Positions 1 to 64,000 of a stretch of 64,000 nt of DNA are shown in pieces. The notes under the pieces are model-generated. The model was not told the DNA's origin, made no database searches, and saw only the letters and a list, made by a program, of their open reading frames with translations. The position numbers and the translations under genes were made by a program. The stretch is taken from positions 685,255 to 749,254 of the forward strand of contig NMRA01000184.1 in assembly GCA_002633005.1 (NCBI GenBank), given 5' to 3'. Position 1 is the stretch's first letter; every line of letters starts with the position of its first letter. Source of the DNA: Phoronis australis (lineage: Eukaryota > Animalia > Phoronida).

Positions 1-522
1 AATATGGATATTCAAAAAGGAATGAAACTGCCTTTCTGGAAGTGTTTCTAATGGGACATATTTAATAAGTTGACAAAAATGTAAGAGAGTGTGGAGTGGA
101 TTAAAATCTTATTAATGATAATGATGACATTGGGTGTGCATATTTTAGTATGGTAGCATATGTGTACATTAAGTCAATTCATTAACGACCATTAAATTGG
201 AGCAGAAGAGTTTGAGCCGCTAACACACGTAAGTTTATATTTTAAAAATATTCGCTGACGCTAGCATTCTTTCTAATGGATATCACCAGACCTGGAAAGT
301 TAAAGATTTGCGGGAGTATAAGTTTCAGGTTTTCATCATTCAGTATGTTAATGAATATGACCTCGTGAACCCTCTCTATTTCTGAGCTTGTGATAATAAT
401 GTTAAGAGAGCATAAGAACCTGCTTTTGTGAACTTGAAATGCTGGACTTTTATAATATTAAATGCTTGAAGATATATCTAGCTAAACAGGAAAAATTAAT
501 TTCCACCCCTGACACGTGACAG

Positions 523-563
523 GATGGCTCATGGCCCGGATTTCTGTTCTTGGGTTTTTCCAC
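523..563 (+). CDS. Candidate internal exon of the SLC18-like transporter ((R)WLMARISVLGFFH)
   Basis: AG at 521-522 and GTAAGT at 564. The exon ends in phase 0, matching the next exon. It sits where VMAT has 'RWLCALLG...'. The polypyrimidine tract is weak. Confidence 0.45.
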
Positions 564-784
564 GTAAGTCAATAAGTAGCACGCATAATATTTTACCTTT
601 TCATCCATTTATAAAGAAAAAGGCTTTAAAAAGTCGAAGTGCTGTAATCTAGGTAATCTGGTTAATTTATATGATATGACATACCTAAAATGTAACCGAA
701 ATGGTTTCGTCCACGTGAACTATACTGAGTAGACAAATACAATCTACCCGTTTTTTTCTACACTGCCAGTATTTGTTTTTTCAG

Positions 785-968
785 TATCCTTTATGTCAAA
801 CTATTTGGCAAGTGTTTGGGCCTGAAATTGCCGTGCGAATTGGCCACGGCACTGTCCTGTGTGTGATAAGCCCTCTCTTGGGTCATATAGCAGACATCCG
901 TCACAGATCAAACTATGGAGCAACCTACGGCCTATACACTGCTTCTTACAACTTTGGGCTCAGTGCGG
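785..968 (+). CDS. SLC18 (VMAT/VAChT-like) MFS transporter, penultimate coding exon
   Basis: Acceptor TTTTTTTCAG and donor G|GTAAGT. The translation YPLCQTIWQVFGPEIAVRIGHGTVLCVISPLLGHIADIRHRSNYGATYGLYTASYNFGLSAG resembles VMAT '[21 protein letters not shown]...GYAIG'. Confidence 0.8.
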
Positions 969-3394
969 GTAAGTAGGCTTTCAAGACACTTGTTTACTCA
1001 TCGCTATGTATGGCTCCAAACCTATCAGTTGTTAGCGCGTTCTGATTTTACTCGTTAGTGCGTTAGGTGGAATGGATGGGAGATGAAATCTCAAAAACAT
1101 TGTTACAGCTTTCTACAATATCGTTTCGTTATATTTTATGCAACTTTGGATTTTTTTCATAGCTCCTCGCCTAAAATCGTTCTTAGAAGCGTTTTGGAGA
1201 ACAGGGCATACAGCTTTTAAGATTGGTTTCATAAATTTTCATATGAATTTGATCAGGCACATCTGATATGAAGTTCCAAAATTAGTTAAATTTAAAGATT
1301 TTTAGGATCATACGAAACTTTAATTGCAAGCTGGTCCGTTGTTAGCACGATCGGCCTTTATTCATACGAACGATATGCAGATCTAACATTTTCAAAGCCC
1401 GCCCTCTAGTGCCGCAGTGCATTTTGGGATAGACCACCTTGCACTGTCCCGGATATTAATGGTGGCTTGGTGCTGGTGGATTTACTTGTTCTGTGCTTGG
1501 ATATTCCAATAACAACAGGAAACAATGGCATCTTAAGTAAAAAATTGTATTAATAATCGAACCAAATTGGTTCCGTGTTACGAATCGATAATCGATATTG
1601 TCGCGATTGTAAGTCGCGTGCCCTTATTTGGACACTTTTCTAGTAGGACTTTTCAATGAATAAACTGTTAAAAGAGACGGAAGTGTGTTGTTGCTGAAAT
1701 TTCATACGACACTTCCGATTCCTGGCAATCCGTTATTCAGTTGTGACGTCACTGGTTCAGCTAGAACATGTTGATTATTTAGACTTCACACATTTGTAGA
1801 AAATAGACGGCCGCCCACTTGACAATTTCATACGTGAACTTGATTTAGATAATGAAAGGGGCAGTGAAATCTATTGTTGTCGACACTGTGATGTTTGACG
1901 TAAATAATGCAAGGAAATACGATCTCGACAGAGCCCTGTGAGTGGGACTTAGAAAGGCCTCTCGTTTCTACTGCCTCCTGTCGGCGTGGCTGGCCATTAG
2001 TGGGACTTAGTAGAAAGAACGGTAGAAATAAACCAACAAATGGGAATATGAATGCTGTGATATTGCCTTTATGTAACCCGAATTCACTTCATCATGTCGA
2101 TTTCTATGTTAGTTCACTTTTGCTGATCTCATCCAATTACGGGATTTCAATTTGAAGCTGATTTGCTGCGCCACCTGGCGTACATAGACTACCAACATTT
2201 ATGGTTTCGAAGGACCCTAGAAAAATACCCAAATCTGTCTAACAACTGGAACGTCATATCTGACTTGGAAATGGCTGACCGGATTCACATGAAACACTTA
2301 ACATATTTTGCTTCTTGCACTCTTCTCCAAAACGCTATTAAGAATTGTTTCTAAAATGTTCCACACTTGCATGAGGGATATTAAAAAACAAGATTTTTAT
2401 GTTTGTTGTCACACAGCTCAAAAGTTGCATGAAAAGAAAAAGAAACGATATGTGTCTGGTGTATCCAATAGGTGATTTATATTAAAAGCTAATACTGGTA
2501 GTGTTGTGACTACAAAGCAGGATGCGAGTGGGTAGGATTGGGAGGGAGAGAGATAATTGTAGGGACGCAGCATCATTTCTCGGTAAAACGATTCTTGACT
2601 GGGAGGTAAAAGGAGTGGCACCCGTGGTCAGTAAGGAGATTTGTTGACCAGACGCCATCCGATTGTAAAAATTCTAGTCCAACCCCTGATCTGAGTAGCT
2701 TTGGAACAGAAAAGCTAGCCTGTAGCACTGAACTCGTGACACGTCGGCTCAACTGATCAGTATTTTCCACGTTGTGAACAGCGAATGGCCTAAAACCTAG
2801 CCCGCGAGAATAGTGTGTATCTCTTGGTATATGAGAATTGCAGCCTCCTGATTATGATGTTCTGAGCCAGTTATAGAAGAACCTTGTGCGATATTGGAAT
2901 TCCTACTTCACCAATAGATATTAGAATTTAGAACGATTCGATTTGTTAATAATACAGACTATAGCACTGAATTGTACTAAAAATGGTGTTTTCATTTCAG
3001 CATGTAAAATGCTCTAATTGAAGGGACTACATAGTCTCATAACAGCGAAATAGTGTTGTCTTTACTGGTGTACCTTTAAATTCATAAGATCACTTCTTTC
3101 TTACATGAATTCTAGATTGATCAGCGTAAGTTAGACCAAAAACGCGAAATTTCGGAAACAATCTTTTCCTGGTCGCAAATAGGTTTTATGGTCGTTAAGC
3201 AAAGGCCGAATGCACGTCAGTTTTCAGCAGGCATAGTTGGCAAGATTAACTGTGGTTTCGCCTCGGGGACTCACAAGCTACATGCATACGTGGCGATGCA
3301 GAATAGTGTGTACAATAGTGGAGAGGCATTATGAGTACGATTGGAGTGTCTATAACTATAAGAGCCCAGAGTAACGATCTTAATTTACTTGCAG

Positions 3395-3579
3395 GTCCCG
3401 TTGTAGGCGGCTTACTTGCAAACACCGTGCCTTTTGAGTGGATCTATCGCACCACAGGAATAGTGATAGTTATGTATTCAGCCACATCTATCGTCTTTCG
3501 CCATAAGTTGTTGCAACAAACACGTGACGCCGCAAAACGGTTAAGTCAGCAACCTATAGCTCGAACATGTGAGGAATAG
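3395..3579 (+). CDS. SLC18-like transporter, last coding exon
   Basis: Acceptor TTTACTTGCAG joins exon 785-968 in phase 1, giving G-PVVGGLLANTVPFEWIYRTTGIVIVMYS (compare VMAT 'GPSAGGAIAKAIGFPWLM'). Stop TAG at 3577-3579; AATAAA at 4097-4102. Confidence 0.8.
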
Positions 3580-5631
3580 TTGAAAACAGTTTGCTTCACT
3601 TCTAATACGTCAGTATGAAAGAATTTAGTTTTCTAAGAGAGATTGTAAATGACGCTTTATTCACACCTCAGTTTTCACCTTTGCATTCAAAACAAACCAG
3701 TCCTACACCTTACGCTTGAGTCCTGTCGATAGTAGTGTGCGCTTATAGTGCCTGTTGCCATGCTGTTGTATCTTTAAAACCCTTGAAGGACATTTATGAA
3801 ATGTGGATGGATCTTCATAGATTTTCGTATCATGTTATATGCTTCTATTTAAGCTAGGAGAGGACGACTGATATTGATCCCCGGATGTACATCTAAATGC
3901 CGTGGAAATATCAGTGAAGTGAGCACCCTTCATGTCATTATCATTTGTGGTGCACGTGATAGGCGCGTATCAACGCTTTGCGTTGCTCTTGTTAGGTAAT
4001 TTATTGTTGCGACATAGCTATACCCACGTTACGGTTGTTTGAATTTGAAACTTATTGTCTTTTAAAACAGAACTACGTGTAGTTGTTTACAGCGTCAATA
4101 AAATTGTTCAATATCTTTCTGTTTTTGGGCACCACTGATACACAAGTACACGGTTTCGTCCTTTCCACCAGCTTGAATATTAAATTTGGTGGAGTAAATG
4201 AATCAGTTCATGTGCGTTTCCCATGAAAGTGGACGGGAGTAAGGTCTGTTAGAACCGATGTTTTTCGAAATGTTTGCGCACATAGACTGGATAGCCAAAA
4301 GGCTGTCATGACCTCATTCTCAACATATTTAAGAATGTCAAAAATTCATTCTTGAGAACCATTTATGTTCAATTTTGGAGCGCATTGTAAGCTGTCGATG
4401 TTGTCAGTACGTTTGTTATCGAATACTGCATTAACCATCTACTAGCTATTTTAAGTGAAATGTACATTTTATTGTTCAGTGCCCATGGAGTGCATTATAC
4501 GTCAAATCAGCATGTTTACTGAATACTCTGCCACCCGAATGCGCACGAGCTACGCACGCTGAACTCGAACCTGTGGGACTCGTGTATTGCAAGGATCACT
4601 CTCAACTTCAGGATCATCTTAATCAGAGGGCCTACCAAGCACTTGCCCGGCATTTCCTACGCTGATCCAATAAGTTCCAAGGCATTTGGGGTCAGATATA
4701 AAATAAATGTAATGAAACGAGCTTAGACTCTCAGTGCCGGATTTACTTCCGAGTAAACCATCACTGCTACAATTAGGTGTGGGTCATCACCAAACAAAAC
4801 TAAGACCCTGTCTTGCCGATCCAGCGCAAGTTTCGTGGAAAGCAAAAAAGTGAGTGAGGAACAAGCCGATGTCAATAATAACCTTTCTTTTGAAGTGGAA
4901 CGCTTCCTGTCATGAGACTGGGTTAAGATGACGTTTCAGACACTGAATTTTGTCAGCAAAAAGCGAAAAGTTCCATGGTCTAGACTGTGGTATAGATACC
5001 CTCATTGGCAAACCCTCGAATTATCACTCATTGATAAGAAATTAATTTCCTCTCTGAAGAGCTGAACCGAAGCGCGGGCACAATTTGCTAGGCTAGTATG
5101 TATCGTGTAGACCTGGTAGATCACGGCGACATGGTTCGGCATGAATGCGAGTATCTGAAACACTATAGGCAACATTACTGTGTGAAAACTGTAATAGTTT
5201 TTTCGAATTGTACTGAAAAATAATTTAAGGCAACTTGAAAGCAATGTTAACAAGTGTTAAAATTGCTCTCCCAGTGGTTTTTGTGCATGATTGTGGAACG
5301 TTCATTTTCGAAGGATGAAACTTAAGAAAAACAAACTCGCAGCACAATCCAGGAAACAGCTTTTAAAACTCACTCACGAGTATAAAAACGAGACTCTGGG
5401 ATCTGTTGACTTGGGAGTTGATTCCTGGCCTCCTAGCTCGAAAATGCTTGTGTCAAGTATTTTAGAGTTTGCGAAAAAGTAAGATCACGCAATATACCAC
5501 GCAAAATCTCGTGAGTAAAAAGCGAGTGTTTTGCGAGTATGCTCGCTGAAGACTCTGGTTTAATTTACCCGGCGATAAGCAAAGCAACAAAAGATTCACT
5601 GTACTTCTCCAGTTCTTCCTTGTACATACCG

Positions 5632-5707
5632 ACTTTCACCGGCCTACTTTCACCGGCCTACTTTCACCGGCCTACTTTCACCGGCCTACTTTCACCGGCC
5701 TACTTTC
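5632..5707. repeat. 14-bp minisatellite (ACTTTCACCGGCCT) x~5.4
   Basis: Perfect tandem units are directly visible. Confidence 0.95.
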
Positions 5708-6399
5708 CCGTGTTGGTGGCAATACGACTCTCGATTGTTGGCGATGCGTCTCACAATAGGGCCGTCAAGTGTTACACAGCGACACTCGAATCTCGCTGCA
5801 TTTACCCACAATGTTGTAAATGAGTAGACTCAGGGTTTCGCGCCATTGAAGTTCCACATGTTCTCGGCTGCATTACTCTTTTCGTCCTTCCAACGCTTAA
5901 GATGTATTAGGCCTAGTGTTTTTCTATGGACTTCAACTCCGACTGGAGAAAGTTGAATAAACTTGACAAATATCTGCGGATGCGTGGCAAGTTAACATTT
6001 CTTGTTTTTATGGTTGATGTGCAGTTTTACGAATGGAATCCATGAGTGCCTTTTTGGCTAACAGGCGGATTCATTCTTAATTTTACCCCACATACACAGA
6101 ACAAATGTGCACATGGCTGCATATTGCCAACCTTCCGGGTGTTCCCCGTCCAGCGTCCCCTGTTGTGTCTCCAAAACCTCTTAGAGGATCTTCATGAAAG
6201 TTGAAAGATGCGTTCCTTCGGAGATGACTTTCGGCTGGATCCGACTGCAGGTGTGCCCCTTCTTGACAATGTTAATATTTTGTGGCTTTAACAGCTTTCG
6301 GAGTTCCTTGACAAAATGTAACGAAATTTAACAGCTACTGATCATTTTATTATTTACGAGGCTATTTCCGCTCGAAGGATTATTATGAATATGGGCAGT

Positions 6400-6740
6400 T
6401 GTGTTCCTGCCGAAAAGACCACATTTGACAGTGGTGTCCCCTAGTGACAATTTTGTAATTTCGTCTGCTGAAGTATCTTCTCAACCCCTGGCAAGATTTA
6501 TGTGAAATTTGGCAAATGTTTTTGTGTGAATGTGACGACTGAAGATTACGGTTTTCGGACGAATTTGACCACCGCTGTTTTCCTGGTGACAATTTTAGTT
6601 TCATTACATTTACCCCAGTATCTCCAGAGATCCGGGACAGACTATCATGAAATTTGGCAAAGAGACTTTCTATTAAGGAGACGACGACACTTTTCCATCT
6701 TTGGACGGATTTGACGCATTCTGCCTCGGCATTTTTTATT
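6400..6740. repeat. Dispersed repeat related to the core units at 34510-35580
   Basis: Shares the motifs CCTAGTGACAATTTT and ATGAAATTTGGCA with 34.6-35.6 kb and with about 17.0-17.3 kb. Confidence 0.5.
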
Positions 6741-8344
6741 TACGAGTACGTTTTTCTACTGCGGAGCCCCCAATTTTTGCGTCCACAACTGTGTATCTCC
6801 GGATATCTCAAACTTTATTCACAAAAATTGGTCGTTTTTACAATATTTCTCATAGGTCTAAGAAAAATACTTTATCTTCATTCTCAGGGAACTTCAAATG
6901 GGAAATATATACTGTGTAGCGAGAAAAAAGATTCAGCAGAACCACCTTGGAACCGCACAACCGCGTGGAAATTTGTTTAATACCATTTAGCCTAGGTCAA
7001 AGATTACAGGACTGCCTCTCAAATCGAATCTCCAGCCAAGCACAGAACGGTTCTGTAATAACCCTAGCTCAGTCCTTTCATTCACCGAGTCGCCGTAATA
7101 TTGAAACAACGAGGTGTGCATAGGATTGAAAGATACCGGGGAAATGTGTGTCTGCCTGCATACTATCGCTAAGAATGAATGACTTTATGTTCGCGAACAC
7201 AGCAAGTTATAGAAAAATAAAAGTCCTTACTCCAAATTTTAATCTGATATTTTCCGTTACGACCTCAAGCTCTCAACGACTCGAGTTCTGATGTCCATTT
7301 CGTAATTGGTTTCATGTCATTCTCCCAGCCCATTCACAAAAGTAAAACGTTTTAGTGTTAATTGAGTTATTTACGAAATGCAAATTCATTTGACATTGCG
7401 AGCAAATGTAGACAAGATGAATATGGCTAAGACATGTATAGGTTGTATTGACCAAGCACAAGTTTTCACCAAATGATTAAGCGAAAACCCCAAGGCATCC
7501 GATTTTTAAGACTCGCGAGGTTTTCCTCGACTTACTTTCAACTTAGGAACACAAGTTTTCAAAAAGGCTGGGTGAATTTCACTGAAACTTTGCGGCTTTA
7601 ATACTTATTCATCAATGTTAAAAATGCTGTTAGGATTTCCCTTTTAAATGCCTAGTTTTTGCGTACCGTAAGATAAACAACTACGACTGCCATTTTAAAA
7701 AATACCTTAAATTTTACAAGCTAATTTGACATAAAAACAAAGCTAAACGAGTAATCCAAAATTCCTAAAGCATTTTTGAGGTAACTTGTGAAATTTTCAT
7801 TTAAAAAGGGCTTCAATAAAATCTACCAAAGGGTTAATTTGCTATGGATGGACTTTTCTTAAAAATAAAATTTTGACTTTAAAAAGGTGTTAACGTAATA
7901 GTCTATAATAATAATAATAATGACACCTCAATATAAAGCATTAATCTGTGATCTTTTCTTTCAGAAAATGTATACTTTTACTAGTTAACGTAGCCTGTGA
8001 GTGTGTTAGACTGATGCGGTCACTAAATAAGGTTTGAGATAACTTGAACCCCTAACACGATTTCTGTGAATTTAGTTAGCAAGTGTTTTTGTGAGAATTT
8101 AACAACGTTGAGATGACAAAGACTTGGAATTATCTGACTACCGCTTTGGCCACTGATGAAAGTTTCAGGTTTTTACGCTTACCTCTTTATCTTCCGGAGT
8201 TCATGGACGGGTTTCGAGAAATTTGGCTCATAAGTTTTTATTAGGGAGACAACAATATTCCCATTTTTGGACAGGTGTGACCATGGACTTGTCATAGAAG
8301 CCGCCGGTTCGACATACCCTTCGCCACCTAGTAGCGGCCATTTG

Positions 8345-8495
8345 CATGGGCGGCGCACCATAAGGGGCTGGGGGGCTGTAGCCCCCCACTTTTTTCATGA
8401 GTGCTATGCCGCACGTGGCCTATAGGCAGTGCACCACAAGGGGGGGGGCTGAGGGGCTTTAGCCCCTCCACTTTTTTCAGTGCTGCGGCGCCAAT
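8345..8495. mobile_element. GC-rich MITE-like remnant
   Basis: Two GGGGGCT...AGCCCC(C) hairpin modules, bounded by GGCGGCGCA and TGCGGCGCC, which are inverted-like ends. Confidence 0.45.
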
Positions 8496-8675
8496 GATTT
8501 GTATGACGTCAATGAACACCTCTAGAAGGACACCGTTTGCGCCGCACTCGTGGGCGCACTTCAAATCTTTGCGTCGCTTTTGAGTCTTACTTTAAACTTT
8601 TGACCATTTTTGAGCCGTCGAACAAATACCGGTATATTTGCTCGTAAGCATGTACGTACGTGCGCACGTATGTTT

Positions 8676-8676
8676 G

Positions 8677-8713
<37 letters not shown>

Positions 8714-8717
8714 ATAT
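8676..8717. repeat. (TGTATA)n microsatellite
   Basis: Directly visible. Confidence 0.9.
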
Positions 8718-9476
8718 CCAGAGAAGTGCTGCCAAAAATCTATATCTCACAAGCTTGCAGAAGTGGCTGGACAGACCGACGCAGCCCGAAGGTTGCGTCG
8801 AGTGAAATGGGCACTATTTTAATTCTCGGCAAATGTTTTCCACAATCGCCTATTTTATAAGCATTTCTGCACGATCAGCCAGAGATGTCAACAATCTTTA
8901 ACGACAGTTTGCACCCTCGGTTTTCGTTGATGTCACGTGACTTCGACTGACGTTGCGATGACGCATGACCACTTCATTTATAAACACCGTCACGTTTCTG
9001 TTTGGGGAGATAACGTGATCGGACACACTAGCGGTGAGTCGCAATTTCTTCGTGTATTTCAAAAGTTGTTTCTGTTTACCAAAAATTCTTGAAGTCAGTG
9101 AGTGAAATGTTAAAACTTCCTGACATCGGGTAGGGAGGTCAACTCATTGGTGCACAGAATAACTATTCAATAGGCTAAGCTTTGAAGATTTAAAATGGAT
9201 TTAAAATTAATTGCCTTCAAGACGTTGCTCACAACGACGCATATCGATGCGATGTTGATTTTTATTTCATTTGCTAAGCACAACCTTGGTATCTTCAGTT
9301 TAAACAAAATGTTAAATTCCCTTTAGGCATACGAACTTTATTAACAGGAAAATGTGTCTTATTTACTAATTCGGCTTTTGTTTAGGTCAAAACGACAATA
9401 TTCCGCTTAGTGCAGGCTAGTGTTCGCTTACCCAGTTAATGTCCGGTCTTTCAGTTAACATTAACTATAAAGGACT

Positions 9477-9632
9477 TAATGCTGTAGTGGGGCGTAGGCG
9501 CACGAAGGCGCAGCCAACCTCCTTTTGGTATTTAAACGTAGCGCCTACGCACCGTAAGTTACGTTCAGTGCTCAAGGTGGTACGGCGAGCTTTGAGCGCC
9601 TACTTACCTCTTATTTTACCACTACAGCACTG
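9477..9632. mobile_element. Small MITE
   Basis: Inverted ends TGCTGTAGTGG (9480-9490) and CCACTACAGCA (9619-9629), with internal GTAGGCGC/GCGCCTAC inversions. Confidence 0.6.
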
Positions 9633-10380
9633 GAAGAACTGCTTTTCACATCGTGCCAGTACTCGCTATTCGGTTTGTTCGGCATAACTCATAACCGCGT
9701 TCTTTTCCCACGAAACTATCGTAATTCGGGCAGATAACCCGTCAACTCAAATCCGCCTTTCATGCACTAAGTCAAGTCTGTGATTTTTAGGTCATGTTTG
9801 CTTTCCGCTGATTGTTGCCTTCCAACAAGAAGCCCGAGTTCACGAACTTCGGTTATACTGTACACAGTTTTGTGTGTTCTAAACTGATTGTACTGAAGAT
9901 ATGTGAAGTTGATTTTTTCACTGTCTCTCATTTTGAATCCAATTACTGTACAACATATGTGACAAGACTTTCTTTTGTGCAGTGAAGAAGGTGCCAAATC
10001 TGTACTTTTACCATGCATGTTTTCTCAAAGAACACCAAACTTGTCTATTTGGCCACGACAATTCATTCACAAATTTGAATGAACACAATTCATTCGGTTG
10101 TAAATTTTGACAATTTCGCGCAAGTCCTCTACAAGTCTACCCTTTACTCGCACTGATTCCTATCGGCTACGCCTTCACAACATTTTATTAAAGGCGAATG
10201 CATTTGGACCCTGTCGTCAGACAGAAGAATCCCGTGCATTCACATTTCTCACCTTCCAATCAAACATGTGGAAAATTCTGTTTTGCTGGTATCTAGCGTT
10301 TTCGGAACGCACCAGAGAACCGCATCGAATGTCTTTAACTTACCAAAATGACGAAAATTCAAACGTTGGAAAGCACAGAA

Positions 10381-10870
10381 TTTTTTGCCAAATTACATAG
10401 GCTTTATTTATCAGCTTGAGTGGGTGACGTTCATTGTGTGGACTACAATTCCTGAATGATTGTTCTTATATAATTTACGCCCGCTTTAAATGGAATTAAT
10501 CCTCTTTTTCCTACATAATCTCGATAACTGGGTGTCCAATGTTCCCGGTTAGTATTATTGAGTTCCTGGGTTCGATTCTTGGTTGGGACAAGCGATTTTT
10601 AAGCTGACAAATAAAGCCTATGTAGTTTGGCGAAAAAAATAAGGTGATAGACTGAGTTTTCGCCAGGTTTACTGTATGGTCTACCATTCCCGAGTGGCTG
10701 AACGCAGCAAGTATGCCAGGAACTGAGTAAAATGCATCGCATGTTCTCGAAATGGTTTCGATAACTCTGTGCTCAGAATGTCCGGTTAGTATTCGGGAGA
10801 TCGTGGGTGCGATTACTACCGGGCAATAGGCGATTTTTTTTTCAAAACTGGCGAATGAACCCTATGCAAT
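10381..10870. repeat. Foldback element with two tRNA-derived (SINE-like) units
   Basis: An inverted repeat of about 37 bp at 10381-10417 and 10601-10638. Two related units at about 10520-10625 and 10760-10870 contain CCGGTTAGTATT...GGTTCGATT (B-box-like) followed by a T-run. Confidence 0.55.
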
Positions 10871-12256
10871 TAGGTAAAAAATACTGGGCTTTCGAAAACG
10901 AACTTTCGTCATTCAGTACTTTGTCATTCCAGTAACCTGTAGTTACCCATCGCCATCGGGCATTGTTTACTGTACTATTCGTATCTTCTAAATTTTGAAG
11001 GCATAATCTAATTGATTCCGGTCTATACCTTTGTGTAGATGCAAGACACGAGTGAGAAAACCTAATGTGATCACGTACTTCGCTTGTACTGCATGAGAAT
11101 ATCTTGGGAAGGCTTGCGTAATCTTGCAGTTTTACGAGTTTCATTGGTTTGCGGAACGAAGCACGGGATTTCCAAGTGATTTGATTGTAACACTTACTGT
11201 TTTCTCTTCGCTTTCACCACCAGCGGATTATCCAAAGAGCAAAAAATACAAATTCTGTGTCATTTTTAAAGGAAGTACTAGAGAACAAATAGAGATGTGT
11301 AATTGTGCAGACCCAAATTGTCGCAACATTTCACATTCAATTTGTTCAAATCGTCAAAGTTTGGGTCAGCTCCAAATTTAATGTCACCATTTGCCCCAAT
11401 TGTCACAACGATTTTTTGTGACAATTTGGGCCTGCACAGTGCAGGTATGAGATTTTTCTAAGAGACAGCGCAGCGTCTAAACCCAGTCCTTGTTTATTGA
11501 GTGCCGAGAACACTGGTGAACGGGGAAACGTGGCGAGTTTAAGTGTGCAAATCCTTGTTTTTAGCGTTTCAAATTGGTTTTGAATTATGCAGATTGTGCG
11601 AATTTTCACAAAGTTTCGAATTTTTCAATAAACAATTCTAGTTTCGATCGACAAAATTAATTCTGACAAAAGTTGGCGGTGTTACGGCCGCGACTAACTT
11701 CATTACTAAAAGTGATGCATGAACGTTATTTGCCAGGATACGATAAACATAAAACGAATGCGGTAAGTTGTGGTCTGAATGTCTCCTGTAGAGGTCACAT
11801 CCTACTTATTCAAGAATTTATAATAATGTTATATTCCACTGGTGATCGCGTGTTGTATAAACACACATATTGCACAAGTCATAGTTCATTAACTGACACA
11901 GGAGTGGGCAATGGAGGAGGTGTAAGGACCCGGGAAGTGGCAGCGTGAAGACTGAAATGTTGCTGAATCGAGTTCCCGCTTGTGTAAATATCGGTTCTTT
12001 CCAAGCCGCAAGTCAAAACCGCGCACATGAAGTTATAAATCTTACTTAATTCTGCTTTGATAGAACTGCACAATCTTCATTTCTTAAAGTACGCAAACAA
12101 AAGTTCTGCGCTAGTCAAACTGTCATATCCGTAATTTGGGAATTTATTGTAAACCGAGTAAAGCGAAAATCCGCAAAAGGGTTCTAGGCGCCGGCTGTTT
12201 TAGAAATTTCCAGCAGTAAATTGGTGGGAGCGAAAATACCACAGCCAAGACTATCG

Positions 12257-12447
12257 CAGACGGAGAGTGACGAACTACCTGCCTCATGTGAATGATAGCA
12301 GAGATGGCAGCTCAAGTCCACGCGTGAGAACATCGATAATTATCCGCTGGCTCATGCAATTGTTCTTGCCTTGAAATGAGCTAACTGTCAACTCCGCTTT
12401 TGATCACTGGAGACAAACAACCGAGCTTCTACGTAGCTCTCCGTCTG
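12257..12447. repeat. Short element bounded by an inverted repeat
   Basis: CAGACGGAGAG(TG)ACG at the left and CGTAGCTCTCCGTCTG at the right. Confidence 0.45.
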
Positions 12448-15400
12448 TGGAGGCCCTTAATGTGAGACAAGTTTCAGTTATAAACTAACTCGTTCAAGCA
12501 GAGAGTTTCTAATTTAGACCACTGGTCTCAACTTGTTCCTCGCTTAGACGAGGACATGTACACTCGGCGCATAAAATGTTACGTCGTGACAAGTCAACTT
12601 CGAAAGCTTTGTTTCAAGCAACAATGAACTGCCAGTCTAACGAGGAATAACACAACGAACGCAGAAATATTCATGATAGTTATAACATATTCCAAAGTCC
12701 AACGATTCGGTTCAGTCTTGAAAAATCTTGAAGGTTACAATATAATCTCAAACAAGAAATATTACAACCTTAAAAGTAACTTTGCGTTGTCCTGTTATTC
12801 CTCATTAAATTATGACCAACACGTAACCTTATTGAACTGTCATTTCCGCTTTTGAAGCCCGAAAACCACCTCCAAATTTGACTTTGAAACAATTTCAGAC
12901 TAGTTTCATAACCAAGTGGTCTAAATCGAAAGTTGCTTTTGTGATGGAAGGTGAGTTTGTACTTGCTGTAACAAAGTGTATCGTTGATAGGACGTGTTTA
13001 TCAAAAAACGTTGACAGTTGTGACAAAAAGGCGAAATATACTTAGCAGGTGTCACTGATTTTTTCGCCTGCGGTTTCTTGACTCGGGGATTTCGCGCGGG
13101 GAATTTTTATCCTCTGTATTCTGACAGATTTGACCAATCTATCCTAAATACACCAACGCCTGAACAAACTGTTAAGCAAACAATTCCATTCCGGTTAGTG
13201 GTATGAGAAGGTGCGATAACCCTCGACCTGCGCTGTAGCGGCTAATATTGACAATGCTATGGCGAACTAATGAAGACCAGTTGGTGCCTCGATCCTGGCA
13301 GTTTCGCAAGCTGAACCGAATTGTTATTTAATACACGAATTTGTTTATTGTGAACTTTGTTATGGGGTGTTGCCAAACAAGTATAACTGGATGAAACCAG
13401 TACTACCATGTTCCGTTCCGCCAAATCAAATTTCACATTTTAGTCGGAAGTTTAACTTGACATCTCAACGCTGCTTCAATGTTTTTATTGATACAAATTT
13501 CGTGCGCGCTTACAAAGCTGACTGTCTGACTAAGTTCACATCATACAAAAAGTCCGCAATTTTACGAACTCCTTGATCAACGTTCTTCAATTTCTAAACA
13601 GAGAAAACTTGCCTTCTGTTCGTTGAAGTCAACAACAACCATTGCATTATGTCCCAAACAATGAAATGGGTCTTTTGAACGCAAGATCCTGTACGAATTA
13701 GTAGTAGACCAACAAAACAAGATTACATAATCTTTTTATGTGCACGAAGGAAATACCGAAACGTTGGTAATTACATGATAGCATTCTTCTCAAAATAGTG
13801 GTAAAAGGCAAATCCAAGTGTAGAAGTGTGTCACGTAACTTAGCAACATATTTGATCGTTTTAAGGAAAAGGGTCTCTCCTTAAAGTATCCACATCAACT
13901 TTCACAATTCACAACCCCAACAACATAATATGATCGCTCAGATGAGGAAATGCTGCGAGGTAATTGTGAATGGAAATTGACGCCCTTTAATGAATGACGC
14001 ATTGTTTTGTGATGGTGTTTGAGCTAAAATAGTACAAGCATTGGAAATGTGGAAACCGAAGTATTAATTTTAAGAGGATTAAATCAGAGCTGACATTTCA
14101 GTAACCCGTGTAACTTTTCCATTTTCGCCTGAGGCGCCTCTTTTTAGGCAGCACTAGCGAAAAAGCTAATTCAGTGACTCCACAATTTTATATTAGGCAA
14201 AGATCAAAATAAAAACAAAGAAAATTTGGAGAAAATCAACAATAAGTTAAAATTGCGTAGAACCTCTTTAATCGATTAATGCATGAAAGAAGTGCCTGTT
14301 GCTAAGTTGCCAGGCCACTTTGTTCAACAGGCCACATTTGATATGTTTGTGTAGCTTTTTATACAAAAAGAATCTCGCATGTTTATTTAAGCAGTGAGGT
14401 GCTGGTTTCAACATTAGTCGGGCGCAGACCAGAAACAACTATGCTATTATTTTTGCCCTTGCATGAAGTTTTCAGAGTTTACTGCAATTAATAACCATTA
14501 CTCTGTTTATATGGCGGGTTGCTTTGAAACTTCATCCTGTTCACAAGCACCAGTTACGTGTCATTTGGCGATCACACAGAGCTTCACGGAAGTTGCAACT
14601 TACGATAACAACACATTATATTCGGGGCTCTAAACCCTGAGTGCTAATCTAACTGTGCTGCGACTGAATGCGCGACCAACGGCAAAGGACTGTCCAAAAA
14701 GTTTCGAAACTTGAAACGTTCGCGAGGTGCGCACTTTTTCCTCGTGAGTGTTGCTGCAACAACTTGCAAAATCTTTCAAGTGAATCTTCCTCGCAAATGT
14801 GTCTCAAACACGTCTCCAACCTTCTCAGTTTAGTTTCTTAGACACAGAAAGTTCCGAGAACATGGAAGGCAACTTCGCGATGTACAAAATTAACTTGGTA
14901 CTGATATTGAAGACAAAGTGAGAATCTGTTGCACCACAAAAATAGTATTTATTATCGCGTGAGTGTAGCACGACATGGTATGCTATCCCCAACGAACTTA
15001 GCCTTTGTTTCGAAAGACTGTCATGATTAAATTATATTTTTTAAACACTGTAGCAGATTCCAACAAGCTTCCGTGGAGTTGTAATTAAGGTATTAGCAAG
15101 TCATACCCGCGACCTGGGTTGAATTCCGTGAACGAAAGAATCTCACTGAGGAAGCTATTTTTTTCGCGTGCTCTAATTGTAATACATGACAACTTGTCGC
15201 ATTGCATTTTCCGATATTCTCATTTTTATGAAACGTACGCCTTGATACTAGCAAAATAGACAGCGTTCGGTGGGCAAAACAACCCCACTGAATAAGCAAA
15301 AGTAAAAACCAAGTGTTGCGCGATTCCTCACGAGCATAACCCATGAAATGGCGGCCTCACTCAGGAGATTGAAATATTGAATAATTGGATGGAATTATAA

Positions 15401-16054
15401 ATTTAGGATAGAATTAACGGTTTCCGTTCCATAAGCGAAAGTTGTCACCGCAAGTGCGTGGCTAATAGCTTGGGTCTACGGAACACAGCCCTGGACTCGT
15501 GTTTTGACGACAACATGACGCATTTGGTTTAATCACAACCTGAAACATCAAATGCATTTTTACTGGCCAAGTATACGGTTGTGTTTTTGAAGGCTAAGGG
15601 TATATTTCAGCTTAACAAATAGCGACGTTTATAGCGTGTCGATTCTACTAGGAGCCAATCACGTTCTACAACACACGATTTGCATTATATTTTGAAAGTT
15701 TATTGGAGATGCGCTACTTGTTTTTTCAATTATTTTGTGAAAATTGCTAAGCCTATCCAAAGATTCAACGGTCAGCGACTAAACATCAGAGAATTACTAG
15801 CGAAGTCAAAAAATCTGGTCTCCCACAGAGGGCGACTGCATGGCTTAGCAGTAGGCAGCACAGGCGCACGACAATATTTCAGGTTCAAAGCAAATAGCGG
15901 CCTTATAAAGTAGGAACAATGATAGCATGGCTTTCATCCCACTGGCAGTTTTAGCTCGCATTGGCAACTTCTAACGCATTCCGCATCGTAGACGCGTAGC
16001 ATTGCATATTCCCGGCTGGGCCACGATGTCGCTACATGTCACTATAATAAAAAA

Positions 16055-16084
16055 TTACTTACTTACTTACTTACTTACTTACTT
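16055..16084. repeat. (TTAC)n microsatellite
   Basis: Directly visible. Confidence 0.9.
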
Positions 16085-16255
16085 TACAAGTGCTAGTATT
16101 CACAATGCAACTACAGACGTATGAACACGTCTCAATTCTTAACTTGACAATATTGAATTCAACTGTACCTTTATCTTACATTTTGCAAATGAAACACATG
16201 TTTCTATTTTCAGACGCTACTTTTCCTGACCCAGCCATAGTCTACAGGCAGAGAA

Positions 16256-16379
16256 ATGAAGTTGGCCGTTGCTCTTGCAGTTTTCGTTGCGTTTGTCATC
16301 TGCATCGAAGCCACACGTCGTGGCGGAAGACGTCCCAACTTTCCTTCATGCGTTGAGTCAGCTAGCGCCTGCAACGAAA
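16256..16379 (+). CDS. Secreted 10-Cys cationic protein (prokineticin/colipase-fold-like), coding exon 1
   Basis: Acceptor TTTTCAG at 16213 and ATG at 16256. Translates as MKLAVALAVFVAFVICIEA (signal peptide) then TRRGGRRPNFPSCVESASACNE. Ends in phase 1 at a GC donor, A|GCAAGT. Confidence 0.8.
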
Positions 16380-16644
16380 GCAAGTAGATTTCCGGTTTTC
16401 CCTTTTCAAATAGGTTCGAGCACTTGGGGAATACGTACTTGTCGTTGAAACGAAATACTGAATCAAACCATCTTCAGAGTAGTTTGTTGATGTCATCATT
16501 ACACTTCACGTGCTCATTAACATACTCATTACGTAGGCCTAGCTATGTTCCAAGTCACTTCATGTAAAACAGGGCACCTATTTAATTGGTCACTACATCT
16601 TGCTTAGTTTCCTCTTGCTATGTATGAGCACTTTTGTCTTCCAG

Positions 16645-16755
16645 ATTCGTGTTGTGTTCCGATTCCAGAACGCTATCAGAGCATCATAGGTTACGCCAAA
16701 GCCTGCTTGCCAAAGACAGAGCGTCGTTGTGCCGACTCTTGTCAATGTCCCGAAG
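16645..16755 (+). CDS. Secreted 10-Cys cationic protein, coding exon 2
   Basis: Acceptor CTTTTGTCTTCCAG and donor G|GTATTG. 111 nt, phase 1 to phase 1. Translates as (N)SCCVPIPERYQSIIGYAKACLPKTERRCADSCQCPE. Confidence 0.85.
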
Positions 16756-18483
16756 GTATTGTGTCCAAGGGAGTGGCTGATGCATGTAGCTATTCTTAAG
16801 AATAGGTGGAACGTTTTTAGTCATTTTTTATATGCGCGTGCATGTAATGAGGCCTATCTACCTACATATGACTACCTGAATTAAGTTACTAACAGCTATA
16901 TCCGGAATTAGGAGCATGCATAACTTTAGCAAAAACAAAGGAGTAACCTTGTACGCTCGCGCGCGCGCACACACGCACACACACACAAACACTCACGCAC
17001 AGGGGCGTCCTGCGTCTGCCTCTCCATTTTATTGGCCGCTTGATGGAATTTTCTTGAAATTTTACACTTTGCAGTCATGATGTTTATAACATGGAGTGAG
17101 CGCACTGGTACGTTTACTAATCTGCACCAGCTCTCACCCTCCGGGACAATTTTAGTTTTTCGCTTCAACTTCTATAAGTACTTAGTTCATTGATTGATTT
17201 CTTCATTGACTGATTTTCCTGAAATTTGACAAATGTGTTTTTATCCAGGAGGTGATGACACCGGTCCGTTTTCGACGACTCCGACGTGTTGTGCAGTGTT
17301 ATTATTTTATGTCTACTTAAATAATTATTTCGCTATGGTCGACAGTACAAGTTTCGGAAAGAGTCTCATCACTTTTTCAGAAAAAACACTGGTAGCGTTT
17401 TGTTTTTCCAAGAGCCACCAAAAGGTTACTTTCGGAAATCACCGTATCTTTACTATCATGACATTACTAAATGGGTCAAGTGGCAAATCAACGATTTGTG
17501 ACTATTTTCCGAAAGTAATTGCAGAATTACTGCTTGCCTGAGAAAATGATTTATGCGTTAGAAAGAGCTCCCCTTTGTTAACAGGGTGTAGTCAATTTCT
17601 TTTTTCTCATGTCGCACATTAATGGCGTAATCGTGGTTTGAAAATGTTGTCGCTATTAAAAATTTCCAAACTCACACATGATGTATAAATGGTGCTGAAA
17701 TCAAATATATTCTCATGTACGCTTCAGCAACTGGGAGTCTTCGACGAATATACCGTCCTTCTTTCATGGGGCTTGTAGGTGGCGCTGAACACCTGTCCAC
17801 CAAAGACCTGTTCGCCGTCTGGCGACAGTAAATAGCGGTAGACATAAAAATTTGACGCTATCGGAAATGCCTAAGAAACGGTGTCTTTTTGGTGGTAAAC
17901 CACGTCATATTTATTGCACGTTAATATTAAATTGAAGACATTTTTACATGCAGATATTCCAAGCCTCACTGCGCCAATAGGCGATTTAAAATTCAGCTTT
18001 TTGTCTACTTTAATGAAGTGTTTCGCTAATTGAGGATATTGGCCCATGGCCTACTACCAATACTACTTTTAGCACTGCTACTAGTAGTACTACTTCTCGA
18101 AGTACTACTTTTAAGCACTAGTGACAACATTTATCAATGTCAATCATAATCGTAACAACACGGTAAAGGAATATTGTATAGGCACTTTAAATAACAAACG
18201 TTTCACTTTGGTTTGGTCTTACAGGAGACAAACGCGGCTATTTCCCGAGCCCTCTACCGTAGGGGCTCTTTTAGTGTGAAAGGACATAAAACTTCGACCA
18301 ACAAAAAAGTACTTATTACTTCTTTCATCCCATTCTAGCCTGCTGGAGCTCCCTCGTTCAAACATCATTTCTTACGTTTGTGTATTATTTAAGGCGTACT
18401 GCATTTGACGACTCCCATTGTTTGCAAGTCATCAAACTAGTGAAATGGACCTTTGAAGGAATTTATGGTGTTCGTGATTTCAG

Positions 18484-18632
18484 GTAAATTCTGTTGGATG
18501 AAGGAAGGACGCCGTGGCGGGAGGAGACGCGGACATGGTGCCGCCAGACGTCCCAGACAGTTCCCTGGTAAATGCAAGTTGCCAGGACAAGAAAGAGGTT
18601 CGGGCTCTTGGCTCGGACAGGCACCGGAGTAA
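18484..18632 (+). CDS. Secreted 10-Cys cationic protein, coding exon 3
   Basis: Acceptor GATTTCAG, phase 1. Translates as (G)KFCWMKEGRRGGRRRGHGAARRPRQFPGKCKLPGQERGSGSWLGQAPE*. This supplies Cys 9 and Cys 10. ATTAAA at 18713-18718. Confidence 0.8.
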
Positions 18633-19338
18633 AACCACGTGACAATTTTAAGGTTGCGTTTAACACGAGAGAGCGCATGCGTCGTCACCGGAAGGATTAT
18701 CCTGAAGGTTACATTAAATTCTTGTATTGTAGGAAATCAAACGTAAAAAGCTAAAGCATATTACACGTGTTCTCATTTTCAGTATTTTTTTATCTTTCTT
18801 TATAAATTAGTTGCGTGTGTGAATTATAGTTACTATAACATAACACATCGTTTGTCTATGTTGCATGTCTGCTTGTTTTGAAATATATCGCCGGGAGTAA
18901 CCTTACATTGAGTTTTCTCTTGTTTCATTCCGTTTTCTTCTCCTTACGACATGAAAAATGACTGATAACGTCAATAGTTCTTTCTCGCAATTCCTCTTGA
19001 CCGTATAGCAATTGCTCTCTGACGCATAAAGTTTTTATTGGTCTGTCTGCCAAAACCGGGAGCTTTTCATACAGCTCTTTTTGACTTGCATGGGAACGAA
19101 AGTCGTGTTTCGTTTAAGGTTTTTGACCCACGTTGTTTTGTAGAGAAACCTGGTTTGGAATTCGGTTTTAGCTCGCTGATATAAAGAAGAAAACATCTCT
19201 ATTGATAACAGGCAAGAAAATTGCCTAACGAATGAACTCAGGCAGCTTATTCGTTATTGTGTTAAAACCGAAGATTTCAAGGGTATTGATCAGTTTTATA
19301 TTTTAAATGTTTTGTTTAAAAAACCAAAACGATACTTT

Positions 19339-19400
19339 CAGAACATTCATTTATTGGCGAGTATAAACGTTTTGCTACAGGGTTGAAGAGAAGACTAAGT
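19339..19400. repeat. Dispersed ~60-bp repeat (second copy at 40561-40621)
   Basis: TCAGAACAT..TTTATTGGCGAGTATAAA.GTTTTG.TA.AGGGTTGAA.AGAAGACTA occurs at both sites. Confidence 0.7.
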
Positions 19401-21285
19401 TATCAAAAATTTTCTGACCTGCTTGTATAAAAAAGGGAATTAGATTGCACCGAACCGGGTACACTTAGGGTTATAAGTAGCCAACCATTAAGCTATCAAA
19501 TTTCACTTCGTCGAAAATTTTTACTCAGTTAGTTCCCAACTGGAATGAAATCGTCGATCAGAAGGCATTGTTCTTATTTATTGATAGATTTTGCAAAGAT
19601 TTGTTTTCAATTAAACTCTACATTTCATAAGATGTGAATTTGGGAACTGTTATACATAAAAGTAAACTACGAAAACGTTATACAGAAAGTTCCAAACTCA
19701 ATGTACTGACATCTGTTACGGACGCTTTAGCTGTAAAGCAAACAAAAAATGACAAATCATCTGGTCCCCCACGGCTTTTCAAGTAAGTTTTATAAGTTTT
19801 TCTTGCAAGAAATTTCCTTCATTCGTTTAATAATAGCTTTGGTTAAACGAACTTTAGCACTTAACTTAAACCAAGGTAACTAATGTCGAGAGTATATCAT
19901 CCACATAGTGCCCTATTTTACTATCTAACAACAGCTAAAAAATTGAGAATTGACCTATCGCCAGGATTTTGGCTGACTGCTAACTGGCCAATCAGAACGC
20001 AGCAGTCTTGACACACCTTCGTCTGCGTTTCGAAGCCGCCATTTTACCCGACAAATAACACGTTGTGGGGGTAAAGTTTATGCTAATCTATAGCTCAAGA
20101 AATTGTACGATCAGAATAATGAAACAGTGTTGCTATGGCGTGTGTAATTCCGACAGCCATTATGCAGCTCGATAAGAATATTCCGTAACTTTTTAGGTAT
20201 TCCCTAAGCCTAAAAGTGAATTCGAAATGTGTGAACGACAGACTATCTCTGTATACGGCCACACGAGTAACTGAACTTGACAATGTTGTTGCTTGATTAC
20301 TCGAAGGTTAAATACGAACATCTTTGTTCCAAGATACTTACTTTTCATTTTGGTGGCTATAGTATTCTCTTATCTGATTTTGACTCAGGAGTTTCACTCG
20401 TCTAACCGCCTTTGTCTCGACACTTGCTGAATCCCAGCATTAGCCCTAGCGGTAGTCCCCGGAATTGTTGTTTAACATTTTTCATTTCTTCCGAATGGAC
20501 ATCATTTTGTTTCGTAGCTAAAGCAAAGATGGCTAAAGTGAGGTACATTTTTGTTATTACACCTGTAGGCCGGCGTTCACCTCAACTTCTCTCAAAATTG
20601 GCAGATTCGATCGGCACAGGAGGGGCACTGGATCACTGCTGACACGAAAAATTAGAGCATTTAAATTATTTTTTGTCGAGAACCTCTAGTATACATTTCG
20701 CCTGTAGTGTTAGAAAGAGCTCATTTTGTAGTTGTTCAAACATGATACTTGGATTTATGAAGCTTTAAAAAAGAATTTGAGTTCTTTTGTACTTAAAATA
20801 CCCACATTCTGCTAATACACCGGACTTGTCATCTTTTGTAACCATACCATAGCTTAGTGATCATGCTACGTTTAAAAGTAACTGAAAGCTACCTTTCCGC
20901 AATGAAACTGGCGGGGGTGATGCTGCAGCTTGTCAAGTGGTGTGTAAAATTGCTCTCAACAGTACATCAATTTTTTTGCAAACGAACGTACAGGAGCAGG
21001 CAGAAAATTGCAGAGAGGGGAAATTTGTGTCAGAGACTTTGGTGAACGTGTTTTGAGGTTTTAGATACTTTCACCAGATAGAGAAAGTTTTCTGTTTGTA
21101 GTGGGGCTTGTCCTCCTATGACTGATATCGCTGTGTTCAGTGGCAACTCATTGACCAACATTACTGCTATCTGAACTAGACCCCTGCTGTTGGTGGTAAA
21201 AGGTCAACATTCAAAACCACCATGGATGACTGAAAGGAATCTAGGTTAGTCACTCAGTCCCTTGCTGTGTGTTATACTGGTCAAG

Positions 21286-21887
21286 ATGGATGCAAAACAG
21301 TTAGAGGAAAGAATTGCTAAACTCGATGAGAGAATGCAAAATCTGTGAAACTTATCATCAAGGAGGAGGTTTTGAAGTTGAATGAAGAACTGGTCAAGCT
21401 TAAAAGGGAAAATGAGATCTTGAAGGAAAAGGTGAATTCTCTTGAGCAGTGTTCAAGAAGGAATAGTCTACGCATCTATGGTTTGAAAGAAGAGGAATCT
21501 AAAGTATGTATTCAAACAGTGACAGAGTTTTTGGAAAAATCTCTTAAAGTAAAAGTTAAACCTGCATAGACTGACCGTGCGCACCGAATTGGGAAACTCA
21601 AAACTACAGGTAGAGTGTCAAGACATTCTGTCCAATCAACAACTCCGAGACCAATGATTGTGAAATTTATTTCTTATCAAACTAGATAAAACGTGTTTAA
21701 ACAGAAGAGGGTTCTAAAAGATACGGGCTATTATATTTTAGAAGACCTAACATCGCTAAACTAGAATTTACTCATGTCTGCATTCAAGAATGATAAAGTC
21801 AAAAGTAGGGGGTCCAGCGATGGCAGGATCTATGTACAGTTGACAAACGGAACTATAAAGGTGATAAAGGGTACGGAAGATATTTAA
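21286..21887 (+). pseudogene. LINE ORF1 (L1-type coiled coil + RRM), disrupted
   Basis: A coiled coil is followed by LEQCSRRNSLRIYGLKE, DRAHRIG, PRPMIVKF and ILEDLT. It carries a frameshift and stops. Confidence 0.85.
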
Positions 21888-22092
21888 TTTGCGACTTCTA
21901 ATGGCTAGCCAGAGGGCGAAGACGGACCGAACGAGATGGACTGGAATTCTTTCAGTTGTATATATTTTTTGTTTCGTAGGTGTGAGTGTGTCGGAGTGAA
22001 TGGTTTCTATATTCACGTGATCACTGTTCATTTTTTTGTTGGAAGGTTTTGTAGTGGTTTATCTAATTATATGTTTTGTGGTTTCCCAATTG

Positions 22093-23824
22093 ATGACAAT
22101 GGTTAGCTTAAACTTAATATCATTAAATTGCAGGGGTTTAAATCGTGAATTGAAAAGGCAGCATTTGTTTTCTTTTTTGAGGAAGGAGGGGGTTGATATT
22201 GCCTTTTTACAAGAAACATACAGTACAATAACTAACATTAATAAATGGGGACATGAGTGGGGAAGTAGAATCTATGCTGCTCATGGGTCAGAGCACAGCA
22301 GGGGTGTTGCCATCATGTTTAACAACAATTTAAATGTTACAGTTAAAAGATGTATCGAAGATCCTGATGGTCGTTATTTGTGCATTGACGCAGATGTGGA
22401 TGATTATAATTATATTTTCATAGACGTTTATTTTCCAAATGAAAATAGATCTCAATTAATGTTTTTGGACAAGTTAAATAATACCTTCCAAAGATATGTA
22501 AATAACGATAATATTTTTGTGCTGGTGATTTTAATTGCCCATCAGGAAAAATTGATAAACAAGGAATAAGAGATACTAGAGATAAACAAACAGTCATTGT
22601 AAGCTTAAATGTTTTGCAGAGTCTTTCCATCTATTGTTTGGAGATTTCAGAATCCAGACAAAAAACAATATACATGGCATAATAATTCCTACAGATTACA
22701 AAGCAGAATTGACTACTGGTTGGTTTCAAAGAACCTCAAAGATCACATCAATTATTTCATTAAAAGTTTTTCGGATCACTCGGTAGTCAAACTTCATTGC
22801 TCACTTAAAGATTCTATACCGAGAGGGCATGGATTATGGAAAATTAATAATAGTCTTTTCGAAGATTAAGAATATGTAACTAACTTAAAAAGAATTATAA
22901 ATACCTGTGTTGAAGAGTATGTTTATCTACGTAATAAACATACCAAATGGGAAATGGTTAAAATGAAAATAAGGGAATATACTATGAGACACTCGAAAAG
23001 AAAAAAGAAATTGGAAAATGCTGAGGAAGAGAAATTGTTTGAAATTATCAACAACTTGACAGGAGAACTAAATGATGGTAGAAATGATGATGGAATTGTG
23101 CAGAATTTGGAAAGAGCAAAGTCCAATTTGCAACGTATACAAACTCATAGAGTACGTGGACGAATGTTAAGGAGTAAAGCCTAGTTAATTGAGGAAGGGG
23201 TGAATAGCCCAAATGTTTTTGCCTCATTGAAGAAAAGAAATTTTAAAAAAGTGTATAAGTATCCTTGAAAATAAAGATGGCCACTAGATAAGAGATCATG
23301 CTGAAATCAGGTCAGAATTGACTCATTATTACTCCTCTGTTTTCACAGATTGTCAAATGGAAACACCATCCACTATACCAAATCTTTTTAATGGCGCCAG
23401 AGATGTAGCATCCAGTGATTTTGAAGAACTGGATGAACCTTTAAGAGAGGGTGAATTTTATGAAGTTTTAAAAACTTGTAAAAATAAGTCTCCAGGAAAT
23501 GACGGGCTAACTTACGAATTTTATATCAAATGTTTCTGGCATGAGGTTAAAAACTCCTTACTTAAAGCTTTTGAATTTAGTTTTTCAGTGCGGGAATTAT
23601 CTACGTCACAGAGGCAAGGAGCAATAAAGCTCCTACCCAAGTCAAAAGATGCGTTCGAGCTCCAGTCCTTGGATAATATCGCCAATATCGCTATTGAATA
23701 CCGATTATAAATTACTTACAAAAGTTCTTACAGCCCGTATAAATAACATCATGGGAAAACTGGTTCACCCAGGTCAAACAGCTGTTAAAGGACGATATAT
23801 AGGATACAATATGCGTATCATTCA

Positions 23825-23861
<37 letters not shown>

Positions 23862-25380
23862 TTATTACATGTTCTCAGCCGTCATCCGCCTTATCTGGAG
23901 CCCTCGTGGATTTTGGAGAATTATCACCCTCGGGGCTAACGCCCCTCGGGCTAATGCCCCTCGGGCCATAATTCTCCAAAATCCACTCGGGCTCTAGTAA
24001 ACGGGAGATAACGACTGAGAACATGTAATAATCTATTCATACTACATACTAAACGAGAATCGATCTACCTTTTCTCGACTCTCCACGGCTTTGTAACTAC
24101 TTTCTATGTCAGAGGCCGGGGTCGGAGGTCGTGACCTTTTAAGCAAAGCCGGGCTATTTTTGTCAAATAATGGTTTTACTCAAATCCAATTGAAAACTTA
24201 AATATAATAGAAATAAATTGAATTTATAAATTAAGGTTTACCAACTATTATAGCTTAAAACACGTTTTTTTCATGCTAAGCTTCGACCGGGAAATTATCG
24301 TCTTCTAAAGTAGGTCACCACAGATAACTGAATATAATTCTCAAGTCAAAGATCCCGACGACACAATACCCGCATTCAAACTGGAGATCGGTGATTTACA
24401 AGTAAGAGGACATGAGAGAAAAATTTCACTGAATTAAGATATCATTTTTATGGAAATTATGTGGCTTATTTTTCGTAGCGTATAAGTACAGTACAATGCG
24501 GTTTTTTGAAAATGGGATTATTGCGCGTGCTCATTTAAGTATTCTATTTTCACTCTTGATGACGTCAGTCGCTGCGTGGTGTAGTGGTAAAGTCGGCGAC
24601 AAGCAACTCCAAGGTTCGACTCCGTCATCAGTTTCCCGCCAAAACGTTATCTCACTAGTGAGATAACTTTATGGCTTATTACACGGATGTATCTGCCATT
24701 TGACGCTAATATTGTGGTATAAAATTTCTTATACAAATGTTACTGATGGTCAAGGACACATTTTATTTTTGGACTTTTGCAAGGCGTATGATACAATAAA
24801 ATGGGACTTTATTTTTCAAGCTTTGATAGCTTTTAATTTTGGACAGGGTTTTACACGATGGGTAGAAATAATCTATAACAAACCAACAGCTTGTGTTGTC
24901 AATAATGGTTTTACAACAGGTTATTTTCGTAAGACAGGGTGATTCATTGTCAGGTCCATTATTTTGCCTAGTTGTTGGAGTTATGTCCAATTATATACGA
25001 AAGTGTAATTTAATTAAAGGCATAAGTGTTGAGAAAACTGAAGTTAAAATTCTCTAGTACGCAGATGACACTACCTTATTTCTTCATGACAAAAATTCTG
25101 GCATGAATTGTCTCAAATTTTTAGAATATTTTGGTTTACTCTCTGGTCTCCAGCTAAATATTAAGAAATGTGAATGGTTACATATTTGGGTCGAGAAAAA
25201 GTGTTGTGAACCACTTTATGGCTTCAAGTGGACTGGCAAACCAATCAAGAGTCTGGGAATATTTTTTAGTCATAACAAAAAAGAAAATGATTTCTTAAAT
25301 CTTGAACACAAAATTAAGTCCTTTAAAAAGTCTCTTGATATCTGGAAAAGTCGCAATATTTCATTGTTAGGAAGGATCAA
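22093..25380 (+). mobile_element. L1/Tx1-clade LINE ORF2 (APE endonuclease + reverse transcriptase), decayed, interrupted and 3'-truncated
   Basis: Motifs SLNCRGL, FLQETY, SRIDYWLVS, SDH, KSPGNDGL, PISLLNTDYKLL, LDFCKAYDTI, and YADD at 25058-25069. Many stops and frameshifts. Confidence 0.93.
23828..24722. mobile_element. Non-autonomous element inserted in the LINE RT region next to a (TA)n tract
   Basis: The LINE reading stops at RIIQDI and resumes at ISYT. The insert begins with (TA)n and a hairpin of about 175 bp (TAGATTATTACATGTTCTCAG...CTGAGAACATGTAATAATCTA). It also holds a tRNA-like A/B-box segment at about 24570-24630 and the palindrome GTTATCTCACTAGTGAGATAAC. Confidence 0.75.
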
Positions 25381-26318
25381 TGAATTTTAAACCAGAAAAA
25401 AGCGTTGACCTCACCTTCTCCAAATCTATTAATGCTCTCTTCCTTGTTGACCGTCTTATGACCTTAAACTTAATGATGAAATCATTCCTAGAAAATAGTC
25501 GCACAGACATCTGGGTATACTGTTAGATGAAAAACTCTCATTCACCCCTCACGTTCGGGAGCTCGTACAAAAAACTCAGGAACTAATTAACCCACTTTTA
25601 AGCTTAAAAGCTTGTCTCTCGTCATCTGAATTCTACACATTTAAAAGTTTTGTTCAAGTCCTTTGTGCTTCCACACATTGATTATTGTGATATTATATAT
25701 CAGTCTGCCAATACGGGTGCACTCCAACATTTGGAGAAGTTACAATATCAAGCCGCGTTACTCATAACCGGAGCTTACAGGGGATCCAATAGTGTTAAGG
25801 TTTTGATTAGTCTCAAGTGGCCCAAACTGTCTACTCGACGCAATCTTCACATGACCACATTTGCTTTCAAGGTAATAAACAATGTCAACAACGTGTCTGT
25901 CAAAAAAATATTTGATCTATATATAAGACAAGGCCATCGTAGTGATTTGAGATCCTCCACCCCATATGCAATTCCTCCGTCGTTCAGTCAGGCATTCAGA
26001 AGGTCTACAGTCATGATGTGCATCAACAACTGGAATTCTCTTCCAGTCTCTGTTAAGGAAAGCAACTCTTTTACGAGTATAAAAAATAATTTTAGAACTG
26101 TTTTTCATAATTTTGATAACTCAACACCCTTGACTCAATTCTCCCTTACCCGCGATAACGAAATAGCATTGTACAGATCAAGATGTGGCCTTTTCCTCAA
26201 CTCTGACAAGTTCAGGCACAACTTTAGTAATGTATCTCCAAACTGTAAATGTGGTGACCATCAATCTTATCCTCATATTTTCTTCAAATGTCCCCTCATC
26301 GAATCCCTGAGAGACTCN
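25381..26318 (+). mobile_element. 3' part of a CR1/L2-like LINE ORF2
   Basis: Motifs HRHLGILLDEKLSFTPHV, FVLPHIDYCDIIY, LEKLQYQAALLITGA, LKWPKLSTRR and a terminal CxC...HIFFKCP. Runs up to the N at 26319. Confidence 0.85.
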
Positions 26319-26702
26319 TGATACAAGACAAATGCAGCATGACCAAAGCATTCGCCCAGACAAAAATCATATAAATTGACCGAATTAAAGTGTATAATTG
26401 TCTATATCCTGACAATATATGTAATTGAGAGTGTTCACAGTGTCCAAAATGAATTAGGCATACCCAAAACTATAACATTTGACCCCAAGATCGCTAAAAT
26501 CGGTTGGGTAGATACTGATTTACAAGGAAAATCATTATCACGAACACTGGACGGCGGCCATCTTGAAAAATGGCCGCCATCTTGGTTTTTCAGTTGGCTA
26601 GTCGGACAGATTTTTTAAGTATGCTATTATGAGTCATCATGGAAAATTTGGTGCTTGTATCATCATTTGCACAATTCTGGTGCATATTTGCACTTATCAG
26701 TA

Positions 26703-27323
26703 GTGATGATGTAATTTGTATACTACAGTATAGTGTGGAACTTTCTAGAAGACTAGCATGACAGTGATTAATGCAGTCTGGAATATTCTAGAGACTAGTA
26801 TATGTTTGTAGAATGATTGGGTAGGTTCCAGAAAGTTCTGGTATGTGCTTGAATTGATGGAAAGTTCTAGAACAATGCATTAGGCTATAAATACACAAGC
26901 CCGGGTTTGTGTTAGTCAGTTGAGTCCAAGAAGATTACGTCAGTTGAGTCCAAGAAGATCAAGTCAGTTCAAGAGAAGATCAAGTCAGTTCAAGAGAAGA
27001 TCAAGTCAGTTCAAGTAAGTCAATCAGGAGAACTACAGTTGAGTTGCAGTGAAGAGAATCAGCAGTTACAGCGATAGTCAATAGAGAGCCAGCTATAGAG
27101 ACAGCAGGTTATTGAATCAACGAGTGTAACAGTCGCTGAAAGTATCTCAGAAGTTCAACACAAGTCAAGGCTTCGCAGCACTGGCTGGAGCATAAACAGG
27201 CATTACGTCGGACGTTTTGTTTGAGTAGGCTTGTGAACGTACGGTCGGGATTAATAAAGGATTAACTCGAACCAGTCTTCAGTCAATCTTCACACCGAAA
27301 GCTATTAGCACCGGTCTGTAACA
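26703..27323 (+). mobile_element. Probable solo LTR with an internal tandem repeat
   Basis: TATAAATA at 26886, 21-24-bp tandem units (GTCAGTTCAAGAGAAGATCAA) at 26915-27015, AATAAA at about 27253, and an end in TGTAACA. The 5' boundary is uncertain. Confidence 0.5.
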
Positions 27324-29147
27324 ACCTGCGCCCACCCACACATTGATAATTTTTATGGAAACGCCTTTACAACAAGTGCGTTTTAATCACATCAAACAAC
27401 GTATTTTTTGGCTCATAAACATTTTCGATTTAGGGGTTCAACAGCGTGACCCCTTTTACTAACCTACCTTCTTCTTTGACTGATTATGATATTACCCTTG
27501 AATAGCATTGCAAGTGTCCTCACTCACTAACACCAGAGAACGTCAAGTCCCCCCACCTAGCATTAAAATACCGAGCGCACTCGAAGACAATAAATAGCAA
27601 GGACCCTCATATTTCCACGTGGTTCCGCTCAAAGGCAAGTAAACAGGGGTTCCCATACTTCGGCCTGAAAACTAAAATTTTGTCTATGTCGCTTCGAAAA
27701 TAGAGCCATTGATAGGAATGTATAATTTTGAGGGGCAATGATTGAGTTGGCCATGGAAAAGGAAAAACTACCCTTGTGTCCATCTATTTAGAAAGGGTTG
27801 AAGTCCTAGTCGGACAAATGCAGTACGTCTATCGGAAAAAGAATAGGCCTCATTGTGATACGTCATACATCAGTTCCTGGGAAGGAATATTGCCAGAAAA
27901 AACATTTCAGCTTTGAAACTCCGTTCAACGTCTCCCTTTAGAAGAACTCTTAGTGTCGTGAGTAATTTTGGCAATGGTACATGATGTGCAATTGCAAAAT
28001 TCAAACTCTAGCGCTGACTGATTTTCTTCTCTTCTTACACACATACGCTCGTCGATATCTGCTCTGTCTCCGAGTAGTTTGGAATTCAGAGTTGATTTTC
28101 TAACTAAAATACAAAAGCGTAGTGTTCCGTCACATGGAATGTCTATGACTACTTTCTCAATGTTCTTCTTTCAGATAGGTTTACTACTAATCGAGAAATT
28201 TTGTTCTGACGTGGCTACGAATTTATTGGTCCAACGTCCGTCTGATTATAGTTTTACAAGCGATCATCGTTTTTCTTTTGGGATGGTGCTATGCGGCGTT
28301 CAAATGGGGCCGTTGGTTGTAAGTGTTAGCTTGATGTATAACTTGAAATATTTTCCAAAGAACCGCCTAAGGAATTCATTGGTCACTTAAGCCAAGTCTT
28401 AGGAAAGGTTGGATGAAAACAAAGAAGATGGTAATTTATAACACTAAAATAGACGTGTGTTTTGAGCTTACTTGAAAGCAAACCTAACGTGGAGTACGAA
28501 AATCAGGTTGTTAAAGTCCGAGCAGACCGACAGAATTTGGATACTGGTTGTGATTCTTGGTATATTAATGCGAGTTTTAAAACGTTTCACCAGCGATAAA
28601 AAATTGAACTTTTGAGTGTTCAGCTCTGCAAACTCGCCGATCCAAATTCTGGCAAAACGGTTTCCATAGGTTTTTCGCCCAACATATATTTTGTTGTGTG
28701 ACCGAGCAATCGACCACACGACAAACAACCATGGTAAACAGACGAGCTATATAAACCAGATATCACACGAGGGTCGAGTTCTATAACTGTTTAGCTAAAA
28801 CCAAGTGCTCTTATTAAAAATGCTCGGAGATATCTTGCAGAGATCTTGTTTTTCTGCAGATACACTGGCGTTACAGGACTCCATGATCCAATTACCGCTT
28901 ATGAATTGTGACGTTGAGGATCGTGCGCATAGTCACATTTTTGTTTGTCTATGATGAAACAGCCACACATGTGTCCGGAATGTTCACCTTCTGGAAACCC
29001 TGTATTTGTCGCATTTAGTAGTATTATCTGATTACACAATTCAGCGGATGACTGTTGACATTTGAACTTTACACATGATCTAAGATATCTTCCTTCTTCA
29101 ACCACTGGTCACAAAACGCCTGGTGATTGAATGTTTGAGCTTTGAGA

Positions 29148-31046
29148 ATGCGTCTGTGTTTTAGAGTCGATGCCTTGTTTCTCCTACTTGCTTTGGTGGG
29201 ATTATCTTTTGCTGATGAAGTGGCCGACTTAGAAAATATCGTCAGTGAGTTTTGGACATGGCGACTTCGTGACGATCCTGAATTTGCGACCCAAAGTGGA
29301 ATTCACGATTTTGACGATAAGCTTAGGTCATACGACTATGGACAGTTTCAAGTACGAAAGGAGAAATGCGAACTGCTTTTGGGGAAATTGAGAAGAATTG
29401 ACACCAGTAAACTTCCAAGTTCTTCTAAGCTTTCGTTTGACGTTTTGGAAGACAATCTTATGGTCTTCATCGACGGATTCCAATGGCGAAACTATGGGAA
29501 CCTTAATCCGATTAATTTTCTCGAGGGAATTCATATGAATATGGATTATTTTGTGTCGCATATGGACTTCAAGAACAAGGTAGACTACGACTTTTATTTG
29601 AAGAGACTGCGTGCATTGCCAACTCAGGTATCTCAAATAATCAGCCTCATGGAACGAGCGATACAGGAGGGAACAACTAACCATAACGTATCCATTCTTA
29701 GTGTGCCTTCTCAGATTGACTCGATGATCAATAGGAGCACTGAGGATTTAACCGCTTACAAGCCATTTAAAGATACACTTACCAACGTCACTTACATAAA
29801 CAACACAGTCAAACAGGAACTTAGAAACCAGGCTAAAACCGTTTTATCCACTATGGTTGTACCTTCTTTTCAAAACCTTTCTCGGTTTATACGGGATCAA
29901 TACATTCCTAAATGCAGAAATACATACGGAGTCGGAGGTCTTCCAAGAGGACAACAATACTACAAAGCTTGTTTAAAATGGCATTTGTCCACAGACATGA
30001 CACCCGAAGAAGTTCATCAGAAGGGACACGATGAAGTAAAACGCCTAGAAGAAGAAATGCTGAAAATAGCAAGAAGAAATGGATTCACAGGCACAACGTT
30101 GGCGGAGTTTTTCGGTATTTTAAGAAACGATTCGAGATTTTACAGAAACTCGTCACAAGAGTTACTGGATATGTACAATGAAATTATTTTCCAGAGAATT
30201 AAACCGCAGTTGCCAAAACTTTTTAACGACATTCCAAATTACCCTCTTGAGGTGAAGCCCATGGAGTTTGACGGTCCTGGTGGATCATATTCTCCCGCCG
30301 CAGAGGACGGTTCACGACCTGGAATATTTTGGGTTAACTTGTTAAACCCTGAGAAACGGGCAACGTTCGATATGGCTTCTTTGTCGCTTCACGAAGCCGA
30401 CCCAGGGCATCACATGCAGATAAGCTACATGATACGAGAAAAGAATCCGTCTTTCCGTAAATATTTGGACCTCAGCAAATATTTTGCATGTCCTTTCCAC
30501 TTCCCGTTTTTCACTGCCTATATCGAAGGATGGGCGCTATACGCGGAAGATCTCGGAATTGAGATGGGAAGTTACGTTGACGACTATGAGCTTTTCGGCA
30601 AGTACTCGTCGGAAATGTTTCGCGCGTGTCGCCTTGTAGTCGATACTGGATTGCACGCAAAGGGTTGGTCACGTGACCGGGCTGTAAATTTCATGGTGGA
30701 ACATACCTTTGACCTGAGATCGCAACTGGAAATAGAGATCGATAGATACATCACGTGGCCAGGACAGGCATGCGCGTACAAGATAGGTCAATTAAAATTT
30801 CAAGAATTGCGAAGCAAAGCCAAGAACAACCTCGGAGAAGCATTTGACGTCGCTGAGTTTCATGATGTCGTTTTGAGAATTGGAGCAGTGCCTTTGAGAA
30901 TTTTGGAACGGCGCGTCGACGAGTGGATTCAAAATAAGAAAGTATCGACAACGACGAAACCTACATCAAACGCTCTTATGACCCAGCCAATTTACTGGAC
31001 TTTAATGGTTGCACTATTCTGCAATTTATACACCACGTATTTTTGA
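29148..31046 (+). CDS. DUF885-family protein (putative Zn metallopeptidase), secreted, possibly GPI-anchored, single coding exon
   Basis: 632-aa uninterrupted ORF from ATG 29148. N-terminal signal peptide LFLLLALVGLSFA. Family motifs PEFATxxG, HEADPGHHMQ, EGWALYAE, RACRLVVDTGLH, EIDRYITWPGQACAYKIG and FHDVVL. Ends in an S/T spacer and hydrophobic tail. Confidence 0.92.
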   Translation: MRLCFRVDALFLLLALVGLSFADEVADLENIVSEFWTWRLRDDPEFATQSGIHDFDDKLRSYDYGQFQVRKEKCELLLGKLRRIDTSKLPSSSKLSFDVLEDNLMVFIDGFQWRNYGNLNPINFLEGIHMNMDYFVSHMDFKNKVDYDFYLKRLRALPTQVSQIISLMERAIQEGTTNHNVSILSVPSQIDSMINRSTEDLTAYKPFKDTLTNVTYINNTVKQELRNQAKTVLSTMVVPSFQNLSRFIRDQYIPKCRNTYGVGGLPRGQQYYKACLKWHLSTDMTPEEVHQKGHDEVKRLEEEMLKIARRNGFTGTTLAEFFGILRNDSRFYRNSSQELLDMYNEIIFQRIKPQLPKLFNDIPNYPLEVKPMEFDGPGGSYSPAAEDGSRPGIFWVNLLNPEKRATFDMASLSLHEADPGHHMQISYMIREKNPSFRKYLDLSKYFACPFHFPFFTAYIEGWALYAEDLGIEMGSYVDDYELFGKYSSEMFRACRLVVDTGLHAKGWSRDRAVNFMVEHTFDLRSQLEIEIDRYITWPGQACAYKIGQLKFQELRSKAKNNLGEAFDVAEFHDVVLRIGAVPLRILERRVDEWIQNKKVSTTTKPTSNALMTQPIYWTLMVALFCNLYTTYF

Positions 31047-31390
31047 GATTTCGCTGAATCGTTGAGTAAAACGCCGCGAATATCAAATTAACCAAAAACG
31101 AAAATTTACAGTCATTAAAAATTACTTACCGATCGGTTAGAAGGCGGTCGCTTGCGTCTAACCGTATATACAGTTAAAGTGCAGCATTAGGGGACAGTGG
31201 GTTTTCAGGAATGACGTCAACTTTTTTCTCTCTGGGTGCCTCTATCTACCAGTGAATTAATGTATAAAAGTTTGACGTCCCCACAAGGCCTTGCCACCAT
31301 ATAAAATTTTTGCTTCTATTACTCAGACACATGAATTATTTATGTCATACTTATGGACTTTAAAAGAATCAGTAAAATTATTTTTATCTA

Positions 31391-31644
31391 AGGCATGTCA
31401 CAGAGGAAGAGCTACCCACTCAGCCAGTTGGCTCAGGTACCAGTAAGCTAAGCGTTTTGCTTAAGTCAAGGCGTGAAAAAAGACTCACAGCGCTTGAATA
31501 AACAAACCCAACTGGCATATTTCACTGACCATTTTCCTTTATTTGTAGGTAATTGGCACAGAGCTATATGCTTAGCTTAGTTTACTCAGTTACTTGAGCC
31601 AGCTGACTGAGCGCCACGAAGCTCTATGTCTGGGCCATGCCCTA
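31391..31644. mobile_element. MITE with long imperfect inverted repeats
   Basis: GGCATG...CTCAGCCAGTTGGCTCAGGTA at the left versus TACTTGAGCCAGCTGACTGAG...CATGCC at the right. Confidence 0.6.
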
Positions 31645-32796
31645 GTCTAATCAGACTAGCTTCCGATAAGCTGTTTTTGGTAAGTCGTCAGCACTCAGTT
31701 AATGCACTGTTTGGCTCCATTGGTTAGACCCATGTGTGTTTTATCGCTATTGGATATTTCAATTGGCTAAATACATCTCGTATCGATGTGTGCAAACAGG
31801 ACCTTGAGCTTGTTGGCACTCACCATTGAGAGAAGTTAGATAGGAGACAAGTACGCCAGTACACCGTCGTACTACAAGGAAGATAAGGAAGGAGTCCTTT
31901 ACTAAGCGCGTAACTGTGTTACATGGTTTTGACAGCATTGACCTTAATCTTAAATTAATGTGGGTGAGGTCCCTGGGAGTGGAACAGGTCGGTTCGTTAT
32001 TAATTACTCTGGAAGAGTATTTTCGTTATCACCATGTAACTTTGTGTCTGGGGGGTTTCACTATACCCAAACAAGTATCGGAAATTTCAGATGGTAAGCT
32101 CCGGGATGAACACGCATATTTGGAAAATTGTATTTTTACATTCTTGGAACACCAAATTTAAGTCCGATATACTTTCGGAAGCGGAGAACCTATAAACGGA
32201 TGTTGCGTTATAAAAAGATAAAGAATAGTTCTAAAGCGTCATCAAAAACAGTTTGTAAAACTACTGACTGGCCTGAATAAATGGTTGTTTGACTGACATA
32301 CATGGACACTGTACATTTTGGAAAAGTCCACAAACACTGAGAAATTTTAATTGTTTGCGGAAATTCCAGGTACTTTTCGCTATTCCTTAAACGGGACAAT
32401 GTGTTTTTTTTAACTGGCAAATGTGCAAATTGTCAATTAGGAAGCAGTGATGAAATTTGAAGCTCCTTGACGGTTTTAAACAAAACTGGTTGCGGTAACA
32501 TTTTTAAATAATCGAAAAATTGAACTTGGAAATCAGGTATTCAGAAAACGAAACGTTTGACCTCGCGCATGAATATTACCTTTTCATTGACAATGCTAGG
32601 CATGACGTTCCTTCACAGCCCCTTCTCGTGACCATGAGAGTGGCGCTGCAAATATCAACGCCATACATTTAAGCTCAAGCGAAAACAATTCATGGAAGAC
32701 AATTTTATTAATGACTCAGTTCATGACAGACATTCAGGTAAACACAGATCAACACAACGGTCTAGCCTTCATGGCAAACATTCCGAGTGACTGACT

Positions 32797-32966
32797 CTGT
32801 GTCGTAGCAAGGGGGTTCAGTTGCCTCCGGGTGCCTGCCGAAGGGTGGGGGGTGCTAAACAGGTGTCGTCCAAGGGGGCACCAGGCATGTTTTGGGGGGT
32901 TACACAGCTACCAACCGGGGATGGGAGGTGTCGACGGGGGGCAAGGAAGTAACCGCTACGCCACTG
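32797..32966. mobile_element. hAT-like MITE
   Basis: Termini CTGTGTCGTAGC and GCTACGCCACTG, a G-rich interior, and similar flanks GACTGACT / GACTACTG. Confidence 0.6.
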
Positions 32967-34149
32967 GACTACTGTCATTTCTCCTCAACTACAAACTACG
33001 ATTAACTACGATAAAATATATTATACATGTATAAGGCGAGCACTAGGAAAGCAAAGTTGTGACGCTTGAAGTCAAAGGTTTCGGGTGGTACCGCCCATTC
33101 TGAGCCTGTGCAAACTGAGCCAATATCCACCGTGAAATGTTGAAGTCAATACCCCGTTCGGACTTTCTTCTGAAAAGTCTTGGGTGTTCAGGGTACAGAC
33201 ACTTCCGCTTGTGTGAAAACCGGGACCAAATTCTGTTCGGTGAACATTGCATGATTTGACTCCACGACTGGTCCTGCTCAGTCACAAATATACCTATCCT
33301 GGTGAGTACGAGTTCATACTCTGCCAATGGCCTTGGTTTATGCGGTACTTTACACCATCTTAAGAGTGTCTTTAGTATGACTGTCTAAAGCCAAAAAGCT
33401 TTTCTGATAGCACTCTCTAAACGGACAGATATCGTCTTTGTTCTTCATTTTGTCTTTAAGAACATGACAAGCCTCAAAACCAGACTTGACATATAGCAAT
33501 TCTTAAAAATTCAAACTTCATCGGGATTTATTTCCATTTATTTTACCTGCACTTGCCATATAAATGATAATGGAATAAAACAAGAGGGTTATATGTACAA
33601 TTTTTCATTTATCCTCAAACCTAATGTCAGCTGACTCACTGGGCAAAGGTCGTATGGTTCAGGTTTGATACCGATCGCGTAATTCATGCAGAAAACAATT
33701 TGTTTTCATTGCAAAGCCCTTGGACTTGACTTTTATAACAATTTAAAGCAGGTTTCTTCAATTTTAATTCAATTTGTCTGTAAACTATTCTCATCATTTC
33801 CAAAAAAATTACATAAAGCTACAAGGTGCAACATGGCAGTAAGAGCGTCACAGAAACGGCCACTAATATTGTCTCCCCTGCATAGCCAAATAATCATTTA
33901 TAGTATATATTGCTTATCCCAACTTTTAATCTATTTTTTTACTTATTTTCGTTGCTGAAAACGTACAATTTTGGATTCGGCTAATATGACCAATAGCGGT
34001 CTAGTGCTCCAGCGGCGAAATTAGGGGTCATTGAGTGCATAAAAAGGCAATTAGATTTTTGTGCAAAAATAAAATTGTTTTAAATTTTGACCTATAGACT
34101 GATTTTTGAAAATCTACTGTTTTTATATGGACTGCCTCTTTTAAGTCTT

Positions 34150-34420
34150 TGAAACAACTGAGAGGCACCGTCAGGCTCCTGGTAAAGGAGGCTATGCATA
34201 TACGGTTCAACCATGCTGAGCGCTATCTCAATAGAAACAGTGCTTCATTTGAGCTCCCACTGTTTTGATATCTAGTCTCAAGTAATTTTGACGTGTACCT
34301 GTACAGTCTGTTCTCCACCTGTCACCTGACTGGAATATTGTAAACTTTTGTTTTCTATCTTGTAAACAATAAACCGAAACGTCGATCGTTGTTTTCATAT
34401 GCGCTGATTTTAAATTTCGT
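34150..34420 (+). mobile_element. Penelope-like element 3' fragment (GIY-YIG C-terminus)
   Basis: Translates to LVKEAMHIRFNHAERYLNRNSASFELP, matching the 'KEAxxI...LNR' end of PLE GIY-YIG domains. Followed by CCGAAACGTCG. Confidence 0.55.
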
Positions 34421-34504
34421 ACTTATTCTAGTTGCTTTACTTGAACTCTCAGTTTCAATTGAAGATCCAAAGTAGTTTGGGCACATATTTATATGTGGAC
34501 TCAT

Positions 34505-35580
34505 TATGCCGTCACCCCGTCCGTCAGTCCGTCCGTCTGTCCGTCCGTCCGTCCGGCGCCCGGCACAAGCTGCTCCATTTCCAAAACCCTTTGACGTAGG
34601 TTCATGAAATTTTGCACGTGTTCCTTTCCTGGATGGGACGGCATGAGCGAACTTTGACTACTGGTGTGCTCCTTAGTGGCAATTTTATCTTCAAAGTACT
34701 CAACGTAGTTTCATAAAATTTGGTATATAGGCATTCATTACTGAGATGACGCTATCCTCCCGTTTTCCGATAGATTTGTCGAAGTTTGCGCCACCTAGTG
34801 GCAATTTTTACTGTTTTCGACTCTCGTTTTTGTGGCGTCTATCTTCTATAAACCAAACCGCTCTAAGGATGATTGTGAAAATTGCTATGTATGTTCTTAA
34901 TATGAAGAGGACAGCTGACGATGTTTTTCCGACGAATTCGACTACTGTGGCGCCTCCTAGTGTCAGTTTTGATTTTTTTTGCGCCCATGGCTGTATCTCC
35001 TAAACCGTTTGCAGGATTTTTACTAAATTTAGCAATTGCATTTATATGACGTTTACAACAGACAACGAAGACTTTCGTACCGATCTTACTACCGGTATGC
35101 CTCATAGTGACAATTTTAGTTTTTTACTGTTACCTCTGTGTCTTCAAAGGTCATCAATAGATTTTCATAAAATTCTGAATATAGGCATTTATTGGTGAGA
35201 TGACGCTATACTCCCGTTTTTGGATGGTGTTTTGCTCCACCTAGTCGGCATTTTGTTGTTTTTGAGTCTGTTTTTTGATGTCCATCTCTCTATCAACCAA
35301 ATCGTTCTCAACATACTTTTGAAAATTGGCATATATGTTCTCAGTGTGAAGGTGACGATTGACGATGGCGACTTCGACTACTTTGGCTCCTCCTAGTGGT
35401 AGTTTTGTTTTGTTTTGCCCCCATATCTGTATCTGCTAAACCCACGGAACGATATTTATTAAATTTAGTAAGTGTATTTATATGAAGCTAACAACAGACG
35501 ACGACAACTTTCAGACGGATTCAACGAATGCTGAGCATCCTAGTGGTAATGTCATTTTTCCGTCTTTGTTTCTCTGAAGT
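34505..35580. mobile_element. DINE-1/Helentron-associated-like element: (GTCC)n plus tandem core repeats
   Basis: (GTCC/GTCT)n at 34519-34554, then about seven 120-160-bp subunits each ending in CCTAGTG(G/A)CA(A/G)TTTT, with a higher-order period of about 450 bp. Confidence 0.6.
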
Positions 35581-35723
35581 TCTACCTTTTCATTAAAGTG
35601 TACACAACATGACTCTAGTACCTCAAAATAAATTTTATTATTGTATCTTACTTGATTTCAGTACCTTTAGTGCACAGCTCATAATGAAAAACCCAAAAAT
35701 TGAAAAAATAATAATTATGTACA

Positions 35724-36377
35724 ACGTCATGGGTTGAACCCAAGTCGTTCTCCATAGTGTTCGGAACAGAGACAAAGTGTATAGAGTGAAGTGAAAGTAA
35801 AGTACATTTAGCGTCGAGAAGGTTCGTAGAGGGATCAAAAGATCTGTTGCCGGAGGCTGCAGCAACAGCAGCCAGGCGGAGAACGTCTCGGTGTTCCGAA
35901 GGACACCAAAGTTGCGCAGAAGTGGCATCGCTTCGTGCGCCGAACGAGAGTGTGGGACCTCATCGTGGACCAAGCGATTCGATCCGGGGCCACTCTGCAT
36001 TTTGCCCACTTTGAGGACTCGTGTTTCGACTCCAGGTCACAGGAGATGTTACGATGATGGCCTGGTTCAATAAAGGACAATATTTATCATTCAGAAACAT
36101 CGGCTCTTAATTCAGAATCGTCTGTTGGATGTCTGGGTTGACTCGCCGAGCCCGAGGCCGCTTCTCTCGCGGGAGGATCCAGTTCGTAAGGCTCAAAGTA
36201 GAAAAGTAAGCAGCCGGAAGCACATCAAACTTGTTCTCGCTTTCGTGCAACCCCATTTCCTCATCCTGGCCACCATTCCCGTACGTTTCTTCATAGTATT
36301 CATTCAATTCTTGCTCATAATCGTCTCCACTATTGTTCAATGCTAGTCACTGATCTCTTGTGTTCAACCCATGACGT
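35724..36377 (-). mobile_element. Segment bounded by a 21-bp inverted repeat, holding a decayed GC-rich ORF
   Basis: ACGTCATGGGTTGAACCCAAG (35724-35744) and CTTGTGTTCAACCCATGACGT (36357-36377) match at 20 of 21 positions. The minus strand has ORF pieces with an acidic N-terminus. Confidence 0.55.
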
Positions 36378-36798
36378 CACATGGCGGGAAATGTGAAAAT
36401 TGTCAAAATTGAAAGAAAAATCAAAATTTCGAGCTAATTACACAAAATAAACATGGGTTTAGCTAAATTTTACGTCATACATTTAGTCTGTGGCCACCGG
36501 TAATTCAAAATGTGCAAAAATCCATGGTGTGTACTGTTTAAAGAAGCAATGGCATGTTCCAGTTTTCGGATGGATTCGACGTTTTTGCACCATTTAGGGG
36601 TCATTTTTATGATACAAATGAACAACCCTAGAAGCACACGTTTGCGGTGCGTTCGTGGGCACATTTCAGCGCTCCGCATTGCTTTTGTACTGAATCTAGA
36701 ATGCACTCTACATTCAGAGTGAGTTGTTATTACGCTGTTAGCTTGCTCATGCGCACCTTAATGCTATGGGCCCTCGCTTGAGACTGTATATTTTTCAG

Positions 36799-36961
36799 AT
36801 AAACAGAGTAACGATACGAGATTACTGCAGACTTCTGAAAGACCCGTTCATTCTTGTGGCGCTTGGTTTCGGGTTTGTGCAGCATTTTGACCTGGGAATC
36901 TTCTTGGCAACGGGCCCCGCTTGGATGCTGTTTACTTTGAAGGCAGAGCAGTAGGAAATTG
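36799..36961 (+). pseudogene. Orphan pseudo-exon of an SLC18-like transporter
   Basis: Acceptor TTTTTCAG. RLLKDPFILVALGFGFVQHFDLGIFLATGPAWMLFTLKAEQ*EIG matches VMAT 'LLKDPYILIAAG...LPIWMMETM...WQLG'. TAG replaces the Trp codon, and the donor position reads GAGAGG. Confidence 0.75.
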
Positions 36962-38527
36962 GAGAGGCTTAAATCTGAGAGAACAGTTGTGGGCGAGAAG
37001 ACGAAAAGCATTGATCGTATTTGTGATTAGTAAAATTTTGGTGGATCTTAATGAAGGCAAAATGGTTTAACAACAAGTTTTTAGAATGACCGAGAAGACT
37101 GAAAAGACGTCGAATCGTCTAATTATCTCTTGCAAATTTTGTTTTTAGGGCTTAGAACTGCATAATCCTGTATGTAATAAAATGTTGGCCTCTGAGTCAT
37201 TATGGTCTTTGCAGACCAAGCCTCGGTCACATTCTGAATCTAAACACGACATACGGTATTTTAATACCTCGGTGAAAGTCACTATTATTGTGTATCAATG
37301 CAATTCGTTCCACCACCACTTGAGTTTGCACAACTCGGCGAAAATGCACAGCTCCGACAGATTGTCAAACAGACTGCAGTACATTCCAAAAATTAGCATT
37401 TGTACATAATGTTTGCATTTTTACTTTTGCAACGGGGTTCCAACAGCTACATGCCACATGAAATTAATTGTAACTATCTATGCTTTTTATTTAGGAAATT
37501 ACGATGAGCCAAAACATAATAACAAAGTAAACGACAACAATAAAATTCTTATTACTCATAAACTAATCATTCACCATTTCAAATCTACATGATCCTCTCA
37601 ACTATAGTCTGTATCGTCATAGCATCTCTGTGGTTATTCCCGTTGTTTTCACTCGAGATCAAATCTATAGCACTCGTAGACTAGATTTTCCCTCATCTTC
37701 GATACATATTTAGGTAAAGTTAAAGTTAACTTCGGAAAACGATTCTTTTAGAACAAAGCTGGTAATCAATCGGATACTCTTGATCTTCACATTTATCTTT
37801 GTTACAGGCTAAACCAGTTTTAGGCGTGTTTTATGATATTAATGTTGACAAGTTGTTATCATTTCTTTTTTTATTTCCTATTTCTTCTTTTCTTTTTTAA
37901 TTCTGATATTTAGATTTATGTTTATACATGTTTATATTTCTTTTTCAATGTGTATGTGTTAAGCTTGTAGTTTTTATCCAGTGTACTAAATATTTATATC
38001 ACTAGGGATATTTTGCCGCGCATAAATTCCTCGTGGGTTTAAATGCCTTTGCAGAATCAATCGCCTTCTTAAATTCTTACTCAACTTGTGAATACATTTG
38101 AAGTACTTTAACCTTGAGGATCCAATACACCCACCTTGTTTCAGAAAGTGTCTTTTGATCTAATCTATTGAACGTTATCAAAAGTGATTTCTCGGCTTGG
38201 GAATTCAGAAATAGCAGTTCATTGTTTGTTGCTTCAGAACGAGCTCACCAGACAGTTTATGCGCCTAACGCAATATGGAAAGAAGAGGCTAGTTCCTTGA
38301 CGGAGCGCTAGATGGAGTTAATTTTACATTTTCGGGAGCGGTGTTGGCTTCTGCAGTGGTGTTTCACTTGCTGGCAAGTCTAGTGACAGGCTGGTTTGCT
38401 TTGCGGATCGGAAGATGGATTTTCTGCATGGGTGGACTGCTCCTGTTCGGCACGGGCATGATTTTAGTAAGTGACGAAACTGGGTCATCCTAGTACTATA
38501 GCGCCTGCCTTGGAATTCATTCATTAA

Positions 38528-40240
38528 AGGAGAATGCCACCCAAAAAACAACCTGTTTTATATCAGTTTAGACCGAGTAGTTCTACTCGACAACTGCACG
38601 TTCGGTTGCGTTACCTGACTCCTGAGGGCAGACGGAGGTGTTGAAATTATCCAATGACGTCATTGGTTTCACACGCAGTCTGTTCAGAAGTTCACAACAC
38701 GGGTTTTTCACTTGAATTCATCGTTTAACACCAATAAATCACCAAACTTCGATGCAAAACCCTTAAAGATACACCGAGCTAAAAACGTGTTGTTTTATTT
38801 CGCTATTACGGATTTATTCATTTGGTATTTGGACACACCGTAGCCTACAAAGGTCGGCAAGCCAATTTACCAAGGTCCGTAGCAGGAGTTTGGGGTCTGT
38901 TCGGAGATAAATTCGAAGTATTATTCCGTGAAATACAGACAAGAGAACCTAGATCTGTGTTGTTTAGACTTGTGATTTTTTGAGTTCTAAACACACAAAC
39001 CGCTTGTTATCCCGGCCAGTGGCTCGGAACCCGATCAGGCCCGTCGCGGCCGGACTGACTCGTTATCCCGCCTGGGCCTGAGTGGCTCGGAACCCTATCA
39101 GGCCCGTCGCGGCCGCCGGGACTGGCACGAACATAAACCAGCTTGAGTTGGAAACTAAGCCTCCAGTCACAAAAAGACTATAATAGTGAGCCAAAGAAAT
39201 AATGTGCATGTATCTATTTTTGTTAATTGGCCACGAAAATCTACTTACTTGCCGGGGGCCGCGATGTCGGGTTTCCCTTCCACAGACCGTCAAGGCAAAG
39301 GTTGTACAGTAACAATGATTTGAATAATGTATTTGTATTTCTAAATAAAGATTCCCCTAACATGTGACCATAGCATATAAAATCGAGTAATTGTTTCACA
39401 ACAGCTTTCTGTCAGCAAACACTGAATTAACATGCGCTCAGACGGCCTCGGTGCCCGGTCAATTACCTTTGTTGCCGGCATCAAAAGCCGGTAACGCAGT
39501 GGTTTATTCATTGCTGGCTTCTCAAAACATTTGCACTCACGAGCACTCCAAGGCATTACCAATTGTATCTAATGAGACAGACTTTGTTTCAGTTTTATAT
39601 AAGCATTGGTTAGGATGAGAATAATACATTTTGAAACAAAACGCAGAATAATAAACGTTTACTAATAAACGGCAACTCGCCCCGCGCCAATCCCGACTTA
39701 GTCAAGAGCTCAGGCGACGAAGACTTCACGGGTCGGATCGTTAGTTTTCACAGGCTATCAGTTCGAACCGGATTACACTGATCAAGAAATATACAGAAGC
39801 GCCGTGAACATGCACAGGCAACGAAACGTATTGATAGTTCTTTGGTAAGCCGAAATTCGTAAGAGAAATCACTGTCGACGAAATGCCGGCCTCAGACACG
39901 GAGATGTTTCACGGCCTCATACTTGCTATTAACAGCCTATCTTTCATTCTTCACTACCGCGAGCCACTTCCTAAGCATTTTGGACTCTCGAGGAAGACGA
40001 AAAAACGATATAATCGCTTTCTTCGCAGCTTCATAGTTCGGACAGGCGGGAACGATGCACTGCAATATAGCGGCATTCACTCAACAGACGAACCACTGAC
40101 GTCGCTGCGTCGTTTCTCACCTTCCTCACAGGTTAACGTGACACCTCTAGGCAAGGTGAGGTCGACTGTATAAGAGGAGATGTGGATATAGACCGATTAA
40201 GACGGTAAAAAAGACTAATTAAATCGGGTGACATTCTCCT
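38528..40240. mobile_element. Kolobok-like non-autonomous DNA transposon, both ends present
   Basis: TTAA|AGGAGAATGCCACCC at the left and GGGTGACATTCTCCT|TTAA at the right: a 15-bp TIR (14/15 match) with TTAA TSD. Internal tandem repeat of about 57 bp at 39006-39123. A second copy starts at 56515. Confidence 0.85.
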
Positions 40241-40297
40241 TTAATGTCTGCGCGCGCAACGTCTTGTTGTTCATGATGTACATGAGTCCATGTGAGC

Positions 40298-40309
40298 GAA
40301 AACGAAACT
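40298..40309 (+). promoter_or_regulatory. ISRE/IRF-like motif upstream of TPR-TIR gene A
   Basis: GAAAACGAAACT matches GAAANNGAAACT. A candidate donor AAG|GTACTT lies at 40457. Function is inferred. Confidence 0.4.
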
Positions 40310-41712
40310 TTCCAAGATGTGGGAGGGAATGAAATGAGTGTCACCCTAGAGAATCTCGCGAAAACGGCAAGAACAAGCCACCTATTACAGGTGAAGTACG
40401 TGATTCCACTAACGGCCTTTGCGAGATTCTTGCGTCTACGAAACTCTACAGTGAAGGTACTTTTAAGTTGTCGGGGCGCAGGGGACAAATGTAGAATTAA
40501 AATAAGTTTACACCTGCGCTAAATGGAGGCATGCATCCATAAAAAACGAAGACGACACTGTCAGAACATACGTTTATTGGCGAGTATAAAAGTTTTGTTA
40601 AAGGGTTGAATAGAAGACTAGTTGACTATTTTGCGTGAGCAGCGTATCCATAGAGCGAATGAACATATTACCCAAACAAAACAACACGTGTATTGTTTTC
40701 TTACTCACCTTATTGATTATCTGATTCTTTTGTAGTGTTAAGCTTTTTTCACAACAGCAACCAGTAGGACCTATAAAACATTGTGCGTAGTTTTATTTCG
40801 GAAGCTTTTGATATTCGTTTGATTTCCAAGAACGCCGTGGTAGGTGGAATTAACCATGTGTTACATTTGAGAGTATTTCTCTCCGTGTTGGTTACAAGTC
40901 TGTCCATGAACCTTGAGCTCGAATTCTGCTGACGCGATTTGGTCAGACAGATATGATGTTTACCAACTAAGCTCAAATTAGCTATGTCAGTCACTTCATC
41001 TTTGAGTTTTCATAAGTTTTTTAATTTCAGCGGCGGATTGAATCAATTACTTGGTCGTGCATTTAATATCATCTTCAATCTCCCAAGTCCCAGTCCCGGG
41101 CCGCCAAACACCAAACCCGCATTATCAATTCTATACTTGAGCCCTTAATCTAAACTTACGCTCCACACCCGAAGACCACGCAAAATGTTCTTTTCAGTAG
41201 ATCACACTGAACAGTTCGCACAGTATCGCTCAACTAATCTCTACGCTAGTGAGATCCATTAAAAGGGGGTCTTAATTCTCTGGCGGATGTCCTAGTGGGG
41301 GCAAATATCCCCGTGATCCCTAAAAACCACAAGCCGATGGAGCATTCGTTGGCAGGCATCCTTACTCAGATAAGGAGTGACTTTTGGCTTTACAAAGAAC
41401 TGACAGTTCGTTTTTTGTTTAAGACCTTACTTGACGAATGAGTGGGGGCTCCGTGACAACTCAACTTGTAGAACCTTGTCTCATGCAATAACGAACTTTC
41501 AGTTCTTTCTACGCTCAAAAATCGCATCTGTTGTGACCAAGAGACATTTTCAAACCATGGTCTAAATAAAAACTTTTTAGTGACGAAAGAGAGGTTTGAA
41601 GGGTTAAGAAGGTAGATTCCTCTGTTTGAACAATTCAGTTGTTCGGAAACCACCGTTCATTGCCATCCATGTCTTAGACAGTGTTGTTTTTTGTAGGAAT
41701 AACGTCGATACA

Positions 41713-43572
41713 ATGCCGAAACGGAAAGAGCCTGAAGAAAAGCAACGCCCAGAGTGTGTGTTTACCGCAAATTTTGCCCGAAACATTGATCACCGAGTAT
41801 TGGAAAACCTAAAAGTACGTTGCGAATCGGAAAACAAAAATGAACCAAACTTCCGGTCTCATGCCACCATGCATATTCTTGGTTTTATTTACAAGAAGTG
41901 TCCTGGAAGTTCACGAAGTCCTCGAGACATGTATGAGGAAGTCTTACGCGGAGATGCGAACAACATTAACGCCCTCCTGAACTTGAAGCATATGAGTCAG
42001 ACGACTTCTGAGCGTAGCTATTACGAAGAAAATTTGAAGAAGATTTACAATAGTGAAGAGAGGATGCGTAAGACTTGTATGGCGAGATATTTGTATGAGA
42101 CTGCCGTCTTTATGCTCTTGCGGGAAGAGCCGTTTTTCGAAAAACGGTACAAACAAATCATTGAAAAATTTGAAACTGCAATTAAGTTAGGTGAAAAATG
42201 TTCTGTGGACGGCCACGAACTTATCGAGTGGAAGTTTATGTTAGGACGAACCTATGTGCGCATCGACTCCATCTCCGGTAATCCAGAAGGGGATGAAAGC
42301 AAATGGTTGAGATCGTGTTTTAACACCTTATATGCAGTTGCTGTCCATGAAATTGACCCTGGACGTTTGTCGGACAGCAGTAGCAAAAAAGATTTGCACA
42401 TTAAAGGCAAGGCGTGGGTGTATTTGGGTGCAATGCTAATGCGTCGTTATCCAGAATCTTTGAAGCTATCGCAATTCGTGAAGTTCGCACAAGATCACCA
42501 TAAAGATTTCAATGCTTCGAAATGCTTTGATACTGCACACAGTATTGCTCACAATCCGACTATATTACGAAGATTAGGTCAAGCCTACACTAAAATGAAT
42601 GACAGTCGAGCATATTATATTTTGATTCAGGCAATTGCCGCGGAACCAATCGGATACTCTTTCAATCTTCTTGGTCAGTGGTTTCTTAAAAATTACGAAA
42701 CTGATAAAACAAGAAAAGAACATTTACGTGAAGCCATTAAAAACTTTGAAAAGGCCATTGCTGCCCACTGTGACCTGTTTGTACTATATATGTCTCTCGC
42801 CAAAGCGTATGAATATCATTGCGAAATCGACAAGGCAATCGTTGTGTTTGAAAAGTGTGAAGAAACGTTTGAGGGGCTCCGCAATGTCAAGTTGTACGAA
42901 CTGTGGTCCCAGTTACTTGAGAAACATGGATATCATGAAGCAGCCAAAGAAAAACGTAAGCTCGCAGACGATATTAGACAGGGTAGAAATCCAAAACTGA
43001 CCTTCGATGTTGGGGTTCTGTACTGCAAGAAAGATGACAGCCAAGTCGCCGATTTCATTGAAACCCTTGAGCATGAAATCGACGTAAGTGTGTATTATCT
43101 ATCTAGGGATACAATACCTGGGAGCAACGAAATCGAAGAGCTACTAAAAATGCAACAGATTTGTAAATATATCATCGTGTTTTCAACCGACAATTTTGGT
43201 AAGGACACTGAGAGCAACAAAGCACTATTAAGAATTGTAAAAGCAAGAGACAAGGATAAAAATTACACAATCATACCACTTCTTGTTGATGATGGGGAAG
43301 TCCCTCAGTGCTTGGAGGATGTTCGACCAATTGAATATCACAAAGAGCAACGTTTGTTCTGGTACCGACTTGGTCAGGCGCTTGAAAACCACGAAGAAGA
43401 GGAGAAGAGTTATTTTTTCGACAGAAGCTGGAGTTTAGGGAACAAAAGAACATCGACCAGTTCACTGCAGCATTCGTGTGTCCTCGCTGTGGCATGCAGC
43501 GTCTTTGGAATTTTTGTGGGGTTAGTCATTTGTTGGGCGCAGATTTTTGAAGGAATAATTACTGACTTTTGA
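41713..43572 (+). CDS. TTC22/IFIT-like TPR region + TIR domain + C-terminal TM protein, paralog A (619 aa from ATG)
   Basis: Acceptor TTTTTTGTAG at 41696, then ATG (MPKRK). The TPR region has TTC22-like motifs (HILGFIY, NINALLNL, WKFMLGRTYVRID, KAWVYLG, CFDTA..IAHNPTILRRLG). TIR at about 43003-43389 (FDVGVLY, RDTIPG, IIVFSTDNF, IIPL, FWYRLGQAL). Hydrophobic helix at about 43477-43548. Confidence 0.88.
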   Translation: MPKRKEPEEKQRPECVFTANFARNIDHRVLENLKVRCESENKNEPNFRSHATMHILGFIYKKCPGSSRSPRDMYEEVLRGDANNINALLNLKHMSQTTSERSYYEENLKKIYNSEERMRKTCMARYLYETAVFMLLREEPFFEKRYKQIIEKFETAIKLGEKCSVDGHELIEWKFMLGRTYVRIDSISGNPEGDESKWLRSCFNTLYAVAVHEIDPGRLSDSSSKKDLHIKGKAWVYLGAMLMRRYPESLKLSQFVKFAQDHHKDFNASKCFDTAHSIAHNPTILRRLGQAYTKMNDSRAYYILIQAIAAEPIGYSFNLLGQWFLKNYETDKTRKEHLREAIKNFEKAIAAHCDLFVLYMSLAKAYEYHCEIDKAIVVFEKCEETFEGLRNVKLYELWSQLLEKHGYHEAAKEKRKLADDIRQGRNPKLTFDVGVLYCKKDDSQVADFIETLEHEIDVSVYYLSRDTIPGSNEIEELLKMQQICKYIIVFSTDNFGKDTESNKALLRIVKARDKDKNYTIIPLLVDDGEVPQCLEDVRPIEYHKEQRLFWYRLGQALENHEEEEKSYFFDRSWSLGNKRTSTSSLQHSCVLAVACSVFGIFVGLVICWAQIFEGIITDF

Positions 43573-44874
43573 AGGCCAGGTGGGGATCGGCAACTAAACT
43601 TAGTTTTAAATACACAAACTTTTCTGTAATGACCTACATAATCTTTTATCCGAAATCTATTTTACGTACCGTGGCGAATGCGCTAGACATTAGAATGAGA
43701 TTTCGAAAAAATCAAAACTGCTGTAAACTAACTTCTGTCAAAAAGCAATTATGTGATTCATTGCAGGTGCCGTCATCAAACATGTCTCGACTTGTTCCTT
43801 ACTCAGATAACTATAAACTATTGAAATCACTGACATAACAGATAATACGATTTGAGATCAGTACAACGGAATGAGATTTCTAAGTAAGAAAAATTATATG
43901 ACCCGTGTTACTCATTTCTCAGCACTGTTTGGTAAATAACAGGAAATTGAAGACAAACCAGACGCAAGATTTCGTCGGTATTTCGATGTATTATGAGCAA
44001 TCGGTAACACTGATGACATCTTGTGTCTTATTTTTCTTCAAAATTACTATGATCGAAAGCCAATGTGATTGATACCAATTCCATAAGCTGTATTTGAGCT
44101 GCTGTGTTGCCTGAGTGGGCGGCTGCTGGTTAGCCTTGGATTGTTTGACTAATTTTAGGATAAATTATCAAGTATAGGTTGATATTTTGAATTTCCTCAA
44201 ACTGTTCGACGTACACGAACACGGTTATATAAAACTGCAAAAAATTGTTGTCCCCGGATTACTAAGTTTGATTGTTGGATAACAACAAAAATTACTAAAG
44301 TATAATCTGGACTCTAGATCCAGATCTTAAATTTCATCCCAGGGACATCAGTTATATTCTGACCGGTTGCATCGCTGAGATATTAAAATGCCCACCATTT
44401 TAGGGAGTTAGCAACATGATGAAACCTACCGTTTTCATTGAGTCATCTTGTGCCCATTCTTCAATGGAATTGAGTGTCTGCCTACAAAATGGTAATTCAT
44501 TGAATTGAAGTGGAATAAACCCCTTCAGACTGTATCCTTTTTGAACGCAACGAACTTTGTAAAATGTGAAACTATTCTGTATAGTCAAGCTGTTGTAAAC
44601 ATCCAATATATTTTAGAGCGGTTCCAACAATTCAGCAACTAATTTAATCGTAAAAAGGCATTGATATGGAATCGGGTAGCGGAAAAGTTAGCCATCTGAG
44701 CGACACGTATCCCTATGCAAATGTACCCAGGACTTTACTTCGGGTATCAGCGAACAGTAATAGTTTCCCTTGGATAACTAGTATTACGCATTTTACATAT
44801 TCGAGATAGCGACCAGGCACGACATACAAATATTAACACCCCCTCTTCAACTATATATGACTAAACAGAGATGC

Positions 44875-44886
44875 GAAAGTGAAACC
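44875..44886 (+). promoter_or_regulatory. ISRE/IRF-like motif upstream of the candidate first exon of TPR-TIR gene B
   Basis: GAAAGTGAAACC is immediately followed by AGTTTCA. A strong donor CAG|GTAAGG lies at 45044. Function is inferred. Confidence 0.4.
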
Positions 44887-46363
44887 AGTTTCATTATTAA
44901 TACTGAGATCCTTGAGCACTGAACGCACACAGGCAAACAAATCAGCGATCAGTCCGGGAAAACAAACCAGAGTAAGCACAGGGTGTCGAGTGGACCTCAT
45001 CTGTTTCGCGCGACCTACAGGTGTACATCTGGTGATTGATCAGGTAAGGTATAGCCAAAAGGTTATCACGTTGAACAGTAATGATGTTACATTTCTCTCT
45101 CGTCATAGCAACGTTTAGGGAAAGTCCCGACATGATTGCTTGAACTGTTATACCGTGTGGCCGACAGGGTGTGTTATTCTCAGTCGCCTATGTATCACGG
45201 TCGGCATTTTGTGGAGTGGTGCGACAATCCCAAACGCATTCAGCTACAATCATTAAGCAATCTGAACATGGGACGAGGCATCTTTGTCGAAACGAACCTC
45301 TGAAATAAGATGTAAGACTAACTAGTAGAGCCTATGCGTAATCGTCAGATACTGAACTTTTATCGGACTACACCGAACTTGGGCAAAGTAAAGTAGGCTA
45401 CTAGTGGCGTGATTTACAATATTATGACAGAGACGTGTTCGCATAAGCGTGGAAATCTTCACCGAATACGAATCGGTCGGTTTTATTCCCACAAAATGGC
45501 GGGCCTCAGTGAGTGATTATAGACTGCACAGCTGTCAATGATTTCTCCCACGCATGTGGCAAATTGTGAAGTGCGGTTCCTTGGTTTACCATCTTGGTGG
45601 TGTCGCAATAACTATGGTGATTGTAGAGCTTAATCACGTTTTGGAAAATCCTGTTATGAAAATGTGTTCGATTCAGTCTTGTACGGTGACGGAGACGAGT
45701 TTATTCATTGGCATGTTAAATCAATAACTCTTCGCCCATCAGTGTGACCCAGTTCAAGATAAGCAATAAAGCCGTGACGTTGCAATGTATACGGTCTGTC
45801 ACAACTCACGGATCTACATACAATGCATAGCTGAGTACTGTTATAACTTATACTAATACAAAAAAGATTAACTATAAAAGTACGAGAGAGAAAAGACAAT
45901 GTCCGAAAGAAGGATACGACCAGGAAAAGATAGCATGTGAATGGAAAAACTCAACCAAAACGTAAGCCTTTTAGAACAAATATTAATGACAATGTTGCTT
46001 TTTTGAACAATGATGTTTCATACTAGAATACAGCATTGAGAAAATGGTGAACTGAAGTACCAACTCGACATAAGAACCGGCATCTAAGCTTACGGAGGCT
46101 GACCATAGCATTGGATGTGACACATGGTACAAACAAGACTTGTATTTGTAAAGTTAGAGAACCCCAGCAATCTTCTGAATGCAGTGAGTGGAGAGTAGGT
46201 ATACAAAATAAAGTTAAGAGTTTAACTTTTGCTGCAGGAGAGCTACACAAGCCGGAAGGTTACGAATAAGTGCACAAACAGTTCACATCGTTGTCGCGAA
46301 ATATCAGCTGATAAGTCACATGAATTAATATAACTCAACCAAGGATACTAATATACCTGGCGT

Positions 46364-46500
46364 GCGTTCAGTAGACGCTAGGACCTACGCTAGGACCTAG
46401 CTAAAACCTAGTCAAAGTCACGTGCTCTCATTTAAAATGCACAGCAATATCTCACGTAATCTCGCGAAGTCTTGCTTTTAGCGAGGTCCTAGCGTTACAC
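46364..46500. mobile_element. Small MITE-like inverted repeat element
   Basis: ACGCTAGGACCT at the left and AGGTCCTAGCGT at the right. Confidence 0.5.
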
Positions 46501-46572
46501 AACGGGAGGCTGGTTCATCACGTTGTCAAGTAGTTTAAAGACCGGCAGTTCGCTCCAGACTGTAATATAATT

Positions 46573-46870
46573 CTAAAAAATTATTATCTCACATTTACTA
46601 GAGTTGTACTTTACGTCATGAGAGGAATTGTACTTTACGTCATGAGAGGCTTCATACGTCTCACAAGTCTGAATCAGTTTATTCAAACCAGCAACAGAAG
46701 GCACAAGTATAATACCATCAGCATACATCAGGTGATCAATTTTAACATCAGAGATTATGCATACAACAGACAGAGACTTCAATAACTGACGCTCAAAACA
46801 TAAACAGTAAATAGATAAGAAGAGAGGATACCACCCTGCCTCACACCATTAGAGATAGTGAAACATGACG
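46573..46870 (-). mobile_element. LINE reverse transcriptase fragment
   Basis: The minus strand encodes NGVRQGGILSSYL and HLMYADGIILVPSVAGLNKL...YNSSKC. Confidence 0.75.
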
Positions 46871-47439
46871 GGCATGACAGATCAGGATCGTGTGGTTTTG
46901 TCCCTACAGATCATTCTGTGTCGGACTGTCTAGGGCTGCTTTGAATGAGGTTGGCTGATGCCGTAGGTCTGAGGCAAATGGAAAAGGATTGGAAATAACG
47001 CGGAGAAGTTGACGGTGCTTGGTCAGAAAATGGATAGAGAACTCTTTCCCGTGATGAATATGCAAAACTAAGTTAATTTGACAACTTGGCGCGAACCTGG
47101 TATTATGGTAAAATATGCAAACTACGTGGGTAACTTCTGGAGTGTTTGTGTTTTGTAAAAACAGTTCGAGTGAGAAATCTGTTGAATGAGACAACCAGGG
47201 CAACATTCTTTAACCTAATGTTCTGATTGAAGTCTATCCCACTGGTGGATTTAATCATGGTAAGCCAACTTTTTATAAGAGCGCTTAGCACTGCTTGAAC
47301 ATTTTGACAGTGTCTTTAATTCTTTGTGGGGATTGGAACCTCGACCAAAAATAACCAACAAAACTAATGCCAGAAATGGATTAACCAATCCGTTCAATGT
47401 TCAATCTTGTTGATTTAGTTTGAGGTTGTTTAACCCGAC

Positions 47440-48070
47440 AACGGGGATTATGTGGACAGTGCCTTTCAGAAGTGGGTTAGAGATTTAAACCTTATTTCTA
47501 TTGACGATTTTGATTGGTTCAAAATTTGTCGATTCCCGTATGTTTTTACGTTAGATTCACATTTAAGGTATTTCCAGTACAAAATTGTACGTTGTATTAT
47601 AACAACAAATGTCTTTTTTACGTTAATTAAAGTTCAAGAGAATGACTTATGTACATTTTGCTCTGAGCATAGAAAGACATTTTACATCTATTCGTGGAAT
47701 GTAGATATGTAAGAGAGTTCTGGAGGAAAGTTTGGGATGATTTCCTTTGGATTGATTTTTTAAACGGCCTTGACATTCTGTTTTAAAATACCGAATGTAA
47801 CAACCGCATAAATCTTGTAGTTTGAATATCAAAAAATAAAATTTATCAATGTAGAATGCAGAACAAAATTCTATTAACAACCGATGTCACTAGAGTTTTG
47901 AAAAACTATAGAAATTTAGAATTTACTATTAGTAAAATCAATGGTACATTAGAAAATCACAACGAAAAATGGAACTTAGTACAACCATAATGGTGGTAAA
48001 TGTTTATGTATGTTTATGTACGTATACATTGTAATTGTCAGTTTGTTATAATAAATGTTTGAAAAAAAAT
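47440..48070 (+). mobile_element. 3' end of an L1/Tx1-like LINE
   Basis: FQYKIVRCIITTN...CTFC (C-terminal zinc knuckle), HNEKW, and an A-rich tail at about 48062. Confidence 0.7.
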
Positions 48071-48656
48071 TCTGCAAAGATAGGAACAGTGGCAAACAAG
48101 GAGCCTATCTTTGGTAGTGGGTTTTGGGCTTTATCACACAAGGTAGTTCTTATAGTACGACCTTAAAAGCAGGAAAAATCCTGATAACAACCAACTCGTC
48201 GTTGCGCAATCTGAGTAAGAGACCTGTTGCAGTGTTGCATTTTTGTGGTCACTTTAGAATTTATGTAATATTTTGACAGAAAAATGAACGTAGGTTTTCC
48301 CTTTCTGTTAGTCAAAACCCGTGTTTACGATTGTTATGTTACTTAAAGAGTTTGGACTCTGGAAATATAGGCGGATTTAGGGGAGGGGGGCATCCCCCCT
48401 TGGCTGCCGCACAAAAATAAAACAGCAATAGCCTAGGGAAAAGTTTATTAATTAACTCCGGTAATTAAAATTATACGGCTGAAACATGTTTTAAATGTGT
48501 GCAGTTTTAGTGTTGGGGGGGGGGCTCAGATCCAATTTCAAGTGTCAAATTCGGAACACGGCGCAAGCGTAACAGAACTATGGCTAAGTACAGGCTCTCC
48601 CGCGATATCCCAGTCAGTGGCGCTGCGCACTACGACTCCGTTTCCGTCGTCTGCTT

Positions 48657-49365
48657 CACAGGCGTCCTCAGCTTCTGATCGTCCACAATACACTGCAAGG
48701 TACAGTATAACACTCCCGACTAGGAATTCCACGGGTGCTTCACTTCAGCCGTCCATAGTAAACACAAAACTTAATAAATTTACACAAAACAGAGATTCAA
48801 CAAACCATGAAGAATTGTTCTTTCTCCCAACACCATTCACGGTGTCCTGCTTCACCCAGTTCGCAAGAAATTCGCGGTCAAAGCACAAAAATCTTCCCAA
48901 AAAGCCCGTCGTGAGAAACTCCTTTGTAAATCGAAGGTCAAGGACGATTATTACGGAATTATCCGATAAGTTACGGATGAACGGCGCAGTTGCCAATTTG
49001 TTACGGAAAGTTACGAAATCGTTACAATCGGCAATTGCCGTTCATCCGTAACTCATCGGATATTTCCGTATCGTCCTTGACCTTCAATTTACAAAGGAGT
49101 TTCTCCGGACGGGCTTTTTGGGAAGATTTTTGTGCTTTGACCGCGAATTTCTTGCTAACTGGGTAAAGCAGGACACCGTGAATGGTGTTGGGAGAAAGAA
49201 CAATTCCTCATGGTTTTTTGAACCTCTGTTTTGTGTACATTTATTGCGTTTTGTGTTTGTTATGGACGGCTGAAGTGAAACACCTGTGGAATTTCTAGTC
49301 GGGAGTGTCATCCTTGTAGTACTATATAGTGTATTGTGGACGATCAGAAGCTGAGGACGCCTGTG
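48657..49365. mobile_element. 709-bp almost fully palindromic foldback MITE
   Basis: Arms of about 340 bp are reverse complements (CACAGGCGTCCTCAGCTTCTGATCGTCCACAATACACT at the left, AGTGTATTGTGGACGATCAGAAGCTGAGGACGCCTGTG at the right). Flanks GTCTGCTT / GTCTGTTC look like a degenerate 8-bp TSD. Confidence 0.9.
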
Positions 49366-49757
49366 GTCTGTTCCACTGTGCAATGAAGACAATTACTTCA
49401 TTAATTTTTTTAAAGAAAATGGAATCTGAGTGACGATGAAAAAGCAGAAGCTTCTGGTAAGATGTGAATTTCAATCGAAGCCTTAGTGAATCCCTCAGAA
49501 ACTCATAATTCTCTCTTTGTCAAACCTTAACTTAAGACGATTTCCAAAGCAATCGCGTCATTATTGCCAACACAAAAAACGGATTTGGTCTTTCGGGCAA
49601 TTGAAGACAATCTTAAATATAACATTTTTTTTTTACGAACTGATTGCACAAAATATAAAACGTGTAATAAGCATTACAAAAAGAAGTAGGTTTCGCGCGC
49701 AAACGCTGTGGAATATAAACAAGTAGGTCTCTCAGTATCAAATTAGGAGTGAAATCG

Positions 49758-49830
49758 AGGTGGTGCGGTGTTAAAGCACGCGCGCTCTTTCCACTAGGTC
49801 GTGAGTTCGAGCCTGTGGTAATTGCAGTTT
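49758..49830 (+). repeat. tRNA-derived SINE-like head
   Basis: GGTGGTGCGGTGTTAAAG (A-box-like) and GAGTTCGAGCC (B-box-like). No intact cloverleaf. Confidence 0.5.
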
Positions 49831-51194
49831 TTCCTATTTGACACGTTCTCCGTGTTTTTTTTTTTTTTGCCTTTTTTCTTGGATAATTGTTCAGGAATCC
49901 AGGAAAATGCTTGATTTTGAGAGGAAAAAACAGAAAAATTTCCTGGGCAGGAGGGGGGTTTGTCATTCGGTGCTATGCGCATCTACAATCGTGCTTTGCG
50001 CAAATGTTTACAGACAAAATGTTGGGAACCCTTGTGATATCCTAGATCCACCACTGGGAATATAACTATATTCATAAAAAGAGATACCGTTATTTTGAAA
50101 ACCTGTTGCATGGTTGTGACGATCAACATTCAAGAACAAGAAAACGGAACAACTAGATTGACAAGCGGGACTTCAGGATAAAAAGTGGGACATCTCGATT
50201 TAGCCAAAACGTAAGGGTGAGATGCTCGTTGTAACACACAGAGAAGCACCACCGCCGGACATCGTTTTTTGTTAAACGGCAGATGTAACACCCAAAAATG
50301 TCGGACAACGTTTTTGTTGTTTTTTATTGCTGAATGGGAAATTGCGGCTGCCGCAAAAAACGTCCTTTTTTCTTTTTCATCAAGCGGGAAAAAATGGTTA
50401 TGTCGCGCGGGACAATAGTATATGATAATATGCTAATTTGGCTGTGTGTCCAAAAGCGGGACATTTAGATGTCGTGGCGAGATGGCAGAAAAAAATCAAA
50501 AGGTGGGACAGTTCGCCAAGAGCGGGGTAATTGACAAATATGATTGGGTTCTTTTAGGAGGTAAACTTTTCCTTTTTTAAATTCTGTTTCACGGGTATAG
50601 GTAAATACACATACTACAGATAACAGTCTGACCTACTTCACAGAAATCGAATTAGGAAAAAACGGCATCTGAGCAACAGGTAAACATTGCTCAAATGAGT
50701 TATTATGGAAACGATTGAAAATACACATGCACACACACAGACACACACACGCGCGCGCGCGCGCAAACGCACACCTCACAGTAGCGGATCTAGGATACCA
50801 TAAGGGGGGGCCCAACATCCTCGGGGAATTGGGCAAAGCGCGATTGCGTGTGCAGGAGGCTGCACGAAAGTTGTGGGGGCCGAGGGGTTGTGGGCCTTCT
50901 GTTCAGAAAATCTATCTGTGGACTAAAAAAAAAAAAAAAACGGGAACGCGTTTCCGCGTCCCATCCTCCCCTCTTCCGAACTCAATATTTCCTCACGCTG
51001 TTGCTCTTTCATTTTGCTTGCGGCAGCTAATTCCGCCTATTGCTTGTAGTATGATAGTCTCTTTTAATTTTGGTAAAGAATAAGTTTTATAACATGGGTT
51101 AAGGCAAGCTTGTATTTTAGTGTTTTATACCAAGTTAATCTTTAAAACAACAAAAACCTACTATTCTCTTTTCTGCAGGTACGATCAGAAAACA

Positions 51195-53096
51195 ATGCCA
51201 AAACGAAAATCATTTTTGGAGAAAAAGAGGGTGGATGAGGAGGGCCTACTATTCACGGCGTGGTTTGCAAGAAACATCGATCATAAAATTTTGGAAAACC
51301 TGAAAATACGTTGTGAATCGGAACATCAGCTGGAGCCATACAGCCGGCGCCATGCCGTCATGAACATCTTGGGTTTTATCTACCATAAGTGTCATGACCG
51401 ATCCTCGCCTCAGGAAATGTTCAAACAAGTCCTAGAGGATGACCAGACTAATTTGAACGCTCTGTTAAATTTGGCGTATGTGCATGAATGTGCTGGCCAG
51501 AAAAGCGATTCGCTGAAATATATCAGACAATACCACAGGCTTTTGCAACTTGACGAGAAGCATCAGAAAGTCATCTATGCCAGACATTTGTATGAAATTT
51601 CGGTATTTATGCTTTCAAGAGAAGAAAATTTTATAAACAAATACTACAAAGAAATAGTCAAACATCTCCAACTTGCCATTGATCTAGGCAAGGCATATGT
51701 CATGAACGAAGTGGCCATTTGGAAGTTTGCTCTCGGTTCAACCTATATGCGAATTGACTCAGTTTTGGCTCAGCGGGAAAATATAGAAAGTAAGTGGATG
51801 AAGTCAGCTTTGAAAAATTTGTACGAGGTTGCAATTTACCCGCTAGATCCCAATCAGTTGTCCGAAACGTGTTATCATTACCCTTTACATGAGGCACTGT
51901 ATGACACAAAAGGTAAGGCACGGGCCTACATGGGAACTGTGTTGTGGCGACGATATACTAAAAAACGCTTCACCCTGTCGAATTTTATCGATCGCGAGAC
52001 ATTGCAAGCAAAGCACAAGCAGTTTGATGCTTTAAAATGTTTCGACACTGCGCAAAGCATAGCGCCAACTACGCCAACAGTGCTGCGAAGAATTGGACAA
52101 GCGTATACCGATGACAAGAAACTACGTGGTACTGCTTATGAACTGCTAAAAGGAGCCAAAAAAGCAGAACCAATTGGATATTCCTACAGTCTACTAGGTC
52201 AATGGTATCTTAAGCAGTATGAGGACGACAGAAACAGACATGATTATTTACAGCAGGCCATCAAAAAATTCCGGAAAGCAGTCGAAAAGCACTGTGACAT
52301 GTTTGTTTTGTTTAAATGCCTCGCTAAGGCTTACGAGTACAATGGGGAAGTTGACAAGGCTCTCAATGTATTCGCCTCGTGCGAGAGTACGCATGAGGGA
52401 CCCCGCACGGCTGAACTTTACACGTTATGGGCAGATTTACTTGACAAAAATAATCACCACGAGTCGGCTGAAAAGAAACGAATTTTGGCTGCTGAAACTC
52501 GAAAGGGACAAAATCCAAAACAAATGCGCGATTTTGGAGTTCTTTACAACGAAAAAGACAGAAAAGCGGTTACAAAGTTTGTCGAAAATGCAGAATCCAA
52601 ATTCAGCGTGAATGGGTACTTCATAGACAGGGATCTTATTCCGGGTCACGATGTCCTGAAGGGTTTGACCCAGATGCAGGAAAAGTGCAGACTTATTATT
52701 GTTTTTGTGACGGAAAATTTTAACAAATCTGAAAAAAATGAGGGCGATCTCAGTCAAATTATTTCTGCACGGGAAAGGGGGAATACAATAGTACCTCTGC
52801 TAGCAAAGAATGGGAAATTGCCCAAATCCCTGTGTTATATACATCCGATAGAATATAATAAAAGCAACTCTTTTTGGGAAAAACTTGGGCAAGTTCTTCA
52901 AAAAGGTCGATCACGACGATTTGCAATGATTCGGGATATTCTTAGCTCAACAAGGAAAAGATGGATTTTTGTTAAAGTATTTTTATTCTTCTTGGCGCTG
53001 TATGTCGTTTATGTGTTAGGAAATATCGAGGGACGTGTTTCTTGTTCAAATGGTCACAATTTGTTCCCCGAGCTCTACTCAAATCTGAGCATGTAA
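51195..53096 (+). CDS. TTC22/IFIT-like TPR region + TIR domain + C-terminal TM protein, paralog B (633 aa from ATG)
   Basis: Acceptor CTCTTTTCTGCAG at 51178, then ATG (MPKRK). Aligns by eye to paralog A along the TPR and TIR regions (FARNIDH.ILENLK.RCESE, AEPIGYS, GQNPK, RDLIPG, FWEKLGQVL). TIR at about 52530-52904. TM WIFVKVFLFFLALYVVYVLG at about 52962-53021. AATAAA at 53502 and 53514. Confidence 0.88.
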   Translation: MPKRKSFLEKKRVDEEGLLFTAWFARNIDHKILENLKIRCESEHQLEPYSRRHAVMNILGFIYHKCHDRSSPQEMFKQVLEDDQTNLNALLNLAYVHECAGQKSDSLKYIRQYHRLLQLDEKHQKVIYARHLYEISVFMLSREENFINKYYKEIVKHLQLAIDLGKAYVMNEVAIWKFALGSTYMRIDSVLAQRENIESKWMKSALKNLYEVAIYPLDPNQLSETCYHYPLHEALYDTKGKARAYMGTVLWRRYTKKRFTLSNFIDRETLQAKHKQFDALKCFDTAQSIAPTTPTVLRRIGQAYTDDKKLRGTAYELLKGAKKAEPIGYSYSLLGQWYLKQYEDDRNRHDYLQQAIKKFRKAVEKHCDMFVLFKCLAKAYEYNGEVDKALNVFASCESTHEGPRTAELYTLWADLLDKNNHHESAEKKRILAAETRKGQNPKQMRDFGVLYNEKDRKAVTKFVENAESKFSVNGYFIDRDLIPGHDVLKGLTQMQEKCRLIIVFVTENFNKSEKNEGDLSQIISARERGNTIVPLLAKNGKLPKSLCYIHPIEYNKSNSFWEKLGQVLQKGRSRRFAMIRDILSSTRKRWIFVKVFLFFLALYVVYVLGNIEGRVSCSNGHNLFPELYSNLSM

Positions 53097-53660
53097 AAGA
53101 TTAAAATAATTCTCAGAAAATTATTGTGTCTCAGTTGTAAAGAATGAACGTTTCGTGCGCTATCTCTTCGATCAGGAAATTATTGCAGCAACCGAGTCAA
53201 GCCAAAAGCTATTTTTATCCTGATCTTAGGATGTTGCTTTATCATCGCAACGCTTGACTGTGTGACAAGATAAGGTATAATACTATTACCAACAGTAACC
53301 ACTTAACTTTTACTCTAATGGTATTGCTGTGGTACGAGATAAGGGCAAAACGGGGGTACAAAATTGTAGTTGAATTAGTTTTAAATATAACCTCCAATTT
53401 TGTTCGAAATCCTTTAAGGTGTTGTCTTATGAAGACAGGGAGAATGGGATTAAATGATAACCAAGTGTTTATTGCCAGTCTTGTCTTTGATGAATTTCAC
53501 TAATAAAATTTAGAATAAACAATTCGGCTCCTTCAGTTCTGATATGCACGAGGCAAAGAACGAAAGTGATTTGGGGTCGCACCCACTTAAAACACTGACT
53601 ATTAGCTACAGCGTGAAAACAAAGAACCCCAAAAATTTCAACGGCAGTTAGACTGGCGTT

Positions 53661-53804
53661 CAGGGGCGGATTCGGGCAGTGGACTGGTTAGTTATTGTGA
53701 AAAAAACGTTATCAAAAAACTACAATCATTATTTAGAAGGAATAATTCCTGACATTTATGTTCAGGGGTTTAATATTGCTTCAACTGCGCTGTTTCCGCC
53801 CCTG
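53661..53804. mobile_element. hAT-like MITE
   Basis: CAGGGGCGGA at the left and TCCGCCCCTG at the right. Related ends occur at about 48368, 50056, 50779 and 59391. Confidence 0.6.
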
Positions 53805-55635
53805 AGGTAAATGAATTCAATTGACATGCAGGAACAACTCGCTATTTCAGCGTTCATACACAAAACGGTTATGTGGCGGTTAAAAATTCTCGGGAATCAT
53901 TTAATTTTTCTGTATGTAGCTAAAATAAATGCTTTCCTATAGTCAGAAGCAGGTGCTTCTGCATATATAGGAATGGTGAGAAAATTTGATTTACAATTCC
54001 GATATTCATTTTGTGAGTAATTTGGTAATATAATGTCTAACCAAAAGGTTTTTCTTTCTAATGTTAGAACTAAGTAGTAAAATTGAAACAGTAATTAAAT
54101 TTGATAAATTCCCTGGACAACGGTCCTGCTCGTAGAAATGCGTGTATCCAGGTACTCACGTAGGAGCACTGACATGCAGACGCCCCTCGGGTTGGTGAAC
54201 TGCATTTTGCTCTAGTGAATATCGAATTGCATACTTGAAAACTCCAATGCGCAGAGCGCACCTTTTGAATTTCCAACCCAAGTCCATGCTGAAGTCTGTA
54301 TGTGAAATCGGGACTTTTTCACGAGGCTTCTGAGGCGTTTGCTGAAGGATTACGCAAACTGCAAACCGTATCTTGGGAAGAGCATAAAAGCCAGGACTTT
54401 TCTTCCCTACCAGGATTCGGAGTTCCTGCCCGTAGAAATTTTCAGAATTAATGCGTAATAACGTGAAACATGATACATTCCAGTGATTTCAAAATAAAAT
54501 TAATATTTCAAAAATCATTAAATTGTGTTATTTACGGCTCTCATTTTATTGAAGGGATTTGAAATTTTTACGTGACATGTACACGGTCACCATATACCGG
54601 TAGTCTTACGTTCGCTCATTGAGTATCGCACATTAGCTCTTTACAAAGAAAACTTTCCCAACAATTATATATTGGCGAAAATGGCGATTATTTTCTTAAT
54701 TTCGGTCCTGCTAAGGACCACTAAAATATTTCGAGTTTATTGATGAGTTGTCAACGGAAGAGTCTCTGGAATCCTCTTGTAATATCGTAACTGCCGATAA
54801 AGTGAAACCTGGCTGGCAGTTTTAGCCCAAGAGAAATGTTTGCTCGACTCCTCGTGGCAATACAAGTAACTAACAAGACAAATTAGTCCTGGAGTTATTC
54901 AGGTGTCATTCAGCAGGAGATCGATGAAAAAGATATCAGTGATGAGATTTCACCCGACCACGAGCTCAATGACATAGAGATCGTTAGAATTATTGACGTA
55001 AGACTTGACACAATGTCTTAGAGTATTGTTAAACGCACGTTCATTTTACAGTAATGCTTTATTTCAAAACATCGAATTTTTGTTTTTATTCTACCAACAA
55101 AATTTAAATCTAGGTATATTAAACTAATCATCACTTCCGATGCTATCATCACTTAGTTGAACTTTCTAAACTCAATTGCAATCATTTTCCTTTTGCAACA
55201 ATGCCCACTACTGAATTAGGAGTCGCTGTGGTACAAGTTTCTAAAAGTGCTTCGACAATTTGTTTCCGAAAGCGGTCCCTGAGTGATTTTTGTGGATACA
55301 ATATCACTTCAGGTAATCGTGAGAGAGTAGGTAACTAAGTAAGTATGTACGTAAGAATTAAGTTAGTTAGTTAGTTAGTTAATTGGTTGTTAGATTAGAA
55401 TTATTGCACTTGCGACTTGAAAATTTGCTTTCTTATTAATATTTCCAATACATAACCGATTTATTTTGGAATAACATTAGAACGAGTTTTCAAAGAAAAT
55501 TGAATCACGTTGCGAATCTTTAACCTTGTCGGCAAGTCTGCAGCCAATTGTTTACAAAACTACAGATTTTAACTCAATACAAGTAGAAAGTTAGTAAGGT
55601 TATTTTTTTTTAACTTTTCAACAATCTACAATTAA

Positions 55636-56513
55636 TTGAGTCACGTGACAATGCCTTTTAGTTAACCTGAACAAAAAACGGCCGAATAATGGCTTAATAA
55701 CATGAATAAATTTTATTGGATATAAGTGTTCAAAATGAAATCTCAAAAACACGGTTACAGTTTTCTGCAGCTTTTGATTTTTTCATGAAAATCATCCAAG
55801 TCCTACTTTTTGATGGCCCCTCATGGAACATTTTCAAAACGATATTACTTCTAAAAGTAGTTGAAAGAACACTGCACAAAGCATAGCAATTGAAAGTTTC
55901 ACATGAATACGAGATATGAAGCTCCAAAATTATCTAAATTTGGACATTCCCTAGAGTCCTACATAACTACATGAGATGTCCGCGACCGTATGAACTGTGT
56001 AGACCTGCCAGTAACAGCCGAACACTCTGCCATGCTCTAGACAGCTCAATATTCAAAAAGTGTAAGGACACCGGCCTTACTTTCAGCGAATGTCGTCTGC
56101 CAGTCAACGGAAATAAATGGCGAATAGTTATAAAATCACAAAAACTCAACGGATTTTGTTGTCTCATAGCTTTGATGAAACTTAACAAGATGTAGAAGTA
56201 TATCCCGTCTAATAATAATTTCAAAGAAGCGTTTTTCGGTCCTAAAAACATTAAGGTCTCTTTTACGTCATCAAAGTTGTACTAGCATCAGAAATTTCTA
56301 GCTTCTAAAACATATTTCATTTTAGAGATTCCACTTTTTTAATATATGCCAGTATTGATGGCAGCATTAAATTATTATAACCTGGGTTCACACGCCCACT
56401 TGCAGAGCTTCAAAAATCGACATAACAGATTTGCTCTGAATTTCTTCGAACTTTCTTTGTAAAAAATATTATAAAACCGTTTTCTGTCAAACATTTACCT
56501 TTTATTTCTCTTA
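55636..56513. repeat. ~880-bp segment nearly identical to 57981-58857
   Basis: Directly visible. The ORF track also shows duplicated ORFs here. Confidence 0.95.
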
Positions 56514-56514
56514 C

Positions 56515-57979
56515 AGGAGCATGTCACCCAAAAAACAACCTAATTTGTATCAATTTAGATCGAGTAGTTCTCCTCGATAGCGGCACGTACGGTTGCGTTA
56601 CCTGACACCTGACGGCAGACGGAGGTGATGAAATTTTCCACTGACGTCATCGGTTTCACACGCAGTCTGTTCAGCAGTTCTCAATACGGGTAACTGGTGT
56701 CAGCTTATCGCTTGAATTCATCGTTTAACACCAATAAATGATCAAACTTCGATGTAAAACCCTTAAAAGTACACCGAGTTCTTATAAAAACGTGTTGTCT
56801 TATTTCACTGTTACGGATTTATTGGTATTTGGACACACCGTAGCCAACAAATTTCGGCAGTCCAATTTACCAAGGTCCGTAGCAGGAGTTCGTGTTCTGT
56901 TCGGAGATAAATTCTAAGTATTTTTCCGTAAATTACAGACAGTAGGATCTAGATCTGTGTTGTTTAGACTTGTTTTTTAGTTCTTAACACAAAAAACGCT
57001 TGTTATCCCAGCCAGTGTCTCGGAACCCGATCAGGCCCGTCGCGGCCGGACTGACTCGTTATCCCGGCCAGTGGCTCGGAACCCAAACAGGCCCGTCGCG
57101 ACCGGACTGAGGACATCAAGAACATTAACCAGCCAAAGTTGGAAACTAAGCTTGAAGTCAAGAAAATACTATACTAGTGAGCTAAAGAAGTAATGTGCAC
57201 GTGATTATTTTGGTGAAGCCACGAAACTGCAAATCTACTAAGGCCGATCGTCGGGGGCCTTGAATTCAGGTTCCCGTTTGGCCACAGAACCGCCAGGGCA
57301 GAAGTTGTACATTGACAATCATTATTTGAATAATGTATTAGTAAATAAAGATTCCCCTAACACCTGGCCGTGGGATGGAATATCGAGTTATTGTTTCACA
57401 ACAGATTCTGTCAGCAAACACTGAATTAGCTTGCGCTCACACGGCCTCGGGGTGTCCGGTCAAATTAGTTTTATTGCACCTGAAGCCGGTAACGCAGTGA
57501 TTTATTCATTGCTGGCTTCTCAAATCATTTTCACTCACGAACACTCCACAGGCATTACAAATTGCATCTAATGGGACACACTTTCTTTCAGTTTTATATA
57601 TATACGTATTGGTTAGGGTGAGAATAATTCATTTTGAAACAGAACGCTTACTGAGTAATAAACGTCAACATGGCAACTCGCAATCCCGACTTGGAGGAGT
57701 ACTCATCTGACGAAGACTTCCCAGGTAGATCGTAAGTTTTCTCAGGATATCAGTTCGAACCAGCTAGAGTACACTGATCAAGAAGTATTAGAGAGGCGCC
57801 GTGAACGTGCACAAACAATGGAGCACATGGATAGTTCCGAAAACCGTCTCATGGTATCAGTGCGCTAACTGCACCATAATGGAAACAACTGATCCACGTT
57901 TCTTTGCTTCCTGCCTGCCGAACGCAAACACACTAGGCACAGCATCTGACTTCAGCCTCGGTTGCTTTTTCTGCCCTGG
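56515..57979. mobile_element. Kolobok-like element, second diverged copy, cut by the gap
   Basis: Starts TTAC|AGGAGCATGTCACCC, is colinear with 38528-39830, and ends at the N at 57980. Confidence 0.85.
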
Positions 57980-57980
57980 N

Positions 57981-58858
57981 TTGAGTCACGTGACAATGCC
58001 TTTTAGTTAACCTGAACAAAAAACGGCCGAATAATGGCTTAATAACATGAATAAATTTTATTGGATATAAGTGTTCAAAATGAAATCTCAAAAACACGGT
58101 TACAGTTTTCTGCAGCTTTTGATTTTTTCATGAAAATCATCCAAGTCCTACTTTTTGATGGCCCCTCATGGAACATTTTCAAAACGATATTACTTCTAAA
58201 AGTAGTTGAAAGAACACTGCACAAAGCATAGCAATTGAAAGTTTCACATGAATACGAGATATGAAGCTCCAAAATTATCTAAATTTGGACATTCCCTAGA
58301 GTCCTACATAACTACATGAGATGTCCGCGACCGTATGAACTGTGTAGACCTGCCAGTAACAGCCGAACACTCTGCCATGCTCTAGACAGCTCAATATTCA
58401 AAAAGTATAAGGACAACGGCCTTACTTTCAGCGAATGTCGTCTGCCAGTCAACGGAAATAAATGGCGAATAGTTATAAAATCACAAAAACTCAACGGATT
58501 TTGTTGTCTCATAGCTTTGATGAAACTTAACAAGATGTAGAAGTATATCCCATCTAACAATAATTTCAAAGAAGCGTTTTTCGGTCCTAAAAACAATAAG
58601 GTCTATTTTACGTCATCAAAGTTGTACTAGCATCAGAAATTTCTAGCTACTGAAACATATGTCATTTTAGAGATTCCACTTGTTAATATATGCCAGTATT
58701 GATGGCAGCATTAAATTATTACAACCTGGGTTCACACGCCCACTTGCAGAGCTTCAAAAATCGACATAACAGATTTGCTCTGAATTCCTTCTAACTTTCT
58801 TTGTAAAAAATATTATAAAACCGTTTTCTGTCAAAAATTTACCTTTTATTTCTCTTAA
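57981..58858. repeat. Duplicate of 55636-56513 beginning right after the N gap (probable alternate haplotype)
   Basis: Only scattered substitutions and small indels. Ends in TCTCTTAA with no transposon after it. Confidence 0.9.
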
Positions 58859-59679
58859 ACTCATAAAACTGGTCTCAACGTGTCCTTTAGCGAGATTAGA
58901 ATTGATGCTTTTTGACTTGTTAAGAAGTGGCAGGTCGTTTGAGACCAGGATCAAGAAGTTGATTTTACCCGGCACGGCCGGCCTCTTTTTGAACCAACCG
59001 TGGTCACAAGCAAGTACGAACTGTCAGTTCTTTCCAACCGGTCCCGAACCTTTAGGAGTAAATTCAGCGATTGCCACAGGCAATATATATTTCTAAAAGA
59101 CAGGAAAACATTCGCAATCGGGGGAGGCTCCTTCAAGAGGGGGGCTCTAACAAGAACGGATGCATAGTCAATCATAAGTGACCAACCTCGTCAGGTGCCC
59201 CCCTAAACATAATGATACCGTAATGAGAACAGGTGGAGAGCAGGGATTGATTTCATCCGAGTTTGGCACTCGAATGAACGAGTCTTAGTTTTATGAGTTC
59301 GACTTCCATCTTTGTGCTGTTCCCTGATTCCAAAACATTACTTTTCAATTTTATGCATTCATCAAACATTGGTTGGGCTCATCTCAAGGCATAGGCGGAT
59401 CCATAGGATGGGTCCAGGGGCCCGGGCCCCTTTTTAACCAAAGTGGCAAACGAAAACCACGCGAAAATGGATGGTTTCTATTTTTTTCATTACTATATAC
59501 CGCTGAGAGGAATAATCACGACACAAAATTTTGTTCGTGATATATAACTCTCTTCAAAACCTATCGTTTTATTTGAAGCTTTTCGTTAAATCGTTGGTCG
59601 AATCTGCTGTGGCAATGAAACTGACACTAAGAACAACCTTTATTGAACGTTCATTGTAATTTTGCCATCCAATGAAAAA

Positions 59680-61030
59680 AATCGTATGGAAGAACCTCTG
59701 ACGTTGGGAAAGGTAACCCATAGTTATGAAAAACAAATAAGCGAAGTGGCTCTGAAGATTTTACCGTTGAATTTTTAACATGTTTTTGGACTGCCGTTGG
59801 AATGTTGCATGCTCTTCGAATACAGGATTTAATAGTTGAAAATTGTCTTTCATCCAAAAGGAGGGAGTCATTGCATGCATGCCAAAAGGGGGCGACAAAA
59901 GTAAATATTATCTTAAGAATTGGCGTCCTATAGTATGCCCAATGTCATTTATAAGTTAGCTTCAGCAGGAGTTACTGGACACATTAAAATGTTTTTTGGT
60001 AATTTGATCCACGAAGATCAATCGGCCTTTATCTCGGGAAGGAATATGAGTCAAAACATTCGTGCACTTTACAACCTTTTTATTACAGTGAGAAGCTGGC
60101 AAACTAATTGATTTCGAGAAAGCGTTTGATTCTTTAGCATGGGACTTTATAGACAAAACGCTTTCCTTTTTTAATTTTGGTTGTTCCATTAAACGTCATG
60201 TCAGAGTGTTTTACAAAAACATAAAGTCTTGTGTTGTAGTTAATGGACAACCGTGACGCTGGTTTAATGACCGACGTGGAGTTAGACAAGGTGACCTTTT
60301 ATCCCCCAATCTATTTATTATCTGTGCGGAAATAATGGGTCTCATGATCAGACATGATAGTGATGTTAAGGGTATTAGAGAGGGTAACAAGGAATTCTGT
60401 ATTTCTCAATATGCGGATGATACGTTCATTACATTAGATGGATCTGGAGTTTCGTTGATGTCTAACTTGAATGTTTTGAAAACATTTGCCTATTCCTCTG
60501 GCTTTCGCATCAATATTGAAAAGACAAAAGCTGTTTGGTTTGGTAGTAATGATATGAGTCAAGAAAATTACAACAAAAGAAAGCCCGCCGTGGACAAACA
60601 ATAATCTTACTTTCCTTGGAGTTGATTTTCAAGTCGACCTAACAGACATGGCTGATCAAAATTATTTGCCGACGTTAAAAGAGAAACAACTCCTATTGAC
60701 GAAACCTGACGCCTTTTGGAAGGATTACTGTCAAATCTCTGGCTGTGTCGAAAATTATTCACCTTTTGATAGCCCTGCTAAGTCCATCCCAATAAGTATT
60801 TTTTAAAATTTATTTGGCAAGGACGTAACGATAAAATTAAACGCACCGTGCTGTTCTTGACTATAACAATATCAAAATTACCAATATTTTTAACTTTTGT
60901 AAGGCTATTAAGTTCACTTTGGCACCTAAATATATAGGCTATGTTTCAAAATCATCTGAACTGTTATATTCGTTATATCGAAAGGTTCAAGGTTTTGCTA
61001 AAGTTGGTGATAATTTTTTAATCGTAAACT
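59680..61030 (+). mobile_element. Decayed L1/Tx1-like RT fragment
   Basis: KNWRPI, DQSAFISGR, DFEKAFDS, GVRQGD..SP, SQYADDT and INIEKTKAVW, with many frameshifts. Confidence 0.88.
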
Positions 61031-61182
61031 ACCACATACTTATAAACAATACTGTAAGGATTTTTTTATTTTTGGATTGAACATAAAGACTTCTTAAGTT
61101 ATATTATTTACTTTTTTCATGCTCATTATGCCATATATCCGATGTCAGTTGTCATATAGTGTTTGATTTTACTTTATTTCTG

Positions 61183-61226
61183 TTACTGCTGAAGAAGGAT
61201 GTTATTATATCCGAAAATTTCAGTGA
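61183..61226 (+). ncRNA. Minimal type I hammerhead ribozyme motif (Penelope-type)
   Basis: Stem I TTACTG/CAGTGA, core CTGAAGA(A), stem II GGATG-TTATTA-TATCC, GAAA, and a palindromic mini stem III (AATT). Confidence 0.55.
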
Positions 61227-63829
61227 TCCATTTTTGTTGTTTTATTTACGTATATTTATGATAAGCTATTGTAATTGCTACAAACTGTTTTCTGATCTGA
61301 GCGGGTTATCTTAACCCGATATTGAAAGCGAAAGTGAAGTTCAATGTTTCGCTGTGACGCAATCAGTTTATCTAAAAATAGAACATCACCTATGCGTTAA
61401 ATATCAATATATGACCATGACTTCATAGATGAAACGGTCGACGGTTGACAGTGGGATTACTAACAGCTTAATCAGGCATGACAGCGGTAATCAATTTTCG
61501 GGGACATTCTCGAACTATTGCACTAAGAAACTTTTGTGCCAAATCTATCATCGGATTTCAGATATACGCAAATATATATATATATATACATTTTTTAATT
61601 GGAGTGGTTGTGGAGTCTAATTAGTGATCCTGGCTGAATCAATGAATCAAGAATTGTCTTGTTCCCTCACTGTGCGTCCGTGGCAACAAGGTAGGAAAGA
61701 CCGGCGACTAAACATCCAATGACTAACATTACGTGGCGTCTGGAAAATCCATCTTTCTATTTTTACTTGCTCTGTGACCGTCCTTGCAATGTTCAGAGGA
61801 CATGTCCTCAGGTTGATATGAACTGTGATTCAGTCTTGCGTTTGCGCAATTACAGCCCTGTTTTGTGACTTTTGATTTGATACACAATCTAAAGGCCGTG
61901 AACTATGTGCTGCAAATCAGCCGGGCAGCTTTGGGGGTGTTATCAGTTGGTTGAGTAGGAGGGGGTTTTCCTGGAAGAAGACTTATCAAACATTACTTAG
62001 TGGGTTGTACAAAGGTAAACTCTAACACTCATTTGCACACTTAAACAGGTTACGGATGTTTATCACTTGTGTTCGAGGCCTCCCATCATCTCAGTAGCAA
62101 GTGACTGAATAGGCGGGGAGTGAAACGGTTTCAATTGAAGCATAGGATCGGTGATTCAGGTATATCTACAGGCGAACGACGCTACAGTTGAGAGAAGAGC
62201 TTGGGTGACGTTACTTTCTGAAAATCATTTCTCTTCATTTTACTGTTGACAATGACCAACGCTTCGTTTCATCAGAAGCAGCTCTTTGTCCTAGTGTAAC
62301 ACTAGCAGGCTACTAAGACCAAAAATAGCATAACTGGTTCTGGTCGGTGCCCGGCCGCAATCACAACAGTTTGAAATCAGCGCTTGGTCTCAAACCAGGC
62401 ACCAAGTGAAGGATTCTGACCCATTTCTGTTGCCATCAAATGACTTTTTTTTAAAAATACCCATTGTTCCCTTTATTTAAAAAACGCACATACCAGAATC
62501 AAATATGCCATTGACTTTTTGTGACCTGGTGAAAACGCTCTTGTAGTACGCATTTGGGGATGCTAAAATTAATGTGATAGACTTGAACGTCTGTTCATAT
62601 AAAAACATGTTCTTAATGCCATTCTCTAAATAAGTTTGTTAGTTCGAGTGTAAGTGTTGGAGCCAGTAAATTTCCGTTAGATATCTGTGTAAGCGGTAAC
62701 ACCATATCAATAATTTGTTCTTTTACGTGTAGCCGGACTATACATTGGCACAACGTTTCGGTGGTTCATTCTCGTGATAACCTTAGTGTTCTGCAGTATT
62801 TTTTGAACAACGAGCATGGGTGGCGGGTAAACTCATGCACGGTGAAACTAGTGACACCTTTTGGCTGAATCGCTATCACTTATTAATCATCCATTAGCTT
62901 CGAATACAATCCATGTGCCGCCATGAATGCATATACCAACTACAGGTGCTCGTACGTCAAAGAACGTCGGAAACACCTGAAGTTGACCTGGAACATAAAC
63001 GAACGACTCACGTCGACCGTTCCAACTTAAATAGGTTAAAGGTTTAATGTAAATTACACAATGTTTTCTCAGTCAAGTAAGTTAGTTTATTTAAATAGCA
63101 CCACTTTTTAAAATTTCTTACAAAAACGCATTTCTGTGACTGTGTGATCAAACTCCAGTCCCGCGGCGACGAGATTCCTTTAGTTACCCGCCGAAATCAC
63201 CGGGGCTAGAGCTAGTTCAAGGTGTTCGGCGCGTATGTGAGGCAGGGGATTTGTACCGCGGGTTTGATGTTTGTTGATCCGGGACTGAAGTTTTGAGGAT
63301 CACAGTTCGGTAATTTAGAGGCGCATAGATAAAATCGTTTCCACTTCATCCGATTGTTCGATTAAAATTGCATTCCGAGTAATCGATCGAGAAATCTGTA
63401 GAACCTATCGTGCAGCATCGTACAGTGTATGCGGTTTGGTTGTTCGTATTTTATTTTTTAAACTGCGCATTGGAACTGATAATACTGAATTTGAGATTTT
63501 TTATAGTTTCAATATTTTATATTGCCGTAACCACCTTTGACATTTCATTCATATTTTGCAAAAAAGTGGAGGTTCCGAACTGATTTTTAAAATTGCATTG
63601 TCATTTTGATCCCATATATGAACATTTTACCCTACACCCCGGCCATGCACAGCACACTTGATTGTGATGCATCCCAAAGACCCTGGATAGCACAAACTTA
63701 AAGCGATTTTGATTTAGATTACTTACCGGTATGAAATGTGTTCAAATTGTTCTTTAATCAAAATAGGTGGTATTCCTGGGCTTGGAAAGATTTGAAAGTT
63801 TGTTTTTGCTTTAAACTATTCTCCAACTC

Positions 63830-64000
63830 TTGACTTGTCCCGGTGGGTCTATTTATTCAAGGCTCTACTTGTTGATTGTTACGGTGTGTCCATTTATTCA
63901 GACTCTGCAACTTGATTTGTCATAGTGTGTCATATTCAGGCTGTACCACTTGACTGGTTACGGTGTGTCCATTTATTCAGACTCTGTGAGTTGATTTGTC
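63830..64000. repeat. ~40-bp degenerate minisatellite running off the window
   Basis: Units resemble TTGACTGGTTACGGTGTGTCCATTTATTCAGACTCTG and occur at least 4 times. Confidence 0.85.

Follow-up and report, generated by a model that had tools for sequence, protein, structure and literature searches.

The window analysed here, i.e. the whole stretch of 64,000 nucleotides taken from Phoronis australis (assembly GCA_002633005.1, contig NMRA01000184.1, positions 685,255 to 749,254 of the forward strand), carries on its plus strand a four-exon gene for a small cysteine-rich protein (Table 1; all positions are those of the window). Joining of segments 16256-16379, 16645-16755 and 18484-18632 produced an open frame of 384 nt, encoding 127 amino acids and a stop codon. 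Because GC serves as donor in the first of the coding introns, the gene model needed an outside test, which was provided by RNA reads. The junction 16379>16645 (GC..AG) proposed in the initial annotation was crossed by 1365, 1205 and 3487 reads in all three stranded raw-read runs of one study, and the junction 16755>18484 (GT..AG) by 1173, 880 and 2576 reads in the same three runs; a second study contributed one run in which a single contig contains both. Competing joints at the coding splice sites were represented by at most 5 reads each, read strand matched a gene on the plus strand, and intron depth was about 1/100 of exon depth. No joint skipping exon 3 occurred among those listed for the RNA reads at the locus. 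This evidence comprises four runs from one organism, with about 18-19 in 100 of each of the three raw-read runs sampled.

The gene had been annotated with three exons, a non-coding first exon having been missed. Besides the reads spanning the joint 9033>16214 (Table 1), unaligned read ends at 16213 (408, 392 and 1230 reads) mapped to 9020-9032, and read 5' ends clustered at 9014-9015. The resulting 5' UTR of 62 nt contains no ATG and two in-frame stops, so position 16256 represents the first start. The transcript is about 0.7 kb long, with its 3' end near 18897. As had been remarked before, the gene is missed by the ORF track: no ORF of at least 90 aa covers the exons in frame. A GC-AG intron combined with short exons is the reason why such genes slip past ORF-based scans. 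Altogether, the gene is real, spliced, intact and strongly expressed.

Table 1. Features of the gene, in window coordinates
Feature	Position	Strand	Remark
Proximal promoter: palindromic E-box GTCACGTGAC (8932), CRE-type half-sites (8948, 8959, 8988), TATAAA (8979-8984)	8932..8992	+	motif roles putative
Exon 1, non-coding	9014..9033	+	joint to 16214 in 22, 9 and 59 reads; read ends at 9014-9015
Intron 1, 7180 nt, GT..AG	9034..16213	+	RNA-seq joint
Exon 2: 42 nt of UTR, start codon 16256, signal peptide, basic N-terminal tail, Cys1-Cys2	16214..16379	+	
Predicted 19-aa signal peptide	16256..16312	+	hydropathy; putative cleavage site from the -3/-1 rule
N-terminal tail, residues 20-31, net +4, first RRGGRR	16313..16348	+	
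Intron 2, 265 nt, GC..AG, phase 1, three codons past Cys2	16380..16644	+	
Exon 3, 111 nt, phase 1-1, Cys3-Cys8	16645..16755	+	
Intron 3, 1728 nt, GT..AG, phase 1, three codons past Cys8	16756..18483	+	
Exon 4: Cys9, basic loop, Cys10, tail, stop 18630-18632, 3' UTR	18484..~18897	+	molecules begin at 18895/18897
Cys9-Cys10 loop, residues 83-108, net +9, second RRGGRR, G+dibasic sites, one XBBXBX	18495..18572	+	
GSG in C-terminal tail, residues 117-119	18597..18605	+	common in nemertean and Lingula prokineticin-related proteins

The TATAAA element is located 30-35 bases upstream of the read 5' ends at 9014/9015, and close to it lie three CRE-type half-sites and a palindromic E-box, for which 0.5 and 0.02 occurrences, respectively, would be expected over a stretch this long. 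Mapped reads amounted to 538, 521 and 1409 per million records, a minority of them coming from an unrelated repeat near 20,000. The transcript level is high, at about 500-1,400 reads per million on an mRNA of 0.7 kb. In approximately half of the reads, a coding variant (18505 A>G) replaces Glu by Gly in the Cys9-Cys10 loop.

A neighbouring single-exon gene encodes a DUF885 protein, for which 70 relatives at E up to 1e-150 were found among 7998 scored candidates. The named ones belonged to molluscs, Lingula, nemerteans and an annelid, with best identity of 47-48%. A midpoint-rooted tree was built from 27 rows, selected among the 66 whose length was suitable. The DUF885 protein of the window fell into the part of this tree that includes Lingula, two nemerteans and Owenia; it was separated from every named mollusc row (100/99) and had no named sister. 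The neighbour genes thus point to a lophotrochozoan host, probably other than a mollusc. None of three neighbour-gene proteins had an exact-sequence match in the protein collection.

The cysteine-rich protein has mature cysteines at residues 32, 39, 44, 45, 62, 70, 74, 76, 82 and 109, which reproduces the spacing 6-4-0-16-7-3-1-5-26 given earlier; an eleventh (residue 16) sits inside the predicted signal peptide. Cleavage of signal peptides follows the -3/-1 rule. Together with a hydrophobic stretch at residues 3-17, detected by hydropathy, and a small residue at position 19, this rule supports the 19-aa signal peptide originally predicted, and the 127-aa product is likely secreted, judging from these sequence features. 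The mature chain of 108 residues has a pI of 9.8, 22 Arg+Lys and a net charge of about +12, which resides in the N-terminal tail (+4) and in the Cys9-Cys10 loop (26 aa, +9), the latter being indeed the polycationic last loop described in the initial annotation; the cysteine core and the C-terminal tail are near neutral. Apart from one XBBXBX motif, three G+dibasic sites and GSG in the tail, the protein contains only one Tyr and no acidic tract, and the mature part has no N-glycosylation site.

The sequence RRGGRR is present twice, as noted before, and this repeat is modest evidence only: the local match was equalled in 29 of 3000 shuffles, in a test chosen post hoc, and at the DNA level in 138 of 3000 recodings. 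The earlier suggestion that dibasic sites release cationic peptides is unlikely to matter, as cuts at these sites would free pieces of two to five residues; given the inferred Cys6-Cys9 and Cys8-Cys10 bonds, they would leave a nicked two-chain protein. Within the 64-kb window, neither a translated search nor a scan for the cysteine pattern matched anything but this gene, i.e. no paralogue was found.

Homologues were searched for with single exons, 36-48 residues each. None of the three exons matched Pfam. In a collection of 5.8 billion sequences, the middle exon (with four flanking intron-encoded residues) found no homologue and the last exon produced 59 candidates, none of them scoring. Single-exon queries gave 0 matches by HMMER against 1.84 billion representatives, no match among PDB sequences, and 603 pattern matches in metagenome contigs, none of which was confirmed. 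These null results rule out close relatives in the collections searched, and little more. When the 36-aa middle exon was folded alone, a hairpin with a short helix was predicted (pLDDT 74, pTM 0.39); this model had no structural match by Foldseek or VIA-align, which says little for a fragment.

Macins, TIL, EB, WAP, granulin, antistasin, hirudin and CS-alpha-beta defensins were dropped on cysteine spacing. Prohormone-3-related sequences, as given in the PMC8557429 supplement, have a different cysteine pattern.

The cysteines follow the colipase order C-C-CC-C-C-CxC-x5-C-C. The colipase fold is a head-to-tail DDH duplication (10.1101/485722), with the pairing 1-4, 2-5, 3-7, 6-9, 8-10 described in PMC9918498. 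The present protein would very probably adopt a colipase-type fold with disulfides 1-4, 2-5, 3-7, 6-9 and 8-10. The strict DDH consensus CX5-9CX2[G/P]X2CX6-19C, in the form presented in PMC6468893, had 0 matches in the protein; in relaxed form, it fitted the second half if the last loop may span 26 residues, and the first half if the turn may carry Asn. Five residues from Cys6 to Cys8 fall inside the 4-6 of simple knottin-type loops (10.1101/485722), so that the usual pairing would be feasible. Some caution comes from spider SF22, which has five disulfides and a similar topology and is not homologous: a ten-cysteine pattern can hide another fold (10.1101/485722).

Several known groups share this framework. 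Vertebrate PK1, PK2, PK2L, Bv8 and MIT1 have the same cysteine order, whereas AVIT(G) is absent here; in PK2L, a 21-aa polybasic insert, heparin-binding according to PMC8877203, lies between Cys6 and Cys7, while the basic stretch of the present protein is the last loop. MIT-like atracotoxins, CsTx-20/21/22 and octocoral U-GRTX-Esi14-18 are likewise AVIT-less, ten-cysteine and colipase-type, and some are highly expressed. However, the Cupiennius peptides are described as neutral to anionic (PMC6468893), whereas the present protein is cationic, and no venom context is evident for it. Dickkopf CRD2 also has the ten-cysteine colipase order, but protostome Dickkopfs, as presented in PMC6425005, possess an extra N-terminal cysteine-rich domain, and here there is a single domain. 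The ambulacrarian/Xenoturbella signature K/R-RFP-K/R before Cys1 is absent, only a basic stretch and F-P being found at this place.

By motif, the protein resembled members of the spiralian prokineticin/astakine-related family. Features of this family were counted by eye in the prokineticin/astakine section of the supplement to PMC8557429, which comprises 21 sequences, and a second comparison set came from PMC6425005 (supplementary file 3, parts 56 and 58). A signal peptide (predicted here), the order C-C-CC-C-C-CxC-C-C and the lack of AVIT are shared with both sets. The initial annotation had listed the lack of AVIT as unusual; AVIT is indeed absent, yet its absence is normal among non-vertebrate members. 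Further motifs of the PMC8557429 sequences are also present here: G-x-C10 (all 17 sequences reaching C10), C8-xx-G-xx-C9 (12/21), CxxNxCC (6/21) and a GSG tail (7/21, all nemertean; moreover three Lingula sequences of PMC6425005). G-K-R in the Cys4-Cys5 loop of 7/21 sequences has a counterpart here in G-R-R of the corresponding second-half loop, Cys9-Cys10. A long last loop is found in some members as well (40 residues in the Phoronis sequence of the set, 26 here). On the other hand, two spacing features differ: C5-C6 comprises 9 residues in 21/21 sequences of PMC8557429 and 7 here, and the C6-C7 finger comprises 7-22 residues in 21/21 and 3 here, in agreement with the very short loop reported before. 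Strong basic character is also a feature of the present protein and not of the spiralian family. Six probe motifs revealed no matching protein in the covered parts of the PMC8557429 and PMC6425005 supplements.

The link to prokineticin, astakine and colipase made in the initial annotation holds at the motif level against the published spiralian sets; the two deviating spacing features mark the protein as a divergent variant rather than a plain family member. From these motifs, it seems probable that the similarity reflects true homology, with the present protein representing a divergent offshoot that lost the Cys6-Cys7 finger. Members of this family occur widely among spiralians and have often multiplied (35 transcripts in a single monoplacophoran, as reported in PMC6425005), so that finding a further divergent one is not very surprising. 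The shortened C5-C6 linker, the matched intron positions treated below and the parallel with Hydra NDA-1 had escaped the initial annotation.

Both coding introns are of phase 1 and are located three codons past Cys2 and Cys8, respectively, where each half has its turn residue; 111 nt lie between them. The second intron occupies one of about 249 possible positions, by a test chosen after the data were seen. An intragenic duplication carrying one intron would produce such a layout. However, the two halves resembled each other no more than expected by chance (946 of 3000 free shuffles, and 649 of 3000 with cysteines fixed), which counts against a recent duplication. In vertebrate prokineticins, introns are placed differently, namely before Cys1 and between Cys6 and Cys7 (as described in PMC8877203); for astakine and colipase-like invertebrate genes, the literature searched gave nothing usable on intron positions. 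In an octocoral gene, loss of exon 2 removes 6 of the 10 cysteines (PMC11896702, as far as described there), and this account is compatible with either the present or the vertebrate layout and was not used as support.

These observations bear on the possibility that the gene arose independently, from a gene for one four-cysteine hairpin that was duplicated in tandem and reached the same framework by convergence. The coding introns are matched in both halves and unlike those of vertebrate prokineticins, the spacing in the halves is nearly equal, and skipping of the middle exon would preserve the frame and leave four cysteines. Nevertheless, we consider such an origin doubtful: the halves are no more alike than in the shuffles given above, Cys3 and Cys7 are exactly at family positions, and the C-terminal motifs match the second half of the prokineticin/astakine-related family. 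With similar reserve, we tentatively raise the idea that the gene is a minimal two-fold symmetric form of the colipase fold, each hairpin module having its intron at the same turn. It would then either preserve or independently repeat the intragenic duplication from which the fold may have come, and would now serve as a polycationic antimicrobial scaffold.

As for the function, colipase-fold proteins act as lipase cofactors, receptor ligands, haemocyte cytokines, a trypsin inhibitor and venom components (as described in PMC9918498, PMC8398477, PMC9756803, PMC8877203, PMC11896702 and PMC6468893), and with relatives so diverse, the fold alone does not set the function. The present protein is special in its abundance, in having lost the finger and in its two arginine-rich arms. 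By analogy with Hydra NDA-1, we propose, with a probability of roughly 0.4, that it is a polyanion-binding cationic effector of surface defence. NDA-1, as described in PMC5614986, is likewise cationic and with ten cysteines, has a colipase-like model and no orthologue outside its lineage, and is secreted towards mucus (secretion is predicted here). Its MIC was 0.4-0.9 uM on several bacteria, others not being affected, and the activity was speculatively ascribed to a hydrophobic pocket (PMC5614986). NDA-1, for its part, is neuronal, is thought to have a 38-aa C-terminal piece removed and has measured antibacterial activity (PMC5614986); the two proteins are likened by description and no homology is claimed. 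Basic inserts confer heparin affinity on prokineticins, as described in PMC8877203. Protostomes, in the account of PMC8557429, are without prokineticin receptors, and this weakens classical GPCR signalling as a reading.

According to the proposed model, the signal peptide would be removed and the protein released in bulk from epithelium, gland or coelomic cell. Oxidative folding would then lead to two disulfide-tied hairpins forming a protease-resistant core, while two flexible arginine-rich arms would bind bacterial envelopes and sulfated glycans of mucus or matrix. Surface microbes would thereby be restricted or shaped, as with Hydra NDA-1. Nicking of the loop by convertases may occur at G-R-R; it would adjust the charge while freeing no large peptide. 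Typical membrane-lytic peptides are more amphipathic than Gly/Arg-rich arms with few hydrophobic residues, and the less amphipathic nature of these arms counts against the surface-defence reading, as does the hydrophobic pocket to which the NDA-1 activity was speculatively ascribed.

Alternatively, the protein might be a glycan-tethered, astakine-like cytokine or growth factor, with its arms on heparan sulfate and its core signalling to blood-forming or immune cells via a non-GPCR receptor. We regard this as a minor possibility, since the transcript level is above what is usual for a cytokine, the Cys6-Cys7 finger, long in astakines, is missing here, and the single-exon searches found no sequence match to astakines. 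It would, however, agree with the one XBBXBX motif, with the properties of astakines, which have no AVIT and stimulate the formation of haemocytes in crayfish, shrimp and oyster (as described in PMC8398477 and PMC9756803), and with the binding of heparin by PK2 through a basic insert (PMC8877203).

A structural, adhesive or mineral-associated matrix protein (of mucus, tube, shell, chaeta or egg coat), whose Arg/Gly-rich arms would cross-link polyanions, is unlikely. High expression, lineage restriction, Arg/Gly-rich composition and the lack of a catalytic motif would all suit such a role, and the host is a lophotrochozoan, a group rich in secretions of this kind; the protein is nevertheless small, non-repetitive and single copy in the 64-kb window, with one Tyr only and without an acidic tract.

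A toxin-like secretion directed at other animals, for defence or predation, appears improbable. Although AVIT-less colipase-fold proteins are described as abundant in octocoral nematocysts (TPM 429-1806, PMC11896702) and present in spider venoms (PMC6468893), no targets are known for them according to the same two sources; in addition, the 64 kb contain no paralogue cluster, the host is not known to be venomous, and it is not placed with the two nemerteans in the DUF885 tree.

The chance is similarly small for a processed neuropeptide or prohormone, cut at G-R-R into an amidated two-chain hormone. The transcript level is very high and the freed peptides would measure only two to five residues, even though G+dibasic occurs at three places and the promoter carries CRE-type sites. 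Members of the spiralian family do have G-K-R in the Cys4-Cys5 loop (7/21 sequences of the PMC8557429 section), but a protostome receptor is not known in the account of the same source. Finally, a protease inhibitor or some other function is highly improbable.

The product probably represents an uncatalogued variant of a known scaffold, and the missing finger, the matched introns and the parallel with NDA-1 lift the gene above routine. The matched introns offer a simple genomic test of the origin of the fold by duplication of a single hairpin. For most spiralian prokineticin-related proteins, neither receptor nor function is known; with an abundant, finger-less and strongly cationic variant, it could be examined how much of the colipase scaffold can be dispensed with, and whether the antibacterial use of the colipase fold seen in Hydra NDA-1 recurs in bilaterians.

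Upstream of the gene for the ten-cysteine protein, the proximal promoter carries a dense motif cluster, in which the palindrome GTCACGTGAC, which we take to be a CLEAR/MiT-type E-box, and three CRE-type half-sites adjoin the TATA box. At the other end of the gene, the encoded C-terminal tail contains a GSG that resembles a glycosaminoglycan attachment site. This GSG tail is shared with many nemertean and Lingula prokineticin-related proteins, in which acidic residues precede it. The passages of the literature consulted make no mention of the GSG tail as a glycosaminoglycan site.

Features of the window (window coordinates)
Feature	Positions	Strand
Promoter motif cluster	8932-8992	
Short interspersed repeats	9480-9632, 12570-12620, 17774-17824, 19981-20065	
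Tail GSG	18597-18605	
Broken LINE-like element	22021-26321	+
DUF885 protein, 632 aa, single exon	29148-31046	+
Dispersed repeat pair, 1.3 kb, 81%	38524-39816 and 56511-57813	
TPR/TIR paralogue, single exon	41716-43572	+
Self-inverted stretch, 700 nt, 88%	48657-49365	
TPR/TIR paralogue, single exon	51195-53096	+
Direct duplicate, 878 nt, 98% identity	55636-56513 and 57981-58857	

Divergent reads from other transcripts gather, on both strands, on the short interspersed repeats. In the LINE-like element, an endonuclease domain is followed by reverse-transcriptase-like pieces across several frames (the latter read by eye). The self-inverted stretch and the dispersed repeat pair are likely transposon relics. 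The second copy of the direct duplicate begins directly after an N at 57980, and this duplication may be an assembly artefact.

The DUF885 protein is 39-48% identical to relatives across lophotrochozoans, and its hydrophobic N-terminus is likely a signal peptide. In each of the two TPR/TIR paralogues (47% identity over ~560 residues), TPR repeats occur together with a TIR domain, and a hydrophobic segment lies at the C-terminus, giving a TPR-TIR-membrane anchor architecture; the two proteins may serve as innate immune sensors.

Follow-up and report, generated by a model that had tools for sequence, protein, structure and literature searches.

A tandem pair of TTC22-like TPR-TIR genes in Phoronis australis with predicted C-terminal membrane anchors and a predicted IFIT-like fold

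A 64-kb stretch of Phoronis australis genomic DNA (hereafter, the window) carries two neighboring genes, A and B, whose products belong, as divergent relatives, to a TTC22-like TPR-TIR family and have an added C-terminal hydrophobic helix. We put the probability that they are membrane-anchored, cytosol-facing antiviral sensor-adaptors at roughly 45%. With a domain predicted to resemble the antiviral, RNA-binding IFIT proteins of vertebrates, a TIR domain and a likely anchor in one chain, such proteins would act as one-piece virus sensors.

The two genes lie in tandem on the same strand, and a single exon holds the whole coding sequence of each.

41713..43572, plus strand: coding exon of gene A, 619 aa, ORF intact, RNA reads on one strand
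51195..53096, plus strand: coding exon of gene B, 633 aa, ORF intact, RNA reads on one strand

A preliminary description of this DNA had claimed two intact ORFs sharing TPR repeats, a TIR domain and a C-terminal hydrophobic helix, and ORF, Pfam and hydropathy analyses bear this out. The proteins are paralogues, 47% identical across 575 aa, with about 50% identity in the TPR part and about 40% in the TIR. Identity at four-fold sites is 31/99, which indicates that silent sites are saturated. No third copy was found in the window by tblastn. The expression check proposed for the pair was positive at a low level, based on raw RNA reads that fall on a single strand over both genes (72 joints, of which 15 were listed). 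We reject a bacterial origin of the genes, given that the DNA carries splice signals and LINE fragments and that the best matches come from animals; all NCBIfam matches were far under cut-off.

The family to which A and B belong is found in molluscs, brachiopods, echinoderms, hemichordates and amphioxus, with examples in Ptychodera (XP_070566814), Patiria (XP_038045214), Branchiostoma (XP_035668305), Saccostrea (XP_062601482) and Lingula (XP_013418613). NCBI annotates its members automatically as 'tetratricopeptide repeat protein 22-like' or 'TIR domain-containing', and passages of a study in oyster catalogue a TIR-TPR class (PMC4346834). Since 63 of the 69 family rows have a TIR, TPR plus TIR is the usual form of a broad invertebrate TTC22-like family, not something peculiar to this locus, and the tail alone is the variant. 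Against a family profile built without rows from the window, A and B each matched as a single domain (146 and 149 bits, positions 10-434 of 435, E ~1e-37), and the unrelated TPR proteins checked with the same profile matched it only in part, with no domain above 42 bits. The pair shares with the family a collinear, full-length TPR module followed by a TLR-type TIR, but has almost no TPR-TIR linker and, whereas the family habit is to end at the TIR as a soluble protein, continues into a predicted membrane helix. Identity to any aligned relative is 17-23%. The claimed similarity to vertebrate TTC22 was recovered with gar TTC22 (XP_006635058; E 4.9e-6; HHalign probability 97.6, 26% over 242 columns), which has collinear TPR motifs but, like other vertebrate TTC22 proteins, neither a TIR nor a hydrophobic tail. 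In a tree whose rows did not include IFIT sequences, the pair fell, on a long branch (1.94), within the 18-row side that holds gar TTC22 but in no firm grouping there. Word-based searches that started from B or from the A/B alignment returned no homologues, and none of 207 pattern matches in metagenome contigs was confirmed as a relative. In agreement with the suggestion that the architecture had not been characterised already, we found no functional study of it or of the TPR-TIR family in the literature; the ecTIR-DC catalogue may already list the family. Nor did we find literature joining TTC22 with a TIR domain or an invertebrate IFIT-like protein with a TIR, and TTC22 and IFIT are, judged by titles, co-mentioned only in passing. 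The tail is the variant feature of the pair, and the presence of one ISRE match per gene is new here.

The structure predicted for the TPR region offers a clue to what the proteins might bind.

41755..42975, plus strand: TPR solenoid of A, about aa 15-421, from the family profile built without window rows (E 1.3e-37)
51246..52511, plus strand: TPR solenoid of B, aa 18-439, predicted IFIT fold with conserved Arg186 and Arg299, from the profile, AlphaFold2 and fold searches

The TPR part spans about 430 aa in both proteins, with Pfam TPR matches upstream of the TIR. The IFIT-like fold that had been claimed for it, with three TPR subdomains around a channel, holds in the predicted model, which AlphaFold2 built from 32 sequences (pLDDT 81.3) after training on a set that includes IFIT structures, so that the model may lean toward IFIT. 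An earlier AlphaFold model from 2 sequences (pLDDT 48.6), which gave general TPR fold matches only, was set aside. When the TPR region of the model was ranked by VIA-align, 11 IFIT1/IFIT5 entries (among them PDB 5udi, 6c6k and 4hot) occupied ranks 1-11 with Z of 23.9-27.3, 365-394 residues aligned and rmsd of 3.6-8.1, and model residue 18 onward paired with IFIT1 residue 17-19. IFIT2 (Z 19.6) and the best non-IFIT protein (Z 18.9) scored lower in the same ranking, and IFIT1/5 stood 5-8 Z units over other TPR proteins. Foldseek TM-scores were 0.46-0.49 for IFIT1/5 versus at most 0.29 among the non-IFIT matches listed, and ESM features of the TPR part scored 0.95 with TTC22 and 0.94 with IFIT1/2/5. 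In a wide VIA search, general TPR proteins came top (Z 18.4) and IFIT2, at rank 22, was the sole IFIT among the matches listed. Queries with single sequences, gar TTC22 and an amphioxus family member, returned no IFITs at E 1, and a profile of the middle region returned none at E 10. The family profile matched IFIT5 at 1e-16 versus OGT at 4e-18, and with whole-family profiles OGT scored at least as high as IFIT5. A residue-level alignment of A and B to IFIT was sought by sequence and profile searches and none was obtained; identity to IFIT1/IFIT5 is 14-16%. Kinship with IFITs is visible in the predicted structure and in language-model features and absent from residue-level alignments, and sequence searches by themselves, at least those run here, do not pick out IFITs.

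The TPR regions have net charges of +10 and +15. The best-conserved basic column is Arg186, which holds Arg or Lys in 28/30 relatives and Arg in both A and B, and the Arg299 (298/299) column is conserved in 24/30. RNA binding by IFIT5 involves K150, R186, R253 and Q41. The Arg186 and Arg298/299 columns may correspond to IFIT5 RNA-binding residues, of which R186 and R253 are described as such in two reports (PMC9677429, PMC13197388). Basic residues conserved in the family at columns 126, 173, 285 and 334 are missing in the pair, and because of these losses and the long branch, ligand binding by A and B may have changed.

The claim of a TIR domain toward the C-terminus was confirmed, with Pfam TIR_2 passing its cut-off of 28 bits in A (435-544, 30.1 bits) and B (450-557, 30.3 bits).

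43000..43386, plus strand: TIR of A, aa 430-558, with an intact BB-loop RDTIPG and with Ala504 where NADases have glutamate
52524..52904, plus strand: TIR of B, aa 444-570, with an intact BB-loop RDLIPG and with Asp518 where NADases have glutamate

The nearest TIRs are those of MyD88, TLR2 and Hydra TRR-2, which places both domains in the TLR/MyD88 type, and AlphaFold2 modelled the TIR confidently. Alignment to TLR2 and the family showed that the catalytic glutamate of helix C is absent from A and B.

The tail that follows the TIR is the feature that sets the pair apart.

43477..43533, plus strand: predicted transmembrane helix of A, aa 589-607, with a 12-residue acidic C-terminus, from hydropathy
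52965..53021, plus strand: predicted transmembrane helix of B, aa 591-609, with a basic N-flank and a 24-residue C-terminus, from hydropathy

A Kyte-Doolittle scan upheld the claim of a single C-terminal hydrophobic helix without a signal peptide: the best 19-mers were 589-607 in A (2.77) and 591-609 in B (2.46), the runner-up reached at most 1.19, and neither protein has an N-terminal hydrophobic stretch. By hydropathy, then, the single helix and short end are those of a predicted tail anchor. The C-terminus of mitochondrial tail anchors is usually basic, but the residues after the helix carry net charges of -2 and -1 in the pair and lack the basic character of MAVS-type anchors, which makes a mitochondrial location less likely; the helix flanks suggest the ER/secretory pathway instead. 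The comparison to MAVS in the preliminary description therefore suits the topology, but the organelle is probably a different one. The C-terminus of B also carries an N-glycosylation sequon at 630. The pair extends 61-64 residues past the TIR (KD 2.5-2.8) versus a median of 5 in relatives, and a weaker hydrophobic end occurs in just 4/69 family rows. Only 5 of 17,737 random 60-codon stretches of non-coding DNA from the window were open and equally hydrophobic, and both tails are still open and hydrophobic despite saturation of four-fold sites; on these grounds we reject neutral read-through as their origin.

Upstream of each coding exon is an arrangement of candidate signals that may bear on how the genes are controlled.

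40296..40309, plus strand: classical ISRE match (RNGAAANNGAAACY pattern) upstream of A, candidate IRF-binding site
40340..40390, plus strand: candidate non-coding first exon of A (start approximate), donor CAG/GTGAAG at 40391
41681..41696, plus strand: splice-acceptor-like tract with a terminal AG, 16 nt ahead of the A ATG, from sequence
44873..44886, plus strand: classical ISRE match upstream of B, then an inverted IRF core and a TATA-like element at 44895-44902
44925..45043, plus strand: candidate non-coding first exon of B (start approximate), donor CAG/GTAAGG at 45044
45119..45128, minus strand: canonical NF-kB-type site GGGACTTTCC, weak, just inside the candidate B intron
51160..51178, plus strand: splice-acceptor-like tract with a terminal AG, 16 nt ahead of the B ATG, from sequence

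The pattern RNGAAANNGAAACY, the classical ISRE, has 2 matches in the window versus 0.33 expected, one before each gene. This enrichment is modest (5/100 and 59/3,000 shuffles), and both matches fail the fish consensus given in PMC3688568. The position of each ATG 16 nt past an acceptor-like sequence makes an upstream exon likely for both genes. The candidate donor of A is the best between the ISRE and the acceptor, that of B has the top score among 3,821 plus-strand GT sites, and one-strand RNA coverage of B starts in bin 44974-45607. No ATG occurs in either candidate exon, and neither tblastn nor blastn detected a conserved coding exon upstream of A or B. Apart from the ISRE, the two promoters have no similarity. 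The kB-type pattern is not enriched, with 7 observed versus 5.7 expected. In IFIT loci, as outlined in PMC3688568, genes follow one another on the same strand, and each has a 5' intron ahead of the one exon that holds its ORF. The pair resembles them in its tandem same-strand genes, single coding exons, candidate 5' introns and upstream ISRE-like sites; however, IFIT exon 1 carries the ATG and the candidate exon 1 of the pair appears to be non-coding. An ISRE match followed by an ATG-free candidate first exon, as predicted for each gene, would be an IFIT-like layout and is new here.

What would be the mechanism if A and B act as sensor-adaptors? We infer that they sense RNA and signal. An IRF factor would induce both genes via the ISRE, and the basic groove of the predicted IFIT-type TPR clamp would bind the 5' ends of non-self RNA, as IFIT1 and IFIT5 do. 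RNA binding and confinement to the membrane would then cluster the TIR domains, which an unusually short linker joins to the clamp, and the non-catalytic TIR would nucleate MyD88-like TIR adaptors via its BB loop and so lead to NF-kB/IRF signalling. IFITs, in contrast, are soluble and have no TIR, and they are described from jawed vertebrates only, having arisen with interferon (PMC3688568). MAVS and the lophotrochozoan TIR-STING (PDB 6wt7), in which a sensor is fused to a TIR (excerpt of PMC6723221), present a membrane-tethered, cytosol-facing signalling module as predicted for the pair, but A and B have no CARD or STING domain and would combine sensor and adaptor in a single chain.

An alternative is that the TPR binds a host or microbial protein and not RNA, with the TIR reporting this binding from the membrane. 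The closest named vertebrate relative of the pair is TTC22, on whose side of the tree it falls; TTC22 is reported as a protein-binding TPR protein that binds RPL4 and has no knockout phenotype, in an abstract that mentions no antiviral role (PMC13693868). The absence of IFIT matches at the sequence level also favors a protein-binding scaffold, but we consider it unlikely given the margin of the IFIT1/5 fold match, and the conserved arginines and positive charge fit a polyanion. It is also conceivable, though rather unlikely, that the pair is an inducible brake, a set of membrane-tethered decoys whose degenerate TIR blocks TLR/MyD88 TIR assembly, like SIGIRR or TIR-only MyD88 variants. Feedback inhibitors too are IRF-inducible, the W-C-x-x-E helix motif is lost in both TIRs (its Glu is kept in 14/30 relatives), and SIGIRR is among the weak TIR matches. 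Oyster TIR-only proteins are likewise proposed as competitors in passages of PMC4346834. Both TIRs nevertheless retain boxes 1-3 and the proline of the BB loop, and a decoy needs no 430-residue basic IFIT-like clamp.

The clamp might instead be a direct effector that, like IFIT1, sequesters viral RNA at ER-derived replication membranes, with the TIR a vestige being lost. Vertebrate TTC22 indeed lacks a TIR, an amphioxus isoform lacks most of it, and the TIR is the less conserved part between A and B, but we regard such a role as quite improbable: the TIR still exceeds the Pfam cut-off and models confidently despite a duplication old enough for silent sites to be saturated. The least probable reading, to which we give very little credence, is a TIR that cleaves NAD+ upon ligand binding, as in SARM1, plant TIRs and bacterial TIR-TPR systems. 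The feature neighbors do include bacterial TIR-TPR clusters (0.88-0.91), and the bacterial anti-phage system BcTir/Tpr reportedly uses TPR and TIR jointly in immunity through NAD-derived signals. The glutamate retained by some relatives would suit such an enzyme, but because A has Ala and B has Asp at that site, and the closest TIRs are of the MyD88/TLR type, NADase activity is rejected for the pair.

The predicted IFIT fold joined to a Toll-type TIR across five invertebrate groups suggests that the fold may be older than vertebrate IFITs and was once self-signalling. A bolder possibility, which we hold doubtful for now, is that IFITs and TTC22 descend, with loss of the TIR, from a bilaterian family of IFIT-fold RNA receptors that signal via their own TIR. 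The pair would then be an IRF-inducible, membrane-anchored branch with sensor, adaptor and platform in one chain, in a class of cytosolic pattern-recognition receptors separate from RLRs, TLRs, NLRs and cGLRs, and IFIT-style ISRE control would be older than interferon. The pair is a direct test system for these ideas, with compact single-exon ORFs, a candidate ISRE for each gene, a conserved arginine, a BB loop and a tail. If true, the proposal would give invertebrate antiviral immunity a further class of receptor and would provide a history for the poorly understood TTC22.

Two intact reading frames with the same architecture lie in tandem in the window:

41713–43572, plus strand: ORF A, coding exon of gene A, 619 aa
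51195–53096, plus strand: ORF B, coding exon of gene B, 633 aa

As the preliminary description proposed, TPR repeats precede a TIR domain in each protein (TIR_2 exceeds the Pfam cut-off in both) and one hydrophobic 19-mer lies close to the C-terminus (KD 2.77 in A, 2.46 in B); a KD scan found no such segment at either N-terminus, in agreement with the proposed lack of a signal peptide. A and B are 47% identical across 575 residues, and no third copy was found within the window. Since identity at codon positions 1, 2 and 3 is 59, 71 and 36%, with 31 of 99 four-fold sites identical, the duplication is old and both frames are under selection. Both proteins open with MPKRK (41713–41727 and 51195–51209), a basic stretch that resembles a nuclear-localisation signal and is found in none of the 30 aligned relatives. 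Expression, a check suggested earlier, was seen as thin coverage of both ORFs in three raw RNA runs with the same species label (about 18–19% of each run read). First mates fell on the minus strand (0.03–2.4 over A, 0.5–4.5 over B) and almost none on the plus strand, which in most stranded libraries denotes plus-strand RNA; the library type here is unstated.

A and B belong to the TTC22-like TPR-TIR family of invertebrates, not to the IFIT family as defined. Word-based searches for homologues yielded no relatives; a full HMMER scan gave 147 matches at E ≤ 0.001, and among the 41 scanned with Pfam, most that match in N-terminal register have TPR and TIR. Named relatives among 30 looked up come from crinoids, sea stars, sea urchins, hemichordates, amphioxus, oyster, mussel, abalone, limpet, a snail and Lingula, labelled 'uncharacterized', 'TIR domain-containing' or 'TTC22-like', together with gar TTC22; sea cucumbers and a brittle star supplied additional members. 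A profile built on 30 relatives, with A and B left out, matched both end to end (E 1.3e-37 and 1.4e-38). Family rows comprised 71 of the 184 proteins scored, two being A and B, and TIR is present in 63 of the other 69 (near-duplicates counted). The TTC22 motifs named in the preliminary description held up, as the gar TTC22 alignment (probability 97.6, 26% identity over 242 columns) runs through them. In a 32-row tree of the TPR region, a short deuterostome subfamily forms a single clade (100/99), and A and B sit on a long branch (1.94), unplaced within the TTC22-holding side.

Several relatives depart from the usual form. Variant architectures (P0001, P0053) are a crinoid TPR-TIR-TIR protein of 1024 aa and a 1941-aa snail protein with apparently two TPR modules. 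Amphioxus isoforms of 521–527 aa (P0151, P0155, P0156), one annotated TTC22, are without most of the TIR and could serve as a model of how vertebrates lost it. The names 'Toll-like receptor 4' (P0170, Holothuria) and 'TLR1' (P0013, Branchiostoma) are likely mis-annotations, as both proteins contain the TPR module and their listed Pfam families include no LRR.

What sets the pair apart is its tail, the extension with a predicted transmembrane helix. A median of 5 residues follows the TIR in relatives, versus 61 in A and 64 in B, and the TPR-TIR linker of relatives is missing in both. Only 4 of the 69 other family rows (near-duplicates counted) have a hydrophobic end (KD 1.74–1.91): three near-identical Lytechinus proteins and one relative of them (P0068, P0162, P0163, P0178), a group within the short subfamily whose hydrophobic tails extend 27–28 residues after the TIR. 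Because their aligned member sits in another subfamily than the pair, this shorter tail was likely gained independently, as its own membrane anchor. In a random read-through control, 60 codons were open and equally hydrophobic in 5 of 17,737 samples. The A and B tails are barely alignable, yet the helix lies at equal distance, consistent with a membrane helix being selected for. Acidic post-helix residues point to the ER route rather than mitochondria; as the residues after the helix are net acidic in both proteins, with a sequon at 630 in B, the ER is favoured for the predicted anchor.

An IFIT-like build is predicted for the TPR region. An AlphaFold2 model (32 sequences, pLDDT 81.3) placed SPINDLY on top in Foldseek by E-value; by TM-score, IFIT1/IFIT5 reached 0.46–0.49 versus at most 0.29 for non-IFIT proteins among the matches listed, an outcome of the suggested structural check that agrees with the IFIT-like proposal. 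VIA-align realignment of 963 chains ranked the 11 IFIT1/IFIT5 entries 1–11 (Z 23.9–27.3), followed by IFIT2 (19.6) and the best other protein (18.9). ESM features of the TPR part were nearest to TTC22 (0.95) and IFIT clusters (0.94), and those of the whole protein to echinoderm TPR-TIR and mollusc TPR clusters. TPR-region charge is +10 and +15 in the two proteins. Among basic columns, Arg186 shows the highest conservation (28/30 relatives), and the Arg299 column is kept in 24/30; we take these to be equivalent to R186 and R253 of IFIT5. Both IFIT5 residues are RNA-binding (PMC9677429, PMC13197388).

The leading but tentative reading (probability roughly 0.45) is that A and B are IRF-induced, tail-anchored receptors, in which an IFIT-type TPR clamp would bind non-self RNA and the TIR, clustered at the membrane, would recruit MyD88-like adaptors. 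Against an IFIT-like fold, sequence methods did not single out IFITs from other TPR proteins, and general TPR proteins lead a wide fold search of 48,161 representatives (IFIT2 is at rank 22, though with the longest alignment). Several further basic columns conserved in the family are lost in A and B. Alternatively, the proteins could be protein-binding scaffolds. With the IFIT1/IFIT5 matches and the two arginines on the other side, this alternative is rather unlikely, and a role as a decoy brake is a little less probable still.

The TIR bears on two further alternatives. Among solved TIRs, MyD88, TLR2 and Hydra TRR-2 come closest by sequence (E 0.009–0.1), and TRR-2, TRIF and MyD88 by fold (Z 16.8–17.4). 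NAD+ cleavage by a TIR requires a glutamate that is Ala504 in A and Asp518 in B, so an NADase is very improbable here, although Glu is found in 14/30 relatives. Since this glutamate is replaced while RDxxPG (its proline present in 10/30 relatives) and the box 3 FW are kept, the domain is likely a scaffolding TIR. An IFIT-like effector with a vestigial TIR is improbable. Of the receptor reading, the anatomy and transcription are observed, the fold and membrane anchor are predictions, and induction, ligand and output are inferred.

In both genes a pyrimidine tract and AG end 16 nt ahead of the ATG. The classical ISRE pattern has two matches in the 64 kb (40296 and 44873), one ahead of each gene and on the same strand, versus 0.33 by chance; at least two occurred in 5/100 shuffles and 59/3,000 block shuffles. 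Downstream of each is an ATG-free stretch and then a predicted donor (40391 and 45044), the latter scoring highest among 3,821 GT sites. Two ISRE-donor pairs arose in 0/3,000 shuffles, with a donor threshold chosen post hoc. RNA coverage on one strand begins in the bin following the second match. Each match is one base off the fish ISRE consensus of PMC3688568; a third IRF-type site (61323–61335, plus strand) is the only one in the window to match it, and no A/B paralogue lies downstream of that site inside the window. IFIT genes are tandem, same-strand and two-exon with ISRE promoters (PMC3688568); the pair is alike in tandem same-strand order, and its ISRE and two-exon layout is a candidate only.

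The window holds other features:

29148–31046, plus strand: intronless DUF885 gene, 632 aa (Pfam E 1e-148)
22021–26321 and 60257–60604, plus strand: disrupted fragments of LINE-type retroelements (endonuclease at 22021, reverse transcriptase at 25058 and 60257)
55636–56513 and 57981–58857: direct repeat, 878 bp, 98% identity, beside N at 57980
48657–49365: fold-back element, 709 bp, 88% self-complementary
38524–39840 and 56511–57837: dispersed repeat, 1.3 kb, 80%

The DUF885 protein has a signal-like hydrophobic N-terminal segment and a weakly hydrophobic C-terminus, and is possibly GPI-anchored. The LINE fragments, like the relatives of A and B, indicate an invertebrate animal as the source. 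The direct repeat may be an assembly duplication. The fold-back element and dispersed repeat have abundant RNA reads on both strands.

An oyster figure legend (PMC4346834, whose supplement may bear on the prior record) and an Aplysia abbreviation list (PMC9334734) name a TIR-TPR class; conserved invertebrate TIR families are cited in PMC6321704 and PMC5549309. Invertebrate BLAST matches were obtained but rejected as IFITs (PMC3688568), and TTC22 knockout mice are reported to be without phenotype (PMC13693868). TIR-STING fusions (PMC6723221) offer precedent: like the pair, if its TPR region is a sensor, they fuse a sensor module to a TIR. A literature search, with most subscription journals, figures and supplements outside its coverage, found no study joining TTC22, IFIT and TIR, nor a tailed form. 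The preliminary description recognised no characterised animal protein with this combination; TPR plus TIR is common in the family and only the tail is unusual. The TPR-TIR kind is already catalogued; this locus contributes the tail and the candidate ISRE-led layout.
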